Below are positions 1 through 64,000 of a stretch of 64,000 nt of DNA, in pieces. Source of the stretch: Christensenellaceae bacterium (lineage in GTDB: Bacteria > Bacillota > Clostridia > Christensenellales > CAG-138); the NCBI GenBank assembly GCA_031261085.1, contig JAISKB010000013.1, forward strand, positions 23,723-87,722, given 5' to 3'. The position numbers and the translations under genes were made by a program. How positions within the stretch are numbered: position 1 is the stretch's first letter; every line of letters starts with the position of its first letter. Under the pieces are notes generated by a model. The model searched no databases and was not told where the DNA came from. It saw only the letters and a program-made list of their open reading frames with translations.

Positions 1-398
1 TCACAAGCGCATACGATGGCATCCGCCGGGCGATGCAGCGTGAGCCTGCGCATATCCTGGCAGATGAACGGCAGGCGCAGCCCTGCCTCGCGCGCCTTTT
101 GCGCGGCAATGTTCAGCATATCGGGGGAACAATCCACCCCCGTTACCGCATGCCCCGCCCGCGCCAGGCGAAGGGTCAGCGCGCCGGTGCCGCACGCGCA
201 ATCCACAATGTTCAAATTGCTTACAGGCAAAAAGGCTTGGATATACCCCGCCCAAGCATCGTAATCCACGCCCCGCATCAATTGATCGTACAGCGCCGCA
301 AAGCGCCCATATGCCTGCATTTTTTGCGTTACCACCCAATCCGTCCGGCTAAATTCCTGTTCCCATATTACAACATTAGCGCCGCTTGCGCAACCCAT
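1..398 (-). CDS. Class I SAM-dependent methyltransferase, partial. The C-terminal part lies beyond the window start. It is absent from the ORF track because it has no in-window stop.
   Basis: Manual translation from the ATG at 398-396 gives MGCASGANVVIWEQEFSRTDWVVTQKMQAYGRFAALYDQLMRGVDYDAWAGYIQAFLPVSNLNIVDCACGTGALTLRLARAGHAVTGVDCSPDMLNIAAQKA... VDCACGTG is the glycine-rich SAM motif I and GVDCSPDML the acidic motif II. The frame stays open to position 1. Confidence 0.75.
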   Translation of the reverse strand, partial: MGCASGANVVIWEQEFSRTDWVVTQKMQAYGRFAALYDQLMRGVDYDAWAGYIQAFLPVSNLNIVDCACGTGALTLRLARAGHAVTGVDCSPDMLNIAAQKAREAGLRLPFICQDMRRLTLHRPADAIVCAC

Positions 399-604
399 AT
401 GCCCCGCGTTGATACCGCTAGAGCGCGCTGTATACGCTGAAAAGGGTGGTTGTCCAAACCACTACTAAACAGCGGCAGGTCGGTTCACTCGTAGCGGAAT
501 GAGCGGCGTTGCCCAAAGGGGGCGGATAAGAGAAATAATTCACAGAGGGATAGATGATATTACGAAATGGGCGGTAAAATTGCCGCCTACAGTCCCTGAA
601 CTTT

Positions 605-1843
605 TCAGATGGATTTCTGTGTTTGTCTATCCCGTACTAACCGCATGAAATCGTCCAGATTCATAAGCCAGTCTTGCTGTTCAGGCTTATATGAAGCATG
701 TATTTTCTGCGGCAAAACAAGTTGAACATTTAACCCTTGCATTTCATTTGTTTGGTTTATGCTGATAGCCGATTCCAGTGTTAAAATATGTTTCGCTTCT
801 ATTCGATCAGCTTCTTGCAAAACCTGTCTCCATCTATCTTTACAGGTTGTTTTTACTCCAAGCATTGATAAATTGATTGCAGGAAAACTCTCGTCTCGAT
901 ATTCCAATATACCGGGGAAAAGAAAGTCTGGCTTCGCTTTTCTCTCGGTTTCAGGTGTTCGATCATAGCGTATAGTGTTTTTTTGAAGCAGAAATTCGAG
1001 ATGATTTTCCAAAGCGAGTCCAGCTCGGCTTTTGCGTCTATTTTGTGTTGATTTCGCAAATGCAAAAAAATCATCAACGTCAGTAAACCCTTGTTTCAGG
1101 CGTTGCCCCACAATATGTTTTTCGAGCGTTCTAAAGAGAATATCTTCACGCTCATAACAAGCCATAAGAACATCATCAACATCTGTTGTATAATCGATAT
1201 CACCAAGCGTTTCCCTTGTATATGCCGCTGATTTACGTGTTGTCGGGAAAGTCCCGTTAAATCGTCTTAACATTTCATCAAGGTAGGTTTCTTCGTTAAC
1301 TGCGACTTCAATTCCGATGTTCTCAAGAATAATGCGGGAAGCAAAAGCAATCCTGTCTTGTTCGAGTTCGGTTTCCTCCCTTATAGAGAAGCCGGTATGT
1401 TCCAAAGAAGAAAAGCCGAAAAGCCATAATACTTGGGATGCTATTGTAGTGTCTTGTTCCGCAACAATGACCAATAATTCATCCGTGCTTTTCTGTCTTG
1501 CGATTATCCAAACATCTCCAGCATTTGCAGCTTGCATCACCGTATTTGCCTTAAAATATAGCCTGTATTCCCAACGCATAACATCCCTTTCGAGTCGAGC
1601 TTTTTGGCGAGCGTCATACCATGTCATATCGCCATCTTCGGTTATTGGCTCATCATCAAAATCGGTAAAATACATGAATTTAGCATGATACCCTACTTTT
1701 CCTGTTGGTTCACCCAAAATACGCCGAAGTCCTTCTACCCCATTAAATTCATGTTGGTGTGACACCAATGTATTGGCCTCTACTTCACTTAGTATCTTGG
1801 CGGCGACTCCATCAAAGTATTGTGACAAAAAACCATTTTTCAT
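605..1843 (-). CDS. Type II restriction endonuclease of the EcoRII family, with an N-terminal effector-like domain and an EcoRII-C catalytic domain
   Basis: 412 aa, close to EcoRII in size. The C-terminal half has RKSRAGLALENHLEFLL, KPDFLFPG and GVKTTCKDRWRQVLQEADRI, which match the EcoRII-C signature as I recall it. Its start overlaps the vsr stop by 4 nt. A sampled line is about 38% GC. Confidence 0.8.
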   Translation of the reverse strand: MKNGFLSQYFDGVAAKILSEVEANTLVSHQHEFNGVEGLRRILGEPTGKVGYHAKFMYFTDFDDEPITEDGDMTWYDARQKARLERDVMRWEYRLYFKANTVMQAANAGDVWIIARQKSTDELLVIVAEQDTTIASQVLWLFGFSSLEHTGFSIREETELEQDRIAFASRIILENIGIEVAVNEETYLDEMLRRFNGTFPTTRKSAAYTRETLGDIDYTTDVDDVLMACYEREDILFRTLEKHIVGQRLKQGFTDVDDFFAFAKSTQNRRKSRAGLALENHLEFLLQKNTIRYDRTPETERKAKPDFLFPGILEYRDESFPAINLSMLGVKTTCKDRWRQVLQEADRIEAKHILTLESAISINQTNEMQGLNVQLVLPQKIHASYKPEQQDWLMNLDDFMRLVRDRQTQKSI

Positions 1844-2301
1844 ATTGAAACCTCCAGAAAGGTAGTGCTGGATTCAATCCACGATTTAAGTGTCTCCATA
1901 GCGTAGGGAAATTGATTTTTATCGCGCGTTACACATTCCCAAATTACGCATACCCGATAACCAAGTACAAACAGTTTGTCATAAACAATTCTGTCATTTT
2001 GCTTGTTTCCCATGATTTTCTTTTGCCAAAATTCTTGATTGGATTTCGGCCAAACAAAATATCGGCAAGTATGTCCATGCCAGAAACAGCCATTCACAAA
2101 AATAACCGCTCCAAATTTTTTTAGTACAATATCCGGCTTTCCTGGTAAAGTTGCATTGTTCACACGATAACGAAAGCCACTTTCAAACAGGGATTTTCTG
2201 ACTACAATTTCGGGTTTTGTGTTTTTGCATTTTATCCCGGCCATCATTCGACTTCTTGTCTGTGAGGTGAATTTATCCGGCATTTTGAACACGCTCTTCA
2301 C
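1840..2301 (-). CDS. vsr: Very short patch repair endonuclease
   Basis: 153 aa with TSQTRSRMMAGIKCKNTKPE, KPDIVLKKFGAVIFVNGCFWHGH and IWECV motifs. It overlaps the 3' end of the methyltransferase gene, as in dcm-vsr. Confidence 0.9.
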   Translation of the reverse strand: MKSVFKMPDKFTSQTRSRMMAGIKCKNTKPEIVVRKSLFESGFRYRVNNATLPGKPDIVLKKFGAVIFVNGCFWHGHTCRYFVWPKSNQEFWQKKIMGNKQNDRIVYDKLFVLGYRVCVIWECVTRDKNQFPYAMETLKSWIESSTTFLEVSI

Positions 2302-3517
2302 TATTTAAAAGATTTTTTACAAGTATACGAGCCGCTTCTTCAATTACCGGAACAACAACACTATTCCCAAATTGCCTATACGCCTGGGTATCGCTGACCG
2401 GAATACGAAAAGTATCTGGAAACCCCATCAAACGGGCGCATTCACGGGGGGTCAAACGCCGTGGTCTCTTGTGTACGCCTTGAGCAATCAGAATTTCAGA
2501 ACCGTCCTTGTAATATCTTGCCGATAAAGTTCTTGCTATGTCATCTTTTGCCACAAGACCATAGCCAAAACCATTACCTGCAAGGCGGTGTTTTTCAGCG
2601 TAATCTTGTAAATATTGCCATAATTTTGGTGTTAAAGTATATTTGGGATTCACACCGGCTTTTTCACCCGTCGTATATGGCTCTTCTGCATTTTCGGTAC
2701 CATCTTGTGGGTGTAATATAGATGATAACTTTATCATGCCTTTTTTAGGTAAAACCATTTCATCAAACGGATCATTGGAAATCGCATTTCTGAATCCTAA
2801 AATAATAAGACGTTCCCTGTGTTGTGGTACAAAATGTTGACCATCAATCACACGGAAGAAAATTTGATAGCCAAGTTCATCCTGCAATGTTTCGCATATG
2901 ACCTTAAAGGTGTTTCCATGGTCATGCGAAATTAGATTTTTTACATTTTCCAAGAGAAATGCTTTTGGTCTTTTAGCCGCAATTATACGTGCAACATCAA
3001 AAAATAGTGTTCCCTGTGTAGTACATTCAAATCCTGTCGGTCTGCCCAAAGAGTTCATTTTTGATACTCCTGCAATGCTGAAGGGTTGGCAAGGAAATCC
3101 GGCCAAAAGAATATCGTGGTCGGGTATTTCATTTTCATCGACTTGGGTAATGTCACCAACAAACTGATGGTTTTCTTTTTCGGGAAAGTTCTCAAGGTAT
3201 GTTTTTTGGGAAGCAGGATTCCACTCTGAAGTATAGATACAGGTGCCACCCTGTTTTTCAAATCCCATTCTGATACCGCCGATTCCCGCAAACAGATCAA
3301 TGAAAGTAAATCGATTTAAATTATCATTTCCGTCACCAAGAGACGTGAAAAGAATACGCCTAACAAGCACATCCGCCAAGTATTTGGGTGGAGCTGAATC
3401 ATTCGCTTCCCATCTGCGAACAGTACGAACATTGACACCCATAATATTTGCAATCTCCTGCTGGGTGTATCTTGTTCGAGCTTTTTTCAAAAGTGTTGCA
3501 GAATTGTCATTCATCAA
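2273..3517 (-). CDS. dcm: DNA (cytosine-5)-methyltransferase with an N-terminal HTH domain (M.EcoRII/M.SsoII-like)
   Basis: C5-MTase motifs are present: FIDLFAGIGGIRMGF (I), LLAGFPCQPFS (IV), ENVKNL (VI), QHRERLIILGF (VIII) and GNSVVVPV (X). The N-terminus YTQQEIANIMGVNVRTVRRWEAND is an XRE-type HTH. Confidence 0.92.
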   Translation of the reverse strand: MMNDNSATLLKKARTRYTQQEIANIMGVNVRTVRRWEANDSAPPKYLADVLVRRILFTSLGDGNDNLNRFTFIDLFAGIGGIRMGFEKQGGTCIYTSEWNPASQKTYLENFPEKENHQFVGDITQVDENEIPDHDILLAGFPCQPFSIAGVSKMNSLGRPTGFECTTQGTLFFDVARIIAAKRPKAFLLENVKNLISHDHGNTFKVICETLQDELGYQIFFRVIDGQHFVPQHRERLIILGFRNAISNDPFDEMVLPKKGMIKLSSILHPQDGTENAEEPYTTGEKAGVNPKYTLTPKLWQYLQDYAEKHRLAGNGFGYGLVAKDDIARTLSARYYKDGSEILIAQGVHKRPRRLTPRECARLMGFPDTFRIPVSDTQAYRQFGNSVVVPVIEEAARILVKNLLNSEERVQNAG

Positions 3518-3549
3518 AACTGCCCCCTTTCGTAATCAGGGAATCTTTA

Positions 3550-3583
3550 AGGACATTATGCCCTATTTTGTTCCCAGTGTAAA
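3550..3583 (-). promoter_or_regulatory. Candidate promoter of the R-M operon with an overlapping operator-like inverted repeat
   Basis: On the minus strand: TTTACA (3583-3578), a 17-nt spacer, then CATAAT (3560-3555). AGGACATTATGCCCT (3550-3564) is a 6-3-6 imperfect palindrome that overlaps the -10. Confidence 0.45.
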
Positions 3584-3721
3584 GAGGGATTCCAAAAAAA
3601 CGTGAGAACTTTTTTGCGTACTTTTATTGGACACCCCCCTTGATAAAACGCTCACAAGCCTAAGCTGATTGTGCATATACAGCGCTCCCTATTAAGAAAC
3701 GGGATTTGATTTACCTCCCCT

Positions 3722-4255
3722 TTAATCGTGCAGCAGCGCGTTGGCTTTTTCGCAAACCTCGTAGATAGCGTCGTACTGTTGGTCGATAAGCGGCGTTACC
3801 GTATCAATGCGCTTTTTGAGTACCTTCGTGTAGCAGAAGTATGGAAGCACCCAACCCACAAGGGCGGGAACCGCCAGAACAATCATCAGCGCAATCAAAC
3901 CGCCGAGGAACGCGAACACGCTGCCTGCCATACACGCCGTGCCGATGATGCCGATGGTAAAGGCGACAATGCTTGCCCCGGTCGTTTTGGAGTTTTCCAG
4001 ATTCTCAATCTCCTTGACATGGCTCTCGAATTGCCGCTGCAAACGGGTAAGCTCCGCCTTGTTGCGGATTTTGCGGTCGCGCTTAAACTTCAATCCACGG
4101 CAGGTGATTCCCAATAGTGGCGCGCTCGTTCCCTCTAAAATCCAACCGAAGCTCGGATAGCTGTCGGCATACAGCGATTCCATATCGCGCGATACGCTCA
4201 GTTCTTTGTACTCGTAAACGACGAAGTTCTCGCTGCTCTTTGTAATTTCACTCAT
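3722..4255 (-). CDS. Hypothetical membrane protein: soluble N-domain, coiled segment and two TM helices
   Basis: 177 aa with a hydrophobic block TGASIVAFTIGIIGTACMAGSVFAFLGGLIALMIVLAVPALVGWVLPYF. It starts 6 nt downstream of the preceding small gene, so the two look like an operon. Confidence 0.6.
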   Translation of the reverse strand: MSEITKSSENFVVYEYKELSVSRDMESLYADSYPSFGWILEGTSAPLLGITCRGLKFKRDRKIRNKAELTRLQRQFESHVKEIENLENSKTTGASIVAFTIGIIGTACMAGSVFAFLGGLIALMIVLAVPALVGWVLPYFCYTKVLKKRIDTVTPLIDQQYDAIYEVCEKANALLHD

Positions 4256-4260
4256 GATTT

Positions 4261-4509
4261 TTACTCCTTTTCGTTTTGGTTTGGCGTGTCACCGCCTGCG
4301 GTTGTTTCTTTTTTAGTTGAGGTTTCCTCGACGGGATTTTCATCGGGCGGCAAGAAAGTTTTGACGAATGCATCCTCCACTTTCTTATAACCGGCTACAA
4401 CCCCGTCCTCGATTTTTTGGTAGCCCTTGACAACGCCGCTCTCAACGACTTGATAGCCACCAACGACTGCTGTTTCGATTTTCTTTTCGGCCTCGATAAA
4501 TTTGCTCAC
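4261..4509 (-). CDS. Small protein with four tandem 11-residue repeats
   Basis: GTG start at 4509, preceded by AAAGGAGGA. Repeats are KIETAVVGGYQ / VVESGVVKGYQ / KIEDGVVAGYK / KVEDAFVKTFL, followed by an acidic/Thr-rich tail. Confidence 0.6.
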   Translation of the reverse strand: MSKFIEAEKKIETAVVGGYQVVESGVVKGYQKIEDGVVAGYKKVEDAFVKTFLPPDENPVEETSTKKETTAGGDTPNQNEKE

Positions 4510-4558
4510 GATAAATCCTCCTTTGATTCGGATGATGGTTCATCCATTTGATGTGCCT

Positions 4559-4617
4559 ATTATCCCACCCGGTTGTTTGAGAGATATTTGAGAATTGTTT
4601 GAGAAATGTTAATTCGA
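4559..4617 (-). promoter_or_regulatory. Activator-type promoter cassette: three TCTCAAA direct repeats at 11-bp phasing plus a -10 GATAAT
   Basis: Plus-strand TTTGAGA at 4576-4582, 4587-4593 and 4598-4604. The -10 GATAAT (rc) is at 4564-4559, 6 nt from the cassette. It lies upstream of the 4509 GTG gene. Confidence 0.65.
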
Positions 4618-5348
4618 AAACAGCGAACAGACATCTGCGCCTTCTTATGCTTGGCGGAAAAGCAACAAAACAGCGATGCGGAAACAGCTCCGACACAGTC
4701 CACAAGTACATCTTTCATCGTGTCGGTGATCGCTGCGTGTCCCGCAAGAATTTCTCCGCTTCCCAAGATTGCTTTTTGCATATTCAAGCCAAGCAAGCCG
4801 TCCATCATGTACTCATAAAGCTCCCAAATCCCGCCAATGCCCAGCGCGATGAAAAAGGCGAATACAGCACAAAATACAGGCGGCAGCTTGAGCGTTCCAC
4901 TGCTCCGTTCGCAGAGCGTTTGCAAGAGTTCAAAGCCGAGATAGGCAATCATGAACCCGCTTGTGCAATGCAGAATCACATCCCAATAAGGAATAATGTA
5001 GTAAAAATTCTGCACCTCGCCCAAATATATCGCGCCGAACAGGAACGCCGAGAACAGCGCGCGCAGCGATGTGGATATTTCAAAACGAAACAGCCGCTTG
5101 ATTAAATCCGGCAGATGTACCGCCGCAAGGCCGAGGATACACTCTGCAACCATCAGTAAATTGTCTTTCCCTGCACGGCTCGCATCGCCAAAGGCAGCCA
5201 CGGTTTCTCCATTTAATAGCCCATATGCAACTGCTGTTGCCGAAATTGCGAAGATTGCTGTTATTGCAAAATCAATAATTCTAGTGAGCTTCACCATTGC
5301 CCTGCGTGTTGCGGGCAATGTGCTGGCCGTTATTCCGACGCTATCCAT
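4560..5348 (-). CDS. Polytopic membrane protein, loosely YjdF/DUF2238-like
   Basis: 262 aa with multiple hydrophobic helices. The YWDVILHCTSGF and GGIWELYEYMMD motifs resemble DUF2238 as I recall it. The last ~17 codons are encoded by the downstream promoter cassette. Confidence 0.65.
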   Translation of the reverse strand: MDSVGITASTLPATRRAMVKLTRIIDFAITAIFAISATAVAYGLLNGETVAAFGDASRAGKDNLLMVAECILGLAAVHLPDLIKRLFRFEISTSLRALFSAFLFGAIYLGEVQNFYYIIPYWDVILHCTSGFMIAYLGFELLQTLCERSSGTLKLPPVFCAVFAFFIALGIGGIWELYEYMMDGLLGLNMQKAILGSGEILAGHAAITDTMKDVLVDCVGAVSASLFCCFSAKHKKAQMSVRCFRINISQTILKYLSNNRVG

Positions 5349-5377
5349 ATTCAGACCCTCCCCCGTTTTATGGTGTC

Positions 5378-5436
5378 ATTTTAGCAAGGGGTTGTTTGAG
5401 AGATATTTGAAATTTGTTCGAGAAATGTTAATGCGA
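5378..5436 (-). promoter_or_regulatory. Second copy of the triple-repeat promoter cassette
   Basis: 5390-5436 matches 4571-4617 at 43 of 47 positions. Repeats are TTTGAGA, TTTGAAA and TTCGAGA at 11-bp phasing. The -10 TAAAAT (rc) at 5383-5378 has the same 6-nt offset. RBS GGGGGAGGG precedes the ATG at 5348. Confidence 0.65.
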
Positions 5437-5511
5437 CATTCGAGTGCAGGCAAAAAAGCGGCTGTCCGATTATCTCAGACAGCCGCCGCATTTACATTTA
5501 TTTATTCAACC

Positions 5512-6579
5512 CTATTCCGTTTTTAGCTTGACCGTGAAGGTTGTACCAACGCCAAGCTCGCTCTTTGCGGATATTTGCCCGCCGACAAGCTCAATGACCT
5601 TTAAGGCAAGGGCAAGCCCCAATCCGTTACCCTCCTGTGAATGGGAGGTATCACCTTGATAGAATTTATCAAAAATGCGCTTGATTGTGGCTTCACTCAT
5701 GCCGCAGCCCGTGTCAGAAACTTCAACGGTCACGCTGTCCTCATCGGAGGTTTGCCGCAAAGCGACTGTGCCGCCTGCTTCGGTGAATTTCAAAGCGTTG
5801 GACAGCAGATTGTTCCAAACGATTTCAAGCAATCTTTCGTCTGCGTTGATAACGGCCTTGTCCTCGATGTCAACCTCAAAATTGATATTCCGTTCCTCCC
5901 ATATGTTTTCATGCGCAAGGGCGCAGTCGGTGAGTTGACGGCAAAGGTCAAAAGGCTCGACAACGGGCTTTATCCGCTGATTTTCAAGTTTGGAGAGCTT
6001 CAGTATGTTTGCGACAAGCGCGGATAATTTTTGGGATGCGGTGAAAATGGTGTCGGTATATTCACGGCGCAGCTCCGGGGTTAAATTTTCATTCCGAAGC
6101 GCCATTGTGTAGTTTTGGATTACGGAAATCGGCGTTTTTATTTCATGGGATACGTTTGAGATAAAGTCGGTCTTCATGGTTTCAATGCTGCCGAGCTCTT
6201 CCACCATTTTATTAAAGTCCTCATACATAATGTCGATGTAATCGGTCTTTTCAATCGGGTGGACAGGCTCTATATAAACGGAAAAATCGCCGCCTGCCAC
6301 CTGCGTTGCGGCTTCACCGAGTTTACGCATAGGCTTGTCGTAGTTGTTCTTTATCTGCTTGGCTATTATGAATATAAACGCGATAGATACAAGCGCCCAA
6401 TACCCCGACATGCCAAGCGCAAAGTCGATAGGTATCATCTTCAAATCAACATATTCAGCCAAAATGAGATACTGCCCGGCGCTCAATACCACCAAAACAG
6501 AAAAGGTTAAAATGATTCCGCGCCACAGCGGACGCTTTGCTTTGATACGGCTGTCCTTTTCCGCCTGCGTTCTTTTCAT
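5512..6579 (-). CDS. Sensor histidine kinase of the intramembrane-sensing type
   Basis: Two N-terminal TM helices are separated by a loop of about 15 aa. Also present: a HAMP-like segment, the H-box SHEIKTPISVI and the ATPase motifs NLLSNALKF, DTGCGM and GNGLGLALA. It overlaps the regulator gene by 4 nt. Confidence 0.9.
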   Translation of the reverse strand: MKRTQAEKDSRIKAKRPLWRGIILTFSVLVVLSAGQYLILAEYVDLKMIPIDFALGMSGYWALVSIAFIFIIAKQIKNNYDKPMRKLGEAATQVAGGDFSVYIEPVHPIEKTDYIDIMYEDFNKMVEELGSIETMKTDFISNVSHEIKTPISVIQNYTMALRNENLTPELRREYTDTIFTASQKLSALVANILKLSKLENQRIKPVVEPFDLCRQLTDCALAHENIWEERNINFEVDIEDKAVINADERLLEIVWNNLLSNALKFTEAGGTVALRQTSDEDSVTVEVSDTGCGMSEATIKRIFDKFYQGDTSHSQEGNGLGLALALKVIELVGGQISAKSELGVGTTFTVKLKTE

Positions 6580-7247
6580 AACAGCACCGCCTTATAGCCC
6601 AGGCCGTGAACCGTCAGGATTTTGAAGCCCTCGCAAACAGAGAATTTATCCCGCAGCTTTGCGATATATACATCCACCGCACGAAGCCCCGTGTCGGATT
6701 CCATGCCCCAAAACTCATCCAAAAGCTGCGCCCGCGAAAAGGTGTGCTTCGGGTAGGACAGCAGCTTGAAAAGAATATTAAACTCGCGTACCGTCACGGG
6801 AATTTCCTCCCCGTCAAGGGTGATGCTCGTTTCGTCCGCGTCCATCACAAGGCTGCCAACGACGAGCTTCTTGTTGGCGGCGATATTCGCGCGGCGCAGA
6901 AGCGCGCCGACACGCAGCACCAGCTCGTCTAAATCCACGGGCTTAACCATGTAATCGTCAATACCGAGCCGAAAACCCCTTTGCTTTGACGAAATATCGT
7001 CGCGGGCGGTCATGAACAGAATGGGGATGGTCTTATTTATCCCGCGCACGGCTTCGGCAAACGCAAACCCGTCAATCCCCGGCATCATGATATCGGAGAT
7101 GATGAGGTCAAACGGCGCGTTATACATCTCGTTATAGGCATCGTTTGCGCCCAAACAACCCTTTGCCGCATAGCCGTTATCGTTTAAGTAACTGCATACT
7201 ATTTGGTTGAGTTTTATATCGTCCTCAACGACGAGCAGGTTCATCAT
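6576..7247 (-). CDS. OmpR/PhoB-family response regulator
   Basis: Receiver domain LLVVEDD...DLIISDIMMPGIDG...MTA. The winged-helix C-terminus has LTVREFNILFKLL and VDVYIAKLRDKF. Confidence 0.92.
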   Translation of the reverse strand: MMNLLVVEDDIKLNQIVCSYLNDNGYAAKGCLGANDAYNEMYNAPFDLIISDIMMPGIDGFAFAEAVRGINKTIPILFMTARDDISSKQRGFRLGIDDYMVKPVDLDELVLRVGALLRRANIAANKKLVVGSLVMDADETSITLDGEEIPVTVREFNILFKLLSYPKHTFSRAQLLDEFWGMESDTGLRAVDVYIAKLRDKFSVCEGFKILTVHGLGYKAVLL

Positions 7248-7276
7248 AGATAAGCCTCCTTAAAGTTTACACGCCC

Positions 7277-7300
7277 ATTATAACAGGCAAATGTTTGAGA
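7277..7300 (-). promoter_or_regulatory. Promoter of the two-component operon with one conserved TCTCAAA site
   Basis: -10 TATAAT (rc) at 7282-7277. TTTGAGA at 7294-7300 starts 12 nt from the 5' end of the -10 hexamer (7282), the same offset as in the two cassettes. RBS AAGGAGG precedes the ATG at 7247. Confidence 0.55.
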
Positions 7301-7420
7301 ATTGTTAAAGTTTTGCAAAATTCAAAAGAATGGGGCAAGCCCCCCTTGACAAAACTTCAAGAAGTATATGATACTGTAAAAACATACCGTAATTCGACAG
7401 GAAGGCAACCGGCATTTCGC

Positions 7421-8824
7421 ATGGAATACGAAGCATATAAACAAAGCAAGCAAGAGAGCCAAAAAAAGCGCCGCACCGGCTTAAAGCGCGCGCTTTATAT
7501 CGTGGGCGCTCTGCTTTTGCTGGGCATACTCATCGCCGTTTCGCTGGGCTGGAACCTGCTCAGCGGGCTCAACCGCACCCCCTCCTCCACCTTCGAGGAT
7601 GAGGACGCCGTCACCTACACCCCCACTCCCGCCGCCGCGCCCACGGCCGCGCCGCCAACCCCCACCCCGGCCGCCACGCCCGAGCCTACCCCGCTCCCCT
7701 TGAGCGAGCTATATACGCAAACCATATTGGCCCCCGAAGCGCTGGAGCGGATGGAGCAAAACCTGGCCGACACCCGCTTTATACAAATACTGCTCATCGG
7801 CGTGGACAGGCGGGGCTCCTCGGGCAATTCCCGGGCGGATACCGTGATGATCGCCACCATCGATAAAAAGAACAACCGGCTTAAGCTCACCACGCTCATG
7901 CGGGATATGCTCGTGAACATACCCGGCCATGGCTACGGCAAAATGAATACCGCCGCCGCGGTGGGCGGCGTGGAGCTGCTCACCCAAACCATCAACGAAA
8001 ACTTCCATATGAACCTGCACGAGTATGTGTTGGTCGATTTCAATATGTTCGAACAGATTATCGACGAGCTGGGCGGCATCACCATCAAAATGAAAGCCGA
8101 AGAGATCAGCGCGGCCAACGATTGCATCGCCGGGCTCAATAAGGAGCGCGGCGAATACCTGTGGGATGGCTTCATCTTTGCGGAGGCCGGCAACGTAAAG
8201 CTGACCGGCAAGCAGGCGCTGGGCTATGCCCGCGTACGCCATATCGACAGCGAATTTTCCCGCACGACGCGGCAGTTTAAGGTGCTCAACACCGTGTTTG
8301 CGGTGTTTAAGCAGGCCGGCGTCAGCAAGCAATATAAGCTGCTGCAGGGCATTTTGCCGCTGGTCAAAACCAACATAACCAACGCCCGCATACTGGAATG
8401 CGCGGTGGGCGCGCTGGGCATGGATGTAAACGGGCTGCTCTACTACCGCCTGCCCGCGGAGGATCTGTTTGAAAACGGCAAGTGGGAGCGCAAATTCGTA
8501 TTCCTATGCGATATACCCGCCAACGCGCAAGCGCTGCATGGCTTCCTGTTCGACTCGCAGGAGGCCGCGGATGACGCAAAGGTGCTTACGCCCGGCGCTT
8601 CGCTGCCGCCGCGCACGCCCAGCGTATACCTCGGGGAGGATGGAAATTACTATTACTATTCCACCGGGCAGGCGGTGCCCCCCTCCACCCCCGATTTTGA
8701 AACCTCCGCCGAAGGCCCCACCTACAGCTACAACGGCATCATCGTGACCGTAGATGAGTACGGCAACCTCGTGGATATGAACGGGAACATCGTGGCGGCG
8801 GCAGGCACATGGCAGGCGCAATAA
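7421..8824 (+). CDS. LytR-CpsA-Psr (LCP) family cell-envelope phosphotransferase with a Pro/Ala/Thr-rich linker
   Basis: LLIGVDRRGSSGNSRADTVMIATIDKKNNRLKLTTLMRDMLVNIPGHGYGKMNTAAAVGGVELL, then LTGKQALGYARVRH. The track ORF starts at TTG 7295. I prefer the ATG at 7421, which follows GGAAGG. Confidence 0.85.
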   Translation: MEYEAYKQSKQESQKKRRTGLKRALYIVGALLLLGILIAVSLGWNLLSGLNRTPSSTFEDEDAVTYTPTPAAAPTAAPPTPTPAATPEPTPLPLSELYTQTILAPEALERMEQNLADTRFIQILLIGVDRRGSSGNSRADTVMIATIDKKNNRLKLTTLMRDMLVNIPGHGYGKMNTAAAVGGVELLTQTINENFHMNLHEYVLVDFNMFEQIIDELGGITIKMKAEEISAANDCIAGLNKERGEYLWDGFIFAEAGNVKLTGKQALGYARVRHIDSEFSRTTRQFKVLNTVFAVFKQAGVSKQYKLLQGILPLVKTNITNARILECAVGALGMDVNGLLYYRLPAEDLFENGKWERKFVFLCDIPANAQALHGFLFDSQEAADDAKVLTPGASLPPRTPSVYLGEDGNYYYYSTGQAVPPSTPDFETSAEGPTYSYNGIIVTVDEYGNLVDMNGNIVAAAGTWQAQ

Positions 8825-8863
8825 AGCGGCCGCACGCCATTTAATAAAGCACCATTCAAAAAG

Positions 8864-8900
8864 CATCGCCATACATTGCTATATGGCGATGTTATTTATA
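8864..8900 (+). terminator. Hairpin with a T-rich tail after the LCP gene
   Basis: CATCGCCATA (8864-8873), an 8-nt loop, TATGGCGATG (8882-8891), then TTATTTATAT. The 3' arm contains the ATG of the next ORF, so either its role or that ORF's start is uncertain. Confidence 0.5.
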
Positions 8901-9575
8901 TATAACCATCATTCGGGTTCGTTTTTGTGTGCGGAGGACTTGCCGCCCCTTTCACACAGCCGTTTGCGCGCCCGTGATTTTTTCGGCCAGCACGCCGCCC
9001 TGCTCGGTTGGACGGATATGCGGCTGCTGCGCGCCTACGATGCGGTATGCGCCGAATTTGGGCCTATATATGTGAATTTTTGCTTCCGGCGGTTGGGCGG
9101 CGCGCAATATGGCGGCGTGTTTGCGGGCCAAAGCGCGCACTACGCCGGGCTGGCGCTGGATATGGCGCAGGATCTATCCGATGCGCGCAAGGCCAAATTG
9201 CGGCGTTTTTGCGTGCGCAGCCCCCTGTTTTCGTATGTGGAACCGGCCTATCTCTCCCCTGCGTGCGTGCATGCCGAGGTAAGCATCGCCCCCGCTTGCG
9301 GCCCGCACCGCGGCTACCCCTTGCTGCAGGCCGGCAGCAGTGGCCCGCATGTGTTTTTATTGCAGGATGCCCTGCTGCGTTGCGGCATCAACTGCCTTTT
9401 GACCGGGCACTTTACCGTGGGCACGCGGCGCGCGCTGCTGCAATATCAAGCCCAGCGGGGCTTGCGCGCGCATGGGCTGGCCGACGCCGCGCTGTGGCAG
9501 CAAATCATAGCCGAGGCAAATCTTTGCGACGCGTGCAAGGGCGGTATTTCCTTCACTCCCCAAGTCACCCCATAA
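8883..9575 (+). CDS. Peptidase M15 (LAS-fold, VanY/YcbK-like) domain plus a C-terminal peptidoglycan-binding domain
   Basis: GQSAHYAGLALDM fits the SxHxxGxAxD zinc motif. The C-terminus GPHVFLLQDALLRCGINCLLTGHFTVGTRRALLQYQAQRGLRAHGLADAALWQQI resembles PG_binding_1. The start codon is uncertain. Confidence 0.6.
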   Translation: MAMLFIYNHHSGSFLCAEDLPPLSHSRLRARDFFGQHAALLGWTDMRLLRAYDAVCAEFGPIYVNFCFRRLGGAQYGGVFAGQSAHYAGLALDMAQDLSDARKAKLRRFCVRSPLFSYVEPAYLSPACVHAEVSIAPACGPHRGYPLLQAGSSGPHVFLLQDALLRCGINCLLTGHFTVGTRRALLQYQAQRGLRAHGLADAALWQQIIAEANLCDACKGGISFTPQVTP

Positions 9576-9577
9576 GC

Positions 9578-9640
9578 ATGCCCCCTCCCGCCGGTAGGGT
9601 GTGGGTTAAGGGGTGTACAAAACTCCATGCGAAGCAAGAA
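9578..9640 (+). repeat. Partial copy (locus D) of the GC-rich intergenic repeat family
   Basis: It carries GGGTTAAGGGGTG and CTCCATGCGAAG, two sub-modules also seen at 17.6, 37.5 and 42.9 kb. Confidence 0.4.
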
Positions 9641-9650
9641 TTTTAGGCAC

Positions 9651-9676
9651 AAAAAAAGTGGCAGAGCCACTTTTTT
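9651..9676. terminator. Bidirectional intrinsic terminator
   Basis: AAAAAAA-GTGGC-AGA-GCCAC-TTTTTT lies between convergent genes. Confidence 0.7.
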
Positions 9677-9723
9677 AATAAATCCCGCAAAAAGGGATAT
9701 TTGCCCCCATCGGGAGCCTCCGC

Positions 9724-10251
9724 TCACAGGCCCGCGATATACTCGCAGGCGGTGTTTACCGCGCCCACCACGGCGCCCGAGCTGATGGAAGCCCCGGATA
9801 CCGAGTCGACATTCTGCTTGAGCGTTAGCGGGGGCTGCAGGCCAACAAACTGGCCGGTGAATTCAGGATCCTTTGTTTTTGCGCCCAATCCCACCGTTTC
9901 GCTAAAATTGGAACCGCCCACATCGATGCCGGTAATAACGCCCGCGGTATCCACCCCTACAACCACCTCTATTTCGCCGCCATATCCTTTGGCGGTAACC
10001 ATCACCACATGCCCTATGACGGCATCGTCGGCCTTGCCCGCATAGCAATACCCAACCGGTGCGTCGGCGGCTATATCAAGCTGTTCAAAGCTTTGCGCCG
10101 CCGGCAATACCGCCTGCCGCGCAGCCTCCGCCGCCACAACATCCTGCTGTGCAATCGTGGGCGCGGTCAACTCGTTGATGAACCCCAGCAGCAAACCCGC
10201 AACTACGGCAATAATGGCCAGCCTTGCCCAGGCCGGTAATTTTTGTTTCAT
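9724..10251 (-). CDS. FMN-binding domain protein (RnfG/NqrC-like), membrane-anchored
   Basis: N-terminal TM helix MKQKLPAWARLAIIAVVAGLLLGF. GYGGEIEVVVGVD and DSVSGASISSGAV carry the [ST]GA[ST] flavinylation motif. Start taken at the MKQ ATG (10251). Confidence 0.8.
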   Translation of the reverse strand: MKQKLPAWARLAIIAVVAGLLLGFINELTAPTIAQQDVVAAEAARQAVLPAAQSFEQLDIAADAPVGYCYAGKADDAVIGHVVMVTAKGYGGEIEVVVGVDTAGVITGIDVGGSNFSETVGLGAKTKDPEFTGQFVGLQPPLTLKQNVDSVSGASISSGAVVGAVNTACEYIAGL

Positions 10252-10280
10252 AAATATTCGCCCCCTAACATACGATAAAA

Positions 10281-10793
10281 TCATTTGTGTTTAGTGAAAG
10301 ATATAGGCTCTGCATGCAACGCCCTAAACACGGACTGTGCCGCAACGCCTATACTTACACCTGTAATTATAGCGGAAAAAAGCAGTATTGGCAAGTATGT
10401 CAGCGCGGCGCGCGGCTGTACGAGCACACACGCCACCAAGGTTTGGCCCACGTTATGCAGCAGCGCCCCGCACACCGAAACGCCCGGCACGCCTATGCCG
10501 GGTATGCGCTTTGCCATCAGCATGGCGACAAGGCTGAGCACGCCCCCAGCCAGGCTATAGAGCAAGCCGCTGAGCCCGGCAAACAAAAAGCCGGATAGCA
10601 CCGCCTTGCCCAGCATCAGCAAAAAGGACTGCCTTGCGCCGCACAGGCACACCGCATACAGCAGCACGGTGTTGGCAAGCCCCAGCTTTATCCCCGGCAG
10701 CCCCGGCGCGATGGGGAGCAGGCTTTCGACCCAGCCCAATATCAGCGCGAGCGCAAGCAGCAGCGCAAAGCGGGCCAACTCCTTTATCTTCAC
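10281..10793 (-). CDS. Gx transporter family protein (Hpre_diP_synt_I / PF07456-like)
   Basis: The hydrophobic C-terminal 170 aa of the 290-aa track ORF. A GTG at 10793 overlaps the upstream stop as GTGA. The N-terminal 120 aa of the track ORF are Arg/Gly-rich read-through. Confidence 0.75.
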   Translation of the reverse strand: MKIKELARFALLLALALILGWVESLLPIAPGLPGIKLGLANTVLLYAVCLCGARQSFLLMLGKAVLSGFLFAGLSGLLYSLAGGVLSLVAMLMAKRIPGIGVPGVSVCGALLHNVGQTLVACVLVQPRAALTYLPILLFSAIITGVSIGVAAQSVFRALHAEPISFTKHK

Positions 10794-11158
10794 CGCGCGT
10801 CCTCCACCAATTCCACCGTCACCTGGTTGGGCATGCATATAATCCAATTGCCCAGCGCGCGGGCAGCCGCGTTTTGGGCGGTGATTTCGCCCTGATGTAC
10901 ACATTCCTGATTTTTGCAGGATGCGCTGCGCATATATACCCTGCCTCCCTCGATGACGATTTCGTTTGCCCGCCCGTCGCCCTGCTCCACCAAAATCACC
11001 TGCGGCGCAAGCAGGCTGGCCGTAGTATATAACTGCCCGCCCACATACACGCGCACCATATCGCCGCCCCTGCGCCGCGCAAACAGCAGAGCCAGCGCAA
11101 GCGCAAGCAAAAGCGCCGCGAGTATGATATATCCGTCTTTTTTTGTAATCCACCGCAT
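10790..11158 (-). CDS. NusG domain II-containing protein (DUF1312)
   Basis: A TM anchor followed by VYMRSASCKNQECVHQGEI...WIICMPNQVTVELVE, typical of NusG_II. Start taken at MRWITKKDG. Confidence 0.7.
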   Translation of the reverse strand: MRWITKKDGYIILAALLLALALALLFARRRGGDMVRVYVGGQLYTTASLLAPQVILVEQGDGRANEIVIEGGRVYMRSASCKNQECVHQGEITAQNAAARALGNWIICMPNQVTVELVEDAR

Positions 11159-11209
11159 AGCAGATGCTCTCTTTATGCCAAGCACTTCGTATTTAGGCGC
11201 GCCAGCCGC

Positions 11210-12295
11210 TCAATTGCCAAAGCCGGTGCCCACATCCCGCGCGGATTGGATGAGCGGATGATCCGGCGGCAGGAACTTGGTTTTGCTGGCGGCTTCCTCC
11301 AGCGGCACGGGTACGATTTCCCCTTTTTGCATGCCCACCATGTAGCCATACTGCTTTTCGATAATCAAATGCGCCGCCGCCGTGCCAAACTGGGAAGCCA
11401 GCACGCGGTCATAAGGGCAGGGCGGGCCGCCGCGCTGGTAATGCCCGGGTATGGCCACGCGCGCTTCCTGGCCGGTAATCTCCTGCAGCTCCCGCGCAAT
11501 GCGGTAGGATATGGTGGGGTATTCCGTCCTTTCTTTGATGGCGCGGCGTTCATCCTCGCTGAGCAGGGCATCGCCCCTGGCGATGGCGCCCTCCGCCACC
11601 GCGATGATGGAATAATTGCGCCCCCGCTTTTTGCGCCTTTCAATCACATCCTCGATGCAGGCAAGGTCATAGGGTATTTCGGGAATCAGTATAACATCCG
11701 CGCCGCTCGCTATGCCCGCGTGCAGCGTGAGCCAACCGGCATCCCGCCCCATCAGCTCCACCAAAAATATGCGCCCGTGCGAGCTTGCGGTGGTATGGAT
11801 ATAATCCATCACGTTGGTCGCAATATCCACCGCGCTCTGGAAGCCAAATGTGATATCGGTGCCAAAAATATCGTTGTCGATGGTTTTGGGCAGCGTAATC
11901 ACGTTCATGCCGGCATCCATCATCAGCTTGGCGCTCTTTTGCGTGCCATTGCCCCCCATCACCACCACGCAGTCGAGGTTGAGCCGGGTGTAGGTATCCA
12001 TCATGGCGGGCATCACATCGTTGCCGTCCTGATCTACAATTGCCTGCCCCGGTATGTAGTTCTGCCGCGAGGTGCCCAGCACCGTGCCGCCCTGCGTGAG
12101 TATGCCCGAAAAATCCTTTGCCTCCATATAGCTATAGTCGCTCTCGATCAAGCCGCGGTAGCCGTCATACATACCGAATATCTCGATATTATCGACATAC
12201 TGGGTAAGCGTTTTGCCTACGCCGCGAATCGCCGCATTTAGCCCCTGGCAATCTCCGCCGCTCGTGATGAGCGCAACACGGGTACTGTGTTTCAT
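11210..12295 (-). CDS. pfkA: ATP-dependent 6-phosphofructokinase
   Basis: RVALITSGGDCQGLNAAIRGV, MGGNGTQKSA, LPKTIDNDI and GFQSAVD. The second ATG (12295) lies 8 nt after AGGAGG and overlaps the upstream ORF's stop as ATGA. Confidence 0.9.
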   Translation of the reverse strand: MKHSTRVALITSGGDCQGLNAAIRGVGKTLTQYVDNIEIFGMYDGYRGLIESDYSYMEAKDFSGILTQGGTVLGTSRQNYIPGQAIVDQDGNDVMPAMMDTYTRLNLDCVVVMGGNGTQKSAKLMMDAGMNVITLPKTIDNDIFGTDITFGFQSAVDIATNVMDYIHTTASSHGRIFLVELMGRDAGWLTLHAGIASGADVILIPEIPYDLACIEDVIERRKKRGRNYSIIAVAEGAIARGDALLSEDERRAIKERTEYPTISYRIARELQEITGQEARVAIPGHYQRGGPPCPYDRVLASQFGTAAAHLIIEKQYGYMVGMQKGEIVPVPLEEAASKTKFLPPDHPLIQSARDVGTGFGN

Positions 12296-14712
12296 ATCCA
12301 TCTCCTCCTAATTGCCGAACTATTACCGAATTCATCATACCATAAACCTATGAACTTTTTAAGAAATTTGCCGCAATATTTTAGCGAATCAAAGTTATAT
12401 TTGCTCGAATACTCTTTGAGCACGCGCCGGGCCAGCATATCCACAGCCTTATCCGATAGCTTATGCCCCTCAGTCAGTTTAAACTGCGCCTTTGCAATCG
12501 CCAATGCTTCAGACAGGCGCTTATTCTCTTTTTCAAGCGCTTTCACATCCACCCGCGTTTCCGGCGCGGCGTCCTTGAGCGAAAACTTCTTAGTGATATT
12601 AGTATTTTCTATACCTTCATCGGACACATTATTATTGACAACAGAATACCTATAAGATATCCTGTTGTTGAGCCCGAACTTGGCGCTTAACGGCAATTGG
12701 AGCCGAGATAGTTTAAGCCAAGCTCGGGTTTTTGCTTGCTCTGGATTCACATAAAGAATTCGACTTGTATCTAATAGTCGCTGCGGATCCGCATCCTTCC
12801 CATATGCGCTTGCAACTTTTATGATATTCAACACACTTTCATTTTGCCCGCGCGGCTCAAGCTCAAGCGCAACAAGCACCGGCGCATTATTCGCATCGAA
12901 CACCTCGCCGAACAGCGTAATACGGCTTTTTACCGTCTGCGATTCCATAATTATAACCGGGTTATCAATAATATCCGGCACTTGCTTTATGATCGCATCG
13001 GTCATACCTGGATGGTCCGCACGAATTTTCTTGATTTTTGACGCATCCCATAAAATCGACTGCTCACGCACGCCTACATATTGAAGCGCATGGGAAGTTC
13101 GACTAATGGTGAATGGAGCGCGAAAACTGCTCTTATCCCACACATCATATTCTCTTACAAAGCTATCTTTCAGCGAAAACTTCTTGCTATCATCTGTTTT
13201 GGCGTCAAGGCTTCCATCGATGTAATAGACGCCAAACCCTTCATCGAGATACTCCGTATACTCTGCTTCTGCGACATCGCCGAGCCGCGCATATAGCCGA
13301 CGACTATCCTCACTATCCGGCGCTATCGTTATCCCACCAAATTTGTTTGCTAACTGCATAATGAAATTCGTGCCAAATCCTTGCCGCCGAAATGCATCAT
13401 CAATATCTAACCGTTCTACATAAGCACCGTTATCATCTACAAGTACACTCGCATGCCCAATCCCTTTTCCATTGAAAATTGCGGAATACATTCTGTTTTC
13501 ATACGAATCTTCCTTGACCACACGCGTTTCCCGCAGGGATACCGCGCTATCTTTTATCGACAAAGGCTTGCTAAAATCAGTTTTTTCACGTATACTTTTC
13601 TTAGGAGTAGATTCAGGCTTCGTTTCGGACGTATAGGAGTTCAAGGCATCTGCATTGAGCACCTGAACTGCTCCTTTTTTATTTTTCCAAACACTTGCCA
13701 CCCATATAGTTTTACGTTTCGCATCCGGGATAGCCTCCGAAACATAATATAACCCATTTACTCGCTTCACCAAGGAAAGAACAGGCGCATAATTTCCATG
13801 TTTATCCTTATACTTTCGACTAAAAACTTGATTTCCATCTGAATCCCTAGCCAAGTCTATACTGTCATAATTATCAATGACAAACTGCATTCTACCAATA
13901 TCCCGGACATCCTTCATACTATGATCCGCAGCACCATGTTCACCATGACGCCGCTCAATATGCTCAATACCATCCCTCTGAAGACCATGCTTATACCCCT
14001 CAATTTCAATTTTCACAAGCTCAAAAACATCATGCACAAATCTATCAGAGACCGGAGATAGCATAATAGGCTTCATGTATTTAGACAAAGTTCCATCTCG
14101 ATACTTCTCAAAAGCATCGACAATTTCCGAATTCACAGCTTCAAGATATCCCGGAACCGCCGAATACTGGATATCAACGTTTTCATTTACGTTCGCAGTA
14201 TTTTCACTTGCTTTCGCATCATTTTTCTTTGCGTTCGCATCATTATCCGCGCGTTCGCTCGTTTCATCCAACACAGCGAAAAACAGGTCGGAAATCGCCT
14301 GCACCGTTTTGGTATCACTTTTCAACGCATCAACCTGCGCCCAGCTCGCATAGCGGGAAATGTCGCTGAGTATCTGCTTCACGTTCGCAAGGAACTCTTC
14401 AAAGAAATCCGCAATCTTTTCGGCAAGGGAGCGGTCCTGCTCCACCAGCCGCCGCACCGTCGCCTCATCATCGAGCACCACCGGCACGCTATTGGCCACC
14501 ACTTCCTCGCGTGCCGCCGCTTCACTCAGCGCCGGGTTCGCCTTTTGCTGCTGTTCAATCCGCGCCTCCACATCCACGCCGCTATCCCGCAGCGCTTCGA
14601 GCACAAAATCCTCCAGCAGCGCATATCCGTCCGCATTGGCGGCCTTAACATAATGCACCAGCTCATGCATGCCCACGGCCAAATACGCGCCTTCCATCGC
14701 GTCCAGCGCCAC
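12292..14712 (-). CDS. Multidomain polyvalent-protein-like ORF, probably a truncated mobile-element remnant. Modules: zincin HExxH, a putative Barnase/EndoU/RelE-like module, GNAT and a MuF-C-like module.
   Basis: 806 aa. GMHELVHYV plus AAREEVVANS look ArdC/MPTase-PolyVal-like. GIEHIERRHGEHG is nuclease-like. DIDDAFRRQGFGTNF is the GNAT Q/RxxGxG motif. KIRADHPGMTDAIIKQVPDIIDNPVIIM looks MuF-C-like. KFSLKD linker motifs recur. The GTG start has no RBS, and an in-frame stop lies 5 codons upstream. Confidence 0.55.
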   Translation of the reverse strand: MALDAMEGAYLAVGMHELVHYVKAANADGYALLEDFVLEALRDSGVDVEARIEQQQKANPALSEAAAREEVVANSVPVVLDDEATVRRLVEQDRSLAEKIADFFEEFLANVKQILSDISRYASWAQVDALKSDTKTVQAISDLFFAVLDETSERADNDANAKKNDAKASENTANVNENVDIQYSAVPGYLEAVNSEIVDAFEKYRDGTLSKYMKPIMLSPVSDRFVHDVFELVKIEIEGYKHGLQRDGIEHIERRHGEHGAADHSMKDVRDIGRMQFVIDNYDSIDLARDSDGNQVFSRKYKDKHGNYAPVLSLVKRVNGLYYVSEAIPDAKRKTIWVASVWKNKKGAVQVLNADALNSYTSETKPESTPKKSIREKTDFSKPLSIKDSAVSLRETRVVKEDSYENRMYSAIFNGKGIGHASVLVDDNGAYVERLDIDDAFRRQGFGTNFIMQLANKFGGITIAPDSEDSRRLYARLGDVAEAEYTEYLDEGFGVYYIDGSLDAKTDDSKKFSLKDSFVREYDVWDKSSFRAPFTISRTSHALQYVGVREQSILWDASKIKKIRADHPGMTDAIIKQVPDIIDNPVIIMESQTVKSRITLFGEVFDANNAPVLVALELEPRGQNESVLNIIKVASAYGKDADPQRLLDTSRILYVNPEQAKTRAWLKLSRLQLPLSAKFGLNNRISYRYSVVNNNVSDEGIENTNITKKFSLKDAAPETRVDVKALEKENKRLSEALAIAKAQFKLTEGHKLSDKAVDMLARRVLKEYSSKYNFDSLKYCGKFLKKFIGLWYDEFGNSSAIRRRWI

Positions 14713-14743
14713 ATGTATCTGCCCGGTTTATGCAAGCAGGTTA

Positions 14744-14795
14744 TTGACAGAAGGCACGCTTCGGCTTATAATACATATGAACAGTTGTTCATATG
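14744..14795 (+). promoter_or_regulatory. Consensus sigma-A promoter plus a 10-2-10 ArsR/SmtB-type operator
   Basis: TTGACA (14744-14749), a 17-nt spacer, TATAAT (14767-14772). The perfect palindrome CATATGAACA-GT-TGTTCATATG (14774-14795) begins 2 nt after the -10. Confidence 0.8.
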
Positions 14796-14809
14796 AAAGG
14801 ATGGTCCTT

Positions 14810-15172
14810 ATGCAAGCATTCGAGCCCATGCCCCATTGCGACTACATGTGCGCGCACACCGACATCATCGAACGGGTGCAGGCCGCCATGCCCAATGAAG
14901 AAGCGCTTTATACCCTGGCCGAGCTATACAAGGTGTTTGGCGACAGCACCCGCATCCGCATACTATATGTGCTGCTGGAGGCCGAGATGTGCGTGTGCGA
15001 TATTGCCCAGCTGCTGGGCTTAAGCCAAAGCGCCATCTCCCATCAGCTCCGCGTGCTCAAGAGCGCGCAGCTGGTAAAGTACCGGCGGGATGGTAAAACG
15101 GTGTTTTATTCGCTGGCGGATGCGCATGTGCGCACCATCATAAGCAACGGTATGGAACATGTGATGGAATAG
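14810..15172 (+). CDS. ArsR/SmtB-family metalloregulator, CadC-like
   Basis: ELYKVFGDSTRIRILYVLLEAEMCVCDIAQLLGLSQSAISHQLRVLK has the alpha3 CVC site. The N-terminal PHCDYMC cysteines resemble those of CadC. Start taken at MQAFEP after GAAAGG. Confidence 0.9.
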   Translation: MQAFEPMPHCDYMCAHTDIIERVQAAMPNEEALYTLAELYKVFGDSTRIRILYVLLEAEMCVCDIAQLLGLSQSAISHQLRVLKSAQLVKYRRDGKTVFYSLADAHVRTIISNGMEHVME

Positions 15173-15237
15173 TTTAATGTGATGGAACGGTTAAAATGGA
15201 ATAATTTAAAACGATTTTATTTTAGGAGAGCATCATA

Positions 15238-15456
15238 ATGAAAAAGACGTTTAAGCTGCAAGACCTAGACTGCGCGAACTGCGCCGCAAAAATGGAACAG
15301 GCTGTACGCAAAATCGAGGGGGTAGAGAGCGCGCAAATCAGCTTTTTATCGCAAAAATTTACGCTTTGCGCCCCCGATGACGCGTTTGACGCCATCGTTG
15401 CCGAAGCCATCCGCGTGTGCAAAAAAATCGAGCCGGACTGCGTCATAGTCCTATAG
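15238..15456 (+). CDS. Heavy-metal-associated (HMA) domain protein
   Basis: 72 aa. LQDLDCANCAAKMEQAVRKIEGV contains the CxxC metal site in a ferredoxin-like HMA context. Confidence 0.8.
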   Translation: MKKTFKLQDLDCANCAAKMEQAVRKIEGVESAQISFLSQKFTLCAPDDAFDAIVAEAIRVCKKIEPDCVIVL

Positions 15457-15468
15457 GGCAGCGTTGCT

Positions 15469-17316
15469 ATGAGCAAAAAACAAAAGCGCGTTATCGCCCG
15501 CATCGCCTTAAGCGGCCTTGCTCTGCCCCTGTTCCACCTTGCGCCCGCGCCGCTGCGGCTGTGGCTGTACCTGGCCGCATACCTGCTGGCCGGCTATGAT
15601 GTGCTGCTGAAGGCTGCCCGCAACATCGCGCACGGGCAGGTGTTCGATGAGAATTTCCTCATGTGCATCGCCACGGTGGGCGCGTTTTTAACCGGCGAAT
15701 ACCCCGAAGCCGTGTTCGTAATGCTGTTCTATCAGGTAGGCGCGTTGTTCGAAAGCTATGCCGTGGGTAAGTCCCGCGCCTCCATCGCCGCGCTGATGGA
15801 TATTCGCCCGGATATGGCGCGCGTGCGCCGCGGGGAAGCGCTGCTGGAGGTATCGCCCGAAGAGGTGGCCGTAGGCGAAACCATCGTGGTATCGCCCGGC
15901 GAACGCATCCCGCTCGACGGCGTCGTTTGCCTAGGCCGCTCCACGCTGGATACCGCCGCGCTCACCGGGGAATCGCTCCCCCGGGATGTTGCCGAGGGCA
16001 GCGAAGCGCTATCGGGCTGCATCAACCGCACCGGCGTGCTGGAGATACGCGTCGCCAAAGAGTTTGGCGAATCCACCGTGAGCAAAATACTCGAGCTGGT
16101 GGAGCACGCCGCCAGCAAAAAGGCCAAGGCCGAAACCTTCATCACACATTTTGCGCGCTATTATACGCCCTGCGTCGTGATAGGGGCGGCGCTTTTAGCA
16201 ATACTCCCCCCCTTGCTTACCGCGGCGCCCTTCACGCCCTGGCTGCACCGGGCGCTGATATTCCTCGTTATCTCCTGCCCCTGCGCGCTGGTTATATCGG
16301 TGCCGTTGGGCTTTTTTGGCGGCATAGGCGGCGCCTCCCGCCGGGGCATACTCATAAAGGGCAGCAATTATATGGAAACGCTGGCCAACACGCAGATCAT
16401 CGTGATGGATAAAACCGGCACGCTCACCGAAGGCAGCTTTACCGTGCAGGCCATCTGCCCTGAAAATATCGAGGCGGACCGCTTGATTGAGCTTGCCGCC
16501 CTGGCCGAAGCCTATTCCAGCCACCCCATCGCGCAATCCCTGCGACAGGCATTTGGCGGCGAAATCGAGCTTGGCCGCATCGCCGAAGTAACCGAAATTG
16601 CCGGGCAGGGCGTGACCGCCCGCATAGACGGCACCATGGCCGCGGTGGGTAACGCCAAGCTTATGGCGCAATATGGCATCCAAACCGAAGTGCCTGTAGA
16701 ACCCGGCACCGCGGTGTATGCCGCGCTTGAAACCGCCGGGCAGTGGAGCTACGCCGGGTACATCCGCATTGCGGATACCATCAAGCCGGATGCCGCCGCC
16801 GCCCTAGCCAGCCTGCACAAATGCGGCATACGCAAGAGCGTGATGCTCACCGGCGATGCGCAGGCCGTGGCCGAATATACGGCGTCGCAAATCGGCATAG
16901 ACGAAGTGCACGCCGGGCTGCTGCCCGAGGATAAGGTGGCCTGGATGGAACGCCTAAAAACCGAGTGCACCAAGAGCGGCACGCTGGCCTTTGTGGGGGA
17001 TGGCATCAATGACGCCCCGGTGCTGGCGCAGGCCGATATAGGCATCGCCATGGGCGGCTTGGGCAGCGACGCGGCCATAGAGGCCGCCGACATCGTGATT
17101 ATGGATGACCGTCCATCCAAAATTTCGGTCGCCATCGGCATTGCCCGCAGAACGCTGGGAATCGTAAAGCAAAATATTTGGTTCGCGCTGGCCGTCAAGT
17201 TCGTGGTGCTGCTGCTGGGCGCGCTGGGCAGGACCAATATGTGGGGCGCTGTGTTTGCGGATGTGGGCGTGAGCGTAATCGCCATTTTAAATTCCATGCG
17301 CGCGCTAAAGTCCTGA
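15469..17316 (+). CDS. cadA: Heavy-metal-translocating P1B-type ATPase (Cd/Zn/Co class)
   Basis: CPC in ISCPCALVIS, DKTGTLT, MLTGD and VGDGINDAP. Confidence 0.9.
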   Translation: MSKKQKRVIARIALSGLALPLFHLAPAPLRLWLYLAAYLLAGYDVLLKAARNIAHGQVFDENFLMCIATVGAFLTGEYPEAVFVMLFYQVGALFESYAVGKSRASIAALMDIRPDMARVRRGEALLEVSPEEVAVGETIVVSPGERIPLDGVVCLGRSTLDTAALTGESLPRDVAEGSEALSGCINRTGVLEIRVAKEFGESTVSKILELVEHAASKKAKAETFITHFARYYTPCVVIGAALLAILPPLLTAAPFTPWLHRALIFLVISCPCALVISVPLGFFGGIGGASRRGILIKGSNYMETLANTQIIVMDKTGTLTEGSFTVQAICPENIEADRLIELAALAEAYSSHPIAQSLRQAFGGEIELGRIAEVTEIAGQGVTARIDGTMAAVGNAKLMAQYGIQTEVPVEPGTAVYAALETAGQWSYAGYIRIADTIKPDAAAALASLHKCGIRKSVMLTGDAQAVAEYTASQIGIDEVHAGLLPEDKVAWMERLKTECTKSGTLAFVGDGINDAPVLAQADIGIAMGGLGSDAAIEAADIVIMDDRPSKISVAIGIARRTLGIVKQNIWFALAVKFVVLLLGALGRTNMWGAVFADVGVSVIAILNSMRALKS

Positions 17317-17377
17317 TATTTCACCACCTCTTAAACACAACTTTTTTGCTTTCCACTTGTGGCGGCATAAAGTTTTA

Positions 17378-17439
17378 CCCCATCCCCTAACCCCGTCCCC
17401 AGGGAAGGGGAATGCTTTTGCGGCTGCGCCGCAAGCGGG
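17378..17439 (+). repeat. GC-rich intergenic repeat, module X (locus A)
   Basis: Its reverse complement matches 42853-42914 at 58 of 62 positions. Confidence 0.8.
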
Positions 17440-17590
17440 GGCAAGCCCCCGCGCCCCCTGTTTTTGCTTGCAAATCGTTTTCGAATACAAACCCCCGAGC
17501 CTCCGCTGTGGCATAACCCCGTTTCCATTTTTCTGCGATGACACGAAATGAATTCTCTCAGCAAAGCAAGAGAAGCGGCTTCTAAAAGAA

Positions 17591-17674
17591 TTATTCCCTC
17601 CATGCGAAGGGGTCCGGGGACGGCGCCCCGTCCCCGGCCGGGGTGCGGGGACCGGGGTCCCCGCGAAAACGTTC
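17591..17674 (+). repeat. GC-rich intergenic repeat, module Y (locus A)
   Basis: TTATTCCCTCCATGCGAAGGG...GGACGGCGCCCCGTCCCC.GCCGGGGTGCGGGGA.CGGG.TCCCCGCGAAAACGTTC aligns with 37544-37628 at about 74 of 85 positions. Confidence 0.8.
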
Positions 17675-17693
17675 TAATCACAAAAGCAACCGG

Positions 17694-17722
17694 CACAAAA
17701 AGCGCGCCCAACCGGGCGCGCT
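17694..17722 (-). terminator. Intrinsic terminator of ppdK
   Basis: On the minus strand, AGCGCGCCC-GGTT-GGGCGCGCT is followed by TTTTTGTG, about 50 nt after the ppdK stop. Confidence 0.8.
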
Positions 17723-17773
17723 CTTATGTTGCTTATTGCTCCAAGACTATCGGGTATGCCCGCGCTAAGCCGC

Positions 17774-20407
17774 TTAGGCGTCTTTCCGATGCCGGATGCA
17801 GGCCTGCGCCGCGGCCAGCCGCGCGATGGGCACGCGGAACGGCGAGCAGGATACATAGTTAAGCCCGATGGTATGGCAGAAATCTACCGTGAAGGGATCG
17901 CCGCCATGCTCGCCGCAGATGCCCAGCTTGATATCCGGGCGGACGCTGCGGCCCAATTCGGCAGCCATCTTCACCAGCTTGCCCACGCCCGCGATATCGA
18001 TGCGCGCAAACGGGTCAAACTCGTAAATCTTCTTTTCGTAGTAGGCTTCGAGGAACTTGCCCGCGTCGTCACGGCTAAAGCCGAAGGTCATTTGGCTTAG
18101 GTCGTTGGTGCCAAAGGAGAAGAATTGCGCCTCCTTGGCCAGCTCATCCGCGGTGAGCGCCGCGCGGGGTATCTCGATCATGGTGCCCACCAGGTAGGGG
18201 ATCTCAACGCCGTTTTCAGCCAGCACTTCCTGCGCCGCTTGATCCACGACCTTCTTTACATAGATGAGCTCCTTCTCGTCGCCCACCAGCGGGATCATGA
18301 TTTCGGGTATCACCTGATTGCCGGTTTCACGCCGCACATTGATGGCCGCTTCGATGACCGCGCGGGTCTGCATTTCGGCAATCTCAGGGTAGGTGACCGC
18401 AAGGCGGCAGCCTCTGTGGCCCATCATGGGGTTAAACTCATGCAGGCTGGCGATGGTGCTCTTTAGGCGGTCTACCGTGACGCCCATCGTTTTGGAAAGC
18501 TCCAGAATATCCTCTTCTTTGGTGGGGAGGAATTCATGCAGCGGCGGGTCGAGGAACCGTATGGTTACCGGGCGCTCGCCCATGGCGTTGTAGATGCCCT
18601 CGAAGTCCTTGCGCTGCATGGGCAGCAGCTTGTTGAGCGCATCCCGGCGCGCCTGCTCGCTGGTGGCAAGTATCATCTCGCGCATAACGGGAATGCGATC
18701 CTCTTCGAAGAACATATGCTCGGTGCGGCAAAGGCCAATGCCCTCCGCGCCAAACTTAACGGCTATCGAAGCATCGTGCGGGTTATCGGCATTGGTGCGC
18801 ACCTTAAGCTTGCGGGACTTGTCGGCCCAGCTCATCAGGCGGCTGAAATCGCCGCCAATCTCGGCTTCCACGGTGGGTATCTTTTCGCCGTAGATGTTGC
18901 CTGTGGAGCCATCGAGCGAAATATAGTCGCCCTCTTTAAAGGTGCGGCCCGCCAGCTCGAAGCTCTTATCCGCCTCGTGGATGATGATATCGCCGCAGCC
19001 GGATACGCAGCAGGTGCCCATGCCGCGCGCCACAACCGCCGCGTGGCTGGTCATACCGCCGCGCACCGTGAGTATGCCCTGCGCGTGATGCATACCTTCA
19101 ATATCTTCGGGGCTGGTTTCCAACCGTACCAAAATAACCTTTTTGCCGCGGCCAACCCACTTCATAACATCTTCCGCCGAGAACACGACGTGGCCACAGG
19201 CGGCGCCGGGCGATGCCGCCAAGCCCCTGCCGATGACCTTCGTGTTTTTGAGCGCCTGCGCGTCGAACTGCGGGTGCAGCAACGCATCCAGCTGCCGGGC
19301 TTCCACCATCATAACGGCTTCTTCCTCGGAAATCATGCTTTCATCCACCAAGTCCGTTGCGATTTTGAGCGCGGCGGCGGCGGTGCGCTTGCCGTTGCGG
19401 GTTTGCAGCATGAACAGCTTCTCTTCCTCGATGGTAAATTCCATATCCTGCATATCGCGGTAATGCGTTTCGAGCTTGTCGCAAATATCCACAAACTGCT
19501 GATATGCCTTGGGCATAACCTTGGCCAGCTGGTCGATGGTCTGCGGGGTACGCACGCCCGCCACCACGTCCTCGCCCTGCGCGTTCATCAGGAACTCGCC
19601 AAACAGCTTCTTTTCGCCGGTGGCCGGGTTGCGGGTAAACGCCACGCCGGTGCCCGAGGTATCGCCCATGTTGCCAAATACCATCATCTGCACGTTTACG
19701 GCGGTGCCCCAATCGGAGGGGATGTCGTTCATGCGGCGGTAGTAGATGGCACGGGGGTTATCCCAGCTGCGGAACACGGCCTTAATCGCCCCCATGAGCT
19801 GTTCCTTGGGGTCGGAGGGGAAATCCTCCCCGATTTTTGCTTTATATTCGGCTTTAAATTGATTGGCCAGCTCTTTAAGATCATCGGCGGTCAGCTCGGT
19901 ATCCAGCTTAACGCCGCGCTTATCCTTCATTTTATCGATCAGCTCTTCGAAATGCTTTTTGCCGACTTCCATTACCACGTCGGAATACATTTGGATGAAA
20001 CGGCGGTAGGAATCGTAGGCAAAACGGGGGTTGCTGGTCTTCTGCGCAAAGCTTTCCACCACTTCGTCGTTGAGGCCCAGGTTGAGGATGGTATCCATCA
20101 TGCCCGGCATGGAAGCGCGCGCGCCGCTGCGTACCGAAACCAGCAGGGGGTTGCTCTTATCGCCAAACTTCTTGCCGGCTATCTCTTCCAGTTTGTGTAC
20201 ATAAGTATAAATTTCATCGGAAATGCCTTCGTTAATTTGCTGCCCGTCGACATAGTACTGCATGCAGGCTTCGGTGGTAACCGTGAAGCCCTGTGGCACA
20301 GGCATCCCAAGCCCTGTCATCTCGGCCAGGTTCGCGCCCTTGCCGCCCAGCAGGTTGCGCATGCCGGCGTTCCCTTCACTAAAGAGGTAGACGAATTTTT
20401 TTGCCAT
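17774..20407 (-). CDS. ppdK: Pyruvate, phosphate dikinase
   Basis: 877 aa. MAKKFVYLFSEGNAGMRNLLGGKGANLAEM, the phospho-His segment GGMTSHAAVVARG, and the PEP-utilizer C-terminus FFSFGTNDLSQMT. Confidence 0.95.
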   Translation of the reverse strand: MAKKFVYLFSEGNAGMRNLLGGKGANLAEMTGLGMPVPQGFTVTTEACMQYYVDGQQINEGISDEIYTYVHKLEEIAGKKFGDKSNPLLVSVRSGARASMPGMMDTILNLGLNDEVVESFAQKTSNPRFAYDSYRRFIQMYSDVVMEVGKKHFEELIDKMKDKRGVKLDTELTADDLKELANQFKAEYKAKIGEDFPSDPKEQLMGAIKAVFRSWDNPRAIYYRRMNDIPSDWGTAVNVQMMVFGNMGDTSGTGVAFTRNPATGEKKLFGEFLMNAQGEDVVAGVRTPQTIDQLAKVMPKAYQQFVDICDKLETHYRDMQDMEFTIEEEKLFMLQTRNGKRTAAAALKIATDLVDESMISEEEAVMMVEARQLDALLHPQFDAQALKNTKVIGRGLAASPGAACGHVVFSAEDVMKWVGRGKKVILVRLETSPEDIEGMHHAQGILTVRGGMTSHAAVVARGMGTCCVSGCGDIIIHEADKSFELAGRTFKEGDYISLDGSTGNIYGEKIPTVEAEIGGDFSRLMSWADKSRKLKVRTNADNPHDASIAVKFGAEGIGLCRTEHMFFEEDRIPVMREMILATSEQARRDALNKLLPMQRKDFEGIYNAMGERPVTIRFLDPPLHEFLPTKEEDILELSKTMGVTVDRLKSTIASLHEFNPMMGHRGCRLAVTYPEIAEMQTRAVIEAAINVRRETGNQVIPEIMIPLVGDEKELIYVKKVVDQAAQEVLAENGVEIPYLVGTMIEIPRAALTADELAKEAQFFSFGTNDLSQMTFGFSRDDAGKFLEAYYEKKIYEFDPFARIDIAGVGKLVKMAAELGRSVRPDIKLGICGEHGGDPFTVDFCHTIGLNYVSCSPFRVPIARLAAAQACIRHRKDA

Positions 20408-20648
20408 AAGTTCCTCCGTACATTCATGTTTTTTATTTTATATAATCGAATTATATAGCGAAATCCGGTATGCGCACAGGCGCATCATTTACAATCACCC
20501 AATTGGCGACAACATTTTTATTATAGCACAGCCACGGCAGGAATCAACAGCGCAACGCATTTTTTTGCAGTTTTTCTTTCATTAAGCATGGCAATCAACC
20601 TGCAAAATGATGGCTTTGCTGCATTTTCGCATTTTTTATTCGGCACTT

Positions 20649-21389
20649 TTATGGTTCCCCAATTTGCCGCAGCGCCGCAAACTTGCGTTCCAGCACATAT
20701 TCGGCATAGTCGCCCAAAGCGCGCTGCAGCTCCTGCCGCACCTGTTGCGGCAGCACGACCTTATTCATATCTTCATCCCGCAGCAACAGCATGCGCCGCA
20801 CCGCCTCGAGCGAAAGCGGCGTGACGGGCAAATCCCCCTGGCACAGGCACGCGCCGCATACCGCGCCGCCCGCCGCCGGGTCAAACCCCATGCGGGGCAG
20901 CCCGCGCAAATCCTGCCCGCAGCGCACGCAATGCGTCAGCGCGGGCGAATACCCCAGCGCGTGCAGGCAGCGCGCCGTAAAGCACAGCGCGATGTCGAGG
21001 GGCGCCTGCTCGCCATAGGCCAAAAAGCTTAAAGCGTAGTATAGCAGGGTAAACAGCGCCGTGGCCTTTTGCTCCTTTGCCGAAGCGCTGCCCGCCAAGC
21101 TCAAAAAGTAAGTGGCGGCGGTGAATTTGTCGATGTTTTCGCGCAGGGGATAAAACCGTTCCCGCACATCGCAGCTATCCACCGTATATTTGCCCCGGGA
21201 TTCGAACAGCACGAATTCCCCGTAGATAAACAGCTCGCTCGCGCCCAGCAGCTTGCTGCCCGGGCGGCGGCACCCGCGCGCCGATGCGGATACCACGCCC
21301 CGCTCCCGTGTAAACAGGGTGAGTATGCGGTCGTAATCCTTATAATTGGCATAGCGGAGCACGATGCCGCAAACGGTAACGCTGGCCAT
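20649..21389 (-). CDS. recO: DNA repair protein RecO
   Basis: MASVTVCGIVLRYANYKDYDRILTLFTRERGVVSASARG, and the zinc motifs CVRCG...CGAC. It sits downstream of era, as in Bacillus. Confidence 0.9.
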   Translation of the reverse strand: MASVTVCGIVLRYANYKDYDRILTLFTRERGVVSASARGCRRPGSKLLGASELFIYGEFVLFESRGKYTVDSCDVRERFYPLRENIDKFTAATYFLSLAGSASAKEQKATALFTLLYYALSFLAYGEQAPLDIALCFTARCLHALGYSPALTHCVRCGQDLRGLPRMGFDPAAGGAVCGACLCQGDLPVTPLSLEAVRRMLLLRDEDMNKVVLPQQVRQELQRALGDYAEYVLERKFAALRQIGEP

Positions 21390-21497
21390 AGGGTTCCGCC
21401 TTTCCAAAACTGTTATGAATTACAAGGCATGGCGGCGCGCAACGCCGCCGATACTGTTAACATCCCTATCCCGCCGTTTGCTGAAAGGAGCACCGCA

Positions 21498-21641
21498 ATG
21501 GACAAATCGAACCGGCTCAGCGCAAAAAGCGCCAAATGGAGCCTATTTGAAAAGACCGGGCGCATACGCGATTATTTGGAATATCACGCCCTCGACGAAA
21601 GCGGTTTGCCGGGCGCCGATACGAAGGGCATCCACCCCTAA
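21498..21641 (+). CDS. YqzL-like small protein (47 aa), on the strand opposite era and recO
   Basis: AAAGGAG lies 7 nt before the ATG. MDKSNRLSAKSAKWSLFEKTGRIRDYLEYHAL... carries the W-x-x-F-x-x-TG-x-I-x-x-YL signature I recall for YqzL. It occupies the usual era/recO interval. Confidence 0.55.
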   Translation: MDKSNRLSAKSAKWSLFEKTGRIRDYLEYHALDESGLPGADTKGIHP

Positions 21642-21645
21642 CGGC

Positions 21646-22542
21646 TTATTCATACCCCAGCTCGTTGAGCATGGCGGCGCTGTTGCGCCAATCCTCTTTC
21701 ACCTTCACCCACAGCTGTAAATTCACCCGCGTGCCCAGCAGCCACTCGATATCCTTGCGGGCATCCGTGCCGATGCGCTTGAGCATGCTCCCCTGCTTGC
21801 CTATGATGATGCCCTTGTGGCTATCCCGCTCGCAGTAGATCGTAGCCCATACATCCATCAGGCCGTCCTCGCGCTGCTGCATCTTATCGATGCCGACCCC
21901 CAAGCCATGCGGCACCTCCTCGCGCAGCAGCATCAGCGCCTTTTCGCGCAGGATTTCGCCGCACAGCACCCGCTCGGGCTGATCCGTCACCATATCGTCG
22001 GGGAAGTATTGCGGACCTTCGGGCAGGTAGCCGCGCAAGCGGCTCTCGAGCTCCGCAAGGCCTTGCCCATTTAGGGCGGATATTTCGTATAGGCCGCGCA
22101 GGAAGGCTTCTTTCTTAAGGCGTTCCCGCGCGGTAAGCTTATCCTCCGGCAGGGCAAAATCCACCTTGTTGAGCGCCGCGAGCACGGGCGCCTTGGCCGT
22201 GCGCAGTTTTTCGATGAGCGCTTCATCCTTGGCGCCAATGCCCCGCGCCGCATCCACCATAAACACGATGGCGTCCACCTCGCTGAGCGATTCGTAGGCC
22301 ACGCGCAGCATATATTCCCCCAGCCGGTTTTTGGGCGTGGTAACGCCAGGCGTATCCAAAAACACGATTTGATAGCCCGACCGGCTGCATACGCCCATCA
22401 CGCGGTTGCGCGTGGTTTGCGCCCGGTCGGATACGATGGATATCTTTTGCCCCACCAGACGGTTCATCAGCGTGCTTTTGCCCACGTTGGGCGCGCCTAT
22501 GATGGATATGAACCCGGATTGATACCCCGCTTCGCCGGTCAT
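21646..22542 (-). CDS. era: GTPase Era
   Basis: GFISIIGAPNVGKSTLMN, DTPG, NKVD and a KH C-terminus. The ATG at 22542 overlaps the cdd stop as ATGA. The longer track ORF is upstream read-through. Confidence 0.93.
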   Translation of the reverse strand: MTGEAGYQSGFISIIGAPNVGKSTLMNRLVGQKISIVSDRAQTTRNRVMGVCSRSGYQIVFLDTPGVTTPKNRLGEYMLRVAYESLSEVDAIVFMVDAARGIGAKDEALIEKLRTAKAPVLAALNKVDFALPEDKLTARERLKKEAFLRGLYEISALNGQGLAELESRLRGYLPEGPQYFPDDMVTDQPERVLCGEILREKALMLLREEVPHGLGVGIDKMQQREDGLMDVWATIYCERDSHKGIIIGKQGSMLKRIGTDARKDIEWLLGTRVNLQLWVKVKEDWRNSAAMLNELGYE

Positions 22543-22952
22543 TTTAAATCCCCCGGCCCAAAGGCTTCGGGCAACAGTTCTTTGAGCGTGAAGGTTTTGT
22601 ATTCCTCCGCGCTCAGGGCGCATATCACCGGCATATCCGGCTTGCAGAATTCCGACAGCACCTGCCGGCACACGCCGCAGGGCATGGCCGCGCGGTCGCC
22701 ATCCCAAACCACGGCCAGCGCCTCGAACTCGCGCTCGCCCTCGTACGCCGCGCGGAACATCGCAAGGCGCTCGGCGCATATGGTAGGCGTATAGGCGGCG
22801 TTTTCGATATTGCAGCCCAAATAATAGGCGCCGCTGGCGGCCTTCAGGCACGCGCCCACCCTAAAATGAGAATACGGCACATAGGCTCGCTCCTGCGCTT
22901 CCAGCGCCATGCGCACCATGTTGCGCGCTTCAAAATCGTGAATGCTATTCAT
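22539..22952 (-). CDS. cdd: Cytidine deaminase
   Basis: The CAERLAMF and PCGVCRQVL zinc motifs. Confidence 0.9.
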   Translation of the reverse strand: MNSIHDFEARNMVRMALEAQERAYVPYSHFRVGACLKAASGAYYLGCNIENAAYTPTICAERLAMFRAAYEGEREFEALAVVWDGDRAAMPCGVCRQVLSEFCKPDMPVICALSAEEYKTFTLKELLPEAFGPGDLK

Positions 22953-23392
22953 CGTACTACTCCTGTTTCAGTTAAAATCATTTCTTGCAGCGCGAACATC
23001 TCGCGTTCCGCCTCGGGCTGCATGTGGTCATATCCCAGCAGATGCAGCGTACCGTGCACGGCCAAAAAGCTCAGCTCCCGCTCCAATGTATGTCCATATT
23101 CCGCTGCCTGCGCATGGGCGCGCGGCAGCGAAATCATAATATCGCCCAAAAAGTCATCCGGCGCGGCGACGATCATTTCCCCCTCCCATGCCGGGAAGCT
23201 GATGACGTCGGTGGGGCTATCCACCTTGCGGTAATTCCGGTTTACGGCGTGTATCGCCGCATCGTCCGTCACCAGTATGGATATATCCCCCGCACGGCCC
23301 ACCTGCCTCAGCGCCGCTTCCGCCGCGCGAGCAAGGCAATCGCAAAGGCGCTCCCGCGCCGGCGCTTCCAAATCAAAAGCGATGTCTATCAC
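22949..23392 (-). CDS. ybeY: rRNA maturation endoribonuclease YbeY
   Basis: HGTLHLLGYDH metal motif, 147 aa. Confidence 0.92.
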   Translation of the reverse strand: MIDIAFDLEAPARERLCDCLARAAEAALRQVGRAGDISILVTDDAAIHAVNRNYRKVDSPTDVISFPAWEGEMIVAAPDDFLGDIMISLPRAHAQAAEYGHTLERELSFLAVHGTLHLLGYDHMQPEAEREMFALQEMILTETGVVR

Positions 23393-24810
23393 GCCTTTTT
23401 CTCCTCCGGATATTCGATGCGGTCGTGCATGATGCCGCTGAACGTGCGCAAAAAGCTGCGCTCTATCTCGGATACGTCGCTTAAGGTGAGCGGCGCGTCG
23501 CTCAACAGGTTTTCATCCCCATCGGTGAGCTTGCTCCATATCACCTTGTGCACCAGCTCCTCCCGGGCTTCCTTCGTGGTTTCGCCCAGGGAGCGCACCG
23601 CCGCCTCGCAGCAATCCGCCAGCAAAACGATGGCGCCTTCGCGGCTGGAGGGCCGGTTGCCGGGGTAGCGGAACTTTTTCGCATCCGCCTCGCCCCCCAG
23701 CGACTGCGCCTTATAGTAAAAATATGCCACCAGGGAATTGCCGTGATGCTCCGCCGCGATGCGCACAACCGAGCCCGGCAGCTTGTTTTTGGCCAGTATA
23801 ATCGCCCCGTCCCGCTGATGCGCCAAAATGATGGCGGCGCTCTCCTCGGGCGGCAGGGTATCGTGTATGTTTTCCCCGGGCTGATTCTCTTTAAAATATT
23901 GCGGCCGCCGCAGCTTGCCCACATCGTGGTAGCACGCGCCCACCCTTGCGAGCAGCGGATCCGCGCCTATGCGCTCCGCCGCGCTTTCGGCCAGCGCCGC
24001 CACGTTCATGCTGTGCTGATAGGTGCCCGGCGCCTCATACATCAGCTGCTTGAGCAGCGGCTGGTTGGTATTGAGCAGCTCGTTGAGCCGCGCCGCCGTA
24101 GCGACATCGAACACATTTTCCCATACGGGCAGGGAACCGACCACCAGCAGCGCGCACAGCAGGGCGGGCAGTATCACCCACACTATGTTCATGAGCAGCA
24201 CAGGCGCCGGCGCCGCGTTTAGCATCCCTATCGCGGCAACGCACAGTGCGGCCACCGCCGCGCCAATCCCCCCGGCGGCGATGATTGCCACGCGGGTTTG
24301 CACCCGGCGCAGCGCATAGGTGGTTGCGACGCCGCCGGCCAGCGTGACCGCCAGCAGGGTAAACGAAGGTATGCCAAAAGCATCCCCCTCCGCGCCCAGC
24401 AGCCCCGCTATCGCCGCGAGCAGCGCCGTGCTCGATAGCGCCGCGCGCTCGCCCACGAGCGTGGCGATGAGCATGATGCCCAGCAGCATGGGCGTAACAT
24501 ATGGGTTTGCCGCGCGTCCCAGCAGCGTCAGCGGCGGCATAACCGCCAGCATCAGCGCGAGTATGAGCGCCTTTTTAAACGTGACCAGCACCGTGCGGGC
24601 CTGTATGAACAGGTCGGCGATAAACAGCGCATAGCACAGCAGCACATATAGCGCAATGCCGATATAGGCCGCGGGTTCCGCCGGTTGGAGGGCCGACAGC
24701 GCGCAAATATACGCCACAAGCATGGGCACAAGCAGCAGCAACGCCGAAAGCGCGCCTATAACACCCGCGAATTTACTTTTGTTGTACGAGGGCATACGAT
24801 CCTCTTTCAT
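23389..24810 (-). CDS. 7TM-HD phosphohydrolase (YqfF/PgpH-like) lacking the long extracellular N-domain
   Basis: Seven hydrophobic helices are followed by an HD domain with HSMNVAALAE and YHDVGK. Confidence 0.85.
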   Translation of the reverse strand: MKEDRMPSYNKSKFAGVIGALSALLLLVPMLVAYICALSALQPAEPAAYIGIALYVLLCYALFIADLFIQARTVLVTFKKALILALMLAVMPPLTLLGRAANPYVTPMLLGIMLIATLVGERAALSSTALLAAIAGLLGAEGDAFGIPSFTLLAVTLAGGVATTYALRRVQTRVAIIAAGGIGAAVAALCVAAIGMLNAAPAPVLLMNIVWVILPALLCALLVVGSLPVWENVFDVATAARLNELLNTNQPLLKQLMYEAPGTYQHSMNVAALAESAAERIGADPLLARVGACYHDVGKLRRPQYFKENQPGENIHDTLPPEESAAIILAHQRDGAIILAKNKLPGSVVRIAAEHHGNSLVAYFYYKAQSLGGEADAKKFRYPGNRPSSREGAIVLLADCCEAAVRSLGETTKEAREELVHKVIWSKLTDGDENLLSDAPLTLSDVSEIERSFLRTFSGIMHDRIEYPEEKKA

Positions 24811-25826
24811 GGTCCATAAGGGGGCCGCGCGTGCTCTGCCTTTTCGTATGCGCGGATAATGCGCTGCACCATCTCGTGGCGCACCACATCTTTATGCGTT
24901 AAAAACACCTGGCTCACGCCCTCCACATCTTTAAGTATTTCCAGCGCGTGCACCAGCCCGCTCTTGCGCTCGCGGGGCAGGTCTATTTGGGTAATATCCC
25001 CCGTCACCACCACGCGGGAGCCCTCGCCGAAGCGGGTGAGAAACATCTTCATCTGCTCGCAGGTGCAGTTTTGCGCCTCATCCAAAATGATGTAGGCATC
25101 GTTGAGCGTGCGCCCGCGCATATAGGCGAGCGGCGCCACCTCGATAGCCCCCCTATCCACCAGCGCGCGAAAGTTTTCGGCGCCCAAAAAATCATATAGC
25201 GCATCGTAGAGAGGGCGCAGATATGGGTCGACCTTGTTCTGCAAATCGCCGGGCAAAAAGCCCAGCTTTTCACCCGCCTCCACCGCGGGCCGCGTGAGGA
25301 TGATCTTTTCGACCTCTTTGTTTTTAAACGCGAGCACCGCCATGGCTACCGCAAGGTAGGTTTTGCCCGTGCCGGCAGGCCCCACGCCCAACACGACCGT
25401 GTGGCGTTTGAGCGCCGAAACATATTTCTTTTGCCCCAGCGTTTTGCATTTGATGCGCCTGCCCTTGTTGGTGAACGCCACCACATCATCCATCAATTCT
25501 ACAATCAGCTCGGCATTGCCCTCCTTGGCCAAGTCGATCGCGTAGCGTATGCGGCTGCGGTCGATGTTCTCGCCCCGGCGCAGTATGGTGAGCAGCTTGT
25601 CCGCCACGGTGTAAGCAAGCTCCGCCGCGGCCGGTTTGCCGCCTATGCGTATGCTGCCGGCATCGGTCTCTATCACCGCGCCGGTCTCCTGCTGGATGAT
25701 GCTCAGGTTTTCATCAAAGGCGCCAAACAGCCGCATCAATTCATCCATGCTCTCCACCGCAAGGATATATTGCTGGGGCGCTTCGGGCGCGCCTGCCTGC
25801 GTCAGGTCCTGTTCGTTGTCAATCAT
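24807..25826 (-). CDS. phoH: PhoH-family ATPase
   Basis: GPAGTGKTYLAVAMAV Walker A, ILDEAQN and VVTGDITQIDLP. Confidence 0.9.
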   Translation of the reverse strand: MIDNEQDLTQAGAPEAPQQYILAVESMDELMRLFGAFDENLSIIQQETGAVIETDAGSIRIGGKPAAAELAYTVADKLLTILRRGENIDRSRIRYAIDLAKEGNAELIVELMDDVVAFTNKGRRIKCKTLGQKKYVSALKRHTVVLGVGPAGTGKTYLAVAMAVLAFKNKEVEKIILTRPAVEAGEKLGFLPGDLQNKVDPYLRPLYDALYDFLGAENFRALVDRGAIEVAPLAYMRGRTLNDAYIILDEAQNCTCEQMKMFLTRFGEGSRVVVTGDITQIDLPRERKSGLVHALEILKDVEGVSQVFLTHKDVVRHEMVQRIIRAYEKAEHARPPYGP

Positions 25827-26976
25827 TATATGCAGCTCCGCTTTGTGCGATATTTTCCTCGGCGATTACGCTCAAAATAACCGTTACGCCGCCATCCGCT
25901 TCTACAATCATTTCATCCTGCGCGCTCAGCACGCGGGCATCCGCCGCAACGCCGGTTTTCATCCGCGCATGCACGCCCTCGGCGGCGATTTGGGCCAGCT
26001 GCGCCTGGCTGAGCATGCGTGGCTGCCGCGTCAATTGGTAAAACGTGATATGCGCCACCTCGACCGGCAAAAGCGCCCGCAGTTCCCGCGCCCCGGTCTG
26101 CACGGCCTCAAACTGCGCATAGGGCGATGCGGCCGGCGCAATCGCCTTGCCCATCACGCGGATTTCAATATATTCCGTCGATTGCCCATTGCGCGCAAGC
26201 ACCATTTGTTCCGGCGCCGCCGTATACGAAAAGCGGTACAGCACCCGGGCGATTACCTCGCCCCGCGCGTGCACAAACGCACCGCTATCGAGGTTGCCCC
26301 CTATCAGCTTTTGCCCCTTTAGCACCGCGTCTCCCGCGTGGAACAACGCCTTGCCCGCCAGCGGCGTTATGCGGCGTATCACGCCATCCTTGGAGGCATA
26401 CAGGCTGCGGGGCGCGCCTTCGGCGAGTATATCCGGCGCCAAATCCGCCTCGCGGATGGATACCTGCAGCACCACGCCATACAGCTCGGCGCCCGCCCAC
26501 GAGATGCGGGAATCCGCCGCCATCACGGCCTGTCCCAAACCGCCCGTGGTAATGCTGCCCCGCCGTATGCCCGGCTGTATGCCCAGCTCGGCCAACGCCG
26601 CGCGCACGCGCTCTTCTTTCACGGCATCGCAGCCCTCCACCCGAACGAACCACACAAAACGCGATGCGAACAACAGCGCGGCTATCACGAATACCCACCC
26701 AAACGCCATCACTTTGCGAAAGCGCATGCGGGAAAGCGCGATGGGCAGCCCATGCTTTTCGAGTATACGGATGCGGCAGCGCAAATCCTTCACCCGGTGC
26801 AGCGCATAAAAGTCGCCTATGCTCACATACGCCGTGAGCGTATGCGGGCCGGTGCGGCGTATGCCCCACAAGCCCAGCCCCTCGCGCAGCGCGCGGTTTA
26901 CGAAGCGCTCCAGGCCAACGCCCTGCATTTGTATCATAACATATCCGGCTAGATTATTCCACATATCCGCCGCCAT
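25819..26976 (-). CDS. yqfD: Sporulation protein YqfD
   Basis: Its position directly after yqfC, the N-terminus MWNNLAGYVMIQMQGVGLERFVNRAL and a central TM helix. The ATG at 26976 follows GAAGGA. Confidence 0.8.
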   Translation of the reverse strand: MAADMWNNLAGYVMIQMQGVGLERFVNRALREGLGLWGIRRTGPHTLTAYVSIGDFYALHRVKDLRCRIRILEKHGLPIALSRMRFRKVMAFGWVFVIAALLFASRFVWFVRVEGCDAVKEERVRAALAELGIQPGIRRGSITTGGLGQAVMAADSRISWAGAELYGVVLQVSIREADLAPDILAEGAPRSLYASKDGVIRRITPLAGKALFHAGDAVLKGQKLIGGNLDSGAFVHARGEVIARVLYRFSYTAAPEQMVLARNGQSTEYIEIRVMGKAIAPAASPYAQFEAVQTGARELRALLPVEVAHITFYQLTRQPRMLSQAQLAQIAAEGVHARMKTGVAADARVLSAQDEMIVEADGGVTVILSVIAEENIAQSGAAYND

Positions 26977-27031
26977 TTCCAATCCTTCCCCTCGCTAGCT
27001 TACCCGGTTTTTACCCGTTCGTTGCACGCAT

Positions 27032-27310
27032 CTATTCATAGAAAACCGCTTGGACGCCGCCGCTGATAAACAACCGCTCCGGCGTCATCTCCTGCAGGGT
27101 GAGCCCGCTGCCCCGCACGCGCAGCAGCCCCGTCGCGGTATACAGGCAGATTTCATCCTCGCGGCAGCCGCATATGCCGGTGTGGTTTTCGATGAGCGCG
27201 TGCTCCCGCCCCAATACGGTGATCTTCGTGGTGCCCGCCGCCTCTTCGGGCAAATCCAGCGCGGCCAGCAGCCGCCTGCTCAGCCTGATGGTTCGCTTGC
27301 CTTTGCGCAC
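27032..27310 (-). CDS. yqfC: Sporulation protein YqfC
   Basis: LDLPEEAAGTTKITVLGREHALIENHTGI...LLRVRGSGLTLQEMTPERLFISGGVQAVFYE. A GTG at 27310 after GAAGGGG gives 92 aa, the typical size. An alternative ATG is at 27349. Confidence 0.7.
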   Translation of the reverse strand: MRKGKRTIRLSRRLLAALDLPEEAAGTTKITVLGREHALIENHTGICGCREDEICLYTATGLLRVRGSGLTLQEMTPERLFISGGVQAVFYE

Positions 27311-27426
27311 GCCCCTCGCCCCTTCCCCCCAATAAGATAAAACCCGCATACAACCAATTGTATGCGGGCCGGGAGTAAAAAAGTAGAAGGCTGTTTGCCG
27401 GGGGCTTACCCCCGCAAGCAAAGGTT

Positions 27427-27714
27427 TTAAACCTGCTCCTCTTCCTCTATTTCATCCATCAATTCCAAAAAATGCTCGAACACCTCGTTCTCCATCACCT
27501 CGCTGTCGATGGAAACATAGGTATCCTCCCCGTCAACCTGCTCCACGCGCAGCAAAACCACCTCGGCCTCGTCGCTCTCCCGGCTGCTTTCCTCCACGGG
27601 CTCCAGCGCGATGTAACGCTCCTTTTCGTATAAAAACGTGAGTATGTGCTCAAACCGCGCGGGCTCGCCGCCTTCATCCAGCAATATGATTTCTCTTTCG
27701 TTATCCTGTTCCAT
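27427..27714 (-). CDS. DUF1292 domain protein
   Basis: An acidic 95-aa protein with FEHILTFLYEKERYIALEPV. It sits next to ruvX, as is usual in Firmicutes. Confidence 0.75.
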   Translation of the reverse strand: MEQDNEREIILLDEGGEPARFEHILTFLYEKERYIALEPVEESSRESDEAEVVLLRVEQVDGEDTYVSIDSEVMENEVFEHFLELMDEIEEEEQV

Positions 27715-27723
27715 ACGCGCTCC

Positions 27724-28146
27724 TTATAGTTGCGGGTTCGTCGCCAAATACCCTTGTAATATCACCACCGCGGCCACCTTATCGACCACCTTGCGGCGCT
27801 CTCTCCAGTTGAGCTCGGCCTCGCACAGCGCGCGCTCGGCGGCCACCGTGGTGAGCCGTTCATCGTAAAACGCATGCTCGCCGCCCCACCCTGCCAGCAC
27901 CAGCTCGGCAAACGCGCGCACCTTATCGCACTGGAAGCCATAGCTGCCATCCATATTGCGGGGCAAGCCAAACAGCAGCCGCACCGGCTTATAGCTTTCC
28001 GCAAGGCGGCGCAAATACGCCGCGTCGGCTTCGTCATCGCCCATGCGCGTATAGGTTTCTAACCCCTGCGCGGTAATCCCCAGAGGATCGCTTACCGCGA
28101 TGCCTACGCGCTTATCCCCCACATCCAGTGCCAATACCCGCTGCAT
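27724..28146 (-). CDS. ruvX: Holliday junction resolvase-like RuvX (YqgF)
   Basis: RVLALDVGDKRVGIAVSD and LPRNMDGS. Confidence 0.9.
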   Translation of the reverse strand: MQRVLALDVGDKRVGIAVSDPLGITAQGLETYTRMGDDEADAAYLRRLAESYKPVRLLFGLPRNMDGSYGFQCDKVRAFAELVLAGWGGEHAFYDERLTTVAAERALCEAELNWRERRKVVDKVAAVVILQGYLATNPQL

Positions 28147-28170
28147 ATCTATCTCCCCGCAAAAGGCGGT

Positions 28171-28443
28171 TCATGCCCGCTCGTTATGCTCCACATAAAA
28201 ACGCACCAATTCCTCGAGCAGCTCATCCCGCTCCAGCAGCCGTATGAGATACCGCGCATTGTTGTAACTGGTGATGTAGGTAGGATCGCCCGAAACGAGG
28301 TACCCGACGATTTGGTTGACAGGGTCGTAGCCCTTTTCTTCCATGGCGGCATAGACTTGCATGAGCACATCGCTCGCCTTGCTCTTTTCTTTTTCTACCC
28401 GAAAATGCATGGTCGCATTGGTGCTTTCGGTCATGTTGCCCAC
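28171..28443 (-). CDS. IreB-family regulatory phosphoprotein (UPF0297)
   Basis: [39 protein letters not shown]. Confidence 0.85.
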
Positions 28444-28561
28444 CTCCCTAATTTACATTGCGTTTGTTACAGTATACCGCAATATTCCAGTTTTTTCAAA
28501 CAGCTTACAACTTCGTTACCCAACTAAGCTGCGGAACGATTCGTTATTGTGCGCCGGCCCA

Positions 28562-28595
28562 TAAAAATACGGCGAAAGCCGCGTTGCTTCCGCCG
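28562..28595 (-). terminator. Intrinsic terminator
   Basis: On the minus strand, a CGGCGGAAG...CTTTCGCCG stem is followed by TATTTTTAT. Confidence 0.55.
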
Positions 28596-28619
28596 CATTT
28601 GGCACGTTGGCAGGTCGCC

Positions 28620-28778
28620 TTAGTTGAACATCCCGTTGATGACGCGCCGCCCGCTCCGCACCGCGCGGCGGGAATCGCGCATCACCCGGCGGGATACATC
28701 GGGGTATAAGGCCGACACCGCCACGCCTGTCGCCACAATGCCCGCGGCCAAGCCCACGGCAAATGGTATTGCTTTCAT
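28620..28778 (-). CDS. Small membrane protein (52 aa), hypothetical
   Basis: GGAAGGAG RBS lies before the ATG at 28778. MKAIPFAVGLAAGIVATGVAVSALY is a single TM helix, followed by an Arg-rich tail. Confidence 0.4.
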   Translation of the reverse strand: MKAIPFAVGLAAGIVATGVAVSALYPDVSRRVMRDSRRAVRSGRRVINGMFN

Positions 28779-28846
28779 CGCGCACACTCCTTCCTTTTTG
28801 GTTGCATTAGTTTGCCCCAAACAAGGAGGGATGCATCTGGTAAATA

Positions 28847-29230
28847 TTATGCGCCTGCGCCGGTTTTGTTTTTTTGATAATCCTCCACCGCGGCGCGCAC
28901 AGCCTCTTCGGCCAGCACCGAGCAATGTATCTTTTGCGGCGGCAAGCCCTCCAGCGCCTCTACCACGGCGGCGTTGCTGAGCGCCAGCGCCTCATCTACA
29001 CTTTTGCCCTTTATCATCTCGGTCGCCATGGAGCTGGTGGCGATGGCCGCGCCGCAGCCAAACGTTTTAAAGCCCACATCCTCTATGATGCCATCATCGT
29101 TGACCTTGATGAACATCTGCATGATATCGCCGCACTTGGCATTGCCTACCATGCCCACGCCATTGGCGCCCTGTACCTCACCCATATTGCGGGGGTGGCT
29201 AAAATGATCCAGTACTTTTTCGGTATACAT
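28847..29230 (-). CDS. nifU: Fe-S cluster scaffold protein NifU/IscU
   Basis: HFSHPRNMGE, NAKCGDIM, FKTFGCGAAIA and HCSVLA. Confidence 0.9.
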   Translation of the reverse strand: MYTEKVLDHFSHPRNMGEVQGANGVGMVGNAKCGDIMQMFIKVNDDGIIEDVGFKTFGCGAAIATSSMATEMIKGKSVDEALALSNAAVVEALEGLPPQKIHCSVLAEEAVRAAVEDYQKNKTGAGA

Positions 29231-29254
29231 ATCGTTTCTCCTTGTTAAGTCAGC

Positions 29255-30415
29255 TTATTTACCGGGGTATATAGGGCTCATGTTCCGCAGGCGATCCGCC
29301 GTTGCGCGCAGCACATCAAGCGTGTAGTCGATATCCTCTTGGGTGGTATCGTCGCTGAGCGTAAGGCGCACGGAGCCGTGCGCAATCTCATGCGGCAAGC
29401 CCATGGCCAGCAGCACATGCGAAGGATCCAGCGAGCCGCTGGTGCAGGCCGAGCCGCTGGACGCAGCCACGCCGTTTAGGTCGAGCATCAGCAGTATGCT
29501 TTCGCCCTCGATATATTTAATGCTGTAGTTCACATTGTTTGGCAGCCGCTTGGTTGGGTGGCCGTTTAGCTTTACCTCCGGGATGGTTTCTATCCCGCGC
29601 ATCAGCCTGTCCCGCAGCTCGATCATCTTGGCGGAATTTTGTTCGATGTGGGAGCAGGCCAGCTCGATAGCCGCGCCCAGCCCCACGATACCCGCCGTGT
29701 TTTCGGTGCCCGCCCGGCGGCCTTGCTCCTGCGCGCCGCCCATGCTGTGCGGCGGCAGGCGAAGCCCCTTGCGGCAGTATAGCGCGCCCACACCCTTGGG
29801 GCCGTGGAACTTGTGCGCCGAAAGCGAAAGCAGGTCTATGCCCATCTCCCGCACCCGCACGGGCACATGCCCCACCGCCTGCACGGCGTCGGTATGGAAC
29901 AGCACATCCTTTTCGTGGCAGACCGCCGCGATTTCGGGTATGGGCATAATCGTGCCCACCTCGTTGTTTGCAAACATGACGGATACGAGTATGGTATCGC
30001 TCCGGATGGCGCTTCGCACCTGCTCCGGCGTTATGAGCCCCTCCGCATCCACGGGCAGGTACGTTACCTCATACCCCTGTTTTTCGAGATATGCACAGGT
30101 GTGCAGCACGGCGTGATGCTCCACGTTGGTCGTGATGATATGCCGGCCCTTGCTCTTATACCGCTCGGCCACGCCCAGCAGCGCCGTGTTGTCGCTTTCG
30201 GTACCGCAGCCGGTAAATATAACCTCTCCCGTTTCGCAGCCCAGCGCCGCCGCTACCTGCTCGCGGGCGAGGTCGATGCCCTGCTTGGCGCGCCTGCCAT
30301 AGGCGTGCACGCTGGAGGGGTTGCCATATACTTCGGTGAGGTATGGCAGCATTTGTTCGAGTACGGCCGGGGCGAGTGCGGTGGTTGCCGCGTTATCCAA
30401 ATATACGTTGCGCAT
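29255..30415 (-). CDS. nifS: Cysteine desulfurase NifS
   Basis: YLDNAATT, SAHKFHGPKG (PLP lysine) and SSGSACTSG (catalytic cysteine). Start taken at MRNVYLD. Confidence 0.9.
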   Translation of the reverse strand: MRNVYLDNAATTALAPAVLEQMLPYLTEVYGNPSSVHAYGRRAKQGIDLAREQVAAALGCETGEVIFTGCGTESDNTALLGVAERYKSKGRHIITTNVEHHAVLHTCAYLEKQGYEVTYLPVDAEGLITPEQVRSAIRSDTILVSVMFANNEVGTIMPIPEIAAVCHEKDVLFHTDAVQAVGHVPVRVREMGIDLLSLSAHKFHGPKGVGALYCRKGLRLPPHSMGGAQEQGRRAGTENTAGIVGLGAAIELACSHIEQNSAKMIELRDRLMRGIETIPEVKLNGHPTKRLPNNVNYSIKYIEGESILLMLDLNGVAASSGSACTSGSLDPSHVLLAMGLPHEIAHGSVRLTLSDDTTQEDIDYTLDVLRATADRLRNMSPIYPGK

Positions 30416-30447
30416 GTCTTTCTTCCTCTTTTTTAATGGTGATTTTA

Positions 30448-30909
30448 TCATGATTTCGCCGGTGTGCCGGCGGAACTTGCCTGTAGGTGGCGCAGCTGGG
30501 TTTTATAATCCTCCGCCATGTCGTGCAGCGTTGTGGCGGATAGCACCTCGTCGATGCGGTTTTGCAGCTTGAGCCAAAGCGGGCGCGCGCTGCACGCGCA
30601 CATGTTGCTGCAATCCCCCCGCACATCGCCCACACAATCCAGCATCGCCGTGCTGCCTTCCAGCGCGCGAAGCACATCCCCCACGTTGATGTCCTGAGGC
30701 GGGCGGGATAGCTTGTACCCACCCTGCGCGCCCCGCACCGATATAACGAGCTCCGCTTTGCGCAAGGCCGCTATCAGCTGCTCGAGGTAGGCATCGCTGA
30801 TGCCCTGCTGGGCCGCCAGCGCGTTGATGGCCATGGTGCCGCCGCCATAGTTGACCGCCAGATCTACCATGGCCTTTAGGCCATAGCGCCCACGGGTAGA
30901 CAGCTTCAT
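30448..30909 (-). CDS. Rrf2-family transcriptional regulator (IscR/CymR-like)
   Basis: MKLSTRGRYGLKAMVDLA and three cysteines (CVGDVRGDCSNMCAC). The longer track ORF is read-through. Confidence 0.88.
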   Translation of the reverse strand: MKLSTRGRYGLKAMVDLAVNYGGGTMAINALAAQQGISDAYLEQLIAALRKAELVISVRGAQGGYKLSRPPQDINVGDVLRALEGSTAMLDCVGDVRGDCSNMCACSARPLWLKLQNRIDEVLSATTLHDMAEDYKTQLRHLQASSAGTPAKS

Positions 30910-31118
30910 ATGCGGCACCTCCAATTCCAAGTAAGTTAGTATGATTTCTATTCTTAATCTATCATACCCAATTCGAATTGTCAATAATCCAGAGTAAAAA
31001 GGTTGGAATTTAAGATATGGTATTTCATGTGGGTTAAGGGAGGTGAACCGGGCGAAGCCCCAAAGCAAAAAACGGCCAAAGCCGCTTTGCGTCATCGGTT
31101 TTATTTCGTTAAACCTCG

Positions 31119-31811
31119 TTAAACCTCTAAAATCAGTTTGGGCGTGAATTCCAGGTGGTCGGCGGAGCATAGCGTATACACGATGCCGCCGCGTTCGCCC
31201 TCAAACGCGTTTTTACAGGACTTGCCATGCAGGTGCCCATAGATTACCCTCTCCACGCCATGGGCCTCCAGCAGCTCTGTGAAGCCGCTCTGCTGCCGCC
31301 GCTCGTTAAAGGGCGGGTAATGCAGCATGCATACCCTGCGTTGGCCCTGCTCCATCGCCTTTAGCGAAAGCTCCAGCCGCATCAGCTCGCGCTGATACAG
31401 CTTTTGATCCCGCGCGGCGTCAAAGAGCGCGCTGCCGGGGCAAACCCAGCCGCGCGTGCCCGCGATGGCGATGCCGCCAAAGCTTAGGCTGTCGTTCTGC
31501 AGGGCATACATGCCCGCAGGCAGGGCGGCGCGCACCTTGGCCAGGGAATCCCACCAATAATCGTGGTTGCCGCGCAGCAGCACCTTGCGGCCCGGCAGGC
31601 GGGCGATAAGCTCGAGGTCATATGCGGCCTGCTGCATGTGCATGGCCCAGCTGATGTCGCCGGGAATAAGCACGACATCCTCGGGGCCGACAAGCCGCTC
31701 CCAGGCGCCCGCGATACGGTCGGCATGCCCATCCCAGTTGGCGCCGAATATATCCATAGGCTTCGCGCAGCCTTGCGAAAGGTGCAAGTCGCCCAAAGCG
31801 AACAGTTTCAT
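31119..31811 (-). CDS. Metallophosphoesterase
   Basis: GDLHL, IPGDISW, GNHDYWW, HYPP and GHLHG motifs. Confidence 0.8.
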   Translation of the reverse strand: MKLFALGDLHLSQGCAKPMDIFGANWDGHADRIAGAWERLVGPEDVVLIPGDISWAMHMQQAAYDLELIARLPGRKVLLRGNHDYWWDSLAKVRAALPAGMYALQNDSLSFGGIAIAGTRGWVCPGSALFDAARDQKLYQRELMRLELSLKAMEQGQRRVCMLHYPPFNERRQQSGFTELLEAHGVERVIYGHLHGKSCKNAFEGERGGIVYTLCSADHLEFTPKLILEV

Positions 31812-31865
31812 CCCGCGCTACCTTCCTCTCGCTCGCCGGTTAAGGCGACGCGGGCAGGGTCGACC

Positions 31866-32270
31866 CTATTCCAGCGCATCCTCTTCCGCTTCTTCGTCTT
31901 CGTTCTCATCCTCGTCCAAATCGGCGCCGCCGCCCAGCTCGCGGTCTATCTCTTCCATCTCCCGCGCGGGGATGTCATCCTCTGAGGCCAGCGGCACTTC
32001 CATGTCGTCCATATCCACTTCGACGATGCTTGCGCCCGCGGCCCGCTTATCGGCCAGCTTGGCAAGGTTCTCTTGCCGGCGCGCTTCCCGCAGGCACAGC
32101 GCGCACAGCTCGCTGCCCCGCACCGCCGCACGCTCACCGCACTCAATGCAAAGCGCGGCGGCCTCTTCGGCTTCCGCTTCGCCCTTCATGTCGCGCCTGC
32201 ATACATTACAGTATTTTTCATCATCCCGGATATAGTTCAGTTCACACCGCGGGCATTTTTTAAGCCCCAT
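31866..32270 (-). CDS. Zinc-ribbon protein with an acidic tail, hypothetical
   Basis: CPRC...CNVC and CIEC...CALC pairs, followed by an Asp/Glu-rich C-terminus. Confidence 0.5.
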   Translation of the reverse strand: MGLKKCPRCELNYIRDDEKYCNVCRRDMKGEAEAEEAAALCIECGERAAVRGSELCALCLREARRQENLAKLADKRAAGASIVEVDMDDMEVPLASEDDIPAREMEEIDRELGGGADLDEDENEDEEAEEDALE

Positions 32271-32389
32271 ATCGTTCCTCCGATTGCATCATTCTGTGGT
32301 ATCGGATATGGCCTACAAGGTTGTCTCCATGTTCGGCTATTCCATATTATGCAAAAGGGATGATTCTATGTCAAGTGCAGGTTTGAAAA

Positions 32390-33037
32390 TTATATGGCAA
32401 AATTATTCGATTCCCGCAATCGCAATTGATCTTCGAGTATGGCGCCGATGCGTTTTTGCAGCTCTTCTCGGCCCTGCGCGTTTTCGGAGGAATAGGGCAG
32501 CGCGCTGGGCGGCGCGCCCAGCAATTTTGCCGCGGCGTTGGCGGATTGCTGCCTGTGCGCGCGGGACAGCTTATCGCTTTTGGTCGCCACCAGCGTGAAC
32601 GGCACGCCGTAGTAGAGGATCCACTCAAACATTTGCTTATCCTCGGCGGTGGGCGCATGGCGGATATCCAGCAGCAGGAATATGTGCGTGAGCCGCCCGC
32701 TGGCAAGGTAACGCTCCATCAGCCTGCCCCACGCTTCCTTTTCGGTTTTGGGGGCTTTGGCGAAGCCGTAGCCGGGCAAATCCACCAGGTAGAGCTGCCG
32801 GTTGATGCAAAAGAAATTGATCAGCCGCGTTTTTCCCGGGCTGCCGGATACGCGCGCCAGCTTATAGTTGTTGCACAGCGAGTTGATGAGGCTGGACTTG
32901 CCCACGTTGGATTTGCCCACCATGGCTATCTCCACGCCGCAGGGCGCGGGCGGCGGATAATCCCCGCTCATGCCCACGCTGGTTATAAATTCCGCCTGTT
33001 TTATCGCAAAGTCATCCATCTGACGCCTTTCTGTCAT
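32390..33037 (-). CDS. engB: Ribosome biogenesis GTPase YsxC/EngB
   Basis: GKSNVGKSSLINSL, DLPGYG and TKSDK. Confidence 0.9.
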   Translation of the reverse strand: MTERRQMDDFAIKQAEFITSVGMSGDYPPPAPCGVEIAMVGKSNVGKSSLINSLCNNYKLARVSGSPGKTRLINFFCINRQLYLVDLPGYGFAKAPKTEKEAWGRLMERYLASGRLTHIFLLLDIRHAPTAEDKQMFEWILYYGVPFTLVATKSDKLSRAHRQQSANAAAKLLGAPPSALPYSSENAQGREELQKRIGAILEDQLRLRESNNFAI

Positions 33038-35445
33038 TCCCGCGCGTTTTTGCGCATGATCATCCGCTCGTATATGGCGCCCACGGGCTCTTTGCTCCGC
33101 TCCGCGTCACGGTAGGGCGCCGCCGGCGCGGCCAAGGGTACCAGCGCCGCCTTGAGCGCGCGCATCGCATCGGATACATAGGTGATGGAGAGCGCCTCCT
33201 TTACCTCTTGGGGCACATCGTCCATATCCTGCTTGTTTTCGGCGGGGACGATCACGGCGCGCAGCCCCGCGCGCAGGGCCGCAAGCAGCTTTTCACGCAG
33301 GCCGCCTATGGGCAGCACGTTGCCCCTAAGGCTGATTTCACCCGTCATGGCCACATCCGCCCGCACCAGGGCGCCGCTGAGCGCGCTGGCTATCGCGGTG
33401 GCGATGGTGATGCCCGCGCTGGGGCCATCCTTGGGCACGGCGCCCTGCGGCACATGCAGGTGCACATCCATCGTTTTAAACGCGTCCTCCGCTATGCCAA
33501 GCTCGCTTGCGTGCGCCCGCACAAACGTATAGGCCGCCTTCACGCTCTCCTGCATCACATCGCCCAGCCTGCCCGTCATTTGCACCTGGCCGCTGCCCGC
33601 TACCGCCTGCGCCTCCACCTCCAGCAGCTCGCCGCCGGCAATCGTCCACGCAAGGCCGTTCACAACCCCCACGGTATTGCCGCGCTGCACGGCATGGTCG
33701 CGGTGCCGGGGCTGACCCAAATATTCTACCAGCCGCGCCCGGCTCACGCGCACGCGCGGCTTGCCCTCGCCTATTTCGCAGGCCGCCTTGCGGCAAATCG
33801 CCCCAATGGCCCGCTCCAGCTCCCGCACGCCGGCCTCGGAGGTATAGCCGCGTATGACGGCGGGCAGCATCGCATCGGGCAAAACCAGCATGCCCTTGCT
33901 CAGGCCGTGCTTTTGCAGCTGCTTGGGGATAAGGTGGCGCTTGGCAATCTCCGCCTTTTCGGTTTCTAAATAGCTGGGCACCTCTATCACTTCCATACGG
34001 TCGAGCAGGGGCGCGGGGATGGCGCTTTTATCGTTGGCCGTCGTGATGAACAGAGCCTTGGAGAGATCGTAGGGCACCTCCAAAAAATGATCGCGGAAGG
34101 CGAAGTTCTGCGCGCTGTCCAGCACCTCGAGCATGGCCGCCGCGGGGTCGCCGTGGTAATCGCCGGTGAGCTTGTCGATTTCATCGAACAATATGACCGG
34201 GTTCACCGTGCCCGCGTGCCGCATGGCCGCGATGACGCGCCCCGGCATAGCGCCTATATAGGTGCGGCGATGGCCGCGTATTTCGGCTTCGTCGCGTATG
34301 CCACCCAGGCTCATGCGCACGAATTTGCGCCCCAGCGCCCGGGCGATGGATTCGCTGATGGAGGTTTTACCCACGCCCGGCGGGCCCACAAAGCAGAGTA
34401 TCTGCCCGTTTACTTTGCCGGTCAGCCGCCCCACGGCCAGGTGCTCCAATATGCGCTGCTTAACCTTATCCAGCCCATAATGATCCTGCTCCAGCACCGC
34501 GCGCGCATGGGGTATATCCAGCGTATCTTCGCTTTGCTCCGACCAGGGTAAATCCAGCATGCATTCGATATAGCTGCGCGCGGCCGGCTGCTCGTGGCTG
34601 CCCGCCGGCAAGTCCGCATAGCGGTCTATCTCCCGCACCAGCTTTACGCGCACCTCCTCCGGCATCTGTTTTGCCGCAAGCCTATCCCGCATCAGGTCGG
34701 TTTCGGCGCTTTGGGTATCGCCCAGCTCCTTGCGTATGGCCTTAATCTGCTCACGCAGATAATATTCCTTTTGGTTTTTGTCGACCTGCGCCTGCACCTC
34801 TTTGGCAATGCGCTTATCCGCCTTTAGTATTTCCACCTCGCCCGCAAGGCCGGCAAGCGTGAGCTTCAGCCGGGCCAAGGGGTCGTATTCCTGCAGAATC
34901 CGCTGCCTATCCGCCGCCTTTTGCATGGTGGCGTTGGCCACGGCATCGGCATATTCGCCCGCGTCCGGCTTCGCCTCTATGCCCGCTACGCCATCCGCGC
35001 TCATGCGGTTGCTCAGCTGCGCATATTCCGCAAGCAGCTTCGCCACGCGGCGGCGCAGCGCCTCAGCCGGGGCCTGCGCATACGCTTCATCGGGTATGCA
35101 GGCGATATCCGCCACCATATAGTCCTCGCCATCCGTCAGCGATACCGTGACCGCCCGGCTCACGCCCTCCACAAACACGCGGCTGCTGTCCCCCGGCAAG
35201 GATAATACCTGCCGCAGCTTGCACAGCGTGCCCACCTCGTAAATATCCTGGCACTGTATATCCGCCTTGCGCGCATCCTTCTGCGCGCTCAAAAACACCA
35301 TACTATCCTGCTCCAAAGCCCGCTGTATGGCGTTTACGCTCCTATCCCGCCCCGCGTCAAAGTGCAGCAGCTCGCCGGGCAGCACAACCAGCCCGCGCAG
35401 CGCCACAACGGGGATATCCTCATAAACCTGTGGTACTCTATCCAT
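33034..35445 (-). CDS. lon: ATP-dependent Lon protease
   Basis: LON N-domain, GPPGVGKTS, and the catalytic DGPSAGITIATAIASAL with K in the C-terminal domain. The ATG at 35445 lies 7 nt after GGGAGG. Confidence 0.93.
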   Translation of the reverse strand: MDRVPQVYEDIPVVALRGLVVLPGELLHFDAGRDRSVNAIQRALEQDSMVFLSAQKDARKADIQCQDIYEVGTLCKLRQVLSLPGDSSRVFVEGVSRAVTVSLTDGEDYMVADIACIPDEAYAQAPAEALRRRVAKLLAEYAQLSNRMSADGVAGIEAKPDAGEYADAVANATMQKAADRQRILQEYDPLARLKLTLAGLAGEVEILKADKRIAKEVQAQVDKNQKEYYLREQIKAIRKELGDTQSAETDLMRDRLAAKQMPEEVRVKLVREIDRYADLPAGSHEQPAARSYIECMLDLPWSEQSEDTLDIPHARAVLEQDHYGLDKVKQRILEHLAVGRLTGKVNGQILCFVGPPGVGKTSISESIARALGRKFVRMSLGGIRDEAEIRGHRRTYIGAMPGRVIAAMRHAGTVNPVILFDEIDKLTGDYHGDPAAAMLEVLDSAQNFAFRDHFLEVPYDLSKALFITTANDKSAIPAPLLDRMEVIEVPSYLETEKAEIAKRHLIPKQLQKHGLSKGMLVLPDAMLPAVIRGYTSEAGVRELERAIGAICRKAACEIGEGKPRVRVSRARLVEYLGQPRHRDHAVQRGNTVGVVNGLAWTIAGGELLEVEAQAVAGSGQVQMTGRLGDVMQESVKAAYTFVRAHASELGIAEDAFKTMDVHLHVPQGAVPKDGPSAGITIATAIASALSGALVRADVAMTGEISLRGNVLPIGGLREKLLAALRAGLRAVIVPAENKQDMDDVPQEVKEALSITYVSDAMRALKAALVPLAAPAAPYRDAERSKEPVGAIYERMIMRKNARE

Positions 35446-35506
35446 TATTTCGCCTCCCGCCGCGGCATCCATCGCAACATTGCGACGCCGCGGCTTTCTC
35501 TGTACA

Positions 35507-35535
35507 AGTATACATATAACACACAATCTTGACAA
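35507..35535 (-). promoter_or_regulatory. Candidate lon promoter
   Basis: On the minus strand: TTGTCA (35535-35530), a 17-nt spacer, TATACT (35512-35507). Confidence 0.5.
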
Positions 35536-35688
35536 CAATATGAATTTGGAATTGCAACATAAAAAAGGAACGCGCGTGCGCAGGGCAAGGCCGACATCCG
35601 TTTTTGGGGCGTGCTTTGCCTGCAATTTCCACCGCGATTTGCGGCGCGGCGGCGCATACTATTGTGTGCAGCGATTGTTTTGGAGGGT

Positions 35689-37368
35689 ATGGATAGGGTG
35701 AGCAGCACGATTTGGATTTGGATACTGGCGCAGGCCGTTATCACAGGCGTCGTAATTTTTGTAATACGGCGGGCAAAGCGCGGCAGGCCCGCGATAAAGA
35801 AGCCGGGCAGCCGCGCGGATGAAAGCCGTGAGATGCGCGAGCTCAAGCAGATGCGCGCCCGCTCCTTAAACGTGCCGCTCTCCGAAAAAACAAGGCCGGG
35901 CAGCATGGAGGATATCATTGGGCAGGGCGATGGCATACGCGCGCTGCGCGCCGCGCTGTGCGGACCCAACCCGCAGCATGTGCTGATATACGGCCCGCCG
36001 GGCTGCGGTAAAACCTGCGCCGCGCGGCTTGTGCTGGATGAGGCCAAGCGCTGTGCGGATTCCCCCTTTGACGCGGACGCCAAGTTTGTGGAGATCGACG
36101 CGACCTGCGTGCGCTTCGATGAGCGCGCCATTGCCGACCCGCTGTTGGGCTCGGTGCACGACCCCATCTATCAGGGCGCGGGGCCGCTAGGGTCGCAGGG
36201 GGTGCCGCAGCCCAAGGTGGGGGCGGTGAGCCGCGCGCATTGCGGCGTGCTCTTTTTGGATGAGATAGGCGAGCTGCACCCCGTGCAGATGAACAAGCTG
36301 CTGAAGGTGCTGGAGGACCGCAAGGTGTTTTTTGACAGCGCCTATTATTCCAGCGACAACGCGGCCATACCGCGCTATATTCACGACATATTCCAAAACG
36401 GCATGCCGGCGGATTTTCGGCTGGTGGGCGCCACCACGCGCCGCCCGGAGGATATCCCGCCCGCCCTGCGCTCGCGCTGTGTGGAGCTGTACTTCCGCCC
36501 GCTGGGCGAGGATAGCCTGCTGCAGATTGCGCAGGGCGCGGCGCAGCGGCTGGGCTACGCGCTGGAGAGCGGCACGGGGGAGCTGTGCGCCACCTACTGC
36601 GCTTCGGGCCGGGATGTCGTAAACATGATACAGCTCGCCGGCGGCGCCGCCTATGCGGAGGGGCGCAGGCATATCGCGCAGGGGGATATACGCTGGGTGG
36701 CGCAAATCAGCAACTGCAGGCAGCGCCACGCGCAAAGGATACCCGCCGCGCCCGGTGTGGGTTCCTCCATCGGCCTGGGCGTCACCGGCGAAGGAACCGG
36801 CGCCGTGATTGAAATCGAATGCACGGCCCGCCCCGCCCCGCAGGGCAGCGGCAGCCTGGATGTGAGCGGCGCCGTGGAATATGAGGAGTTGGAGCTGCGC
36901 GGCCGCAAGCTGGGCCGCAAAGGCACGGCCCGCACCTCCGCCGAAAACGTGCTCTGCGCGTTCGGCAAACGCTTTGGCCTGGAATGCGGCGGGTATGATA
37001 TCCGCTTTAGCATGCCCGGCGGTATGCCTATGGATGGCCCCAGCGCAGGCATCGCGCTGGCCGTGGCGCTCATGAGCGCGGTGAGCGGCAAGGCGCCGGT
37101 CGCTTCCCTGGCGCTCACCGGGGAAATCACCGTGCAGGGGGGTGTGCGGCCCGTGGGCGGCGTGCGCGAAAAGCTCATCGCCGCCGTGGCCGCCGGGGCC
37201 AAAACGATATTGATCCCCAAAGCCAACTATGAGCCGCAGTTCGATGAGCTGGATGCGGAAATCATCGCCGTGGAGGATATTGCCGAGGTGATGCGCGTGG
37301 CATTCGATATCCCGCATGAGGCGGATATGGGAACCGGCGTGCTGCCGCTGCTGTGCACCACGGCTTGA
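35689..37368 (+). CDS. lonB: LonB-type membrane-anchored ATP-dependent protease (sporulation Lon-like)
   Basis: N-terminal TM IWIWILAQAVITGVVIFVI, GPPGCGKTCAAR Walker A, and MDGPSAGIALAVALMSA for the Lon protease serine. The start is uncertain: ATG 35689 or GTG 35698. Confidence 0.85.
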   Translation: MDRVSSTIWIWILAQAVITGVVIFVIRRAKRGRPAIKKPGSRADESREMRELKQMRARSLNVPLSEKTRPGSMEDIIGQGDGIRALRAALCGPNPQHVLIYGPPGCGKTCAARLVLDEAKRCADSPFDADAKFVEIDATCVRFDERAIADPLLGSVHDPIYQGAGPLGSQGVPQPKVGAVSRAHCGVLFLDEIGELHPVQMNKLLKVLEDRKVFFDSAYYSSDNAAIPRYIHDIFQNGMPADFRLVGATTRRPEDIPPALRSRCVELYFRPLGEDSLLQIAQGAAQRLGYALESGTGELCATYCASGRDVVNMIQLAGGAAYAEGRRHIAQGDIRWVAQISNCRQRHAQRIPAAPGVGSSIGLGVTGEGTGAVIEIECTARPAPQGSGSLDVSGAVEYEELELRGRKLGRKGTARTSAENVLCAFGKRFGLECGGYDIRFSMPGGMPMDGPSAGIALAVALMSAVSGKAPVASLALTGEITVQGGVRPVGGVREKLIAAVAAGAKTILIPKANYEPQFDELDAEIIAVEDIAEVMRVAFDIPHEADMGTGVLPLLCTTA

Positions 37369-37543
37369 GGATATTTTGCGGTGGTCAAAAAAATGGCAAG
37401 TCCATTTTAGGAAATTAAAATCTTTGTTTTCGGGGGCAAGCCCCCGAACCCCCGCAGGAGCAAATTTCAACCCCGTTTTATCCCAAAGTAACTTGAAGTA
37501 ACTTCTCTCCGCAGGCTAACGACCTAAACACCCTCTGCAAAAT

Positions 37544-37628
37544 TTATTCCCTCCATGCGAAGGGTTTCTTTGGACGGCGCCCCGTCCCCAGCCGGGGTGC
37601 GGGGAGCGGGCTCCCCGCGAAAACGTTC
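37544..37628 (+). repeat. GC-rich intergenic repeat, module Y (locus B)
   Basis: Aligns with 17591-17674. It is preceded by the GGGGGCAAGCCCCC mini-hairpin (37432-37445), as at locus A (17437-17450). Confidence 0.8.
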
Positions 37629-37645
37629 CCAAAAAGCCCAATCGT

Positions 37646-37680
37646 GGTGCGGGGACAGATGCCCCTGCAAAAACGCTCCC
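37646..37680 (+). repeat. Extra tandem copy of the hairpin sub-module of module Y
   Basis: GGTGCGGGGACAGATGCCCCTGCAAAAACGCTCCC compared with GGTGCGGGGAGCGGGCTCCCCGCGAAAACGTTCCC immediately upstream. Confidence 0.6.
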
Positions 37681-37728
37681 TTAAACCAAAAAAGCCCCTC
37701 CCGAAGGAGGGGGTTAAGTAGGCATGTC

Positions 37729-39126
37729 CTATTCCTTTTCCGCAATCTGCCTGCCCATCAGCACGCCCATCACGGAAGCCATCATAAGCCCGCGCGTCCA
37801 GCCGCTGGAATCGCCCAGGCAATGCAGCCCCTGAATATTGGTGTTAAACGCCGCGTCCATCTTAACGCGGTTGCTGTAAAACTTGAGCTCGGGCGAATAC
37901 AGCAGCGTCTCCTCGGCGGCAAACCCCGGCACCACATGATCCATCGCCTTGATGAAGTTGATGATGTTCATCATGGAGCGATAGGGCATGGCCGCCGTGA
38001 TGTCGCCGGCCTCCGCATCGGGCAGGGTGGGCTTCACGTTGGCGTAATGCAGCTCCTTCGCCCAGGTGCGCTTGCCGTCGAGTATATCGCCAAAGCGCTG
38101 CACCAGTATGTGTCCCGCCCCCAGCATGTTGGTCAGCTCCCCCACCTTTTGCGCATAGGCGATGGGCTGGTTAAACGGCACGCTGAAGTTGTGCGAGCAG
38201 AGTATGGCCACGTTGGTGTTTTCGCTCTTCAAATCCTTATACGAATGCCCGTTCACCACCGCCAGGTCGTTATCATAATTCTCCTGGCTCACAAACCCGC
38301 CGGGGTTTTGGCAAAACGTGCGCACCTTGTTTTTGAACGGCGGCGGATAGCCTATGAGCTTGGACTCATACAGCACCTTGTTCACCGTTTCCATCACCTC
38401 GTTGCGTACCTCCACCCGCACGCCGATATCCACCGTGCCGGGCTGGTGCGCGATGTTGTGCTCCGCGCAAAGCCTTTCGAGCCAATCGGCGCCGCGGCGG
38501 CCCGTGGCCACCACCACATGCTTGGCCTGCACTGTCTGCTCCATTTTTCCATCGGTAATATATACGCCCTTACAGGTTTCGCCCTCGAGTATCAGGTTGG
38601 TGCACTCATAGCCAAATCGGATTTCGACACCCGCTTGCTGTAAATATTTTTCTATCGCAAGGTAAAGGCTCTGCGCCCTTTCGGTGCCCAAATGGCGTAT
38701 GGGGCAATCCACCAGCTTGAGGCCGGCGCGTATGGCCCGCCTGCGTATATCCTTCTTCTCCTGCGATTCCTCTATGCCCTCTATCTCTTCGGAAGCGCCG
38801 AATTCGAGGTATATCTTATCGGTATAATCGATGGTTTCCTGCGCCAGCCCTTCGCCGATCAGCTGGGGCAAATCGCCGCCCACCTCATAGCTGAGCGAGA
38901 GCTTCCCATCGCTAAAGGCCCCCGCGCCCGAAAACCCGGTGGTGATGTGGCAATAGGGCTTGCAGTTGGCGCACCTGCCCAATTTCCCTTTGGGGCAGCG
39001 CCTGTTCTCTACGGATTGCCCCTTTTCCACAATGAGGATGCTCTGCCTGCCCCCCTTGCGCAAAAGCTCCAGCGCCGTGAATATGCCCGCCGGCCCCGCG
39101 CCTATTATCACTACATCCTTATGCAT
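37729..39126 (-). CDS. FAD-dependent oxidoreductase (COG2509-like)
   Basis: VVIIGAGPAGIFTALEL dinucleotide motif and the CPKGKLGRCANCKPYCHITTGFSGAGAFSDGKL segment. Confidence 0.8.
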   Translation of the reverse strand: MHKDVVIIGAGPAGIFTALELLRKGGRQSILIVEKGQSVENRRCPKGKLGRCANCKPYCHITTGFSGAGAFSDGKLSLSYEVGGDLPQLIGEGLAQETIDYTDKIYLEFGASEEIEGIEESQEKKDIRRRAIRAGLKLVDCPIRHLGTERAQSLYLAIEKYLQQAGVEIRFGYECTNLILEGETCKGVYITDGKMEQTVQAKHVVVATGRRGADWLERLCAEHNIAHQPGTVDIGVRVEVRNEVMETVNKVLYESKLIGYPPPFKNKVRTFCQNPGGFVSQENYDNDLAVVNGHSYKDLKSENTNVAILCSHNFSVPFNQPIAYAQKVGELTNMLGAGHILVQRFGDILDGKRTWAKELHYANVKPTLPDAEAGDITAAMPYRSMMNIINFIKAMDHVVPGFAAEETLLYSPELKFYSNRVKMDAAFNTNIQGLHCLGDSSGWTRGLMMASVMGVLMGRQIAEKE

Positions 39127-39169
39127 ATCGCACCTCCCGTTTGACGTAAGTCATTTATATATAAGCTGT

Positions 39170-39208
39170 AAAAAAATGTTCGGCAGAGTAATAGGAACCC
39201 TGCCGAAC
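39170..39208 (-). terminator. Intrinsic terminator of clpX
   Basis: On the minus strand, GTTCGGCAG, a 13-nt loop and CTGCCGAAC are followed by ATTTTTTT. Confidence 0.8.
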
Positions 39209-39243
39209 AGTTGGAAAGCAAATATGCCTTGGCGGCGCTTGCC

Positions 39244-40524
39244 TTAACATGCGCCGCTTTCCCGTTGCTGCGGCGCGCTGAGCCGGGGCGCCTCCTCGTT
39301 GTAAACGAAAATGGGCGGCGACTTCTTTTCTATCACATCGCGCGTGATTTTGCAGCTTTTCACGTCTGTTCGGGAAGGTATATCGAACATGATGCCCAGC
39401 ATCACATCCTCGAGTATGGCGCGCAGGCCCCGCGCGCCGGTCTTGCGTTCCATCGCCTTTTTCGCCACCGCCACCAGCGCGTCCCGCTCAAAGGTGAGGT
39501 CCACGCCATCGAGGCTGAACAGATAGCGGTACTGGCGCGTAAGCGCGTTTTTAGGCTCGGTCAGTATATCGATCAACGCCGACTCATCGAGCTGCTGCAG
39601 CGTGACAATGATGGGCATACGCCCCACAAACTCGGGTATCAGCCCAAATTTGAGCAAATCCTCCGGCAATATATGCTTGAGCACCTCGCCGATATCCTTT
39701 TCGACTATGCTCTGCACATCGGCGCCAAAGCCCATCAGCTTTTTGCCGGTGCGCTTGCCTATGATATCCTCGATGCCCGCAAACGCGCCGCCGCAAATGA
39801 ACAGTATATTCGCGGTATCGATTTGGATGCATTCCTGCTGCGGGTGCTTGCGGCCGCCCTGCGGGGGCACGCTGGCCACCGTACCTTCGAGTATTTTGAG
39901 CAGCGCCTGCTGCACGCCCTCGCCGGAAACATCCCGCGTGATGGAGGGATTTTCGCTCTTGCGGGCAATCTTATCGATTTCGTCGATATAGATGATGCCC
40001 TTTTCGGCGCGCTGCACATTATAGTCCGCCGCCTGAATGAGCTTGAGCAATATGTTCTCTACATCCTCGCCCACATAGCCGGCCTCGGTCAGCGAGGTGG
40101 CGTCCGCCACGGCGAAGGGCACATCCAGTATTTTCGCAAGCGTTTGAGCCAGCATCGTTTTGCCGCAGCCCGTGGGCCCCAGCATGACGATATTGCTCTT
40201 TTGCAATTCTACATCCCCCGCGCTTTTGCCCGCGGTGATGCGTTTGTAGTGGTTATAAACCGCCACGGCCAGCGCCCGCTTTGCGGCATCCTGCCCTATC
40301 ACATATTGATCGAGCGTTTTGGCTATGTCGTGCGGTTTGGGTATATCTTTAAACTCCGCATCGGTATCCGCCTTAAAGTAATCATCCTCGATGATCTCCT
40401 GGCACAGCTCGATGCATTCGTCGCAGATATATACGCCCGGCCCCGCTACCACGCGGCGAACCTCTTCTTGCGATTTACCGCAGAAGGAGCACCGCACAGA
40501 GCCGTTATCTTCAAAAACTGTCAT
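39244..40524 (-). CDS. clpX: ATP-dependent Clp protease ATP-binding subunit ClpX
   Basis: Zinc finger CSFCGK...[12 protein letters not shown] and IYIDEIDK. Confidence 0.95.
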
Positions 40525-40527
40525 CCG

Positions 40528-41115
40528 TTACCTCCTTGGAGGGATAATTTCATCTATGAGGCCATAAGCCTTGGCGGCTTCGGCATCCATATAGTTGTCA
40601 CGCTCGGTATCCAACGCCACCTTTTCGAGGGGCTGGCCCGTGCGCTCGGCCAAAATCGCGTTCATCTTCTTTTTGATTTTGAGCAGCTGCTCGGCCTGTA
40701 TCGCCACATCGGTGGCCTGGCCCCGCGCGCCGCCCAGCGGCTGGTGTATCATCACCTCGCAATTCGGCAGTGCGCGGCGCTTGCCCTTCACGCCCGCCGA
40801 CAGCAAAAACGCGCCCATGCTGGCCGCCATGCCGATGCAAATCGTGCCCACATCGCACTTGATGTACTGCATGGTATCGTAGATGGCCATGCCCGCCGTA
40901 ACGGAGCCGCCGGGGCTGTTGATGTAAAGGCTGATGTCCTTATCCGGGTCATCGGCTTCTAAAAACAGCATCTGCGCCACGATTAGGTTGGCCGTATCAT
41001 CATCTATCTCGCCGCCCAGGAATATGATGCGATCCTTGAGCAGGCGGGAATAAATATCGTAGGAGCGTTCGCCGCGGTTGGTTTGTTCCACCACCATCGG
41101 GATTAATCCACTCAT
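40528..41115 (-). CDS. clpP: ATP-dependent Clp protease proteolytic subunit ClpP
   Basis: [22 protein letters not shown] (catalytic Ser) and MIHQPLGG (His). Confidence 0.95.
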
Positions 41116-41151
41116 ATCATTTCCTCCTATTGTACTCTATATCCGGCAATG

Positions 41152-42615
41152 TCATTCCCCGGCTTTTTCGGCGGCCGTGTCTTCTTTTGCCGCTTTTTTC
41201 GCGCGGGGCTTCTTTTCTTTCGGCGCGGCCTCGGCCTCTGGCTCGGCCTTTGCCGCCTTCGCCTTCTTTGGCGCGGCCTCGGCTTCCGGCTCGGCCTTGG
41301 GCTTTGCCGCCTTCGCCTTCTTCGGCTTGGCCGCCGTCTCTACCGCGCTGTCCACCATAACGGCCAGCGTCTTATCCACCCGCACCTGGTCAGAAAAATA
41401 AAGCTTGTCGTCCTCGGTCAGGTTTTTGAGGAAGTCCTCGGTGCCGCCGCCAAACTGCTCGGCATACTCCGCAACCTTGGCCGATATTTCATCCTCGGCC
41501 GCCTCGATATTTTCGGCCTTGGATACCGCCTCGATCACCAGCTGGCTCTTCACGCGCGTCTTGGCGTCCTCCCGGCAATTATCCCGCAAGGTCTCCAGCG
41601 TGGCGCCGGTGTATTTAAAGTAATCCTCCAGCGAAATGCCCTGCATGCTCAAACGGTACCGCATATCCTGCAAAAGGGAATCGATCTGCCGCTCCACCAT
41701 CACCTCGGGCACTTCTACCTGCGCGTTTTCAACCACCTTGCGCACCACGGCGTTTTCCTTCTCGATTTGCGCGTCCTTTTTGGCCTGCTCCTCCAGCTCT
41801 TTGCGCTTGGCCGCACGAAGCTCCTCGAGCGTATCGAATTCGGAAACATCCTTGGCGAATTCGTCATCCAGCTCGGGCAGCTCTTTCACCTGTATGCCGT
41901 TCACCTTCACAGCGAACACGGCCTCTTTGCCGGCCAATTCCTCAGAATGATATTCCGCGGGGAAGGTGACGGTAAGCTCCTTTTGCTCCCCTATGGCCAA
42001 GCCTATCATCTGCTCTTCAAAGCCGGGTATAAAGCTGCCGCTGCCTATCACCAGCGTTTGCCCCTCGGCGGCGCCGCCCTTAAAAGGCACGCCCCCGACG
42101 CTGCCGCTGTAATCGAGGTTAACGGTATCGCCGTTCGCTACCGGGCGCTCCACATCCACCATGCGCGCCACGTTTTCGCGCTCGCGCGAGATGACAGCCT
42201 CCACGGCGTCATCCGTAACATTATACGCCTGCTTTTCTACTTCTATACCCTTATACTGCCCCAGCGTTACCTCGGGTTTTACCGTAACTTCGGCGCTGAA
42301 CACCAGCGATTTGCCCTCCGTCGGCAGCTCCACGATGGATACGTCCGCCCTATCTACCGGCTGTATGCCGCTTTCCTTTACGGCCGCGTCATAGGCCTCG
42401 GGGTATACGATGTCGAACGCATCATCAAAAAAAGCAAGCGGGCCATAGATGTTTTCGATTACCTTGCGCGGCGCCCTACCCTTGCGGAAACCGGGGACGT
42501 TGAAACGTTTGGCCGCCGTATAATATGCTTTTTGCACAGCCGTCTCAAATTGCTCCGCCGGCACCTCAATGGTGAGTTTGGCCTTGCTGCCCTCTAGCTT
42601 TTCCAAAGTTGCCAT
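41152..42615 (-). CDS. tig: Trigger factor with a C-terminal Lys/Ala/Glu/Pro-rich extension of about 55 aa
   Basis: N-terminus FRKGRAPRKV (ribosome-binding GFRxGxxP), a central FKBP-like domain, and the tail AKPKKAKAAKPKAEPEAEAAPKKAKAAKAEPEAEAAPKEKKPRAKKAAKEDTAAEKAGE. Confidence 0.93.
   Translation of the reverse strand: MATLEKLEGSKAKLTIEVPAEQFETAVQKAYYTAAKRFNVPGFRKGRAPRKVIENIYGPLAFFDDAFDIVYPEAYDAAVKESGIQPVDRADVSIVELPTEGKSLVFSAEVTVKPEVTLGQYKGIEVEKQAYNVTDDAVEAVISRERENVARMVDVERPVANGDTVNLDYSGSVGGVPFKGGAAEGQTLVIGSGSFIPGFEEQMIGLAIGEQKELTVTFPAEYHSEELAGKEAVFAVKVNGIQVKELPELDDEFAKDVSEFDTLEELRAAKRKELEEQAKKDAQIEKENAVVRKVVENAQVEVPEVMVERQIDSLLQDMRYRLSMQGISLEDYFKYTGATLETLRDNCREDAKTRVKSQLVIEAVSKAENIEAAEDEISAKVAEYAEQFGGGTEDFLKNLTEDDKLYFSDQVRVDKTLAVMVDSAVETAAKPKKAKAAKPKAEPEAEAAPKKAKAAKAEPEAEAAPKEKKPRAKKAAKEDTAAEKAGE
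41222..41323 (-). repeat. Tandem 48/54-bp coding repeat in the tig tail
   Basis: 41222-41269 and 41270-41323 both begin GGCGCGGCCTCGGC and end TTTGCCGCCTTCGCCTTCTT. They encode (K)KAKAAK(PK)AEPEAEAAP twice. Confidence 0.75.
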
Positions 42616-42852
42616 GTAAAACCTCCGAATGTTACCTTATTACTATATACGAAAATGCCGCCATTCGTTACCACATACGCGCATATCGCCATACGCAGTA
42701 TAGATTAGCACAGTTCCGCATGTTTTGCAATGAAAATCGCGTGTACTGCAGGTGTCAAATTGGTGAAAAAAGCTGAATTATCCCCGCCCTCGGTTCTCCC
42801 CCGCAGGAGAAATGCAAACGGGTTTATGTCCGACGGGGTGCGGGGGCCTATA

Positions 42853-42914
42853 CCCGCTTGCGGCGCAGCCGCAAAAAAATTCCCCTTCCCCGGGGAAGGG
42901 GTTAGGGGATGGGG
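42853..42914 (-). repeat. GC-rich intergenic repeat, module X (locus C), inverted relative to locus A
   Basis: 58 of 62 positions match the reverse complement of 17378-17439. It contains the perfect palindrome CCCCTTCCCCGGGGAAGGGG. Confidence 0.8.
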
Positions 42915-42962
42915 AACAAATTTTTTGACCCCCGCAGGGGGTTAGGAGGTAGGGCCATGCCC

Positions 42963-43757
42963 TTACCTCGCATATAACAAATACACCAGCGCGTTCACAA
43001 CGCGCACCGGCAGCAGCTTTATGAGCACAGCCAAGCATTTATACCAAAAGCCAATCGCGTACAGCGGCTTGACGCGGCGCTTGCACGCAATGCCCGCTAT
43101 GTATTTACCCGCGGCCTCCGGCCGCATGCCGTTCGCCTCATCCTTTTCCATGCCCGCGACCGACCGCGCGATGCGCCCGTTATAAATATCATCCCCGGCG
43201 GCGGACTTTTCGCGCGCGGCGGTAAAGCCGGTGCGTATATCCCCGGGCATGATCGCGCAGACCGTGATGCCGAATGGCCGCACCTCGTTGGCCAGCGCCA
43301 GCGTATAGGCGTTGATGGCGGCCTTGGCGGCGGAATAATAGGTTTGGAAGGGTATGGCGGCGGGCCCGGCCATCGAGCTGATGTTCACGATGCGGCCCGC
43401 GCCCGCTTGGCGCATCAGGGGCAATATGGCCTTGTTCACATGAACCATGCCAAAAAAGTCCACCTCAAACAGGCGCTTCGCCTCCTCGGCCGCGGTAAAC
43501 TCCACCGCGCCGGATATGCCGAACCCCGCGTTGTTGATGACGATATCCACCCGCCCCTGCTCCCGCAGTATCCGCTCTATGGCGGCCTGCACCTCATCGG
43601 GCTTGGTAACATCGGCGGATATATGGCAAACGCCCTTAGCGCCGCTGCCCGCATGGCGGCTCAGCTCATATACGATACAGCCCGCCGCGCAGAGCGCCTG
43701 CGCCGTACACAGCCCTATGCCGGAGCTGCCCCCCGTAACGACGGCCACCTTTGGCAT
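42963..43757 (-). CDS. Short-chain dehydrogenase/reductase with a hydrophobic C-terminal tail
   Basis: VTGGSSGIG, NNAG and the YYSAAK catalytic Y-x-x-x-K. The C-terminus LYAIGFWYKCLAVLIKLLPVRVVNALVYLLY is amphipathic/hydrophobic. Confidence 0.85.
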   Translation of the reverse strand: MPKVAVVTGGSSGIGLCTAQALCAAGCIVYELSRHAGSGAKGVCHISADVTKPDEVQAAIERILREQGRVDIVINNAGFGISGAVEFTAAEEAKRLFEVDFFGMVHVNKAILPLMRQAGAGRIVNISSMAGPAAIPFQTYYSAAKAAINAYTLALANEVRPFGITVCAIMPGDIRTGFTAAREKSAAGDDIYNGRIARSVAGMEKDEANGMRPEAAGKYIAGIACKRRVKPLYAIGFWYKCLAVLIKLLPVRVVNALVYLLYAR

Positions 43758-43759
43758 AC

Positions 43760-44932
43760 TCAGGCCCCCAGCATCGCGCCGGCAATGCTATCCATAGCTT
43801 CATCGAGCAGCGCCTCGGTATGGCTGGCCATATAGCTGGTGCGCAGCAGGCACTCGCCCTCCGGCGTGGCCGGCGGGAGCACCGGGTTTACATATACTCC
43901 CGCGTCGTAAATGGCGCGCGCCTTTTCGAGCGTGTTCATGATTTCATAGGTGTAAATCGGCACGATGGGCGTTTGCGAAGCCCGCGCCTTAATCCCCCGC
44001 GCAGCCAAGCCCTGCCGCGCATAGGTCGAAAGCGCGTCAAGGCGCGCCACCAGCTCGGGATGCTTTTTTAAGTATCGCAGCGCCGCCAGCGCACAAGCGC
44101 AGCTGGCCGGCGTAATGGACGCCGAAAATATAAACGGGCGGGAATTGACACGCACATAATCCGCCACATCGGCGCTGGCCGCCATGTAGCCGCCCAAGCT
44201 CGCAAGGGATTTGCTGAACGTGCCCATATACACATCCACATCCTTCTCCAAGCCAAAGTGGCTTGCCGTGCCCCGGCCGCCTTCGCCCAGCACGCCCAGC
44301 CCATGCGCGTCATCCACCATAACGCGGGCGCCATATTGCTTGGCCAGCCGCACGATTTGGGGCAGGTCGGCTATATCGCCGCCCATGCTAAACACGCCGT
44401 CCGTCACGATAAGGCAGCCCGCAGTGGCGGGCACGCTCTGCAATATCTTTTCGAGATCCTCCATATCGTTGTGCCGGTAGCGCAGCATTTTGCCATAGCT
44501 CAGCCTGCACCCGTCGTAGATGCTGGCATGGTTTTCACGGTCGCACACCACATAATCGCCCAAGCCCACCAGCGCGCTCACAATGCCCAGGTTGGATTGG
44601 AACCCGGTGGAAAACGTGACCACCGCTTCTTTGCGCAAAAACGCGGCCAGCTCGCTTTCCAGCTCCAGGTGCAGCTCCAGCGTGCCGTTTAAAAACCGGG
44701 AGCCGGAGCAGCCCGAGCCATAGCGCTCCACCGCCTTCACGCCGGCCTCCATCACCTCGGGGTTTACCGTAAGCCCAAGGTAATTGTTGGAGCCCAGCAT
44801 GATGCGGCGCTTGCCCTCCATCGTCACCTCGGCATCCTGACGGGACTCCAGCGCGTGAAAATATGGGTTGATCCCCTTTGCCTGCGCCTCCCGCGCAAAG
44901 GAAGGCCGCGTTACCTTTTCAAAAATATCCAT
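43760..44932 (-). CDS. PLP-dependent alpha-oxoamine synthase, serine-palmitoyltransferase-like
   Basis: GSNNYLGL, GSGCSGSRFLNGT, HASIYDGC, RYRHND, DDAHGLG, GTFSKS (PLP lysine) and YVNPVLPPATPEGECLLRTS. As I recall them, these resemble SPT more than BioF or KBL. Confidence 0.8.
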   Translation of the reverse strand: MDIFEKVTRPSFAREAQAKGINPYFHALESRQDAEVTMEGKRRIMLGSNNYLGLTVNPEVMEAGVKAVERYGSGCSGSRFLNGTLELHLELESELAAFLRKEAVVTFSTGFQSNLGIVSALVGLGDYVVCDRENHASIYDGCRLSYGKMLRYRHNDMEDLEKILQSVPATAGCLIVTDGVFSMGGDIADLPQIVRLAKQYGARVMVDDAHGLGVLGEGGRGTASHFGLEKDVDVYMGTFSKSLASLGGYMAASADVADYVRVNSRPFIFSASITPASCACALAALRYLKKHPELVARLDALSTYARQGLAARGIKARASQTPIVPIYTYEIMNTLEKARAIYDAGVYVNPVLPPATPEGECLLRTSYMASHTEALLDEAMDSIAGAMLGA

Positions 44933-44964
44933 CTTATTGCCTCTCCATTAAATCAATTGTCCTA

Positions 44965-46695
44965 TCAGGCGGTTATGGCCTCGCCGCCCGCAGCGCCCCG
45001 GCGCTGTTCCTCCTCTTCGAGCTGGCGATACGCCACCTTGCCCACCAGCGTTTTGGGGAACTGCTCGCGGAATTCGATATCGCAGGGCATCGCATATTTT
45101 GCGATGTGCTTGCGGCAATACGCCATAAGCTGCCGCTTGTTCTCGGCATCCGCCCGCACGCCGGGCTTGAGCATAACAAACGCCTTCACCTTTTGCATCT
45201 TCACAGGGTCCGGCACGCCAATCACGCAGCTCATCTGCACCAGCTCGTTCGCATCCAATATGTTTTCGAGCTGCGAAGGATATACGTTATAGCCGCTGGT
45301 GATGATCAGGCGCTTGATGCGCTGGCGAAAATATACGAAGCCATCGTCATCCATGGCGCCCAAATCCCCGGTATGCACCCAGGTATAGCCATCGGCATGC
45401 GTTTGCAGTACCTGCGCCGTTTCTTCGGGGTGGTTTAGGTACCCCAGCATTACCGTAGGCCCGGCGAGGCAAATTTCCCCCTGCTCGCCATACGGCAATT
45501 CTTCTTGCGTGCCGGGCCGCACGATTTTATAGAAGGTATCCGGGAAGGGCTGGCCTATGCTGCCCTCCTTCGCCAGGTGCAGCGGCGTAAGGCAGCTGGC
45601 CGTCACGCATTCGGTGGTGCCATAGCCCTCGCGTATCCGCACATCGGCATGGTGCTCCGCCAAAAAGGCGTCCACCCGCTTTTTCAGCTCCACCGAAAGG
45701 CTGTCGCCGCCGCTGAACACGCCCTTGAGCGAGGAGAGGTTCACCCCCTGCATAACGGGCTGGCGCAGCAGCGCTTCGTATAGCGTGGGCACCCCCGCGA
45801 TGAAGTTGCACTTATATTTTTTGATGAGCTTTGCATAGCTTTCGGGTGTAAAGCGCGGCACCAGTATGCAGCGCCCGCCCTTTGAAAGCATGGTGTGGAT
45901 GCATACCCCCAGGCCAAAGCCGTGGAACATGGGCATGACCGCCAGCATGGTATCGCCCGCGCAAAACACGGGGTTGGTGGCTATAACCTGGCAGCTGAGC
46001 GCGTTGAAATTAAGATTGGAAAGTAAAATGCCTTTTGTTACGCCCGTTGTGCCGCCGCTGTATAGTATCACCGCAGGATCCTGCGCCTGCTTGTTGGCGC
46101 GGTGCTTCCAGTGATATTGCTTGCCTCTGTGCATAAATTCCGCCCACCGTATAACCGGCGCGTCCTGCGGGATCTTTTGTATTTTCCACCCCTCCACCAG
46201 CATATACCCCGCCTTTATGGTAGGGGAAAGCGCATCTTTAATGCTGGCGATAATCACCTGATTCAGCTCCACATTTTGCCGTATTGCTTCGAATTTATAG
46301 TAAAACTGATCCAGCGTGATGGCAACAACGCTGCCGGATTCCTGAATGAAAAACTCAATCTCCTTTTCGCTGGAAAGCGGGTGTACCATATTGGCAATCG
46401 CGCCCACCAGGTTGACCGCATAAAACATGATGACGGTTTGCGGGCAGTTGGGCATGCAGATGGTTATTTTATCGTTTTCGCGTATGCCGATGGCCTTTAG
46501 CGCGCGGGCGCACAGCTCCACCTGCTGCACCAGCCTTGCATAGGTCGTATGCTGCCCCATAAAATCATACGCGATATAATTGGGGTATTGTTTTGCAACG
46601 CCCTCCACCATATCCCACATGGAGCCGCTTTCATACGTTAGCGTTTGCGGCACGCTGCCATAGTTATTGAGCCATGGCGCCCTCACAGTTTGCAT
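44965..46695 (-). CDS. AMP-forming acyl-CoA synthetase (long-chain fatty-acid-CoA ligase-like)
   Basis: YSGGTTGVTKG (AMP-binding motif), EGYGTTE, TGDLG and a trailing K. The ATG at 46695 lies 8 nt after GGAAGGAGGAA. Confidence 0.85.
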   Translation of the reverse strand: MQTVRAPWLNNYGSVPQTLTYESGSMWDMVEGVAKQYPNYIAYDFMGQHTTYARLVQQVELCARALKAIGIRENDKITICMPNCPQTVIMFYAVNLVGAIANMVHPLSSEKEIEFFIQESGSVVAITLDQFYYKFEAIRQNVELNQVIIASIKDALSPTIKAGYMLVEGWKIQKIPQDAPVIRWAEFMHRGKQYHWKHRANKQAQDPAVILYSGGTTGVTKGILLSNLNFNALSCQVIATNPVFCAGDTMLAVMPMFHGFGLGVCIHTMLSKGGRCILVPRFTPESYAKLIKKYKCNFIAGVPTLYEALLRQPVMQGVNLSSLKGVFSGGDSLSVELKKRVDAFLAEHHADVRIREGYGTTECVTASCLTPLHLAKEGSIGQPFPDTFYKIVRPGTQEELPYGEQGEICLAGPTVMLGYLNHPEETAQVLQTHADGYTWVHTGDLGAMDDDGFVYFRQRIKRLIITSGYNVYPSQLENILDANELVQMSCVIGVPDPVKMQKVKAFVMLKPGVRADAENKRQLMAYCRKHIAKYAMPCDIEFREQFPKTLVGKVAYRQLEEEEQRRGAAGGEAITA

Positions 46696-46733
46696 GAATT
46701 CAATTCCTCCTTCCGCTCTCTTTGCAGCGGTCT

Positions 46734-47615
46734 TCATTCTACCGGCGCGCCCATGGGCAGGTCCAGCAGCTCGGGCTGTTCAAACAGCCTGCGCAGCAGC
46801 TTGATGCTGTTGGCAAAATACATGCCGTCCGCAATGCGCTCATCGATGGTCATGCCCAGCTCCAGCGCCTCGCGCACCTCGCAGCTGCCATCCGCCTGAT
46901 AAAAGGGCGTGGGCTTCTTTTCGCCCACCAGCACAAAGCACGAATTGGTGCCCCAGTCGGCCAAATGGTGGTAGTTGGCATGCATCTTGATGGACCCCAG
47001 GTTGGAAAGGAACACCGACGAAAAGTATGGGTCGTCATACATGAGCATGTCGGGGTACATCCCGTGGTAATCCAACCACCGCAGCAGCGACGTCGCAAGG
47101 CGCAGCAGCGGGCGCGGCAGCTTCACGAGCATATCCATCTTATCGGTCGTGCCATCCATCTCGTTGTTTTTGCGCACGGAATAGACGATTTTTTTCACCT
47201 TTTCATATATCTGCTCGATGGGCGGCTGGTCGCCTTCCTGATCCATCGTGATAATCGCCACACCCTCTTCGCTATCATCGACAAAGCGCTTTTTCACCAT
47301 GAACGAAAGCACGATGTCCTTGCGCTGATACAGCCTTTGCCCCGCGTAAAAACGGTTCATCTTGGGCCGCAGCAGGCAGGTTTTTGCGATGGCCGCGCAG
47401 ATTACATGAAAAATCGTGTATTTAAACTCGGGGTTTTCAGCGTTCTTCTTCGCGATGTATTGGTTCACGGCGGTCAAATCCACCACCTCGCTCATCACGG
47501 CCTCGTTATCCGCACGGCTTGGCGCCAAAAACGGGAACAGCACATGCATCGCATCCACATCCCGCACCCAATACCCATCCTTACGGTCGCCCCGGCGTTT
47601 TTTTGCCTTTTCCAT
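46734..47615 (-). CDS. Acyltransferase with a 2-oxoacid dehydrogenase E2 / chloramphenicol-acetyltransferase-like catalytic fold
   Basis: 293 aa. NYHHLADWG resembles the H-x-x-x-DG active-site motif. The overall layout resembles the PF00198 catalytic domain without lipoyl or E3-binding domains. The ATG at 47615 lies 7 nt after GAGGAG. Confidence 0.65.
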   Translation of the reverse strand: MEKAKKRRGDRKDGYWVRDVDAMHVLFPFLAPSRADNEAVMSEVVDLTAVNQYIAKKNAENPEFKYTIFHVICAAIAKTCLLRPKMNRFYAGQRLYQRKDIVLSFMVKKRFVDDSEEGVAIITMDQEGDQPPIEQIYEKVKKIVYSVRKNNEMDGTTDKMDMLVKLPRPLLRLATSLLRWLDYHGMYPDMLMYDDPYFSSVFLSNLGSIKMHANYHHLADWGTNSCFVLVGEKKPTPFYQADGSCEVREALELGMTIDERIADGMYFANSIKLLRRLFEQPELLDLPMGAPVE

Positions 47616-47619
47616 ACCC

Positions 47620-48321
47620 TTACTCCTCATCGATTTGTTTGTTTTTATTCTTGCTTTGGCGGTATGCTACGGTTGTAGCGATGAGCCGTTTGGCCAAATC
47701 GCACAGCAGCAGCAATACGACGAACATCCCTATCCACACCGCGATGTTGATGCGAAATTCCACGCTCAGCCACAGCTTGCTCTGCAGGGCATCCATGGTA
47801 ATGAATGTGAGCATGCACCCTACAAGATAGGCGGTAAGCACGATGCGCTGCGGCTTATAGGTGGCCCGCCGCACATAAAAGCGGCCCAGCACCAGCGCTA
47901 CCGCCACCACGGTGTATTTAATAAGGAAAGCGACCGGCGCCGCCAGCACCAGCCCGGCGTGGCTCGACCTATCCATATTGAGGAACAATTCGAGCGCATA
48001 GAGCACCGGCACGATGCACAGCCCGCACCAAAGCACGCTCCGCATGATTTCCAGCAGCTGCTCGCCCCAAGTCTGCCGGGGGCTGTTGGCGACCAAATCC
48101 CGGCAGAAGGCCCCAAAATCCATCCCCACCACTTCGGAAAACGGCTGCCCGCGCTGCTCGCTCTCCTGCGCCATGCCCACCAGGTCCGAAATCGTTTCCT
48201 CATATACGATCTCGTTGAGGTGGCGCGTGGCCAAGTAGGCCGCCATGTTGCGCAATGTTTTCCTGTTCGTTGCGGATAGCCTTCGTATCGCTTGCCTAAG
48301 CTCCTTACGCATCCTCGTCAC
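47620..48321 (-). CDS. PadR-associated membrane protein (DUF1129-like)
   Basis: An N-terminal helical soluble part is followed by 4-5 TM helices. It overlaps the 3' end of the PadR gene. Confidence 0.6.
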   Translation of the reverse strand: MTRMRKELRQAIRRLSATNRKTLRNMAAYLATRHLNEIVYEETISDLVGMAQESEQRGQPFSEVVGMDFGAFCRDLVANSPRQTWGEQLLEIMRSVLWCGLCIVPVLYALELFLNMDRSSHAGLVLAAPVAFLIKYTVVAVALVLGRFYVRRATYKPQRIVLTAYLVGCMLTFITMDALQSKLWLSVEFRINIAVWIGMFVVLLLLCDLAKRLIATTVAYRQSKNKNKQIDEE

Positions 48322-48643
48322 CTACCCTTTTTTCAAGCCTGTTCACCGCGCCGCTCAAATTCCACCAGTATTGTTGAAAGGACTCCAAATCAGCCCGCCC
48401 CACAGGCGTTATGGTGAAATACTTGCGTTTGGGGCCCAACGGCGAAGGCTGAAGCTGCGCGGTGATGCTCCCCTGCTTTTCCAAGCGCAGCAACAGAGGG
48501 TATATCGTACCCTCCGCAATATCGTCGAACCCATTGGTCTTTAGATATTCCAGTATTTCGTAGCCATAGGTTGTTTTTTTGCTGATGATTTTTAAGATGC
48601 AGCCCTCGAGCGTGCCCCGCATCAGCTGTGATTTGTCAAACAC
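48305..48643 (-). CDS. PadR-family transcriptional regulator
   Basis: GTLEGCILKIISKKTTYGYEILEYLKTNGFDDIAEGTIYPLLLRLEKQG...KRKYFTIT. A GTG at 48643 lies 5 nt after GAGGG. The track ORF starts at TTG 48658. Confidence 0.85.
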   Translation of the reverse strand: MFDKSQLMRGTLEGCILKIISKKTTYGYEILEYLKTNGFDDIAEGTIYPLLLRLEKQGSITAQLQPSPLGPKRKYFTITPVGRADLESFQQYWWNLSGAVNRLEKRVGDEDA

Positions 48644-48685
48644 GCATACCCTCGCCAACTACTTTGTTCTACACAGTACTGGTAT

Positions 48686-48714
48686 ATTGTACCGCCATGT
48701 AGCGCTCGTGTCAA
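48686..48714 (-). promoter_or_regulatory. Near-consensus promoter of the PadR-headed operon
   Basis: On the minus strand: TTGACA (48714-48709), a 17-nt spacer, TACAAT (48691-48686). CTACA...TGTAG inverted arms flank the -10. Confidence 0.65.
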
Positions 48715-48856
48715 TATTGGGGAGAAATAATAGAATTTAGGGGAAAAAAAGGGAAAAGGGGGAGAAATGTGTTTGTCGAACGCGATGAGCGCTTCTAAAA
48801 TTCACGATTCAAACAGCAGACAATCTCCAACGCATAGGCGACTAAATAAACCATAC

Positions 48857-48904
48857 TAACAAATAAGCGGCGAAACAAAAAACTGTTTCGCCGCTTATTT
48901 GTTA
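48857..48904. terminator. Perfect 21-bp stem hairpin downstream of the DUF3825-like gene
   Basis: TAACAAATAAGCGGCGAAACA, a 5-6-nt A-rich loop, then TGTTTCGCCGCTTATTTGTTA. No clear U-tract on either side. Confidence 0.5.
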
Positions 48905-49005
48905 GTAAAAACAAAATCAGTAAATTAAAAAAAACATCTGTAATCAGTAGTAAAGCTACTGTACCTATAGTATATGCAGCTGAATTCCAAAAGTCAACTG
49001 AAATA

Positions 49006-49746
49006 TTATGGCTTTAACCAAGCACTATCTGGCCGCGCAATTAATCGAGCGTTATTATATGCCATATCTAAAGTCAAGCATGTATGCCCCAAATATTGGT
49101 TGCCTGCACTATTTTTGCTAACCACTAACGCTAAATCAGGGGCATTTTCGCTAATCAAAGAAACAGGAATTAATAGTTGAATGCGCCCCTTATAATATTG
49201 GGGAACAGCCGTTTTATAATTTGCATCAATCATGCACTTAGCTCTTTTTATTGCTCCGTCAAATAGCATTGTCCTATTCGGACTTTCTCTTATGGATTCA
49301 GGAATGCGCAAAAAGTTTTCAGCTTCATTAAATATGTGTGGATATTGAGGAATAATATCACAATTTGTATCGAAAACCAGTGCGGAAGGATCGGAAAAAT
49401 AGTTCGCTCTTTTGGGAAACTCGCTAATCCCCATGATTGCCATCTGATAGGAAGTGTAAAACCCGTCCAAAAACCACTTCTGTCTATCTTGTATTTTATT
49501 TAATGCAAAATATGCGTAGATGCTTTCATAAAACAGCGTATATAGGCCAGTATTTAACAAACAAAATGTATCCGTACACAAAAGTTGATTCTCTTCGGCA
49601 ACCTTTGCAAAAGTATATTCAATATAGTTTTTTAATATTGTATTGTCAGAATTTGTTCCAAAGCTCCATTTTTCTGGACACAGCTTAGATAATGCAGAAA
49701 TCTTTCTTTCATATTCTGCACAGTATGCAAAGTCAAACAATCGCAT
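49006..49746 (-). CDS. DUF3825-like protein of unknown function
   Basis: 246 aa. KWSFGTNSDNTILKNYIEYTFAKV, LLNTGLYTLFYESIYAYF and AVPQYYKGRIQLLIPVSL...GHTCLTLDMAYNNARLIARPDSAWL match my recollection of DUF3825. A sampled line is about 32% GC. Confidence 0.55.
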   Translation of the reverse strand: MRLFDFAYCAEYERKISALSKLCPEKWSFGTNSDNTILKNYIEYTFAKVAEENQLLCTDTFCLLNTGLYTLFYESIYAYFALNKIQDRQKWFLDGFYTSYQMAIMGISEFPKRANYFSDPSALVFDTNCDIIPQYPHIFNEAENFLRIPESIRESPNRTMLFDGAIKRAKCMIDANYKTAVPQYYKGRIQLLIPVSLISENAPDLALVVSKNSAGNQYLGHTCLTLDMAYNNARLIARPDSAWLKP

Positions 49747-49934
49747 AATATCTACTCCTCTATAAAAAACTTTAAATAATTATATCATAGATGCTCATAA
49801 TTCCCCAGCAAATCATAATTTACAAAGGCATCGTATTCACGATGCCACCGCTGTTCTTCGCCTGGAAGTTAACCAGAGTAAATGATATGCCCGGACTTTT
49901 TATCAGCAGGCTGCCCTATTAATATAAAACTCAA

Positions 49935-49985
49935 AGCGGCCGATAAGGGTTTGAATCCCTACCAACCGCTCGTGATTCTTTGCGC
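49935..49985 (-). terminator. Intrinsic terminator of the permease gene
   Basis: On the minus strand, the imperfect stem GAGCGGTTGGTAGGG-ATTCAAA-CCCTTATCGGCCGCT is followed by TTGAGTTTTATATT. Confidence 0.5.
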
Positions 49986-50029
49986 CTCACCCACCAATAC
50001 CTTAGCAAAGCGCTATTGCAGCATTTCTA

Positions 50030-51427
50030 TTATTCTTCCGCCTGCTTCTTTTCGCCGATGGACAGCAGCAGGTTGAGCAGGATGCCGAACACGGCGGCCG
50101 CGGCGATGCAGGGTACCGTGAACGTGGTGAGTTCAGCCCCTTTATAGTAAGCAAAGAGGGGGATGTTGCCGCCGAAGGCGTAGTTGCCGCCAATGCCAAT
50201 TACCATGATGGTGGCGATGACCGCAATGTTTTTGGCGCTGAACATATCTACCTTTTTATCTATCATGATCGCAATGCCCTGCGCCGCTATCGCGCCAAAC
50301 AGGAACACCTCCAGCCCGCCGATGACCGCTTGCGGGAGCGAGTATATCGCATTGACCAGCGGCGTGAAGAACGAGAGAACCATGGCGATGATGGCGGCGG
50401 CAATCAATACCGAGGTGGAGAACACCTTGGTGATGGCCATTGCGCTTATGTTTTCGCCATAGTTGGTGCCGGCAGGCCCGCCTACGAAGGCCGAAATCAT
50501 GTCGCCCAGGCCGTCGCCGATGAGGTTGAGCCCAAGCTTGTCGGATAGGTTGTAAACCTTATCGGAGCCCTTTTTCTTGGCTAGGTCGTTTACATAAATA
50601 TCCAGCTGATAGATATGCGCCGTGGATTCGGGTATGGTGGCTATTGCGATTGGCATGATGGCCAGTATGGCGTAGCCCGTGGGGTGCGGCAGCGTGAAAT
50701 GCGGGATTTGGAAGAAGCCCGCCACCTCGGCGCCCGGCACGATGCGGAACAGGTTTACGCCGGTCGCCAGCGATACGATGCCCGCGGCGATACAGCCCAC
50801 AATGGGGCCGAGCAGCAGCGGCAGCTGCCCCCAGAAGCCCTTTAGGTAAACGGTAAACAGTATCGTGGCCAGCAGCGTGATGATGCCCACGAGCCAGGCA
50901 TAGTTGAGGGCCAGCTCCGGCAAAACCGCGATGGCGCGCGCCGCATTGGTGGAGCAGATATCCGACAGCGCGTTGCCGGCCAGCGTAAGGCCGATAATCA
51001 TTGCGATGGGGCCGGTGATAGAGGCGGGGAGTATCTTTTCTACCGCTTTGTTGCCGGCGGCCTTTACGAGGAACCCGGCGGCGATGGAAACGAGGCCCGA
51101 CATGATAATACCAAACTGCGCAACGGCGATTTTTTCATCCATCGTGGCGTTCAAAAGCTGTTCGGAGCTCATGAGCGACATGATGGCCGCGAGGTAAGAG
51201 AAGCTTGAGCCATAGTAGAGCGGTATTTTGCGGCCGGTAATAAGTATGAAGCAAATGGTTGCCAGGCCGCTCGCAAATATGGTGGTGGAGATGTGGAACC
51301 CCGTAATAAGCGCCACCGTAACGGTAGCCGGGAACATGACCACGACTTGCTGCAGCGCGTAAAGCAGCAGCTTTAAGAATGGCGGCTGCTCATCCGGCAG
51401 GTATCCGATCGTATGCTCTTTTTTCAT
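50030..51427 (-). CDS. Nucleobase:cation symporter-2 (NCS2) family permease (uracil/xanthine type)
   Basis: 465 aa and polytopic. QQVVVMFPATVTV, the PLYYGSSFSY region and GGPAGTNYGENI are typical of NCS2. Confidence 0.88.
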   Translation of the reverse strand: MKKEHTIGYLPDEQPPFLKLLLYALQQVVVMFPATVTVALITGFHISTTIFASGLATICFILITGRKIPLYYGSSFSYLAAIMSLMSSEQLLNATMDEKIAVAQFGIIMSGLVSIAAGFLVKAAGNKAVEKILPASITGPIAMIIGLTLAGNALSDICSTNAARAIAVLPELALNYAWLVGIITLLATILFTVYLKGFWGQLPLLLGPIVGCIAAGIVSLATGVNLFRIVPGAEVAGFFQIPHFTLPHPTGYAILAIMPIAIATIPESTAHIYQLDIYVNDLAKKKGSDKVYNLSDKLGLNLIGDGLGDMISAFVGGPAGTNYGENISAMAITKVFSTSVLIAAAIIAMVLSFFTPLVNAIYSLPQAVIGGLEVFLFGAIAAQGIAIMIDKKVDMFSAKNIAVIATIMVIGIGGNYAFGGNIPLFAYYKGAELTTFTVPCIAAAAVFGILLNLLLSIGEKKQAEE

Positions 51428-51830
51428 GTGACATCCTCCTCTTTATTGTGTGCTTTATATCATAGGGTCAAACGGCGATGTTCGCCATCCCTCCCCTGGT
51501 ACCCTGCCAAAGAGCGGCCACCTTGCGCCGGAGTATGCTTTTACCTGCAAAAATAAAAGCCCTGCCGGCGGAATGCTAGCAAGACTGCAGGGAACCTAAG
51601 CCCCCTCAATACGCTTATCTTGCAGGCATCTCTGTACCTGTTTTAAAGATAAAATGCAACTATTCAATTGAACCCAACGCTTGTCCTTCGCAAAAGGATA
51701 CCACACCTCACGCGCGCTGTCAATCCATATTCCTTGTGCGCGGCGGCGGTTTGGGTACGTGGGTTCCCTTTTTATGCGCAGTTCTTCTATTTCCCGTTCC
51801 TTTTCCTTGATATTTGCCCATTCCTTTTTC

Positions 51831-51866
51831 ACACTAAAACTCCCTGCCATGTTACGACAGGGAGTT
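51831..51866 (-). terminator. Intrinsic terminator after the AcnX small-subunit gene
   Basis: On the minus strand, AACTCCCTG, an 11-nt loop and CAGGGAGTT are followed by TTAGTGTG. Confidence 0.5.
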
Positions 51867-51958
51867 CTTTCGCAAAATCCGTTTTTCTTGATTCGGTCAG
51901 CGCCGGGGGCTTTTTGCAAGGGTATAAGCGTTGCGCGCACCCGCAAGGCGGGCAGGCG

Positions 51959-52402
51959 TTATTCCTCCACGGTCACCGTGCCATCCGGCGCCACACGCAC
52001 CGTCATGCCGGTTTGCACGGCGGCCAAAAATTCATCGCCCAGGTTATCCACCGTGGGCATGGGATGCGCGCTCCACACCCCGGCCAATATGGCGCCCGCC
52101 GCCGCCAACGAATCGATGGGCTTGGCAAACAGCAGGCACGCGGGCTGGCGCTCCATCTCCGCCGCGCAAAACAGCACCATGCCGCCCGTCGTGCTGCCGA
52201 TGGTTTGCGGCAGGCACAGCGCCTTGCCGCACATGGGCTTGCCATATATATCCGGGTTGTTTTGGTCGGAACAGGCGGCCTTTTTATCGCCGAACATCAG
52301 CGCCTTTTGGAAGCTGGCCAAGGTATTGAACCCGCCATGGGATACCAGCGCCTCTGCTTTTGCCGTGCCGGGCACCACGGCCCGCCCTTTAAAGGTTTTC
52401 AT
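51959..52402 (-). CDS. Aconitase X swivel-domain subunit (DUF126)
   Basis: MKTFKGRAVVPGTAKAEALVS...GKALCLPQTIGSTTGG. It sits directly downstream of the DUF521 gene. Confidence 0.8.
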   Translation of the reverse strand: MKTFKGRAVVPGTAKAEALVSHGGFNTLASFQKALMFGDKKAACSDQNNPDIYGKPMCGKALCLPQTIGSTTGGMVLFCAAEMERQPACLLFAKPIDSLAAAGAILAGVWSAHPMPTVDNLGDEFLAAVQTGMTVRVAPDGTVTVEE

Positions 52403-52403
52403 A

Positions 52404-53681
52404 TCAGTTTTCCCCCTTTGCAAGCAGTTGCAGTATCTCGGCATCGGTATGGTAGCGCGCGCTGGTATAGGTGCGCAGCTTGTTGCTGCTGGTAATCACC
52501 GGCATTTTGCCGCACAGGGGGTTGTTCATATACATCAGCGGGCAAATGCTGCTAACCACCACCCCCGCCGCGCGCAGGGCTTCGGCCTGCGGCGTTTGGG
52601 CAAACTTTTCGGCCACCTTGGGCGCCGCTGTAAACACCGTGGGGATGGCCACCTTTTTGCGCCCGTTTTGGGCGAGCGCCTCGGTCAGCTTCTGTGTCCA
52701 GTCATTCAGCTGGCGCTCGGATAGATGCGGGCAGCCCACAAAGCACAGCTTGGGCGCGGCGTTTGCGTCCTTCCAAATGACGGGATAACCGGCTTTCACG
52801 CGCGCAAGCTCCGCGTCGTCGATGCGGTACACCTTCGCATCCGGCCGCAGCAGCGCTTCGCCCTGCCGAACCGCCTCCGGCGTAAGGTTTTCGATATGAT
52901 ATAGGCCCACCGCACCATTGCTGGCCGTGGCGGCGCCCATATCCTTTAGGTAATCGCGGGCATCCTGGTTCAGCTCTGTGCCCAGCCAGGTATCCAGGCC
53001 GCGAATATAGGGCACATCCTCCATCACCTTCATGCCGATGGCGCTGCCCAGCACCTGCGCCTCGGGCTTTTGGGTGGTGGCTACCTCCACAATCCACGAG
53101 GCCTTGCGCCCCTCGTCCGTCAGCAGGCCAAAGTAGGGCACATAGCCCACGATGCTGCCAAACAGCTCGATGATGCCGGAATTGCGGTTGCACCGCGCGC
53201 CCAGCACGCTGTTGGCATACACCACGGCGCTGCTCTCGGCCCAGCTGAGCACATCACCCTCCCGCGGCTTGTTGCCCACCTCATCCATATAGCAGGTGCA
53301 GGTGAAGGCGCTTTCATCCAGCAGGCCCAGCTTGTTGAGCTGCGCTTCATAGCTCGCTTGTTTGGAATACATCACCTTGAAAAACACATTCTGCAGCAGG
53401 TTGGAGGGGACATTTTGATCCAGCGGGCGCGGATCCACACTGAACGGCTGCCGCGAAAGCGCGCCGCCCTCTATCAGCGTATCCATCAGCGCGTATACCG
53501 GCTTCATCACGCCCAGCCCAAAGCTGGTAACCAAATGCCCGTTTGCGCCGGTAACCGGCACCATCTTTTGCGCGCCAAAGGTTTCGCCATACATCACCAG
53601 AGTGCGCATAACCTTGGCCTGCACCTCGCCCTTTTCCCCGGCCAAAATGGCCTGCTGCTCGGCTGTTAAAGCTATCGCCAT
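52404..53681 (-). CDS. Aconitase X catalytic subunit (DUF521)
   Basis: LTAEQQAILAGEKGEVQAKVMRTLVMYGETFGAQKMVPVTGANGHLV and FVGCPHLS. Confidence 0.85.
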   Translation of the reverse strand: MAIALTAEQQAILAGEKGEVQAKVMRTLVMYGETFGAQKMVPVTGANGHLVTSFGLGVMKPVYALMDTLIEGGALSRQPFSVDPRPLDQNVPSNLLQNVFFKVMYSKQASYEAQLNKLGLLDESAFTCTCYMDEVGNKPREGDVLSWAESSAVVYANSVLGARCNRNSGIIELFGSIVGYVPYFGLLTDEGRKASWIVEVATTQKPEAQVLGSAIGMKVMEDVPYIRGLDTWLGTELNQDARDYLKDMGAATASNGAVGLYHIENLTPEAVRQGEALLRPDAKVYRIDDAELARVKAGYPVIWKDANAAPKLCFVGCPHLSERQLNDWTQKLTEALAQNGRKKVAIPTVFTAAPKVAEKFAQTPQAEALRAAGVVVSSICPLMYMNNPLCGKMPVITSSNKLRTYTSARYHTDAEILQLLAKGEN

Positions 53682-53693
53682 CGTTCTCCCTCC

Positions 53694-55973
53694 TTATATG
53701 CTGGTGCCAAGGCGATACGCCGCGCGCACGGCCTCCTGCACCTTGCCCGGCGCAAAGCTGTCGCCAATGTTGTATAGCTCCGCCGCCGCCTGCGTGCGCT
53801 GCGCTTCAAAAAACAGCGCGTCATCCGCCCGGCCGCCTGCCGCAAACACCACCAAGTCCGCCTCCAGCGTTTCATCCTGATATGCCTGCCCCAGCTTGGG
53901 CGCGAGCGGGTTTTCGATATTCTCCGGCAAAATGGGCGCCCAGGTATTGTAAGGATTTGGCACATTTTTGTGATGATTGCGGGAAACCGTTACCTTGCCC
54001 GCGCCAAAGCCGGATACCTTTGTGCAGTTCATCAGCCGCACGCCGGCGCCTTTGAGCGCGTGGATGAGATGCCCGCGGTTTGCCGTGCAGGTGCCCTCCA
54101 TGAACTGCGGCAGCATTTCCACCACCGTTACGCTGCGGTGGTGTTCGCAGGCCAGCCATTGCGCCGCCTCGCAGCCCACCACGCCGCCGCCCACCACCAC
54201 GATGTTCTGCGCGGCGCCTATGCGCTCCGGCTGCAGGAACAGGTCGGTGGCCTGCACGGTGGCGATTTGCTCCACGCCCGGCAGCTTTAAATCCACCTGG
54301 CGGGTGCCCACGGCGAATATGATGGCATCATACCCCTGCGCGGCCAAACCCGCTGCCGACACCTCTGTGCCCGGATGGAACTTCAGGTTGCCGCCTTGCT
54401 GCGCCTGCTCCACCTCACGCTCCAAATACAAACGGTAGTTTTCGATATCGAACTTGATTTTGGGCACGCCGCCCGGCACGATGCGCCCGCCGATCTTCTC
54501 CGTTTTTTCGTATAGATCCACCTTGTGGCCGCGCGCCGCGGCGCTCACGGCCGCCACCACGCCGCCGGGGCCCGCCCCCACCACCGCCACGCGCTTTGGC
54601 TTTTCGGCCGCGGCGGGCGCTTGTGGCAGCACATGCTCAAACGCGGTGCGCGGGTTTACGGCGCACTGTGGGTGCCCGCCTTCCACAAATTCGTTCAGGC
54701 AGCCCTCCTGGCAGCCGATGCACGGGCGGATGCTTTGCACCTTGCCGGCATAGGCCTTATTGGGCCACTCCGGGTCCGCCAGCAGCGGGCGGCCCAGCAT
54801 CACCATATCGCAAGCGCCGTCGCGCAGCGCCTGCTCCGCAATATCCGGGTACCCCAGCTTACCCACTGCCACCACGGGCACGGGCACCCCCGCGTTGGAG
54901 CGTATCCCCTTTTGTGCAAAGTGTTCTTTGACCAGCTTTGCCACGGGTACAAAGCACCCCGCCGGCATGCTGGAGGGCGGATGCGGCAGCCACCAGTTGT
55001 CGTAGCAGCCCAAATCCACATCGAACATATCCACGCCGGCCTTCACCAGCTCCTCCATATAGGCCAGCGTCATATCCACCGTGCGGCCATGCTTAAACTT
55101 CTTGAGGAAGGTGCCGTTCAGCACGCTTTCATCATAGGTTTCTTCCAGCGCAAGGGAAAGGTCTATGCGGTACATAATAGGGTAATGCGGCCCCACGCGC
55201 TTGCGTATTTCGCGTATCAAATCCACGCCAAAGCGCTGCCAATCGGCATAGCGGCCTATTTTGCGGCGGTTGAATGCCGGGTTCGTCATCTGCTCGAGCA
55301 AATAGCCCTCATGCCCATGCAAATATACGCCGTCCAGGCCCATGGCATGGCTATCCGCCGCCGCCTGCCCGGTGTTTTTGACGATTTTTTGCAGCTTCGC
55401 GCCCGAAAGCCGCACGCACGGGATGGCGCTGATGTAGAAGTTGGGGTTGAACGAGGCGGACACCGGCAGCTTTGCCTGCGTCAGCATGCACTGCGGGTTG
55501 CCCACGCGGCCCAGGCCCGGCGTGAGCTGCACGAAGATTTTGCTGCCGAAGGCGTGCACGCCCTGCGCCAAATCGCGCCACCCGCACAGCACCGTGCGGC
55601 TGCGGTCTATCCGAGGGAAGTAGCTTAGGCGCCCCAGCTCCGTGATGGAGGGATCCACCCCAAAGCTGGTGGGGATAAGCCCCGTGGTCAGCAGGCCCGC
55701 GCCGCCCTTTGCCCGCGCAAAAAAGTAGTGGAGCATCTTATCGTTGGGGCGACCGGTTTCCTCGCACATGTCGATATTGCCCATGGGCGCCATCACGATT
55801 CTGTTTTTTAGCGTGGTTTTGTTCACCTGAATGGGGGAAAACATCGTTTCATACGGATACAACGCATCTGTCATCTTTCCTGCGGCGCCTGCCCTGTTTT
55901 GCGCGGGCCCGCTTTGCTTTGGCCAAGCATCAAACTCATTTACCAGCTTTTGCACAACGCCATCTTTGCCCAT
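53694..55973 (-). CDS. 2-enoate reductase / 2,4-dienoyl-CoA reductase family flavoenzyme (OYE FMN domain, 4Fe-4S, FAD/NAD(P) domain)
   Basis: LKNRIVMAPMG, HGHEGYLLEQ, RPCIGCQEGC and VAVVGAGPGG. The ATG at 55973 lies 8 nt after AAGGAG. Confidence 0.85.
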   Translation of the reverse strand: MGKDGVVQKLVNEFDAWPKQSGPAQNRAGAAGKMTDALYPYETMFSPIQVNKTTLKNRIVMAPMGNIDMCEETGRPNDKMLHYFFARAKGGAGLLTTGLIPTSFGVDPSITELGRLSYFPRIDRSRTVLCGWRDLAQGVHAFGSKIFVQLTPGLGRVGNPQCMLTQAKLPVSASFNPNFYISAIPCVRLSGAKLQKIVKNTGQAAADSHAMGLDGVYLHGHEGYLLEQMTNPAFNRRKIGRYADWQRFGVDLIREIRKRVGPHYPIMYRIDLSLALEETYDESVLNGTFLKKFKHGRTVDMTLAYMEELVKAGVDMFDVDLGCYDNWWLPHPPSSMPAGCFVPVAKLVKEHFAQKGIRSNAGVPVPVVAVGKLGYPDIAEQALRDGACDMVMLGRPLLADPEWPNKAYAGKVQSIRPCIGCQEGCLNEFVEGGHPQCAVNPRTAFEHVLPQAPAAAEKPKRVAVVGAGPGGVVAAVSAAARGHKVDLYEKTEKIGGRIVPGGVPKIKFDIENYRLYLEREVEQAQQGGNLKFHPGTEVSAAGLAAQGYDAIIFAVGTRQVDLKLPGVEQIATVQATDLFLQPERIGAAQNIVVVGGGVVGCEAAQWLACEHHRSVTVVEMLPQFMEGTCTANRGHLIHALKGAGVRLMNCTKVSGFGAGKVTVSRNHHKNVPNPYNTWAPILPENIENPLAPKLGQAYQDETLEADLVVFAAGGRADDALFFEAQRTQAAAELYNIGDSFAPGKVQEAVRAAYRLGTSI

Positions 55974-56109
55974 AGTTCCATCTCCTTTACGCGTGCGCCA
56001 CATGCCTGTGCCGCACTGCTTACGGCGGGGCTTGGCGTGCACGCTGTTATTGAATTTATTGATTCAAGTATATCATATTGCTAAAAAATTGTCACACTGC
56101 TTGTGCGGG

Positions 56110-56150
56110 AAAATAGGGGCCGGGCAATACGCCCGCCCCCTTTGTTTTTT
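56110..56150. terminator. GC hairpin flanked by A and T runs, downstream of pyrE
   Basis: GGGGCCGGGC-AATAC-GCCCGCCCCC, with AAAATA upstream and TTTGTTTTTT downstream on the plus strand. Confidence 0.6.
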
Positions 56151-56157
56151 ACCAGGA

Positions 56158-56793
56158 TTAACGCAAGGACGATACTATTTTCATGCTTCCTTCTTTAAAA
56201 TGAAGGGCGGTTCCCTTATTTTGCTCCCGGCTGCCCGGTTTATCGAGCGGGATGCGCCCCTCGCGGCAAATGGGGCAATCCTCCGAGTCATATGCGTCGA
56301 TTTGGAGCGTCACCGCGCTATAGACGGGGATTGACAACAGGCAATCCGGCGTGTGCCTGTCCACGATGCACGCAACGCCGATAACCCTCGCGCCATACGC
56401 CTCCAACGCGCGCACGGTCTCCAGGGTAGACTTGCCCGTTGTAACCACATCCTCAGTAATGAGTATCCTATCCCCACTTCCCACCGAAAACCCGCGGCGC
56501 AGCGCCATTTCGCCGCCCTTTCGCTCGGTAAAAATGCTTTCCTTCCCCAGCTGGCGCGCGATCTCATACGATACGTTGATACCGCCCATCGCGGGCCCGC
56601 ATACCTTTGTGATGGACAAGCCCTCCACCTGCTGCACAACGCTTTTTAGCACCTGCGCCGCCTTATCGGGGAATCGCATCAGCTTTGCGCATTGGCAATA
56701 GGTGCCGCTGTGCTTGCCGGACGATAGCAAAAAGTGCCCCTCTAGCACCGCCTCTACCTCTTTTAACACCTGAAGGGTTTCATCTCGATTCAT
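56158..56793 (-). CDS. pyrE: Orotate phosphoribosyltransferase
   Basis: GHFLLSSGKHS and ILITEDVVTTGKS (PRPP motif). Confidence 0.9.
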   Translation of the reverse strand: MNRDETLQVLKEVEAVLEGHFLLSSGKHSGTYCQCAKLMRFPDKAAQVLKSVVQQVEGLSITKVCGPAMGGINVSYEIARQLGKESIFTERKGGEMALRRGFSVGSGDRILITEDVVTTGKSTLETVRALEAYGARVIGVACIVDRHTPDCLLSIPVYSAVTLQIDAYDSEDCPICREGRIPLDKPGSREQNKGTALHFKEGSMKIVSSLR

Positions 56794-56801
56794 ATTGCCT
56801 C

Positions 56802-57707
56802 CTATACGATTCCTATAATTTCTGCAATATTTAAAAGCCCCTGCTCGAGGCAATAGCGTTCCAACCCATCGATGATTGTCAGCATGGCGTCCGGCTGCGC
56901 GAACGTAATCGTACCGACCTGAATCGCGCTGGCCCCCGCCATAAAAAAGCTCAACGCATCGTTCACCGTCGCAATGCCGCCCAGCCCCACCACCGGGATC
57001 CGCACCGCATGCGCCACCTGATGCACCATCCGAAGCGCAATCGGCATAATGGCGGGGCCGGAAAGGCCCGCATAAACATTTTCGAACACCGCTTTTTTAC
57101 CCGCCACATCGATTGCAAGCCCCAGGAACGAGTTGACCAGGCTCACGCCATCCGCGCCGGCCCCTTCGGCGGCCTGCGCAACCGCCACGATGTTTTCGGC
57201 ATTCGGCGACAGCTTCACCAGCAGGGGATGTTTTGTAACCGCCTTCACCTTTTTCACAATCGCTTCCGTGCTCTTGGGCAGCACGCCAAACGCCATGCCG
57301 CCCGCCTTTACATTGGGGCAGGAGATATTCAGCTCTAAAATATCGATGTCCGCCTCGTTCAAAAGCTCCGCGCCGGCTATATAATCCGCTTCGCTGTGGC
57401 CGCCAAGGTTTGCGAGCACCGCACAACCGGCCGCCCGCATATAGGGGCATTCCTCTTTTATAAAGCGGCGCACACCCGGGTTTTCGAGGCCGATGCTGTT
57501 CATGAGGCCGGCAGGGGTTTCCCACACGCGCATGCCGTCGTTGCCGCTGCTGCCATGGAGCGTAAGCCCCTTCCCACTGATGCCGCCCAGGCGGGAGATG
57601 TCAAACCGCTCCGCATATTCATGGCCAAACCCAAACGTACCCGAAGCCGCGATAACCGGGTTGTTCATCGTAACGCCCAAAAGCGTGGTTGTAAGCGCAC
57701 TACTCAT
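56802..57707 (-). CDS. pyrD: Dihydroorotate dehydrogenase B catalytic subunit
   Basis: NPVIAASGTFGFG, NSIGLENPG, LNISCPNV and GGI. Start taken at MSSALTT. Confidence 0.9.
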   Translation of the reverse strand: MSSALTTTLLGVTMNNPVIAASGTFGFGHEYAERFDISRLGGISGKGLTLHGSSGNDGMRVWETPAGLMNSIGLENPGVRRFIKEECPYMRAAGCAVLANLGGHSEADYIAGAELLNEADIDILELNISCPNVKAGGMAFGVLPKSTEAIVKKVKAVTKHPLLVKLSPNAENIVAVAQAAEGAGADGVSLVNSFLGLAIDVAGKKAVFENVYAGLSGPAIMPIALRMVHQVAHAVRIPVVGLGGIATVNDALSFFMAGASAIQVGTITFAQPDAMLTIIDGLERYCLEQGLLNIAEIIGIV

Positions 57708-58407
57708 AAAAAACTTCTTCCGCCGGGAATACCGGGCCGTCTTTGCACGCGCGCTTGTTTCCCGACGCTGTTTTTTGCGTACACCCCAGGCACGCGCCCG
57801 CGCCGCACGCCATACGATTTTCCAGCGATACAAACGCCTTGCGTTCCCGCTCCTTGGCGCATTGCGCGATCACGCGCATCATGTTCGTAGGGCCGCAAGC
57901 ATAAAATATGTCATCCACGCTATAGTCGATATCATCGGTTATGGCCCCGCCAATCTTCACGCGCACCTCATCCGCCACCGCGGCATACGGTTTTTCTAAT
58001 ATTACAGCCTCTTTAAAACCAAGGTAAATTCTAATGCGGCGGTGCGGGTATAACGCCCTATGCTCCTTCGCCAAAAGGTAGAGCGGCGCGATGCCGATTC
58101 CCCCGCCAATTAAGGTGATATCCGAATCGAGCAGGGGGAACCCGTTCCCATACGGGCCCTCAACCTCGAGCTCTCGCAGGGCTTGCATTTCCTTAATCAT
58201 CGCCGTGACGCGGCCCACGCTCCGCATGAGCAGCCGCGTTACATCGCCCTCCACATCAAACAGGGTAATGGGGCGCCCCAGCAGCGGATCCAGCGTGCCG
58301 GGGATTCGCACCATCACGAATTGCCCCGCATGCCCCGCCGTTACGCCGCGCAGCGTCACCAGGTGGCATTGCGCGCCAACCTCTTGGTTTTCGAGTATTA
58401 CAGCCAT
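57700..58407 (-). CDS. pyrK: Dihydroorotate dehydrogenase electron-transfer subunit
   Basis: FAD/NAD-binding fold and the C-terminal 2Fe-2S motif MACGAGACLGC. Confidence 0.9.
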   Translation of the reverse strand: MAVILENQEVGAQCHLVTLRGVTAGHAGQFVMVRIPGTLDPLLGRPITLFDVEGDVTRLLMRSVGRVTAMIKEMQALRELEVEGPYGNGFPLLDSDITLIGGGIGIAPLYLLAKEHRALYPHRRIRIYLGFKEAVILEKPYAAVADEVRVKIGGAITDDIDYSVDDIFYACGPTNMMRVIAQCAKERERKAFVSLENRMACGAGACLGCTQKTASGNKRACKDGPVFPAEEVFYE

Positions 58408-59255
58408 TGCAAAATATCCTTCTTCATCCTAATAACGGCTTCGTTTACAAACAAATCGAAATCCTCCCCTTCGCTTTTACCCTTGTGCGCGGTAATCAGC
58501 CCGCGTGAGGAGTTGACGACGCCGCACAGCTTATCTTTAAAAATACCGGCGATGTCGCGGCCCGTTCCGCCCTGCGCGCCATAGCCCGGGATTAGGAAAA
58601 ACGTATGGGGCATCAGCTCTTTTATGATTTTAAACTCCCCCGGATAGGTTAAGCCCACGACCGCGCCCAAGGCGCTGTACCCGCTCTTCCCAATGAACGC
58701 TTCACCCCAGCCGGATAGCTTGGCCGCCATTTCCTGATAGAGCGTGCGCGTATGATCCAATACCGGCAGATCCTGAAAATCCCCACTGCTCGGGTTGGAG
58801 GTTTTAACGAGCACAAACATGCCCTTGCCCCGCTCGAGATATTCATAATAAGGCGAAATCGCATCCTCGCCCATATAGGCGTTTGCGGTAATGATATCCG
58901 TTTCAAAATCGCCGGTAAAGTGCCCTTGCGCGTATTGCTTTGCGGTGGAGGCAATATCGCCGCGCTTCACATCGGATATTGCGACCGCGCCGCTTTGGCG
59001 GATGCAGCGGAGCGTCTTCGCAAAGCAGGCCATACCATCCAGCCCCAGCGCCTCGTAGCAGGCGACCTGCACCTTATAACACCCGGCATTTTCTAACGTG
59101 GCGTCGATGATTTTGCGGTTGAATTCAAATATCTTTTCCCCCGCGCTCCAGTCCTTCGCTTGTAAATACGAGGGCAGAAAGTCATATTGGGTATCCAGGC
59201 CCACACACACCGGGCCTTTGGTTAACACATCCTGCGCGAGGCGCTCCATACTCAT
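58398..59255 (-). CDS. pyrF: Orotidine 5'-phosphate decarboxylase (long type)
   Basis: VCVGLD, DVKRGDI and PGYGAQGG. Confidence 0.9.
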   Translation of the reverse strand: MSMERLAQDVLTKGPVCVGLDTQYDFLPSYLQAKDWSAGEKIFEFNRKIIDATLENAGCYKVQVACYEALGLDGMACFAKTLRCIRQSGAVAISDVKRGDIASTAKQYAQGHFTGDFETDIITANAYMGEDAISPYYEYLERGKGMFVLVKTSNPSSGDFQDLPVLDHTRTLYQEMAAKLSGWGEAFIGKSGYSALGAVVGLTYPGEFKIIKELMPHTFFLIPGYGAQGGTGRDIAGIFKDKLCGVVNSSRGLITAHKGKSEGEDFDLFVNEAVIRMKKDILQWL

Positions 59256-59354
59256 ACCGTCATTACCCCTCCCAATTGTTTTTTACACGGCTCCGCACGC
59301 GCCGACAATTCCGCTGAATCATAGTATTTCATAACTGCAAGATTGGCCATTTAT

Positions 59355-59430
59355 AAAAAAAAACTTGCCAGCACTTTATCTTTGTTGCCTCGCTACACGG
59401 CAGAGGCGTTTAGATAATGTGATTGGCAAG
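59355..59430 (-). terminator. Strong intrinsic terminator or attenuator in the pyrF leader
   Basis: On the minus strand, CUUGCCA..CAC.UUAUCU....GCCUC [loop] GAGGC.....AGAUAA.GUG..GGCAAG is followed by nine U. It lies about 100 nt upstream of the pyrF ATG and about 190 nt downstream of the preceding gene's stop. Confidence 0.65.
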
Positions 59431-59499
59431 TCCCAAAACGTCGACGGCTTCGCTCAATGCGAAATCCTCCGGTTCAATCCAACAACAACCCTTTAACAC
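59410..59499 (-). CDS. Candidate 29-codon leader ORF ending inside the 5' arm of the terminator
   Basis: GGGAGGA lies 5-6 nt before the GTG at 59499. It encodes MLKGCCWIEPEDFALSEAVDVLGLANHII, with TAA at 59412-59410. There is no homology support. Confidence 0.3.
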   Translation of the reverse strand: MLKGCCWIEPEDFALSEAVDVLGLANHII

Positions 59500-59627
59500 A
59501 GGCGTCCTCCCTTTTAAAACAAACAAATAATATTTATGCATATGTTTACCCTAAGCTAGGATACTTGAATTTGGCACAGATGTCAATGTCGCGGACGGAC
59601 TTTTTTTAAACATCAGCGCAGGGAATA

Positions 59628-60413
59628 TTATACATGTTCGGTTGTTTGGGCAGGCAAAGGCGCTTTGAAAAAAGAGGCGATATCGCTTTTAATACGCAGG
59701 AAAGCTTCCTTTTTTGCGCCTGTTTTTTCGTCCATATATAGTTTGCGGTTTATTTCGAGCATCAAGGCAAATAGGTTTGGGTTCTTATGATAATGCTTTT
59801 GGGGAACAAGACACCCGTTAAATGGACTGTTAAGTGCAACAACATAGCCTCTTTCCTTAAAATAACCCTTTGCCGCTTCTATGAGTTGCCAAGGCGTATG
59901 GTATGAATCTGTTCCGATACAAATATCAGGGCGCTCCCGTGATTGCGAAATTTCATACGGGAGCGGTTCGCTGGGAAAAGAGTGGGCATCTATCAAAAGG
60001 CAGCTGCCTTGTGCTTGCAGGGTCAAATCGACAATATCGGTAAGCTTTCTGTGATGCGCATCATAATATTTCTCTAATATTTCTTCTTTGTGTTTTGCGT
60101 TAACCTCTTTTAATGGTTTATTATCTGAGGTTTTTGTATAACAAACCCACATGCCCTTGCGCGTCATGATTTCTTGTTGCTCCTCGCGGAAGCGTTCCAC
60201 ATCACAGACCAACCGGCTTATTGGAAATATCACTTGTGCATCGCTTATATCAAAAAGTTCATCCGTATACAAATCGGTCATGCGCAACAATTCCGCGTGC
60301 AGCGCATCGTCAGGCAGCAAAAACAATTCTTTATATTCGAGTGGAATCACTGTTTTGCTGTGTGGTATATGAACAACTAAGCCAGCTTCAAAAAAAAGCA
60401 CAATTATGGCCAT
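59628..60413 (-). CDS. N-formylglutamate amidohydrolase family protein
   Basis: VVHIPHS, SRLVCDVERF, LIDAHSF and LMLEINRKLY. GC looks lower than in the core genes. Confidence 0.8.
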   Translation of the reverse strand: MAIIVLFFEAGLVVHIPHSKTVIPLEYKELFLLPDDALHAELLRMTDLYTDELFDISDAQVIFPISRLVCDVERFREEQQEIMTRKGMWVCYTKTSDNKPLKEVNAKHKEEILEKYYDAHHRKLTDIVDLTLQAQGSCLLIDAHSFPSEPLPYEISQSRERPDICIGTDSYHTPWQLIEAAKGYFKERGYVVALNSPFNGCLVPQKHYHKNPNLFALMLEINRKLYMDEKTGAKKEAFLRIKSDIASFFKAPLPAQTTEHV

Positions 60414-60503
60414 TCCTTTCTGAATGTTTTGTGCGGGTTTGCTTTTGAGCTTTAACGTGCAACCAGCAATTCATTCTTTATGGTTAGCTTACCTCAACCA
60501 ATA

Positions 60504-61178
60504 TTACCCCTCTCTACCGGGTTTTTTCAACAACAAAAATTGATTTTTCTTGAAGTCAATAAGCCCCTCCTGCTGCATACACGACAATTCATGGGATAGC
60601 GTGCTTCGGTTTACGCACAGATAATTGGCAAGCTGCTCCCTGGAATAAGGGATTATAAAGGCATTGGAGCCATTCCTGCTGCTCATAAAATGCAAATAGG
60701 TGAGTATGCGTGCCCGAAGGCTGTATTGGGAGGTGATTTCTATCTTATGCTGCTTGCGGACATTTTCGTTCGCCAAGTACACGAGGATGTTTCGCACCAA
60801 CCTTTCCCTTTGGGGCGTTTGCATCCACCCAAGCTCTATGCCGTGGAAAGGAAATGTATAGATTGTGGAGGCTTCCAGGCTCTGTATGGAGAGCGCGCTG
60901 ATTCTGCTGGGGGTAAGCGCCATATCCAATGCAAACACTTTGGAGGGGAAAATAAAATCCAGTATGCTGACGGCTCCGTTAAACTGTGTTTTCATCGTGG
61001 CAAGCGAACCCACCGCAACGATGCCGCCCCATGATACCTGCTCCCCTTCGTTGAGCAAAATCGTTCCTTTTTTTATGGTGCGCACCACACCATGCAATTC
61101 CGGCAAAATTTGCAGGAACTCATCATATTCAAAATGCCGAAACAAAGTAGATCGATAAATAATTTGCATCCAGTCCAT
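60504..61178 (-). CDS. Crp/Fnr-family transcriptional regulator
   Basis: N-terminal cNMP-binding-like beta-roll and the C-terminal HTH SREQLANYLCVNRSTLSHELSCMQQEGLI. Confidence 0.88.
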   Translation of the reverse strand: MDWMQIIYRSTLFRHFEYDEFLQILPELHGVVRTIKKGTILLNEGEQVSWGGIVAVGSLATMKTQFNGAVSILDFIFPSKVFALDMALTPSRISALSIQSLEASTIYTFPFHGIELGWMQTPQRERLVRNILVYLANENVRKQHKIEITSQYSLRARILTYLHFMSSRNGSNAFIIPYSREQLANYLCVNRSTLSHELSCMQQEGLIDFKKNQFLLLKKPGREG

Positions 61179-61205
61179 GGTTTATACCTCAAAATATTAT
61201 TCTTC

Positions 61206-61225
61206 TAAGTTGTTATAACAACTTA
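61206..61225. promoter_or_regulatory. Perfect 20-bp palindrome, candidate Crp/Fnr-type operator
   Basis: TAAGTTGTTA|TAACAACTTA, readable as GTTGT-TATA-ACAAC (5-4-5). It lies in the divergent crp/moeA intergenic region. Its centre is about 41.5 nt upstream of the inferred TSS downstream of GATAAT (61245-61250). Confidence 0.55.
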
Positions 61226-61350
61226 CATTATATCAGACTTGGCGGATAATGAATATAGACACTTGCATTTAATTTGGGAGATACGCAACAAGGCGCAAAA
61301 GCAAGCCGGCTCTTACATCGTTTTTAAATTGCGCCAACAGGAGGCACAAA

Positions 61351-62550
61351 ATGTATTTAAATCAAGAACAATTCATTACGCGCGCAGAGGCGCTTGCCGC
61401 GTTCCGCCAACGCTGGAACCCGGCTTTGCCGGTGGAAGAAATTGCAATCGCAAACGCCGCCGACCGGGTGCTTGCTCAGGATGTCGCTTCCGTCAACACG
61501 CTGCCGGTATGCAGAAGCTCCATGATGGATGGAATCGCCGTATCTTTTGCCGAGCTGATGCAGGCGAGCGGCGGTGCATTCCCCTGGACGGGCGTTATCG
61601 CCCATGCCTGTGCCGATACGGGCGATGATTTCGACGACGCGTTCGACACCGTACTAGCCGTAGAGGAAACGGAGCGGCATGCGGACGGCTCGTTGACGAT
61701 TGCGCCGGAAGCGCCCATAAAGCAAGGGCAATGCATCAAGCTGCGCGGCTCCACCGTGCGGCAGGGGCAAGCGCTGCTCGATAAAAACACCCGCCTGCAG
61801 CCCATACACCTGGCCCTTTTGGGCACGGCGGGCGTTTGCGCGGCCTCCGTTTACCGCAAGCCCATCGTTGCATACCTCCCCACCGGCAACGAGCTTATCC
61901 CCATCGATACGGCGCCGCAACGGGGCCAAAATATAGAGAGCAACAGCCTGATGGTGCAGGCCATGCTGGCGCAATGGGGCGCGCAGACATGCTGTTATCC
62001 CATCGTAAAGGATGATAATGCCCAAATGGAGGCCGCGCTGCTGGATGCATGCTCCAAGGCGGATGTCGTGCTGCTCAACGGCGGTTCATCGATGGGCAGT
62101 GAGGATTATGCAAGCCGCCTGCTGCAAAAACACGCCGCATGGTTTCAGCATGGCATCCGATGCATTCCCGGCATACCTGTCGCTATGGCGATGATCCAGG
62201 GCAAGCCCGTCATCAACCTGCCCGGCCCTACCCTCGCCTCCTATTATGCCATGGATTGGTGCGTGAAGGCTTTGGTTTGCCACGCCCTGGGGCAGCAACC
62301 ACCCCTGCGCAAAACCATCGAGGTTCAGTTGGAGCAAAGGATACAAAAGCCCCCGCATTTGGAGATGTATATACGGCTGCATGTCGAAGAAGCGGACGGC
62401 CGTTTTGCCGCCCGGGTCATCGATCGCCGCGCGGGGCTGGTGCGTTTGCTTACCGATTGCAACGCGCTGTTTATTGCGCCCATAGGCAAAGGCGCTTTTG
62501 AAGCGGATGAAATCATACGGGCCGAGCTTTTGGACGGCTTTGATTTTTAA
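61351..62550 (+). CDS. moeA: MoeA-family molybdopterin molybdenumtransferase-like protein
   Basis: LAQDVASVNTLPVCRSSMMDGIAV, YLPTGNELI and LLNGGSSMGSEDY. Confidence 0.85.
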   Translation: MYLNQEQFITRAEALAAFRQRWNPALPVEEIAIANAADRVLAQDVASVNTLPVCRSSMMDGIAVSFAELMQASGGAFPWTGVIAHACADTGDDFDDAFDTVLAVEETERHADGSLTIAPEAPIKQGQCIKLRGSTVRQGQALLDKNTRLQPIHLALLGTAGVCAASVYRKPIVAYLPTGNELIPIDTAPQRGQNIESNSLMVQAMLAQWGAQTCCYPIVKDDNAQMEAALLDACSKADVVLLNGGSSMGSEDYASRLLQKHAAWFQHGIRCIPGIPVAMAMIQGKPVINLPGPTLASYYAMDWCVKALVCHALGQQPPLRKTIEVQLEQRIQKPPHLEMYIRLHVEEADGRFAARVIDRRAGLVRLLTDCNALFIAPIGKGAFEADEIIRAELLDGFDF

Positions 62551-62616
62551 CCGCGCCCGGTAAAACGGCAGCAGCCATATACCGATGTCACGAAGGATAG
62601 AATGGGAGGAAACGGT

Positions 62617-63459
62617 ATGCAAGAAAACGTGATCCTGCAGGAATCTGTTGATTTGGTAAGGGCGCGCCTTGGCGCAAGGCTTGCGAGCATAACCATAGAG
62701 CGGGCTGTATTCGGCCTTTTCTTTTCGGGGGTCAAGCTTTCTACCGGGCAGGGCGGCCTGTGTTTCACACCCATCAAGGATATCCCCGAGGCGGTTTGCT
62801 GCCCAAGCTCCGCGGCGGCTATGCCGCTATCCGGCAAGTTGCGGGGGCGCTGCGCCGAAAACTACCTCGAGGATATATTCGGCGACAATATCCTGAAAAA
62901 AGCATTGGGCATTGCCACCCTCAATGCGTTGAGCAGCCTGATATGGGAGCTGGAGCCGCCTACGGCATATTCCGTCGATATGGGCAGGGATGCCTTTGAC
63001 GGTGTGGATGTGGCGCGGTTTGAAAAGACCGTGGTGATAGGGGCGCTGGTGCCCATGCTCAAAAAGCTAATCGCCGGCGGGTGCGATTTTCGTATACTGG
63101 AGCAGGATTCGCGTACGCTCAAGCCCCGCGAGCTGCCCTACTATGCCCCGGCGGAGGATGCGCCCAAATATGTGCCGGGCGCCGATTTGCTCGTTATCAC
63201 CGGCGTAACCATACTCAACGATACGCTGCCCGGCATATTAAAGCTGGCAAAGCCCGGCGCGCAGATTATCGTAACGGGCCCCACGGCCAGCATGCTGCCG
63301 GATGCGCTGTTTGCGCGCGGCGTCACCATGGCGGGCGGCATACTTGTGACCAAGGCCGATGCGCTTTTAGACATCATCTCCGAAGGCGGCTCCGGCTATC
63401 ACTTCTTTGGGAAATCGGCCGAGCGCACGGTCATTTGTAAATCGGGGGATATAGCATGA
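62617..63459 (+). CDS. DUF364/DUF4213 protein (putative metal-chelation Rossmann-like domain)
   Basis: GLFFSGVKLSTGQGGLCFT, LGIATLNALS, TVVIGALVPM and LVITGVTILNDTL. The ATG at 62617 lies 6 nt after GGGAGGA. Its stop overlaps the next gene's start as ATGA. Confidence 0.75.
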   Translation: MQENVILQESVDLVRARLGARLASITIERAVFGLFFSGVKLSTGQGGLCFTPIKDIPEAVCCPSSAAAMPLSGKLRGRCAENYLEDIFGDNILKKALGIATLNALSSLIWELEPPTAYSVDMGRDAFDGVDVARFEKTVVIGALVPMLKKLIAGGCDFRILEQDSRTLKPRELPYYAPAEDAPKYVPGADLLVITGVTILNDTLPGILKLAKPGAQIIVTGPTASMLPDALFARGVTMAGGILVTKADALLDIISEGGSGYHFFGKSAERTVICKSGDIA

Positions 63460-64000
63460 AGGGCAACGCACGCTACCCGGTATTGATGAGCATATTCATA
63501 TGCGGGCTCATCGCCGCTTTTTTCCTTTCTTTCTTAATTGGGCGGTACCCCATCGCCCCAAAGACCGTAACGGATATTGCCTTATCACGGCTTTTGCACA
63601 TGGAGCCCTATTGGGAAAGCACGCTCGAAAAAGTGGTGCTGCAGGTGCGGCTCCCCCGTATATTGCTGGCCATACTCGTGGGCGGCTCCCTTTCGATGGC
63701 GGGCGCTTCTTATCAAACGCTGTTTAAAAACCCCATGGTATCCCCGGATATATTGGGCGTGTCGGCAGGCGCCGGGTTTGGCGCCGCATTCGCCATGCTG
63801 CAAAACAGCTCCTGGGCCAAGATACAGCTATTCGCTCTGGCGGGCGGCCTTGCCGCTGTGGGGCTGGCCTATTTGGTTGCCTCCTTGAGCGGCAGACGGC
63901 AGGATTTAACCATACTCATTTTGGGGGGCGTCGTAACATCCAGCCTGTTCCAATCGCTCTTATCCGTTATAAAAACCCTGGCCGATACCGACAGCCAGCT
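63456..64000 (+). CDS. FecCD/BtuC-family ABC transporter permease, partial (runs off the window end; not in the ORF track)
   Basis: Manual translation gives MKGNARYPVLMSIFICGLIAAFFLSFLIGRYPIAPKTV...VVLQVRLPRILLAILVGGSLSMAGASYQTLFKNPMVSPDILGVSAGAGFGAAFAML..., the typical FecCD N-terminal signature. Confidence 0.85.
   Translation, partial: MKGNARYPVLMSIFICGLIAAFFLSFLIGRYPIAPKTVTDIALSRLLHMEPYWESTLEKVVLQVRLPRILLAILVGGSLSMAGASYQTLFKNPMVSPDILGVSAGAGFGAAFAMLQNSSWAKIQLFALAGGLAAVGLAYLVASLSGRRQDLTILILGGVVTSSLFQSLLSVIKTLADTDSQ

Follow-up and report, generated by a model that had tools for sequence, protein, structure and literature searches.

The window analysed here, a stretch of 64,000 nt from a Christensenellaceae genome, carries on its minus strand the genes for a two-component system, a small operon and a membrane protein, as listed below.

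3722-4255, minus strand: 177-aa membrane protein, beginning 5 nt past the 82-aa gene
4261-4509, minus strand: protein of 82 aa built on 11-residue repeats, encoded by the leading gene of the proposed target operon, with no Pfam or NCBIfam family
4560-5348, minus strand: DUF2238 (YjdF-like) membrane protein of 262 aa, residues 243-262 being encoded by cassette 1
5457-5487, minus strand: intrinsic terminator of the regulator/kinase operon, a 13-bp stem followed by a T run
5512-6579, minus strand: histidine kinase of 355 aa, with two TM segments, a short loop, a HAMP-like linker, HisKA and HATPase, overlapping the regulator gene by 4 nt
6576-7247, minus strand: OmpR/PhoB-family response regulator of 223 aa (Pfam Response_reg 3.2e-23, Trans_reg_C 2.2e-17)

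The OmpR-type assignment made in the initial annotation is confirmed by a PF00072 receiver and a PF00486 winged-helix Trans_reg_C domain, both above their cut-offs. The best solved relatives of the regulator are DrrD, PrrA, MtrA and RegX3; its identity to regulators from 77 related loci is 63-80%, and the recognition helix LRAVDVYIxKLRDKF is nearly invariant across related regulators. Among the NCBIfam equivalogs, regulator and kinase reach no named cut-off (PhoB 166 against 270, YycF 117 against 340, VanR-B 131 against 480, PnpS 208 against 400, WalK 167 against 725), and the PhoR model gives 176 bits against a cut-off of 334; identity with PhoPR, WalRK or VanRS was rejected, as all named models score far under their curated cut-offs. 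The kinase had been described as having only a short loop between its membrane helices, in agreement with hydropathy, which displays two hydrophobic segments (about residues 17-40 and 54-74, with peaks at 17-35 and 54-72) separated by a loop of about 13-16 aa. Pfam gives a HAMP match of 17.4 bits, below the threshold of 25, HisKA at 135-200 and HATPase at 247-354. Two TM helices joined by fewer than about 25 aa and followed directly by a cytoplasmic transmitter represent the intramembrane-sensing architecture, which this kinase shows. The terminator 3' of the kinase gene is strong, is conserved in the related contig L117 and stands between the kinase gene and cassette 2. The 262-aa protein scores 16.8 bits here against PF09997, with a cut-off of 26.4; precomputed annotation lists PF09997 for it and, among the matches listed, for all 120 of its homologues, two of which JGI calls YjdF.

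Two near-duplicate segments, cassette 1 (4571-4617) and cassette 2 (5390-5436), had been pointed out at this locus, and a direct reading of the letters gives the same identity of 43/47, with mismatches at 4592, 4594, 4600 and 4614. Three exact copies of TTTGAGA had been claimed for each; cassette 1 has all three on the plus strand, starting at 4576, 4587 and 4598 with the 11-bp spacing described, whereas cassette 2 has one exact copy (5395) together with TTTGAAA (5406) and TTCGAGA (5417). Allowing up to 2 mismatches, the dimer pattern is found four times in the window against 0.19 expected. The distance of 6 nt from cassette end to -10 box holds in both, at ATTATC 4559-4564 (GATAAT in the gene sense) and ATTTTA 5378-5383 (TAAAAT), and a sigma-70 scan returns no -35/-10 consensus pair at any of the three promoters of the window, in line with the reported lack of a -35 hexamer. 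The conserved unit is an 11-mer with an AAACA end, longer than the heptamer noted initially. Conservation is strongest in a fourth unit, TTAACA (4612-4607; 5431-5426), situated upstream of the other three. The resulting predicted features are as follows.

4552-4573, minus strand: predicted core promoter of the 82-aa/177-aa operon, with a 9-nt spacer ACCGGGTGG that includes TGn, -10 GATAAT at 4564-4559 and predicted start at A4552
4574-4613, minus strand: candidate operator 1 (cassette 1), four 11-bp units ATTAACA / TTTCTCAAACA / ATTCTCAAATA / TCTCTCAAACA
5371-5392, minus strand: predicted core promoter of the DUF2238 gene, with a 9-nt spacer ACCCCTTGC (TGn), -10 TAAAAT at 5383-5378 and predicted start near 5371
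5393-5432, minus strand: candidate operator 2 (cassette 2), ATTAACA / TTTCTCGAACA / AATTTCAAATA / TCTCTCAAACA
7270-7291, minus strand: predicted core promoter of the regulator operon, with a 9-nt spacer TTTGCCTGT (TGn), -10 TATAAT at 7282-7277 and predicted start near 7270
7292-7309, minus strand: candidate two-unit operator of the regulator/kinase operon, TTTAACA / ATTCTCAAACA

The operator was compared across 80 species-level loci with orthologous kinases, which come from many Firmicutes families and one actinobacterial genome, by means of a 39-nt position weight matrix (PWM) derived from the orthologous-kinase loci, with the 99th percentile of a reversed-sequence control as threshold. At least one above-threshold site was observed in 70 of the 80 loci, and 194 of 203 matches have the operon-strand orientation. 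The conserved operator has the orientation of the two-component genes, is without a -35 hexamer and consists of four 11-bp units (wTTAAyA, wTTCnSAAACA, awwCnCAArCA, n6AAAyA), then exactly 9 nt, then TAnnnT, which reduces to the core wTTAAyA-N5-AAACA-N6-AArCA-N6-AAAyA, 9 nt and the -10 box. Positions outside the matrix are conserved as well: TAnnnT stands exactly 9 nt past the last ACA in 111 of 129 sites against about 4 by chance, and TT precedes the first AAyA in 108-109 of 111 sites. The -35 position of the family sites reads ACAwww, and a conserved CA occurs at +6/+7 after the -10, where the start site is expected. Some lower-scoring sites in AT-rich genomes may be false, because the matrix is A-rich and iteratively refined. 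All three window promoters fit the layout of head-to-tail 11-bp repeats over the -35 region at a fixed -10 distance, so that the direct-repeat, OmpR/PhoB-type activator layout proposed initially appears borne out by the comparison. The promoter at operator 1 has the geometry of the 111 family sites, except that the first -10 position is G instead of T; that of the DUF2238 gene keeps the fixed 9-nt geometry and is orthologous to the promoter of a 79%-identical gene in L117, operator 2 differing from its L117 orthologue by three substitutions. In close metagenomic relatives, too, these cassettes stand before these genes.

With the PWM built from other genomes only, operator 1 (41.6 bits) is the top site of the 2.2-Mb genome of the window and operator 2 (33.4 bits) ranks second; these two cassettes alone score high, the next best site reaching 13.9 and the control 14.9. 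A strict pattern run over 12 further whole genomes, about 60 Mb in total, matched 9 times against 2 in the control; 8 of the 9 fall within family modules, one genome contributing a second, paralogous module. In the genomes scanned the motif is confined to family modules and is not the generic repeat at unrelated loci that the initial annotation had named as a danger to its own reading. A related explanation, that the cassettes are alike only because a segment was recently duplicated on the spot, or as copies of some generic repeat, and have no regulatory meaning, draws on the low-information positions (TATCTCTC, AACC) that both cassettes have in common, which show their common descent, and on a 1-mismatch dimer found twice on another contig, C26 (TTTGGGAATAATTTGAGA). 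Those copies were judged unrelated, as they span the stop codons of paralogous genes that arose by duplication and are in opposite orientation to the downstream gene, and the motif is kept at orthologous loci with unrelated flanks and a fixed -10 distance while being absent elsewhere in the genome; the duplication explanation is hardly tenable and, on these sequence comparisons, appears already contradicted. The C26 copies sit in an array resembling those of polymorphic toxins and immunity genes.

At the regulator/kinase promoter the initial annotation had noted a single TTTGAGA. The exact copy (7294) and its cassette-like offset stand, TCTCAAA lying 11 nt from TATAAT, but the units number two, not one, namely TTAACA at 7308-7303 and ATTCTCAAACA at 7302-7292. 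The two-unit rule combined with a -10 box gives 4 matches in the whole genome, 3 of which are the promoters of this locus; the fourth, on contig C10, was set aside as chance, since it has its own TTGACA -35. An identical copy of the 20-mer ACTTTAACAATTCTCAAACA is found upstream of the regulator gene in L035, where the regulator is 79% identical, and the core promoter has the geometry of the module family. On the four-unit model the site is weak, at 13.5 bits and inside the control range; its assignment is based on the rule of two units and on its being conserved in L035 and L043.

The repeats are very probably the operator of the adjacent OmpR/PhoB-family regulator, acting as an activator of its own small gene set, and the comparative tests support the interpretation of the initial annotation overall. 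At the target promoters the -35 element would be replaced by four 11-bp units in head-to-tail order, with AAACA as core and TTAACA as the best unit, over about -58 to -22; exactly 9 nt separate the last unit from an extended -10 (TGn with GATAAT or TAAAAT). We infer that the phosphorylated regulator binds there as two tandem dimers and recruits RNA polymerase in the manner of PhoB and Bacillus subtilis PhoP, with transcription of the DUF2238 gene and of the 82-aa/177-aa operon as the expected outcome. At the regulator/kinase operon, a perfect extended -10 with only the two promoter-proximal units would allow a basal level of expression, raised by positive feedback. The kinase, lacking an extracellular domain, presumably senses a membrane-borne signal, possibly together with the 177-aa family; an envelope- or membrane-stress signal is a guess from kinase topology and the kinds of target genes.

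Two other readings of the same sites were weighed. The adjacent regulator might bind them as a repressor, occluding the -35 region of self-active extended -10 promoters, since TGn elements able to work without a -35 are present at all three window promoters, the sites overlap the polymerase footprint and occupancy of the -35 region is compatible with repression. However, the T of TGn is found in only about a quarter of the family sites and many -10 boxes are poor (TAGGAT, TAAACT, TACAAT), because of which unaided promoter activity is unlikely, and PhoB, B. subtilis PhoP and CiaR act as activators from head-to-tail repeats placed in just this way, in this orientation and ending about 10 bp upstream of the -10. 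Positive control is usual for autoregulated two-component operons with such sites, and repression is judged improbable. That the sites belong to another DNA-binding protein, or form a special sigma-factor promoter, merely travelling with the islands, is more improbable still: the link between regulator and DNA is read from sequence, and L082 has a TetR-like gene downstream of a site, but the OmpR-type regulator is the only DNA-binding protein always present across the 80 loci, four 11-bp head-to-tail units suit winged-helix dimers and do not suit a sigma -35 element, and no conserved -35 hexamer lies 17 nt from the -10.

The genes next to the sites represent the probable regulon of the adjacent regulator. 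Regulator and kinase are neighbours at every locus. The regulator, or a gene heading its operon, is the first gene past a site in 33 loci; the 82-aa family is present in 34 of the 80 loci and comes first past an operator in 21; and the 177-aa family is present in 66 and comes first in 27. The latter comprises more than 1500 database clusters, none of which has a name or a Pfam domain, and is absent from 7 same-genus and 29 same-family genomes. The remaining targets vary, including DUF2238, SDR/epimerase, DegV, cardiolipin synthase, MMPL transporter, radical SAM enzyme and AI-2E-family transporter genes, and at L082 a TetR-like gene is among those downstream of a site. The regulon proposed initially recurs elsewhere as regards the 82-aa and 177-aa genes and the regulator promoter, whereas only this island lineage has the DUF2238 gene among the targets. 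The cassette is absent beside DUF2238 homologues (about 40% identity) in 30 related genomes, and as none has it, these homologues are uninformative for the operator.

The module lies within a low-GC insert that is missing from five same-genus genomes. The insert was probably acquired horizontally, and the near-identical promoter cassettes of the module border the gene blocks by which close relatives differ from one another. A search of a plasmid collection with the whole module gave just one weak regulator match, so a plasmid origin is unsupported. Homology of the 262-aa protein to its 79%-identical relative in L117 stops at residue 242, and the TAA stop of its ORF falls within the -10 box of the 82-aa/177-aa promoter. 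Comparison with close metagenomic relatives indicates that a deletion joined the 3' end of the DUF2238 gene to an otherwise intergenic cassette, and that cassette 2 combines parts of two cassettes as a hybrid; two deletions are deduced in all, and a related island is present in JGI sample 3300042601. The embedding of cassette 1 in the end of the 262-aa ORF (residues 243-262), reported earlier as an oddity, is correct and is explained by the deletion seen against these relatives; it is a deletion junction and not a designed overlap. ABC ATPase genes are present on the related contigs L117 and L133.

In the pho box of Escherichia coli PhoB, head-to-tail 11-bp repeats (7 conserved plus 4 variable positions) replace the -35 and end about 10 bp before the -10; two-box promoters bind two dimers, and the phoB operon is autoregulated. 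The present system shares with PhoB the regulator family, the 11-bp repeats in place of the -35 and, as predicted, the autoregulated operon, and differs in its core (AAACA/TTAACA, not CTGTCAT), in its predicted targets (small membrane proteins, not phosphate genes) and in its kinase, which has neither a PAS domain nor a link to a Pst transporter. B. subtilis PhoP recognises TT(A/T/C)ACA repeats, and its activated promoters have four of them on the coding strand, from about -60 to -20. WalR/VicR sites are TGTWAH-N5-TGTWAH (PMC4168254). The TTAACA-type hexamers every 11 bp resemble both, TGTTAA, the reverse complement, fitting TGTWAH, and the four-repeat layout is exactly that of PhoP; by contrast, the system scores 117 on the YycF/WalR model with its cut-off of 340, has a kinase without extracellular or PAS domains, and is patchy and apparently horizontally acquired, not essential core equipment. 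The repeat of Streptococcus pneumoniae CiaR stands about 10 bp upstream of the -10, and CiaH-type kinases have an extracellular domain. The CiaR site is quoted in PMC4938410 as NTTAAG-N5-TTTAAG. The 11-bp-period direct repeat is alike, the plus strand here reading TTTGAG-N5-TTTGAG, but the transcription-sense repeat is CTCAAA, in the opposite orientation, with four units against two. SaeS has a linker of about 9 aa plus HAMP, and SaeR a direct repeat GTTAA-N6-GTTAA of 11-bp period (PMC5083920). Likeness to BceRS, LiaFSR and SaeRS lies at the level of architecture, with a two-TM kinase, a minimal loop and a small local regulon, predicted here, of membrane proteins plus the system's own operon, whereas the motif is unlike SaeR, BceR and GraR sites and no SaeP/SaeQ homologues were seen. 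The module in the window includes no BceAB-type ABC transporter, and the regulator is OmpR-type, not NarL-type as in LiaFSR, with no LiaF-like gene among the window ORFs. Also rejected were HitRS, which uses an HssR-like repeat and an ABC transporter, the CiaR-like BAS0540, which uses TTTAAG-N5-TTTAAG, and Clostridioides difficile CmrR, which recognises the inverted repeat ACAAT-N8-ATTGT.

A literature search for the motif strings TCTCAAACA, TTCTCAAACA, TGTTTGAGAA and variants returned only unrelated primers and shRNAs, and no characterised or named member, signal or regulon of this two-component family was found in the literature. The proposed mechanism is a textbook PhoB/PhoP-like activator layout, and the regulatory module seems to be undescribed. 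The two-component family numbers hundreds of relatives among Firmicutes of the gut and the environment, with Sporobacter termitidis, Thermoanaerobacterium butyriciformans, Paenibacillus peoriae and Sedimentibacter hydroxybenzoicus as examples of cultured carriers. For this family the analysis provides a concrete candidate operator, through which the regulon could be read straight from sequence in any genome carrying the system, and it points to two abundant unnamed families, that of the 177-aa two-TM protein and that of the 82-aa repeat protein, as core output candidates. The cassette-bounded gene differences between near-identical islands suggest a way in which target genes may enter and leave a mobile regulatory module. 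As a tentative proposal, to which we give somewhat less than even credence, the kinase-regulator pair, the four-unit operator and the 177-aa and 82-aa families may together represent a widespread, undescribed mobile module of Firmicutes for membrane stress or remodelling, with the cassettes as recombination joints for the gain and loss of regulon genes; if true, the module would be functionally analogous to LiaFSR-LiaIH or Psp.

The initial annotation placed an OmpR-type regulator next to the repeats, and the domain content of the gene product agrees. All module genes in the window lie on the minus strand:

6576-7247, minus strand, regulator with Response_reg and Trans_reg_C domains
5512-6579, minus strand, kinase with HisKA and HATPase domains, sharing 4 nt with the regulator gene
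4560-5348, minus strand, 262-aa membrane protein, DUF2238/YjdF
4261-4509, minus strand, ORF for an 82-aa protein
3722-4255, minus strand, 177-aa membrane protein, its start 5 nt past the end of the 82-aa gene

The kinase exhibits two transmembrane segments by hydropathy, separated by a loop of ~13-16 aa, and a sub-threshold HAMP match in the domain scan, and no NCBIfam equivalog came near its cut-off for regulator or kinase (PhoB, YycF, VanR, PnpS, WalK and others scored). The DUF2238/YjdF assignment of the 262-aa protein comes from the precomputed Pfam hits of the collection, the match in the present domain scan being sub-threshold. Pfam and NCBIfam scans gave no family above threshold for the 82-aa and 177-aa proteins, and the family of the latter comprises >1500 clusters, all unnamed. 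A terminator with a 13-bp stem lies at 5487-5457, between the kinase gene and the second cassette.

The reported repeats are real, with one miscount. The two 47-bp segments (4571-4617 and 5390-5436), read directly, are identical at 43 of 47 positions; three TTTGAGA copies per cassette had been described, which holds for cassette 1 (4576, 4587 and 4598, plus strand) and not for cassette 2, where one exact heptamer at 5395 is accompanied by TTTGAAA and TTCGAGA. A further single TTTGAGA lies on the plus strand at 7294. When up to 2 mismatches are allowed, the two-copy pattern has four matches in the window against 0.19 expected, all of them in the two cassettes. The proposed shared geometry was recovered at all three promoters, where TCTCAAA is followed in gene direction by 11 nt and then GATAAT, TAAAAT or TATAAT, with TGn immediately 5' of each -10; the sigma-70 scan gave no -35/-10 pair at any of the three, in line with the lack of a good -35 proposed for the two cassettes. 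The predicted 5' leader of the 82-aa gene contains a GGATGAaccaTCATCC hairpin (4530-4545), downstream of the predicted start (4552) and upstream of the ribosome-binding site; a 91%-identical relative (L133) retains it with a single change in the loop.

The operator was modelled from 80 loci that surround the closest relatives of the kinase (49-66% identity, with a single genome taken per species), derived from Sporobacter, Thermoanaerobacterium, Paenibacillus, Sedimentibacter, many Oscillospiraceae and Lachnospiraceae, Enterococcus, Vagococcus and one Eggerthellaceae genome. Even a crude pattern of three phased TCTCAAA-like heptamers matched in 17 of these loci; of the 22 matches, 21 lay on the strand of the kinase gene with a -10-like box behind them. 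An iterated 39-nt operator matrix (PWM), thresholded at the 99th percentile of a reversed-sequence control, found sites in 70 of the 80 loci, 194 of 203 matches being on the operon strand; the ten loci without a strong match are mostly short contigs or carry a two-unit site with the expected geometry. TAnnnT occurs exactly 9 nt past the last ACA in 111 of 129 family sites (~4 expected), and TT stands directly 5' of the first AAyA in 108-109 of 111. Because of this conservation, the full operator is predicted to consist of four 11-bp units, wTTAAyA, wTTCnSAAACA, awwCnCAArCA and n6AAAyA, after which come 9 nt, the -10 and CA at the expected start-site position, the -35 position being occupied by ACAwww. 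CATCA was observed at the predicted start in many family promoters. Both cassettes match the family operator unit for unit, and at the regulator promoter the two strongest units (TTTAACA and ATTCTCAAACA) abut the 9-nt spacer, as they do at the regulator promoters of two other loci (L035 and L043). The regulators are 63-80% identical across loci, with an almost invariant recognition helix, and the operator is assigned to them, with predicted binding, because the regulator is the only DNA-binding protein always present; that the repeats are the operator of the adjacent regulator is well supported by phylogenetic footprinting.

A generic repeat element, the rival reading of such cassettes, was rejected, as the PWM built exclusively from other genomes finds just the two cassettes in the window genome (41.6 and 33.4 bits; next site 13.9; control maximum 14.9). 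The dimer pattern, allowing up to 2 mismatches, gave 10 matches in this 2.2-Mb genome against 6 in the reversed control, four being the module locus, and the two-unit rule with a -10 gave only four, three of them promoters of this locus. Two dimer matches on another contig were set aside as copies of one sequence that spans, in opposite orientation, the stop codons of genes that are duplicated paralogues. That region (contig C26, 36000-44744) is an array of paralogous genes with duplicated junction sequences, where genes for toxin-like proteins, their conserved N-terminal parts of Rhs/polymorphic-toxin type and their C-termini variable, are interspersed with lipoprotein-like (immunity-like) genes of 338-370 aa. 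For 12 of the 80 loci the whole genome was scanned (~60 Mb in total) with a strict pattern of three AAACA, spacer and TANNNT with up to 1 mismatch, which gave 9 matches against 2 in the control: six inside the fetched loci, two adjoining a second, paralogous module in a Vagococcus genome (regulator 70% and kinase 52% identical, two 177-aa homologues), and one without a module nearby, whose mismatch falls in the -10. In these 12 genomes, matches are confined largely to module loci.

The first cassette had been placed within the last ~17 codons of the upstream membrane-protein ORF; the overlap stands, and the tail amounts to 20 codons, being the cassette read in frame to a TAA inside the -10. 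Two contigs of one JGI metagenome (L117 and L133) carry close relatives of the module. L117, whose kinase C-terminus is 95% identical, has the order kinase, terminator, cassette, three genes, cassette, DUF2238 gene and ABC ATPase, the DUF2238 gene being 79% identical to that of the window with its own C-terminus. In L133 (DNA 91% identical), the cassette is intergenic, lying between the stop of an upstream gene and the 82-aa and 177-aa genes, and homology to the window starts exactly at the 5' edge of the cassette. In the alignment, the sequence upstream of window cassette 2 corresponds to that of the first L117 cassette and the sequence downstream to that of the second. Relative to L117 and L133, the window lacks a three-gene block bounded by cassettes and a stretch from DUF2238 codon 242 to the next cassette; with two contigs, either state may be ancestral.

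GC content is 40-50% from ~400 to 7300 in the window versus 57-60% beyond, and none of the 7 same-genus and 29 same-family genomes searched has the 177-aa gene. In five same-genus genomes, ~400 nt separate the homologue of the gene at 3-332 from the LytR-CpsA-Psr (LCP-family) gene, whose start in the window is at 7421. On these grounds a ~6.9 kb insert is present in the window, comprising a restriction-modification islet and the module. A 509-aa LCP-family ORF from TTG 7295 (7295-8824) overlaps the regulator promoter; the true start is likely ATG 7421, downstream of the promoter at 7346-7375, in agreement with relatives (aligning from residue ~8-20). CCCCCCTTGAyAAAAC occurs at 3634-3649 and 7340-7355 (15/16 identical), its only two copies in the genome, exactly flanking the two-component module; the pair could be an insertion-site duplication, but ~0.3 such direct repeats are expected in 7 kb. 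The right copy, adjoined by a GGGGCAAGCCCC mini-hairpin at 7332-7345, supplies the TTGACA of the TTGACA-18-GATACT promoter of the LCP-family gene. An element at ~400-440, GCGTTGATACC...CTGTATACG, resembles the LCP-gene promoter conserved in the five same-genus genomes (GCGTTGACAGCC-N-TTGTATACT) and seems to be the ancestral promoter, stranded ~7 kb from its gene by the insert.

PhoB activates through the pho box, and PhoP-activated promoters of B. subtilis carry four TTAACA-like repeats at ~-60 to -20. The predicted operator layout matches the former and, more closely still, the latter, and the mechanism would be of the textbook kind, with predicted binding and activation. The family half-site resembles, on the opposite strand, the WalR/VicR consensus TGTWAH-N5-TGTWAH (PMC4168254), and the kinase is similar to SaeS (PMC5083920) and others of the intramembrane-sensing type. 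Curated scores or defining partners speak against membership in any named system, and HitRS, BAS0540/CiaR-like and CmrR were ruled out by their different binding sites. A search of the freely accessible literature found no described member of the module family.

The genes behind the sites vary between loci. The first ORF is the regulator, or a ~290-aa membrane protein heading its operon, in 33 loci; a 177-aa family member in 27; an 82-aa repeat family member in 21; an SDR or epimerase in 7; DegV in 3; a radical SAM enzyme in 3; and cardiolipin synthase, an MMPL transporter and an ABC ATPase in 1 each. Of the 80 loci, 66 contain a member of the 177-aa family and 34 a member of the 82-aa family, whereas DUF2238 is found in none. 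An Oscillospiraceae MAG (L082) has the most extensive local regulon observed, with at least 8 operator-bearing promoters within 10 kb; among the genes they drive are those for a TetR-like protein, cardiolipin synthase and a lipoprotein, together with 82-aa/177-aa family genes. In the Vagococcus genome (second locus, L115) the whole module, with regulator, kinase, 177-aa genes and operators, is present as two paralogous copies; as the operators are identical, the question arises of how cross-talk is prevented. An actinobacterial Eggerthellaceae MAG (L058) has the full module with a 40-bit operator 5' of the regulator gene, which suggests transfer across phyla, and the module under this control appears to be both uncharacterised and mobile.

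Follow-up and report, generated by a model that had tools for sequence, protein, structure and literature searches.

In Bacteroidetes, dihydroceramides are produced by a serine palmitoyltransferase (Spt, as in Sphingobacterium or Bacteroides) and the 3-ketosphinganine reductase KdsR (BT_0972), followed by N-acylation (PMC9278070, PMC10865984). The Caulobacter-type ceramide genes encode Spt, a dedicated acyl carrier protein (ACP), an acyl-CoA/ACP synthetase, the GNAT-type synthase bCerS and the reductase CerR (PMC11087976, PMC9386255). In Clostridia, the OaaC fatty-acid-amide pathway combines an NRPS condensation domain that stands alone with an adenylating enzyme and a carrier protein (PMC13310621). 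We found no description, in the literature searched, of a system of the type studied here, an operon lying in a 64-kb window (the whole stretch of DNA analysed) and encoding a PadR regulator, a membrane protein, a stand-alone protein with the fold of 2-oxoacid-dehydrogenase E2 subunits (E2L), an AMP-forming ligase, an alpha-oxoamine synthase and a short-chain dehydrogenase/reductase (SDR).

Similarly to the Bacteroidetes route, this operon encodes a synthase sharing active-site residues with the SPT of Sphingobacterium multivorum (SmSPT; 49.5% identity over a gapless alignment of 380 residues) and a classical SDR best matched by the KdsR model, and the implied order is reduction, then N-acylation. 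Unlike that route, it occurs in a Gram-positive Clostridia host, its synthase and SDR both score below the curated family cutoffs, it contains no GNAT-type ceramide synthase, and its synthase and SDR genes are adjacent (often overlapping in relatives), whereas BT_0870 and BT_0972 are, judging from their gene numbers, presumably far apart in Bacteroides. Two relatives, L007 and L011, match the Caulobacter type role for role, in that synthase, ACP, AMP-ligase(s), acyltransferase and reductase are clustered; the differences are that the acyltransferase has the E2 and not the GNAT fold, that the reductase is KdsR-like and not CerR-like, that these extended relatives have two ligases, and that the window operon has no ACP. 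Because the organism has a single membrane, the Clostridia system would have no periplasmic reduction step. As in the OaaC system, which also occurs in gut Clostridia, an AMP-ligase would activate a fatty acid (in some cases loading it onto a small carrier protein) for coupling to an amine by a CAT-superfamily enzyme that stands alone; here, however, the predicted coupling enzyme is of the E2 type (PF00198) instead of a PF00668 condensation domain, and the amine would be made by the SPT-like enzyme of the same operon.

The operon anatomy given in the preliminary description was reproduced, with all six minus-strand open reading frames, the promoter and the spacings (−17, 4, 38, 32 and 2 nt from PadR to SDR, with the starts used by relatives). 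The region consists of six co-oriented genes with one strong promoter and terminators on either side (Table 1). The terminator hairpin of the upstream gene (DUF3825, 49006-49746) is the upstream boundary of the operon; downstream, the terminator-like hairpin proper spans 42901-42882. No internal terminator of a strength comparable to the flanking ones was found inside the operon.

Table 1. Features of the operon and of its boundaries (positions in the window).
Feature	Position	Strand	Size	Supporting observation
Intrinsic-terminator-like hairpin and T tract, operon end	42873..42901	-		CCCCTTCCCCGGGGAAGGGG then AATTTTTTTG
Classical SDR, candidate 3-ketodihydrosphingosine reductase	42963..43757	-	264 aa	adh_short 7.5e-47
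SPT-like alpha-oxoamine synthase	43760..44932	-	390 aa	Aminotran_1_2 2.4e-55 (Pfam)
AMP-forming fatty-acid (acyl-CoA) ligase	44965..46695	-	576 aa	AMP-binding 4.5e-80, and AMP-binding_C
E2L, stand-alone 2-oxoacid-dehydrogenase-E2-fold protein, predicted acyltransferase	46734..47615	-	293 aa	PF00198 1e-10
PadR-associated membrane protein	47620..48321	-	233 aa	Four hydrophobic segments
PadR-family transcriptional regulator	48305..48643	-	112 aa from GTG start	Pfam PadR 2.1e-20
Putative PadR operator, imperfect inverted repeat	48658..48703	-		GCTACATGG ... ACAAAGTAGT; brackets -10 box
Sigma-70-type promoter	48686..48714	-		TTGACA-17-TACAAT; 11/12 consensus matches
Terminator of upstream DUF3825 gene	48857..48904	-		20-bp stem, T-rich tail; strong

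From the gene anatomy, homologies, active-site residues and gene-context statistics observed here, we infer enzymatic activities, substrates, an order of steps and a mode of regulation as follows. The synthase and the SDR would be the Clostridial counterpart of Spt and KdsR: the PLP enzyme would convert L-serine and a long-chain acyl thioester into 3-ketodihydrosphingosine, which the SDR would reduce to a sphinganine-type long-chain base. In the other module, the AMP-ligase would activate a free fatty acid, and E2L would move the acyl group onto a nucleophile, the likeliest acceptor in the window operon being the amino group of the long-chain base, to yield a dihydroceramide-like N-acyl amino-alcohol. 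To this reading as a whole, namely a PadR-controlled operon joining two independently conserved two-gene lipid modules for the production of a dihydroceramide-like lipid, we assign a probability of about 0.45. Concerning the four-enzyme chemistry predicted in the preliminary description, the long-chain-base part is well supported and appears quite likely from the sequences, while N-acylation by E2L, suggested by the gene context, falls a little short of an even bet. Such a regulated operon in a gut Clostridia genome suggests that sphingolipid-type lipids may come from Gram-positive gut bacteria, and not only from Bacteroides.

E2L (identical, in its 293-aa form, to the database protein P0001) has a PF00198 match confined to its C-terminal part, and has, as had been claimed, no relationship to the GNAT-type ceramide synthase known from bacteria. 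Its AF2 model (pLDDT 78.9) retrieved with Foldseek E2 cores at probability 1.0 and target-normalised TM of 0.6-0.75, the 50 best PDB matches listed being all 2-oxoacid-dehydrogenase E2-core entries, one E3BP model included. E2L shares with the E2 catalytic cores (PF00198; PDB 3mae, 1eaa, 3l60) the fold, the SNLG oxyanion-Ser motif and the DxRxxDG scaffold. It differs from them by a helical insertion of about 45 residues, by an extra YHH motif, in a loop modelled at low confidence (pLDDT <50), and by a Glu at the position of the catalytic His: TIDERIADG aligns to the DHRxxDG of E2, and DER occurs in 109, and DHR in none, of the 121 family representatives with the motif. Both SNLGS and YHH are invariant in the family. 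Unlike E2 subunits, E2L has no lipoyl or subunit-binding domain and no E1/E3 genes; its partner is the AMP-ligase. The E2 fold assigned to this protein therefore stands, but E2L cannot simply be taken as an active CAT/E2-type acyltransferase, because the catalytic His is replaced by an invariant Glu. We propose that its active site keeps the E2 oxyanion Ser and combines it with this Glu and with the YHH of the adjacent loop, and would therefore be re-tooled instead of being a standard E2/CAT one. With its E2 fold, its SNLGS motif and the fusion of family members to a WS/DGAT lipid acyltransferase and to a GtrA-like membrane domain, E2L looks like a lipid acyltransferase.

The E2L-ligase pair could also be explained if E2L were a thioester transacylase (e.g. 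from acyl-CoA to holo-ACP) and not an N-acyltransferase, the pair supplying the synthase, and lipid synthesis in general, with scavenged fatty acids, in which case the operon would make the long-chain base only and N-acylation would depend on an unlinked enzyme or be absent. Such a role, which we consider unlikely, would agree with the acyl swapping between two thiols (CoA and dihydrolipoamide) performed by true E2, of which E2L keeps the fold and the oxyanion Ser, with the self-contained nature of the pair (71/80 genomes), suited to general fatty-acid handling, with the ACP sometimes adjacent to E2L/ligase, and with the preference of bacterial Spt and SulA enzymes for acyl-ACP (PMC9304779, PMC9386255). 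However, a transacylase would be redundant where ACP is present, because the adjoining second ligase could load ACP directly, and most E2L-ligase loci have no ACP nearby. Furthermore, the WS/DGAT fusion suggests that lipids, and not a carrier protein, receive the acyl group, and a PAP2_3 gene in the relative L004 implies a ceramide-type acceptor.

As seen in the relatives, which are all MAGs or metagenome contigs (the related synthase loci coming mostly from human gut metagenomes), the operon joins three modules that are also found apart: PadR and the membrane protein; E2L and the ligase; the synthase and the SDR. Hence, the six-gene block is not conserved as one unit, contrary to the earlier expectation: the neighbourhood check gave these three modules, with fusions in 3/80 genomes. 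The synthase has the SDR as its neighbour in 70 of the 75 related loci, and the two genes often overlap. The ligase lies directly downstream of E2L in 71/80 species genomes, and the pair, which spans Clostridia, Bacteroidales and spirochaetes, occurs without a synthase within 10 kb in 71/80 genomes, while none of the 44 synthase loci having at least 4 kb of upstream sequence contains E2L. Since the two modules are mostly unlinked, E2L must have a function independent of any adjacent long-chain-base module, and since the ligase is paired with E2L even without a nearby synthase, it may serve E2L, either in place of the synthase or in addition to it. The ligase itself, whose start agrees with that of relatives (M..KAPWL), best matches long-chain-fatty-acid--CoA ligases in NCBIfam (394 bits, under their cutoffs) and FACS- and 4CL-type enzymes in PDB. 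The gene after the ligase is spermidine-synthase-like in 7/80 genomes, in keeping with a module for which the primary amine comes from a neighbour that varies.

The E2L-ligase-synthase-SDR fusions (the window operon, L004-6, L007 and L011; in a looser form L019, for which no adjacent SDR was detected) fall into at least two separate synthase lineages in a rough neighbour-joining tree. After the SDR, where the window has its terminator, L007 and L011 possess an ACP gene and, adjoining it, a second AMP-ligase gene with adenylation-domain or CAR-like matches; this fits two activation systems for two acyl chains, and a two-chain lipid. L004 adds a membrane protein of the PAP2_3 family, which includes the inositol-phosphoceramide synthases acting on ceramide. 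No ACP gene, second ligase or PAP2 protein was found in the 64-kb window. The absence of ACP noted in the preliminary description thus holds for the window, but it is specific to this genome because close fused relatives have one.

More doubtful than the transacylase role is the co-transcription of two unrelated functions. The first four genes, from PadR to the ligase, would then form a fatty-acid stress/detoxification cassette, attaching toxic free fatty acids to a common acceptor by ester or amide bonds, and synthase and SDR would stand behind it by chance or by co-regulation only. This would agree with the usual response of PadR regulators to toxic hydrophobic compounds, with the presence of PadR and the membrane protein beside E2L and the ligase, without a synthase, in L013 and L018, and with the rarity of the fusions (3/80 genomes, 0/44 synthase loci). 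Yet, in L007 and L011 synthase and SDR are embedded in the cassette and not appended to it, having the ligase on one side and the ACP and second ligase on the other. The two modules are also associated in separate lineages of the synthase, and in the window the genes follow each other closely (gaps of 32 and 2 nt), with no terminator of similar strength found between them.

Turning to the long-chain-base module, all synthase motifs quoted in the preliminary description were found in the translation, and its view that the enzyme resembles bacterial SPTs more than BioF or KBL is corroborated by the following lines of evidence. First, the NCBIfam scores are 507 bits for SPT (CFB type; under the curated NCBI cutoff of 640) vs 378 for BioF and 367 for KBL, and the ranking is the same for the synthases of three relatives. 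Second, the top PDB match is SmSPT with 415 bits, vs about 245 for KBL and 221-229 for CFAT. Third, 20 of 22 SmSPT active-site/tunnel residues are identical in the synthase, as are all the residues contacting L-Ser (Asn52, Gly80, Ser81, His138, Ser243 and Lys244; PMC10196870), and Tyr27 and Phe83 of the acyl-binding wall are conserved together with the surrounding hydrophobic core. By sequence, BioF and KBL are far more distant from the synthase than bacterial SPT is.

It is improbable that the synthase uses glycine, alanine or cysteate to yield a non-sphingoid amino-lipid (1-deoxy base, capnine- or sulfonolipid-like). Sequence is a poor guide to specificity in this family, the score lies under the SPT equivalog cutoff, and SmSPT takes Ala and Gly with low efficiency (PMC10196870). 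Nevertheless, every L-Ser contact of SmSPT is retained, the CFAT structures score far below SmSPT, and the synthase has the Spt-type Ala (Ala271) at the position of SulA Lys281, where Lys marks cysteate acyltransferases/sulfonolipid synthases (PMC9304779).

The SDR has the TGxxxGIG, NNAG and YxxxK motifs and a hydrophobic C-terminal segment (residues 242-260). KdsR is its top NCBIfam model, covering its full length including the tail (247 bits, under the cutoff of 400; next family 203), and also that of the SDR partners in the two relatives tested, which makes the 3-keto reductase role previously suggested from the tail plausible. An ordinary metabolic operon, with a KBL or BioF synthase and a threonine dehydrogenase or unrelated reductase, is highly improbable: the synthase does score 367-378 bits with the models of BioF and KBL, and some source databases name relatives '8-amino-7-oxononanoate synthase', but these scores are 130-140 bits under the SPT score and under their own cutoffs, the acyl-binding wall and hydrophobic-core residues are conserved with SmSPT, no bio genes or recognisable threonine dehydrogenase are adjacent (as already noted from the sequence), the SDR is a 264-aa classical one with a membrane-type tail and KdsR as best match, and a long-chain fatty-acid ligase is encoded in the same operon.

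Regarding the regulation of the presumed dihydroceramide-like pathway, the promoter is the top promoter-like site of a consensus scan of 42400-49400, a scan that is unconvincing by itself (9 sites vs 6.8 expected). Four other genomes share the promoter and the sequence around it; in an alignment of the upstream regions of L007, L011, L013 and L018, neither the -35 nor the -10 box varies. The inverted repeat over the -10 box, which is surrounded by the GTAC..GGTAC core, is the putative PadR operator: its arms are conserved in five genomes (consensus cACTACtTTGtg ... caCAtAGTAGT), and they are degenerate in the window, where a search for an exact 6-nt inverted seed found none. Through this palindrome, PadR would probably act as a repressor of the operon, and the membrane protein may contribute to sensing. 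The PadR open frame reaches 48658, and its start (tied to the −17 nt overlap) was picked by alignment to relatives, the GTG, preceded by the Shine-Dalgarno GGCGAGGG, aligning with their ATG. PadR orthologues (66-73% identity) head the E2L-ligase module in L007, L011, L013 and L018. The membrane protein follows PadR in four relatives (31-41% identity); it has hydrophobic segments at residues 96-114, 124-142, 160-178 and 191-209, and an N-terminus that weakly matches DUF1048 (4e-4, under the Pfam cutoff).

The six minus-strand genes of the operon (a PadR regulator, a membrane protein, the E2-like protein E2L, an AMP-ligase, an SPT-like synthase and an SDR) are predicted to encode a pathway of the sphingolipid type in a phylum where none was expected; the candidate N-acyltransferase is non-homologous. 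Taking the gene starts from the relatives and from the copies of these proteins in the database, we recovered the six open reading frames with the spacings previously read from the sequence (−17, 4, 38, 32 and 2 nt), and Pfam confirmed each domain call of the preliminary description, finding a winged-helix PadR domain in the regulator. The promoter proposed there proved to be the best site of the region and is identical, base by base, upstream in four other genomes; the consensus scan on its own is weak evidence, because it returned 9 sites versus 6.8 expected by chance. In a multi-genome alignment the −10 box is accompanied by a palindrome with the consensus cACTACtTTGtg ... caCAtAGTAGT, which is a plausible candidate for the PadR operator. 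The palindrome is visible only in that alignment: the arms are degenerate in the window, and no exact inverted repeat was found at the window promoter with a seed of 6.

Features of the operon, its control region and its boundaries (window positions)
Feature	Position	Strand	Remark
Strong DUF3825-gene terminator	48904-48857	-	brackets the operon upstream
Promoter TTGACA-17-TACAAT	48714-48686	-	top-scoring site in the region
Candidate PadR operator	48703-48658	-	imperfect palindrome flanking/overlapping the −10 box; five-genome alignment
PadR	48305-48643	-	open frame reaches 48658; this start yields the −17 overlap
Membrane protein after PadR	47620-48321	-
E2L	46734-47615	-	293-aa single domain, PF00198 1e-10
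AMP-ligase	44965-46695	-
SPT-like synthase	43760-44932	-	390 aa, PF00155 2.4e-55
SDR	42963-43757	-	adh_short 7.5e-47
Hairpin + T tract 3' of SDR	42901-42873	-	brackets the operon downstream

Both flanks of the operon hold features of their own. The stretch 48000-50000 is low in G+C (0.43 versus ~0.58 in its surroundings) and contains a DUF3825 gene (49006-49746, minus strand; Pfam 4e-68) with its own very strong terminator; this stretch, directly 5' of the operon, may be an inserted element. On the other side, a trigger-factor gene (41152-42615, minus strand) encodes a 487-aa protein with a C-terminal tail of Ala/Lys/Pro/Glu-rich repeats (…AAKPKKAKAAKPKAEPEAEAAPKKAKAAKAEPEAEAAPKEKKPRAKKAAK…), a histone-H1-like extension that is atypical for Tig.

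We propose, with a probability of about 0.75–0.8, that the synthase and the SDR make long-chain bases: the synthase would convert serine and a long-chain acyl thioester into a 3-keto product, which the SDR would reduce to a sphinganine-type base. Among the closest known systems to these two proteins is the Bacteroidetes route, in which Spt is followed by KdsR, the 3-ketodihydrosphingosine reductase (PMC9278070, PMC10865984). First, the synthase had been described as nearer to bacterial SPTs than to BioF or KBL, and two sets of scores agree on this point, namely NCBIfam (507 bits for the Bacteroidetes-type SPT-CFB model, 396 for SPT-BetaP, 378 for BioF, 367 for KBL and 247 for ALAS) and the PDB (415 bits for SmSPT, the Sphingobacterium multivorum SPT, ~300 for the Sphingomonas SPTs, ~245 for KBL and 221-229 for the cysteate acyltransferases, CFAT). 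Since its 507 bits lie under the equivalog cutoff of the SPT model NF047600 (640 bits; the relatives score 494-517), the protein is designated SPT-like, outside the curated clades and not a certified member. Second, it aligns with SmSPT over 380 residues with 49.5% identity and zero gaps, and it retains the catalytic set of the AOS enzymes (K241, H135, D207, H210 and R364, equivalent to SmSPT K244, H138, D210, H213 and R367). In this fold-type I family, the set comprises the PLP-binding lysine, the stacking histidine, the Asp and His at PLP N1 and O3', and the carboxylate-binding arginine. Third, the SDR is of the classical type, with the motifs TGGSSGIG (an NADPH-type glycine motif), NNAG and Y141-x3-K145, and its top NCBIfam family is KdsR (a 247-bit match spanning positions 3-267 of 267, below the equivalog cutoff of 400; 203 bits for the next family). 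The hydrophobic C-terminal tail attributed to this SDR is indeed present, as a segment covered by the KdsR match. Fourth, an SDR gene follows the synthase in 70 of the 75 loci having downstream room, among 84 loci with close relatives of the synthase (73-78% identical, most of them from human gut metagenomes), and from this adjacency the two proteins appear to be functionally coupled.

The same 84 loci, read together with a second census in which the E2L alignment was scanned against species-representative genomes and the neighbours were read in the 80 best loci, indicate that the operon is a fusion of three modules: PadR/membrane protein, E2L/ligase and synthase/SDR. E2L relatives occur in at least 589 genomes (Clostridia, several Bacteroidales MAGs, Treponema and Sphaerochaetaceae), and an orthologous AMP-ligase lies directly 3' of E2L in 71 of the 80 best loci, which showed no other widely conserved neighbour. 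PadR and the membrane protein stand 5' of E2L in four of them (L007, L011, L013 and L018), and a synthase is near E2L in only three (L007, L011 and L019). Reciprocally, no E2L was found in the 84 synthase loci, including 44 with at least 4 kb of upstream sequence, and the sole recurrent neighbour of the synthase besides the SDR was a MarR gene (12 loci). Neither census therefore supports the conservation of the six genes as a unit. Where the modules do meet, the gene order is PadR-membrane-E2L-ligase-synthase-SDR-ACP-second ligase in L007 and L011, and E2L-ligase-synthase-SDR-ACP-PAP2_3 in L004-6. One low-coverage metagenome contig (L160, ~2x) has the order synthase-SDR-ligase; its 99% identity with L164 stops at nt 1976, close to where the synthase gene ends, and past this point the two diverge completely. 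We down-weighted it as an independent fusion because of this abrupt divergence and the coverage, and it may be an assembly chimera. Immediately 5' of the PadR operon of L011 (1812-6902) lie fatty-acid synthesis genes, apparently fabF, accB, fabZ, accC, accD and accA as judged from N-terminal sequences alone.

E2L had been described as a CAT/E2-fold acyltransferase. The fold was borne out, E2 catalytic cores being among the closest known systems: the AF2 model (mean pLDDT 78.9) matched E2 catalytic cores exclusively among its top 50 Foldseek hits in the PDB. The canonical catalytic histidine is absent. In HMM alignments, the invariant TIDERIADG of E2L falls onto the DHRxxDG motif of E2, which indicates that the histidine is replaced by a glutamate. 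This glutamate is shared by all 22 aligned sequences; in a larger sample (150 representatives of at least 506 clusters at E <= 1e-30), DER was found in 109 of the 121 representatives bearing the motif, while in the others the position holds D, N, Q or S, never His. The aligned family also keeps an invariant SNLGS, a motif that in E2p carries the oxyanion-stabilising serine, and an invariant YHH in the following loop, which AF2 modelled at low confidence. We read E2L as an active but re-tooled acyltransferase, in which the glutamate resembles, by analogy, the carboxylate base that GNAT N-acyltransferases use for amine acceptors. Two fusion proteins connect the family with membrane and lipid acyl transfer: P0355 (773 aa, from a high-G+C, actinobacterial-looking sequence) joins E2L to a WS/DGAT wax-ester/diacylglycerol acyltransferase, and in P0268 (500 aa) its partner is a GtrA-like transmembrane domain. 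A role as a true E2 subunit is ruled out by the lack of the catalytic His, of a lipoyl domain and of E1/E3 genes; E2L has no subunit-binding domain either, and its conserved neighbour is the AMP-ligase. Nor is E2L an NRPS condensation domain such as that of the Clostridial C-A-T fatty-acid-amide pathway (PMC13310621), which belongs to a different Pfam family and resembles the operon by logic only.

In the second half of the proposed pathway, the AMP-ligase would activate a second fatty acid, with which E2L would N-acylate the base to form a dihydroceramide-like lipid, a prediction to which we give a little under even odds. Four considerations argue for it. First, the genes parallel, role for role, the five ceramide genes of Caulobacter (Spt, ACP, synthetase, bCerS and CerR; PMC11087976, PMC9386255), one of the closest known systems. 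Second, the two ligases of the extended clusters suit a lipid with two acyl chains. Third, L004 carries a PAP2_3 gene, from a family that includes inositol-phosphoceramide synthases; the L004 protein gave no match in a sequence search against solved structures. Fourth, the variable gene beside the E2L/ligase pair would supply the amine. Against N-acylation stand the missing histidine and the fact that the E2L/ligase and synthase/SDR modules are mostly unlinked. It also bears on the comparison that bCerS (CCNA_01212, BF9343_4218) has a GNAT fold, whereas Pfam detected no GNAT domain in the six operon proteins and their sole acyltransferase candidate has the E2 fold.

The variable gene takes a particular form in seven of the 80 best E2L loci, where a spermidine-synthase-like gene follows the ligase. 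In a recurrent variant of the E2L/ligase module (L001-3, L009, L010, L012, L015, L028, L031 and L041), the gene after the ligase encodes a protein of 292 aa whose spermidine/spermine-synthase domain is partial, and in some of these loci it is followed by the gene of a 555-aa protein that carries an AXE1-type esterase domain C-terminally; the variant could represent an N-acyl-polyamine pathway.

The same E2L could instead be a CoA-to-ACP transacylase feeding the synthase, which we regard as unlikely. An ACP gene does follow the SDR in the extended clusters; in the window there is no ACP, second-ligase or PAP2 gene (tblastn for ACP and PAP2 covering the rest of the window). Somewhat more doubtful still is a PadR-controlled fatty-acid cassette that is unrelated to the synthase and SDR and merely co-transcribed with them. 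L013 and L018 show the L007/L011 arrangement without these two genes; in a rough neighbour-joining tree, the window synthase does not share a major clade with the other fused synthases, so that more than one lineage has acquired or kept the association. That the synthase uses an amino acid other than serine is improbable. The structural paper on SmSPT (PMC10196870) defines 22 functional residues (PLP or L-serine contacts and residues of the hydrophobic core that surrounds the acyl-binding site), and 20 are identical in the synthase, the exceptions being M271I, a main-chain contact, and F338L. A single residue reportedly tells Spt and the sulfonolipid synthases apart, Lys281 in the cysteate acyltransferase SulA versus Ala in Spt (PMC9304779), and the synthase has Ala (A271) there; this discriminator and the scores rule out a cysteate acyltransferase. 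A housekeeping KBL or BioF enzyme is barely credible, since the model scores and residues rule out BioF, KBL, ALAS and CqsA.

Returning to serine-dependent base synthesis, we suggest, tentatively and with the odds somewhat against the proposal as a whole, that Gram-positive gut Clostridia (Oscillospiraceae, Christensenellaceae) make sphingoid bases via an unrecognised Spt-KdsR pair, and that the stand-alone Glu-for-His E2-fold protein paired with a fatty-acid ligase is a ceramide synthase of a third type that evolved independently, or else a broader lipid-amine N-acyltransferase. Lineages of both families are common in human gut metagenomes, and a MAG assigned to Angelakisella contributes one member of the synthase cluster. 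The labels that annotation pipelines give the Clostridial proteins do not go beyond generic aminotransferase, BioF or "E2 subunit". The Gram-positive groups of the 2022 ceramide-synthesis paper were reportedly Actinobacteria. A full-text literature search turned up no description of the E2L family, nor of any Clostridial SPT or sphingolipid synthesis. Gut bacterial sphingolipids, which enter host metabolism and shape immunity, are attributed almost wholly to Bacteroidetes (PMC10865984, PMC9278070). In a 2025 gut lipid-tracing preprint (bioRxiv 10.1101/2025.09.11.675017), B. thetaiotaomicron and E. coli were the only organisms with a detected SPT, and annotated SPT genes did not explain the labelled sphingolipids. 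If the synthase and SDR make long-chain bases, the gut sphingolipid producers include another large group, hitherto overlooked; if E2L N-acylates those bases, it would represent a new ceramide-synthase fold, and its family, which counts at least 506 sequence clusters and occurs in at least 589 species genomes, would gain a function.

Elsewhere in the window, the minus strand at 51959-56042 carries the genes of both aconitase X (AcnX) subunits, small and large, beside which a 782-aa fusion protein combines Old-Yellow-Enzyme and pyridine-nucleotide-disulphide oxidoreductase domains; this stretch is followed by pyrD, pyrK and pyrF (56802-59255).
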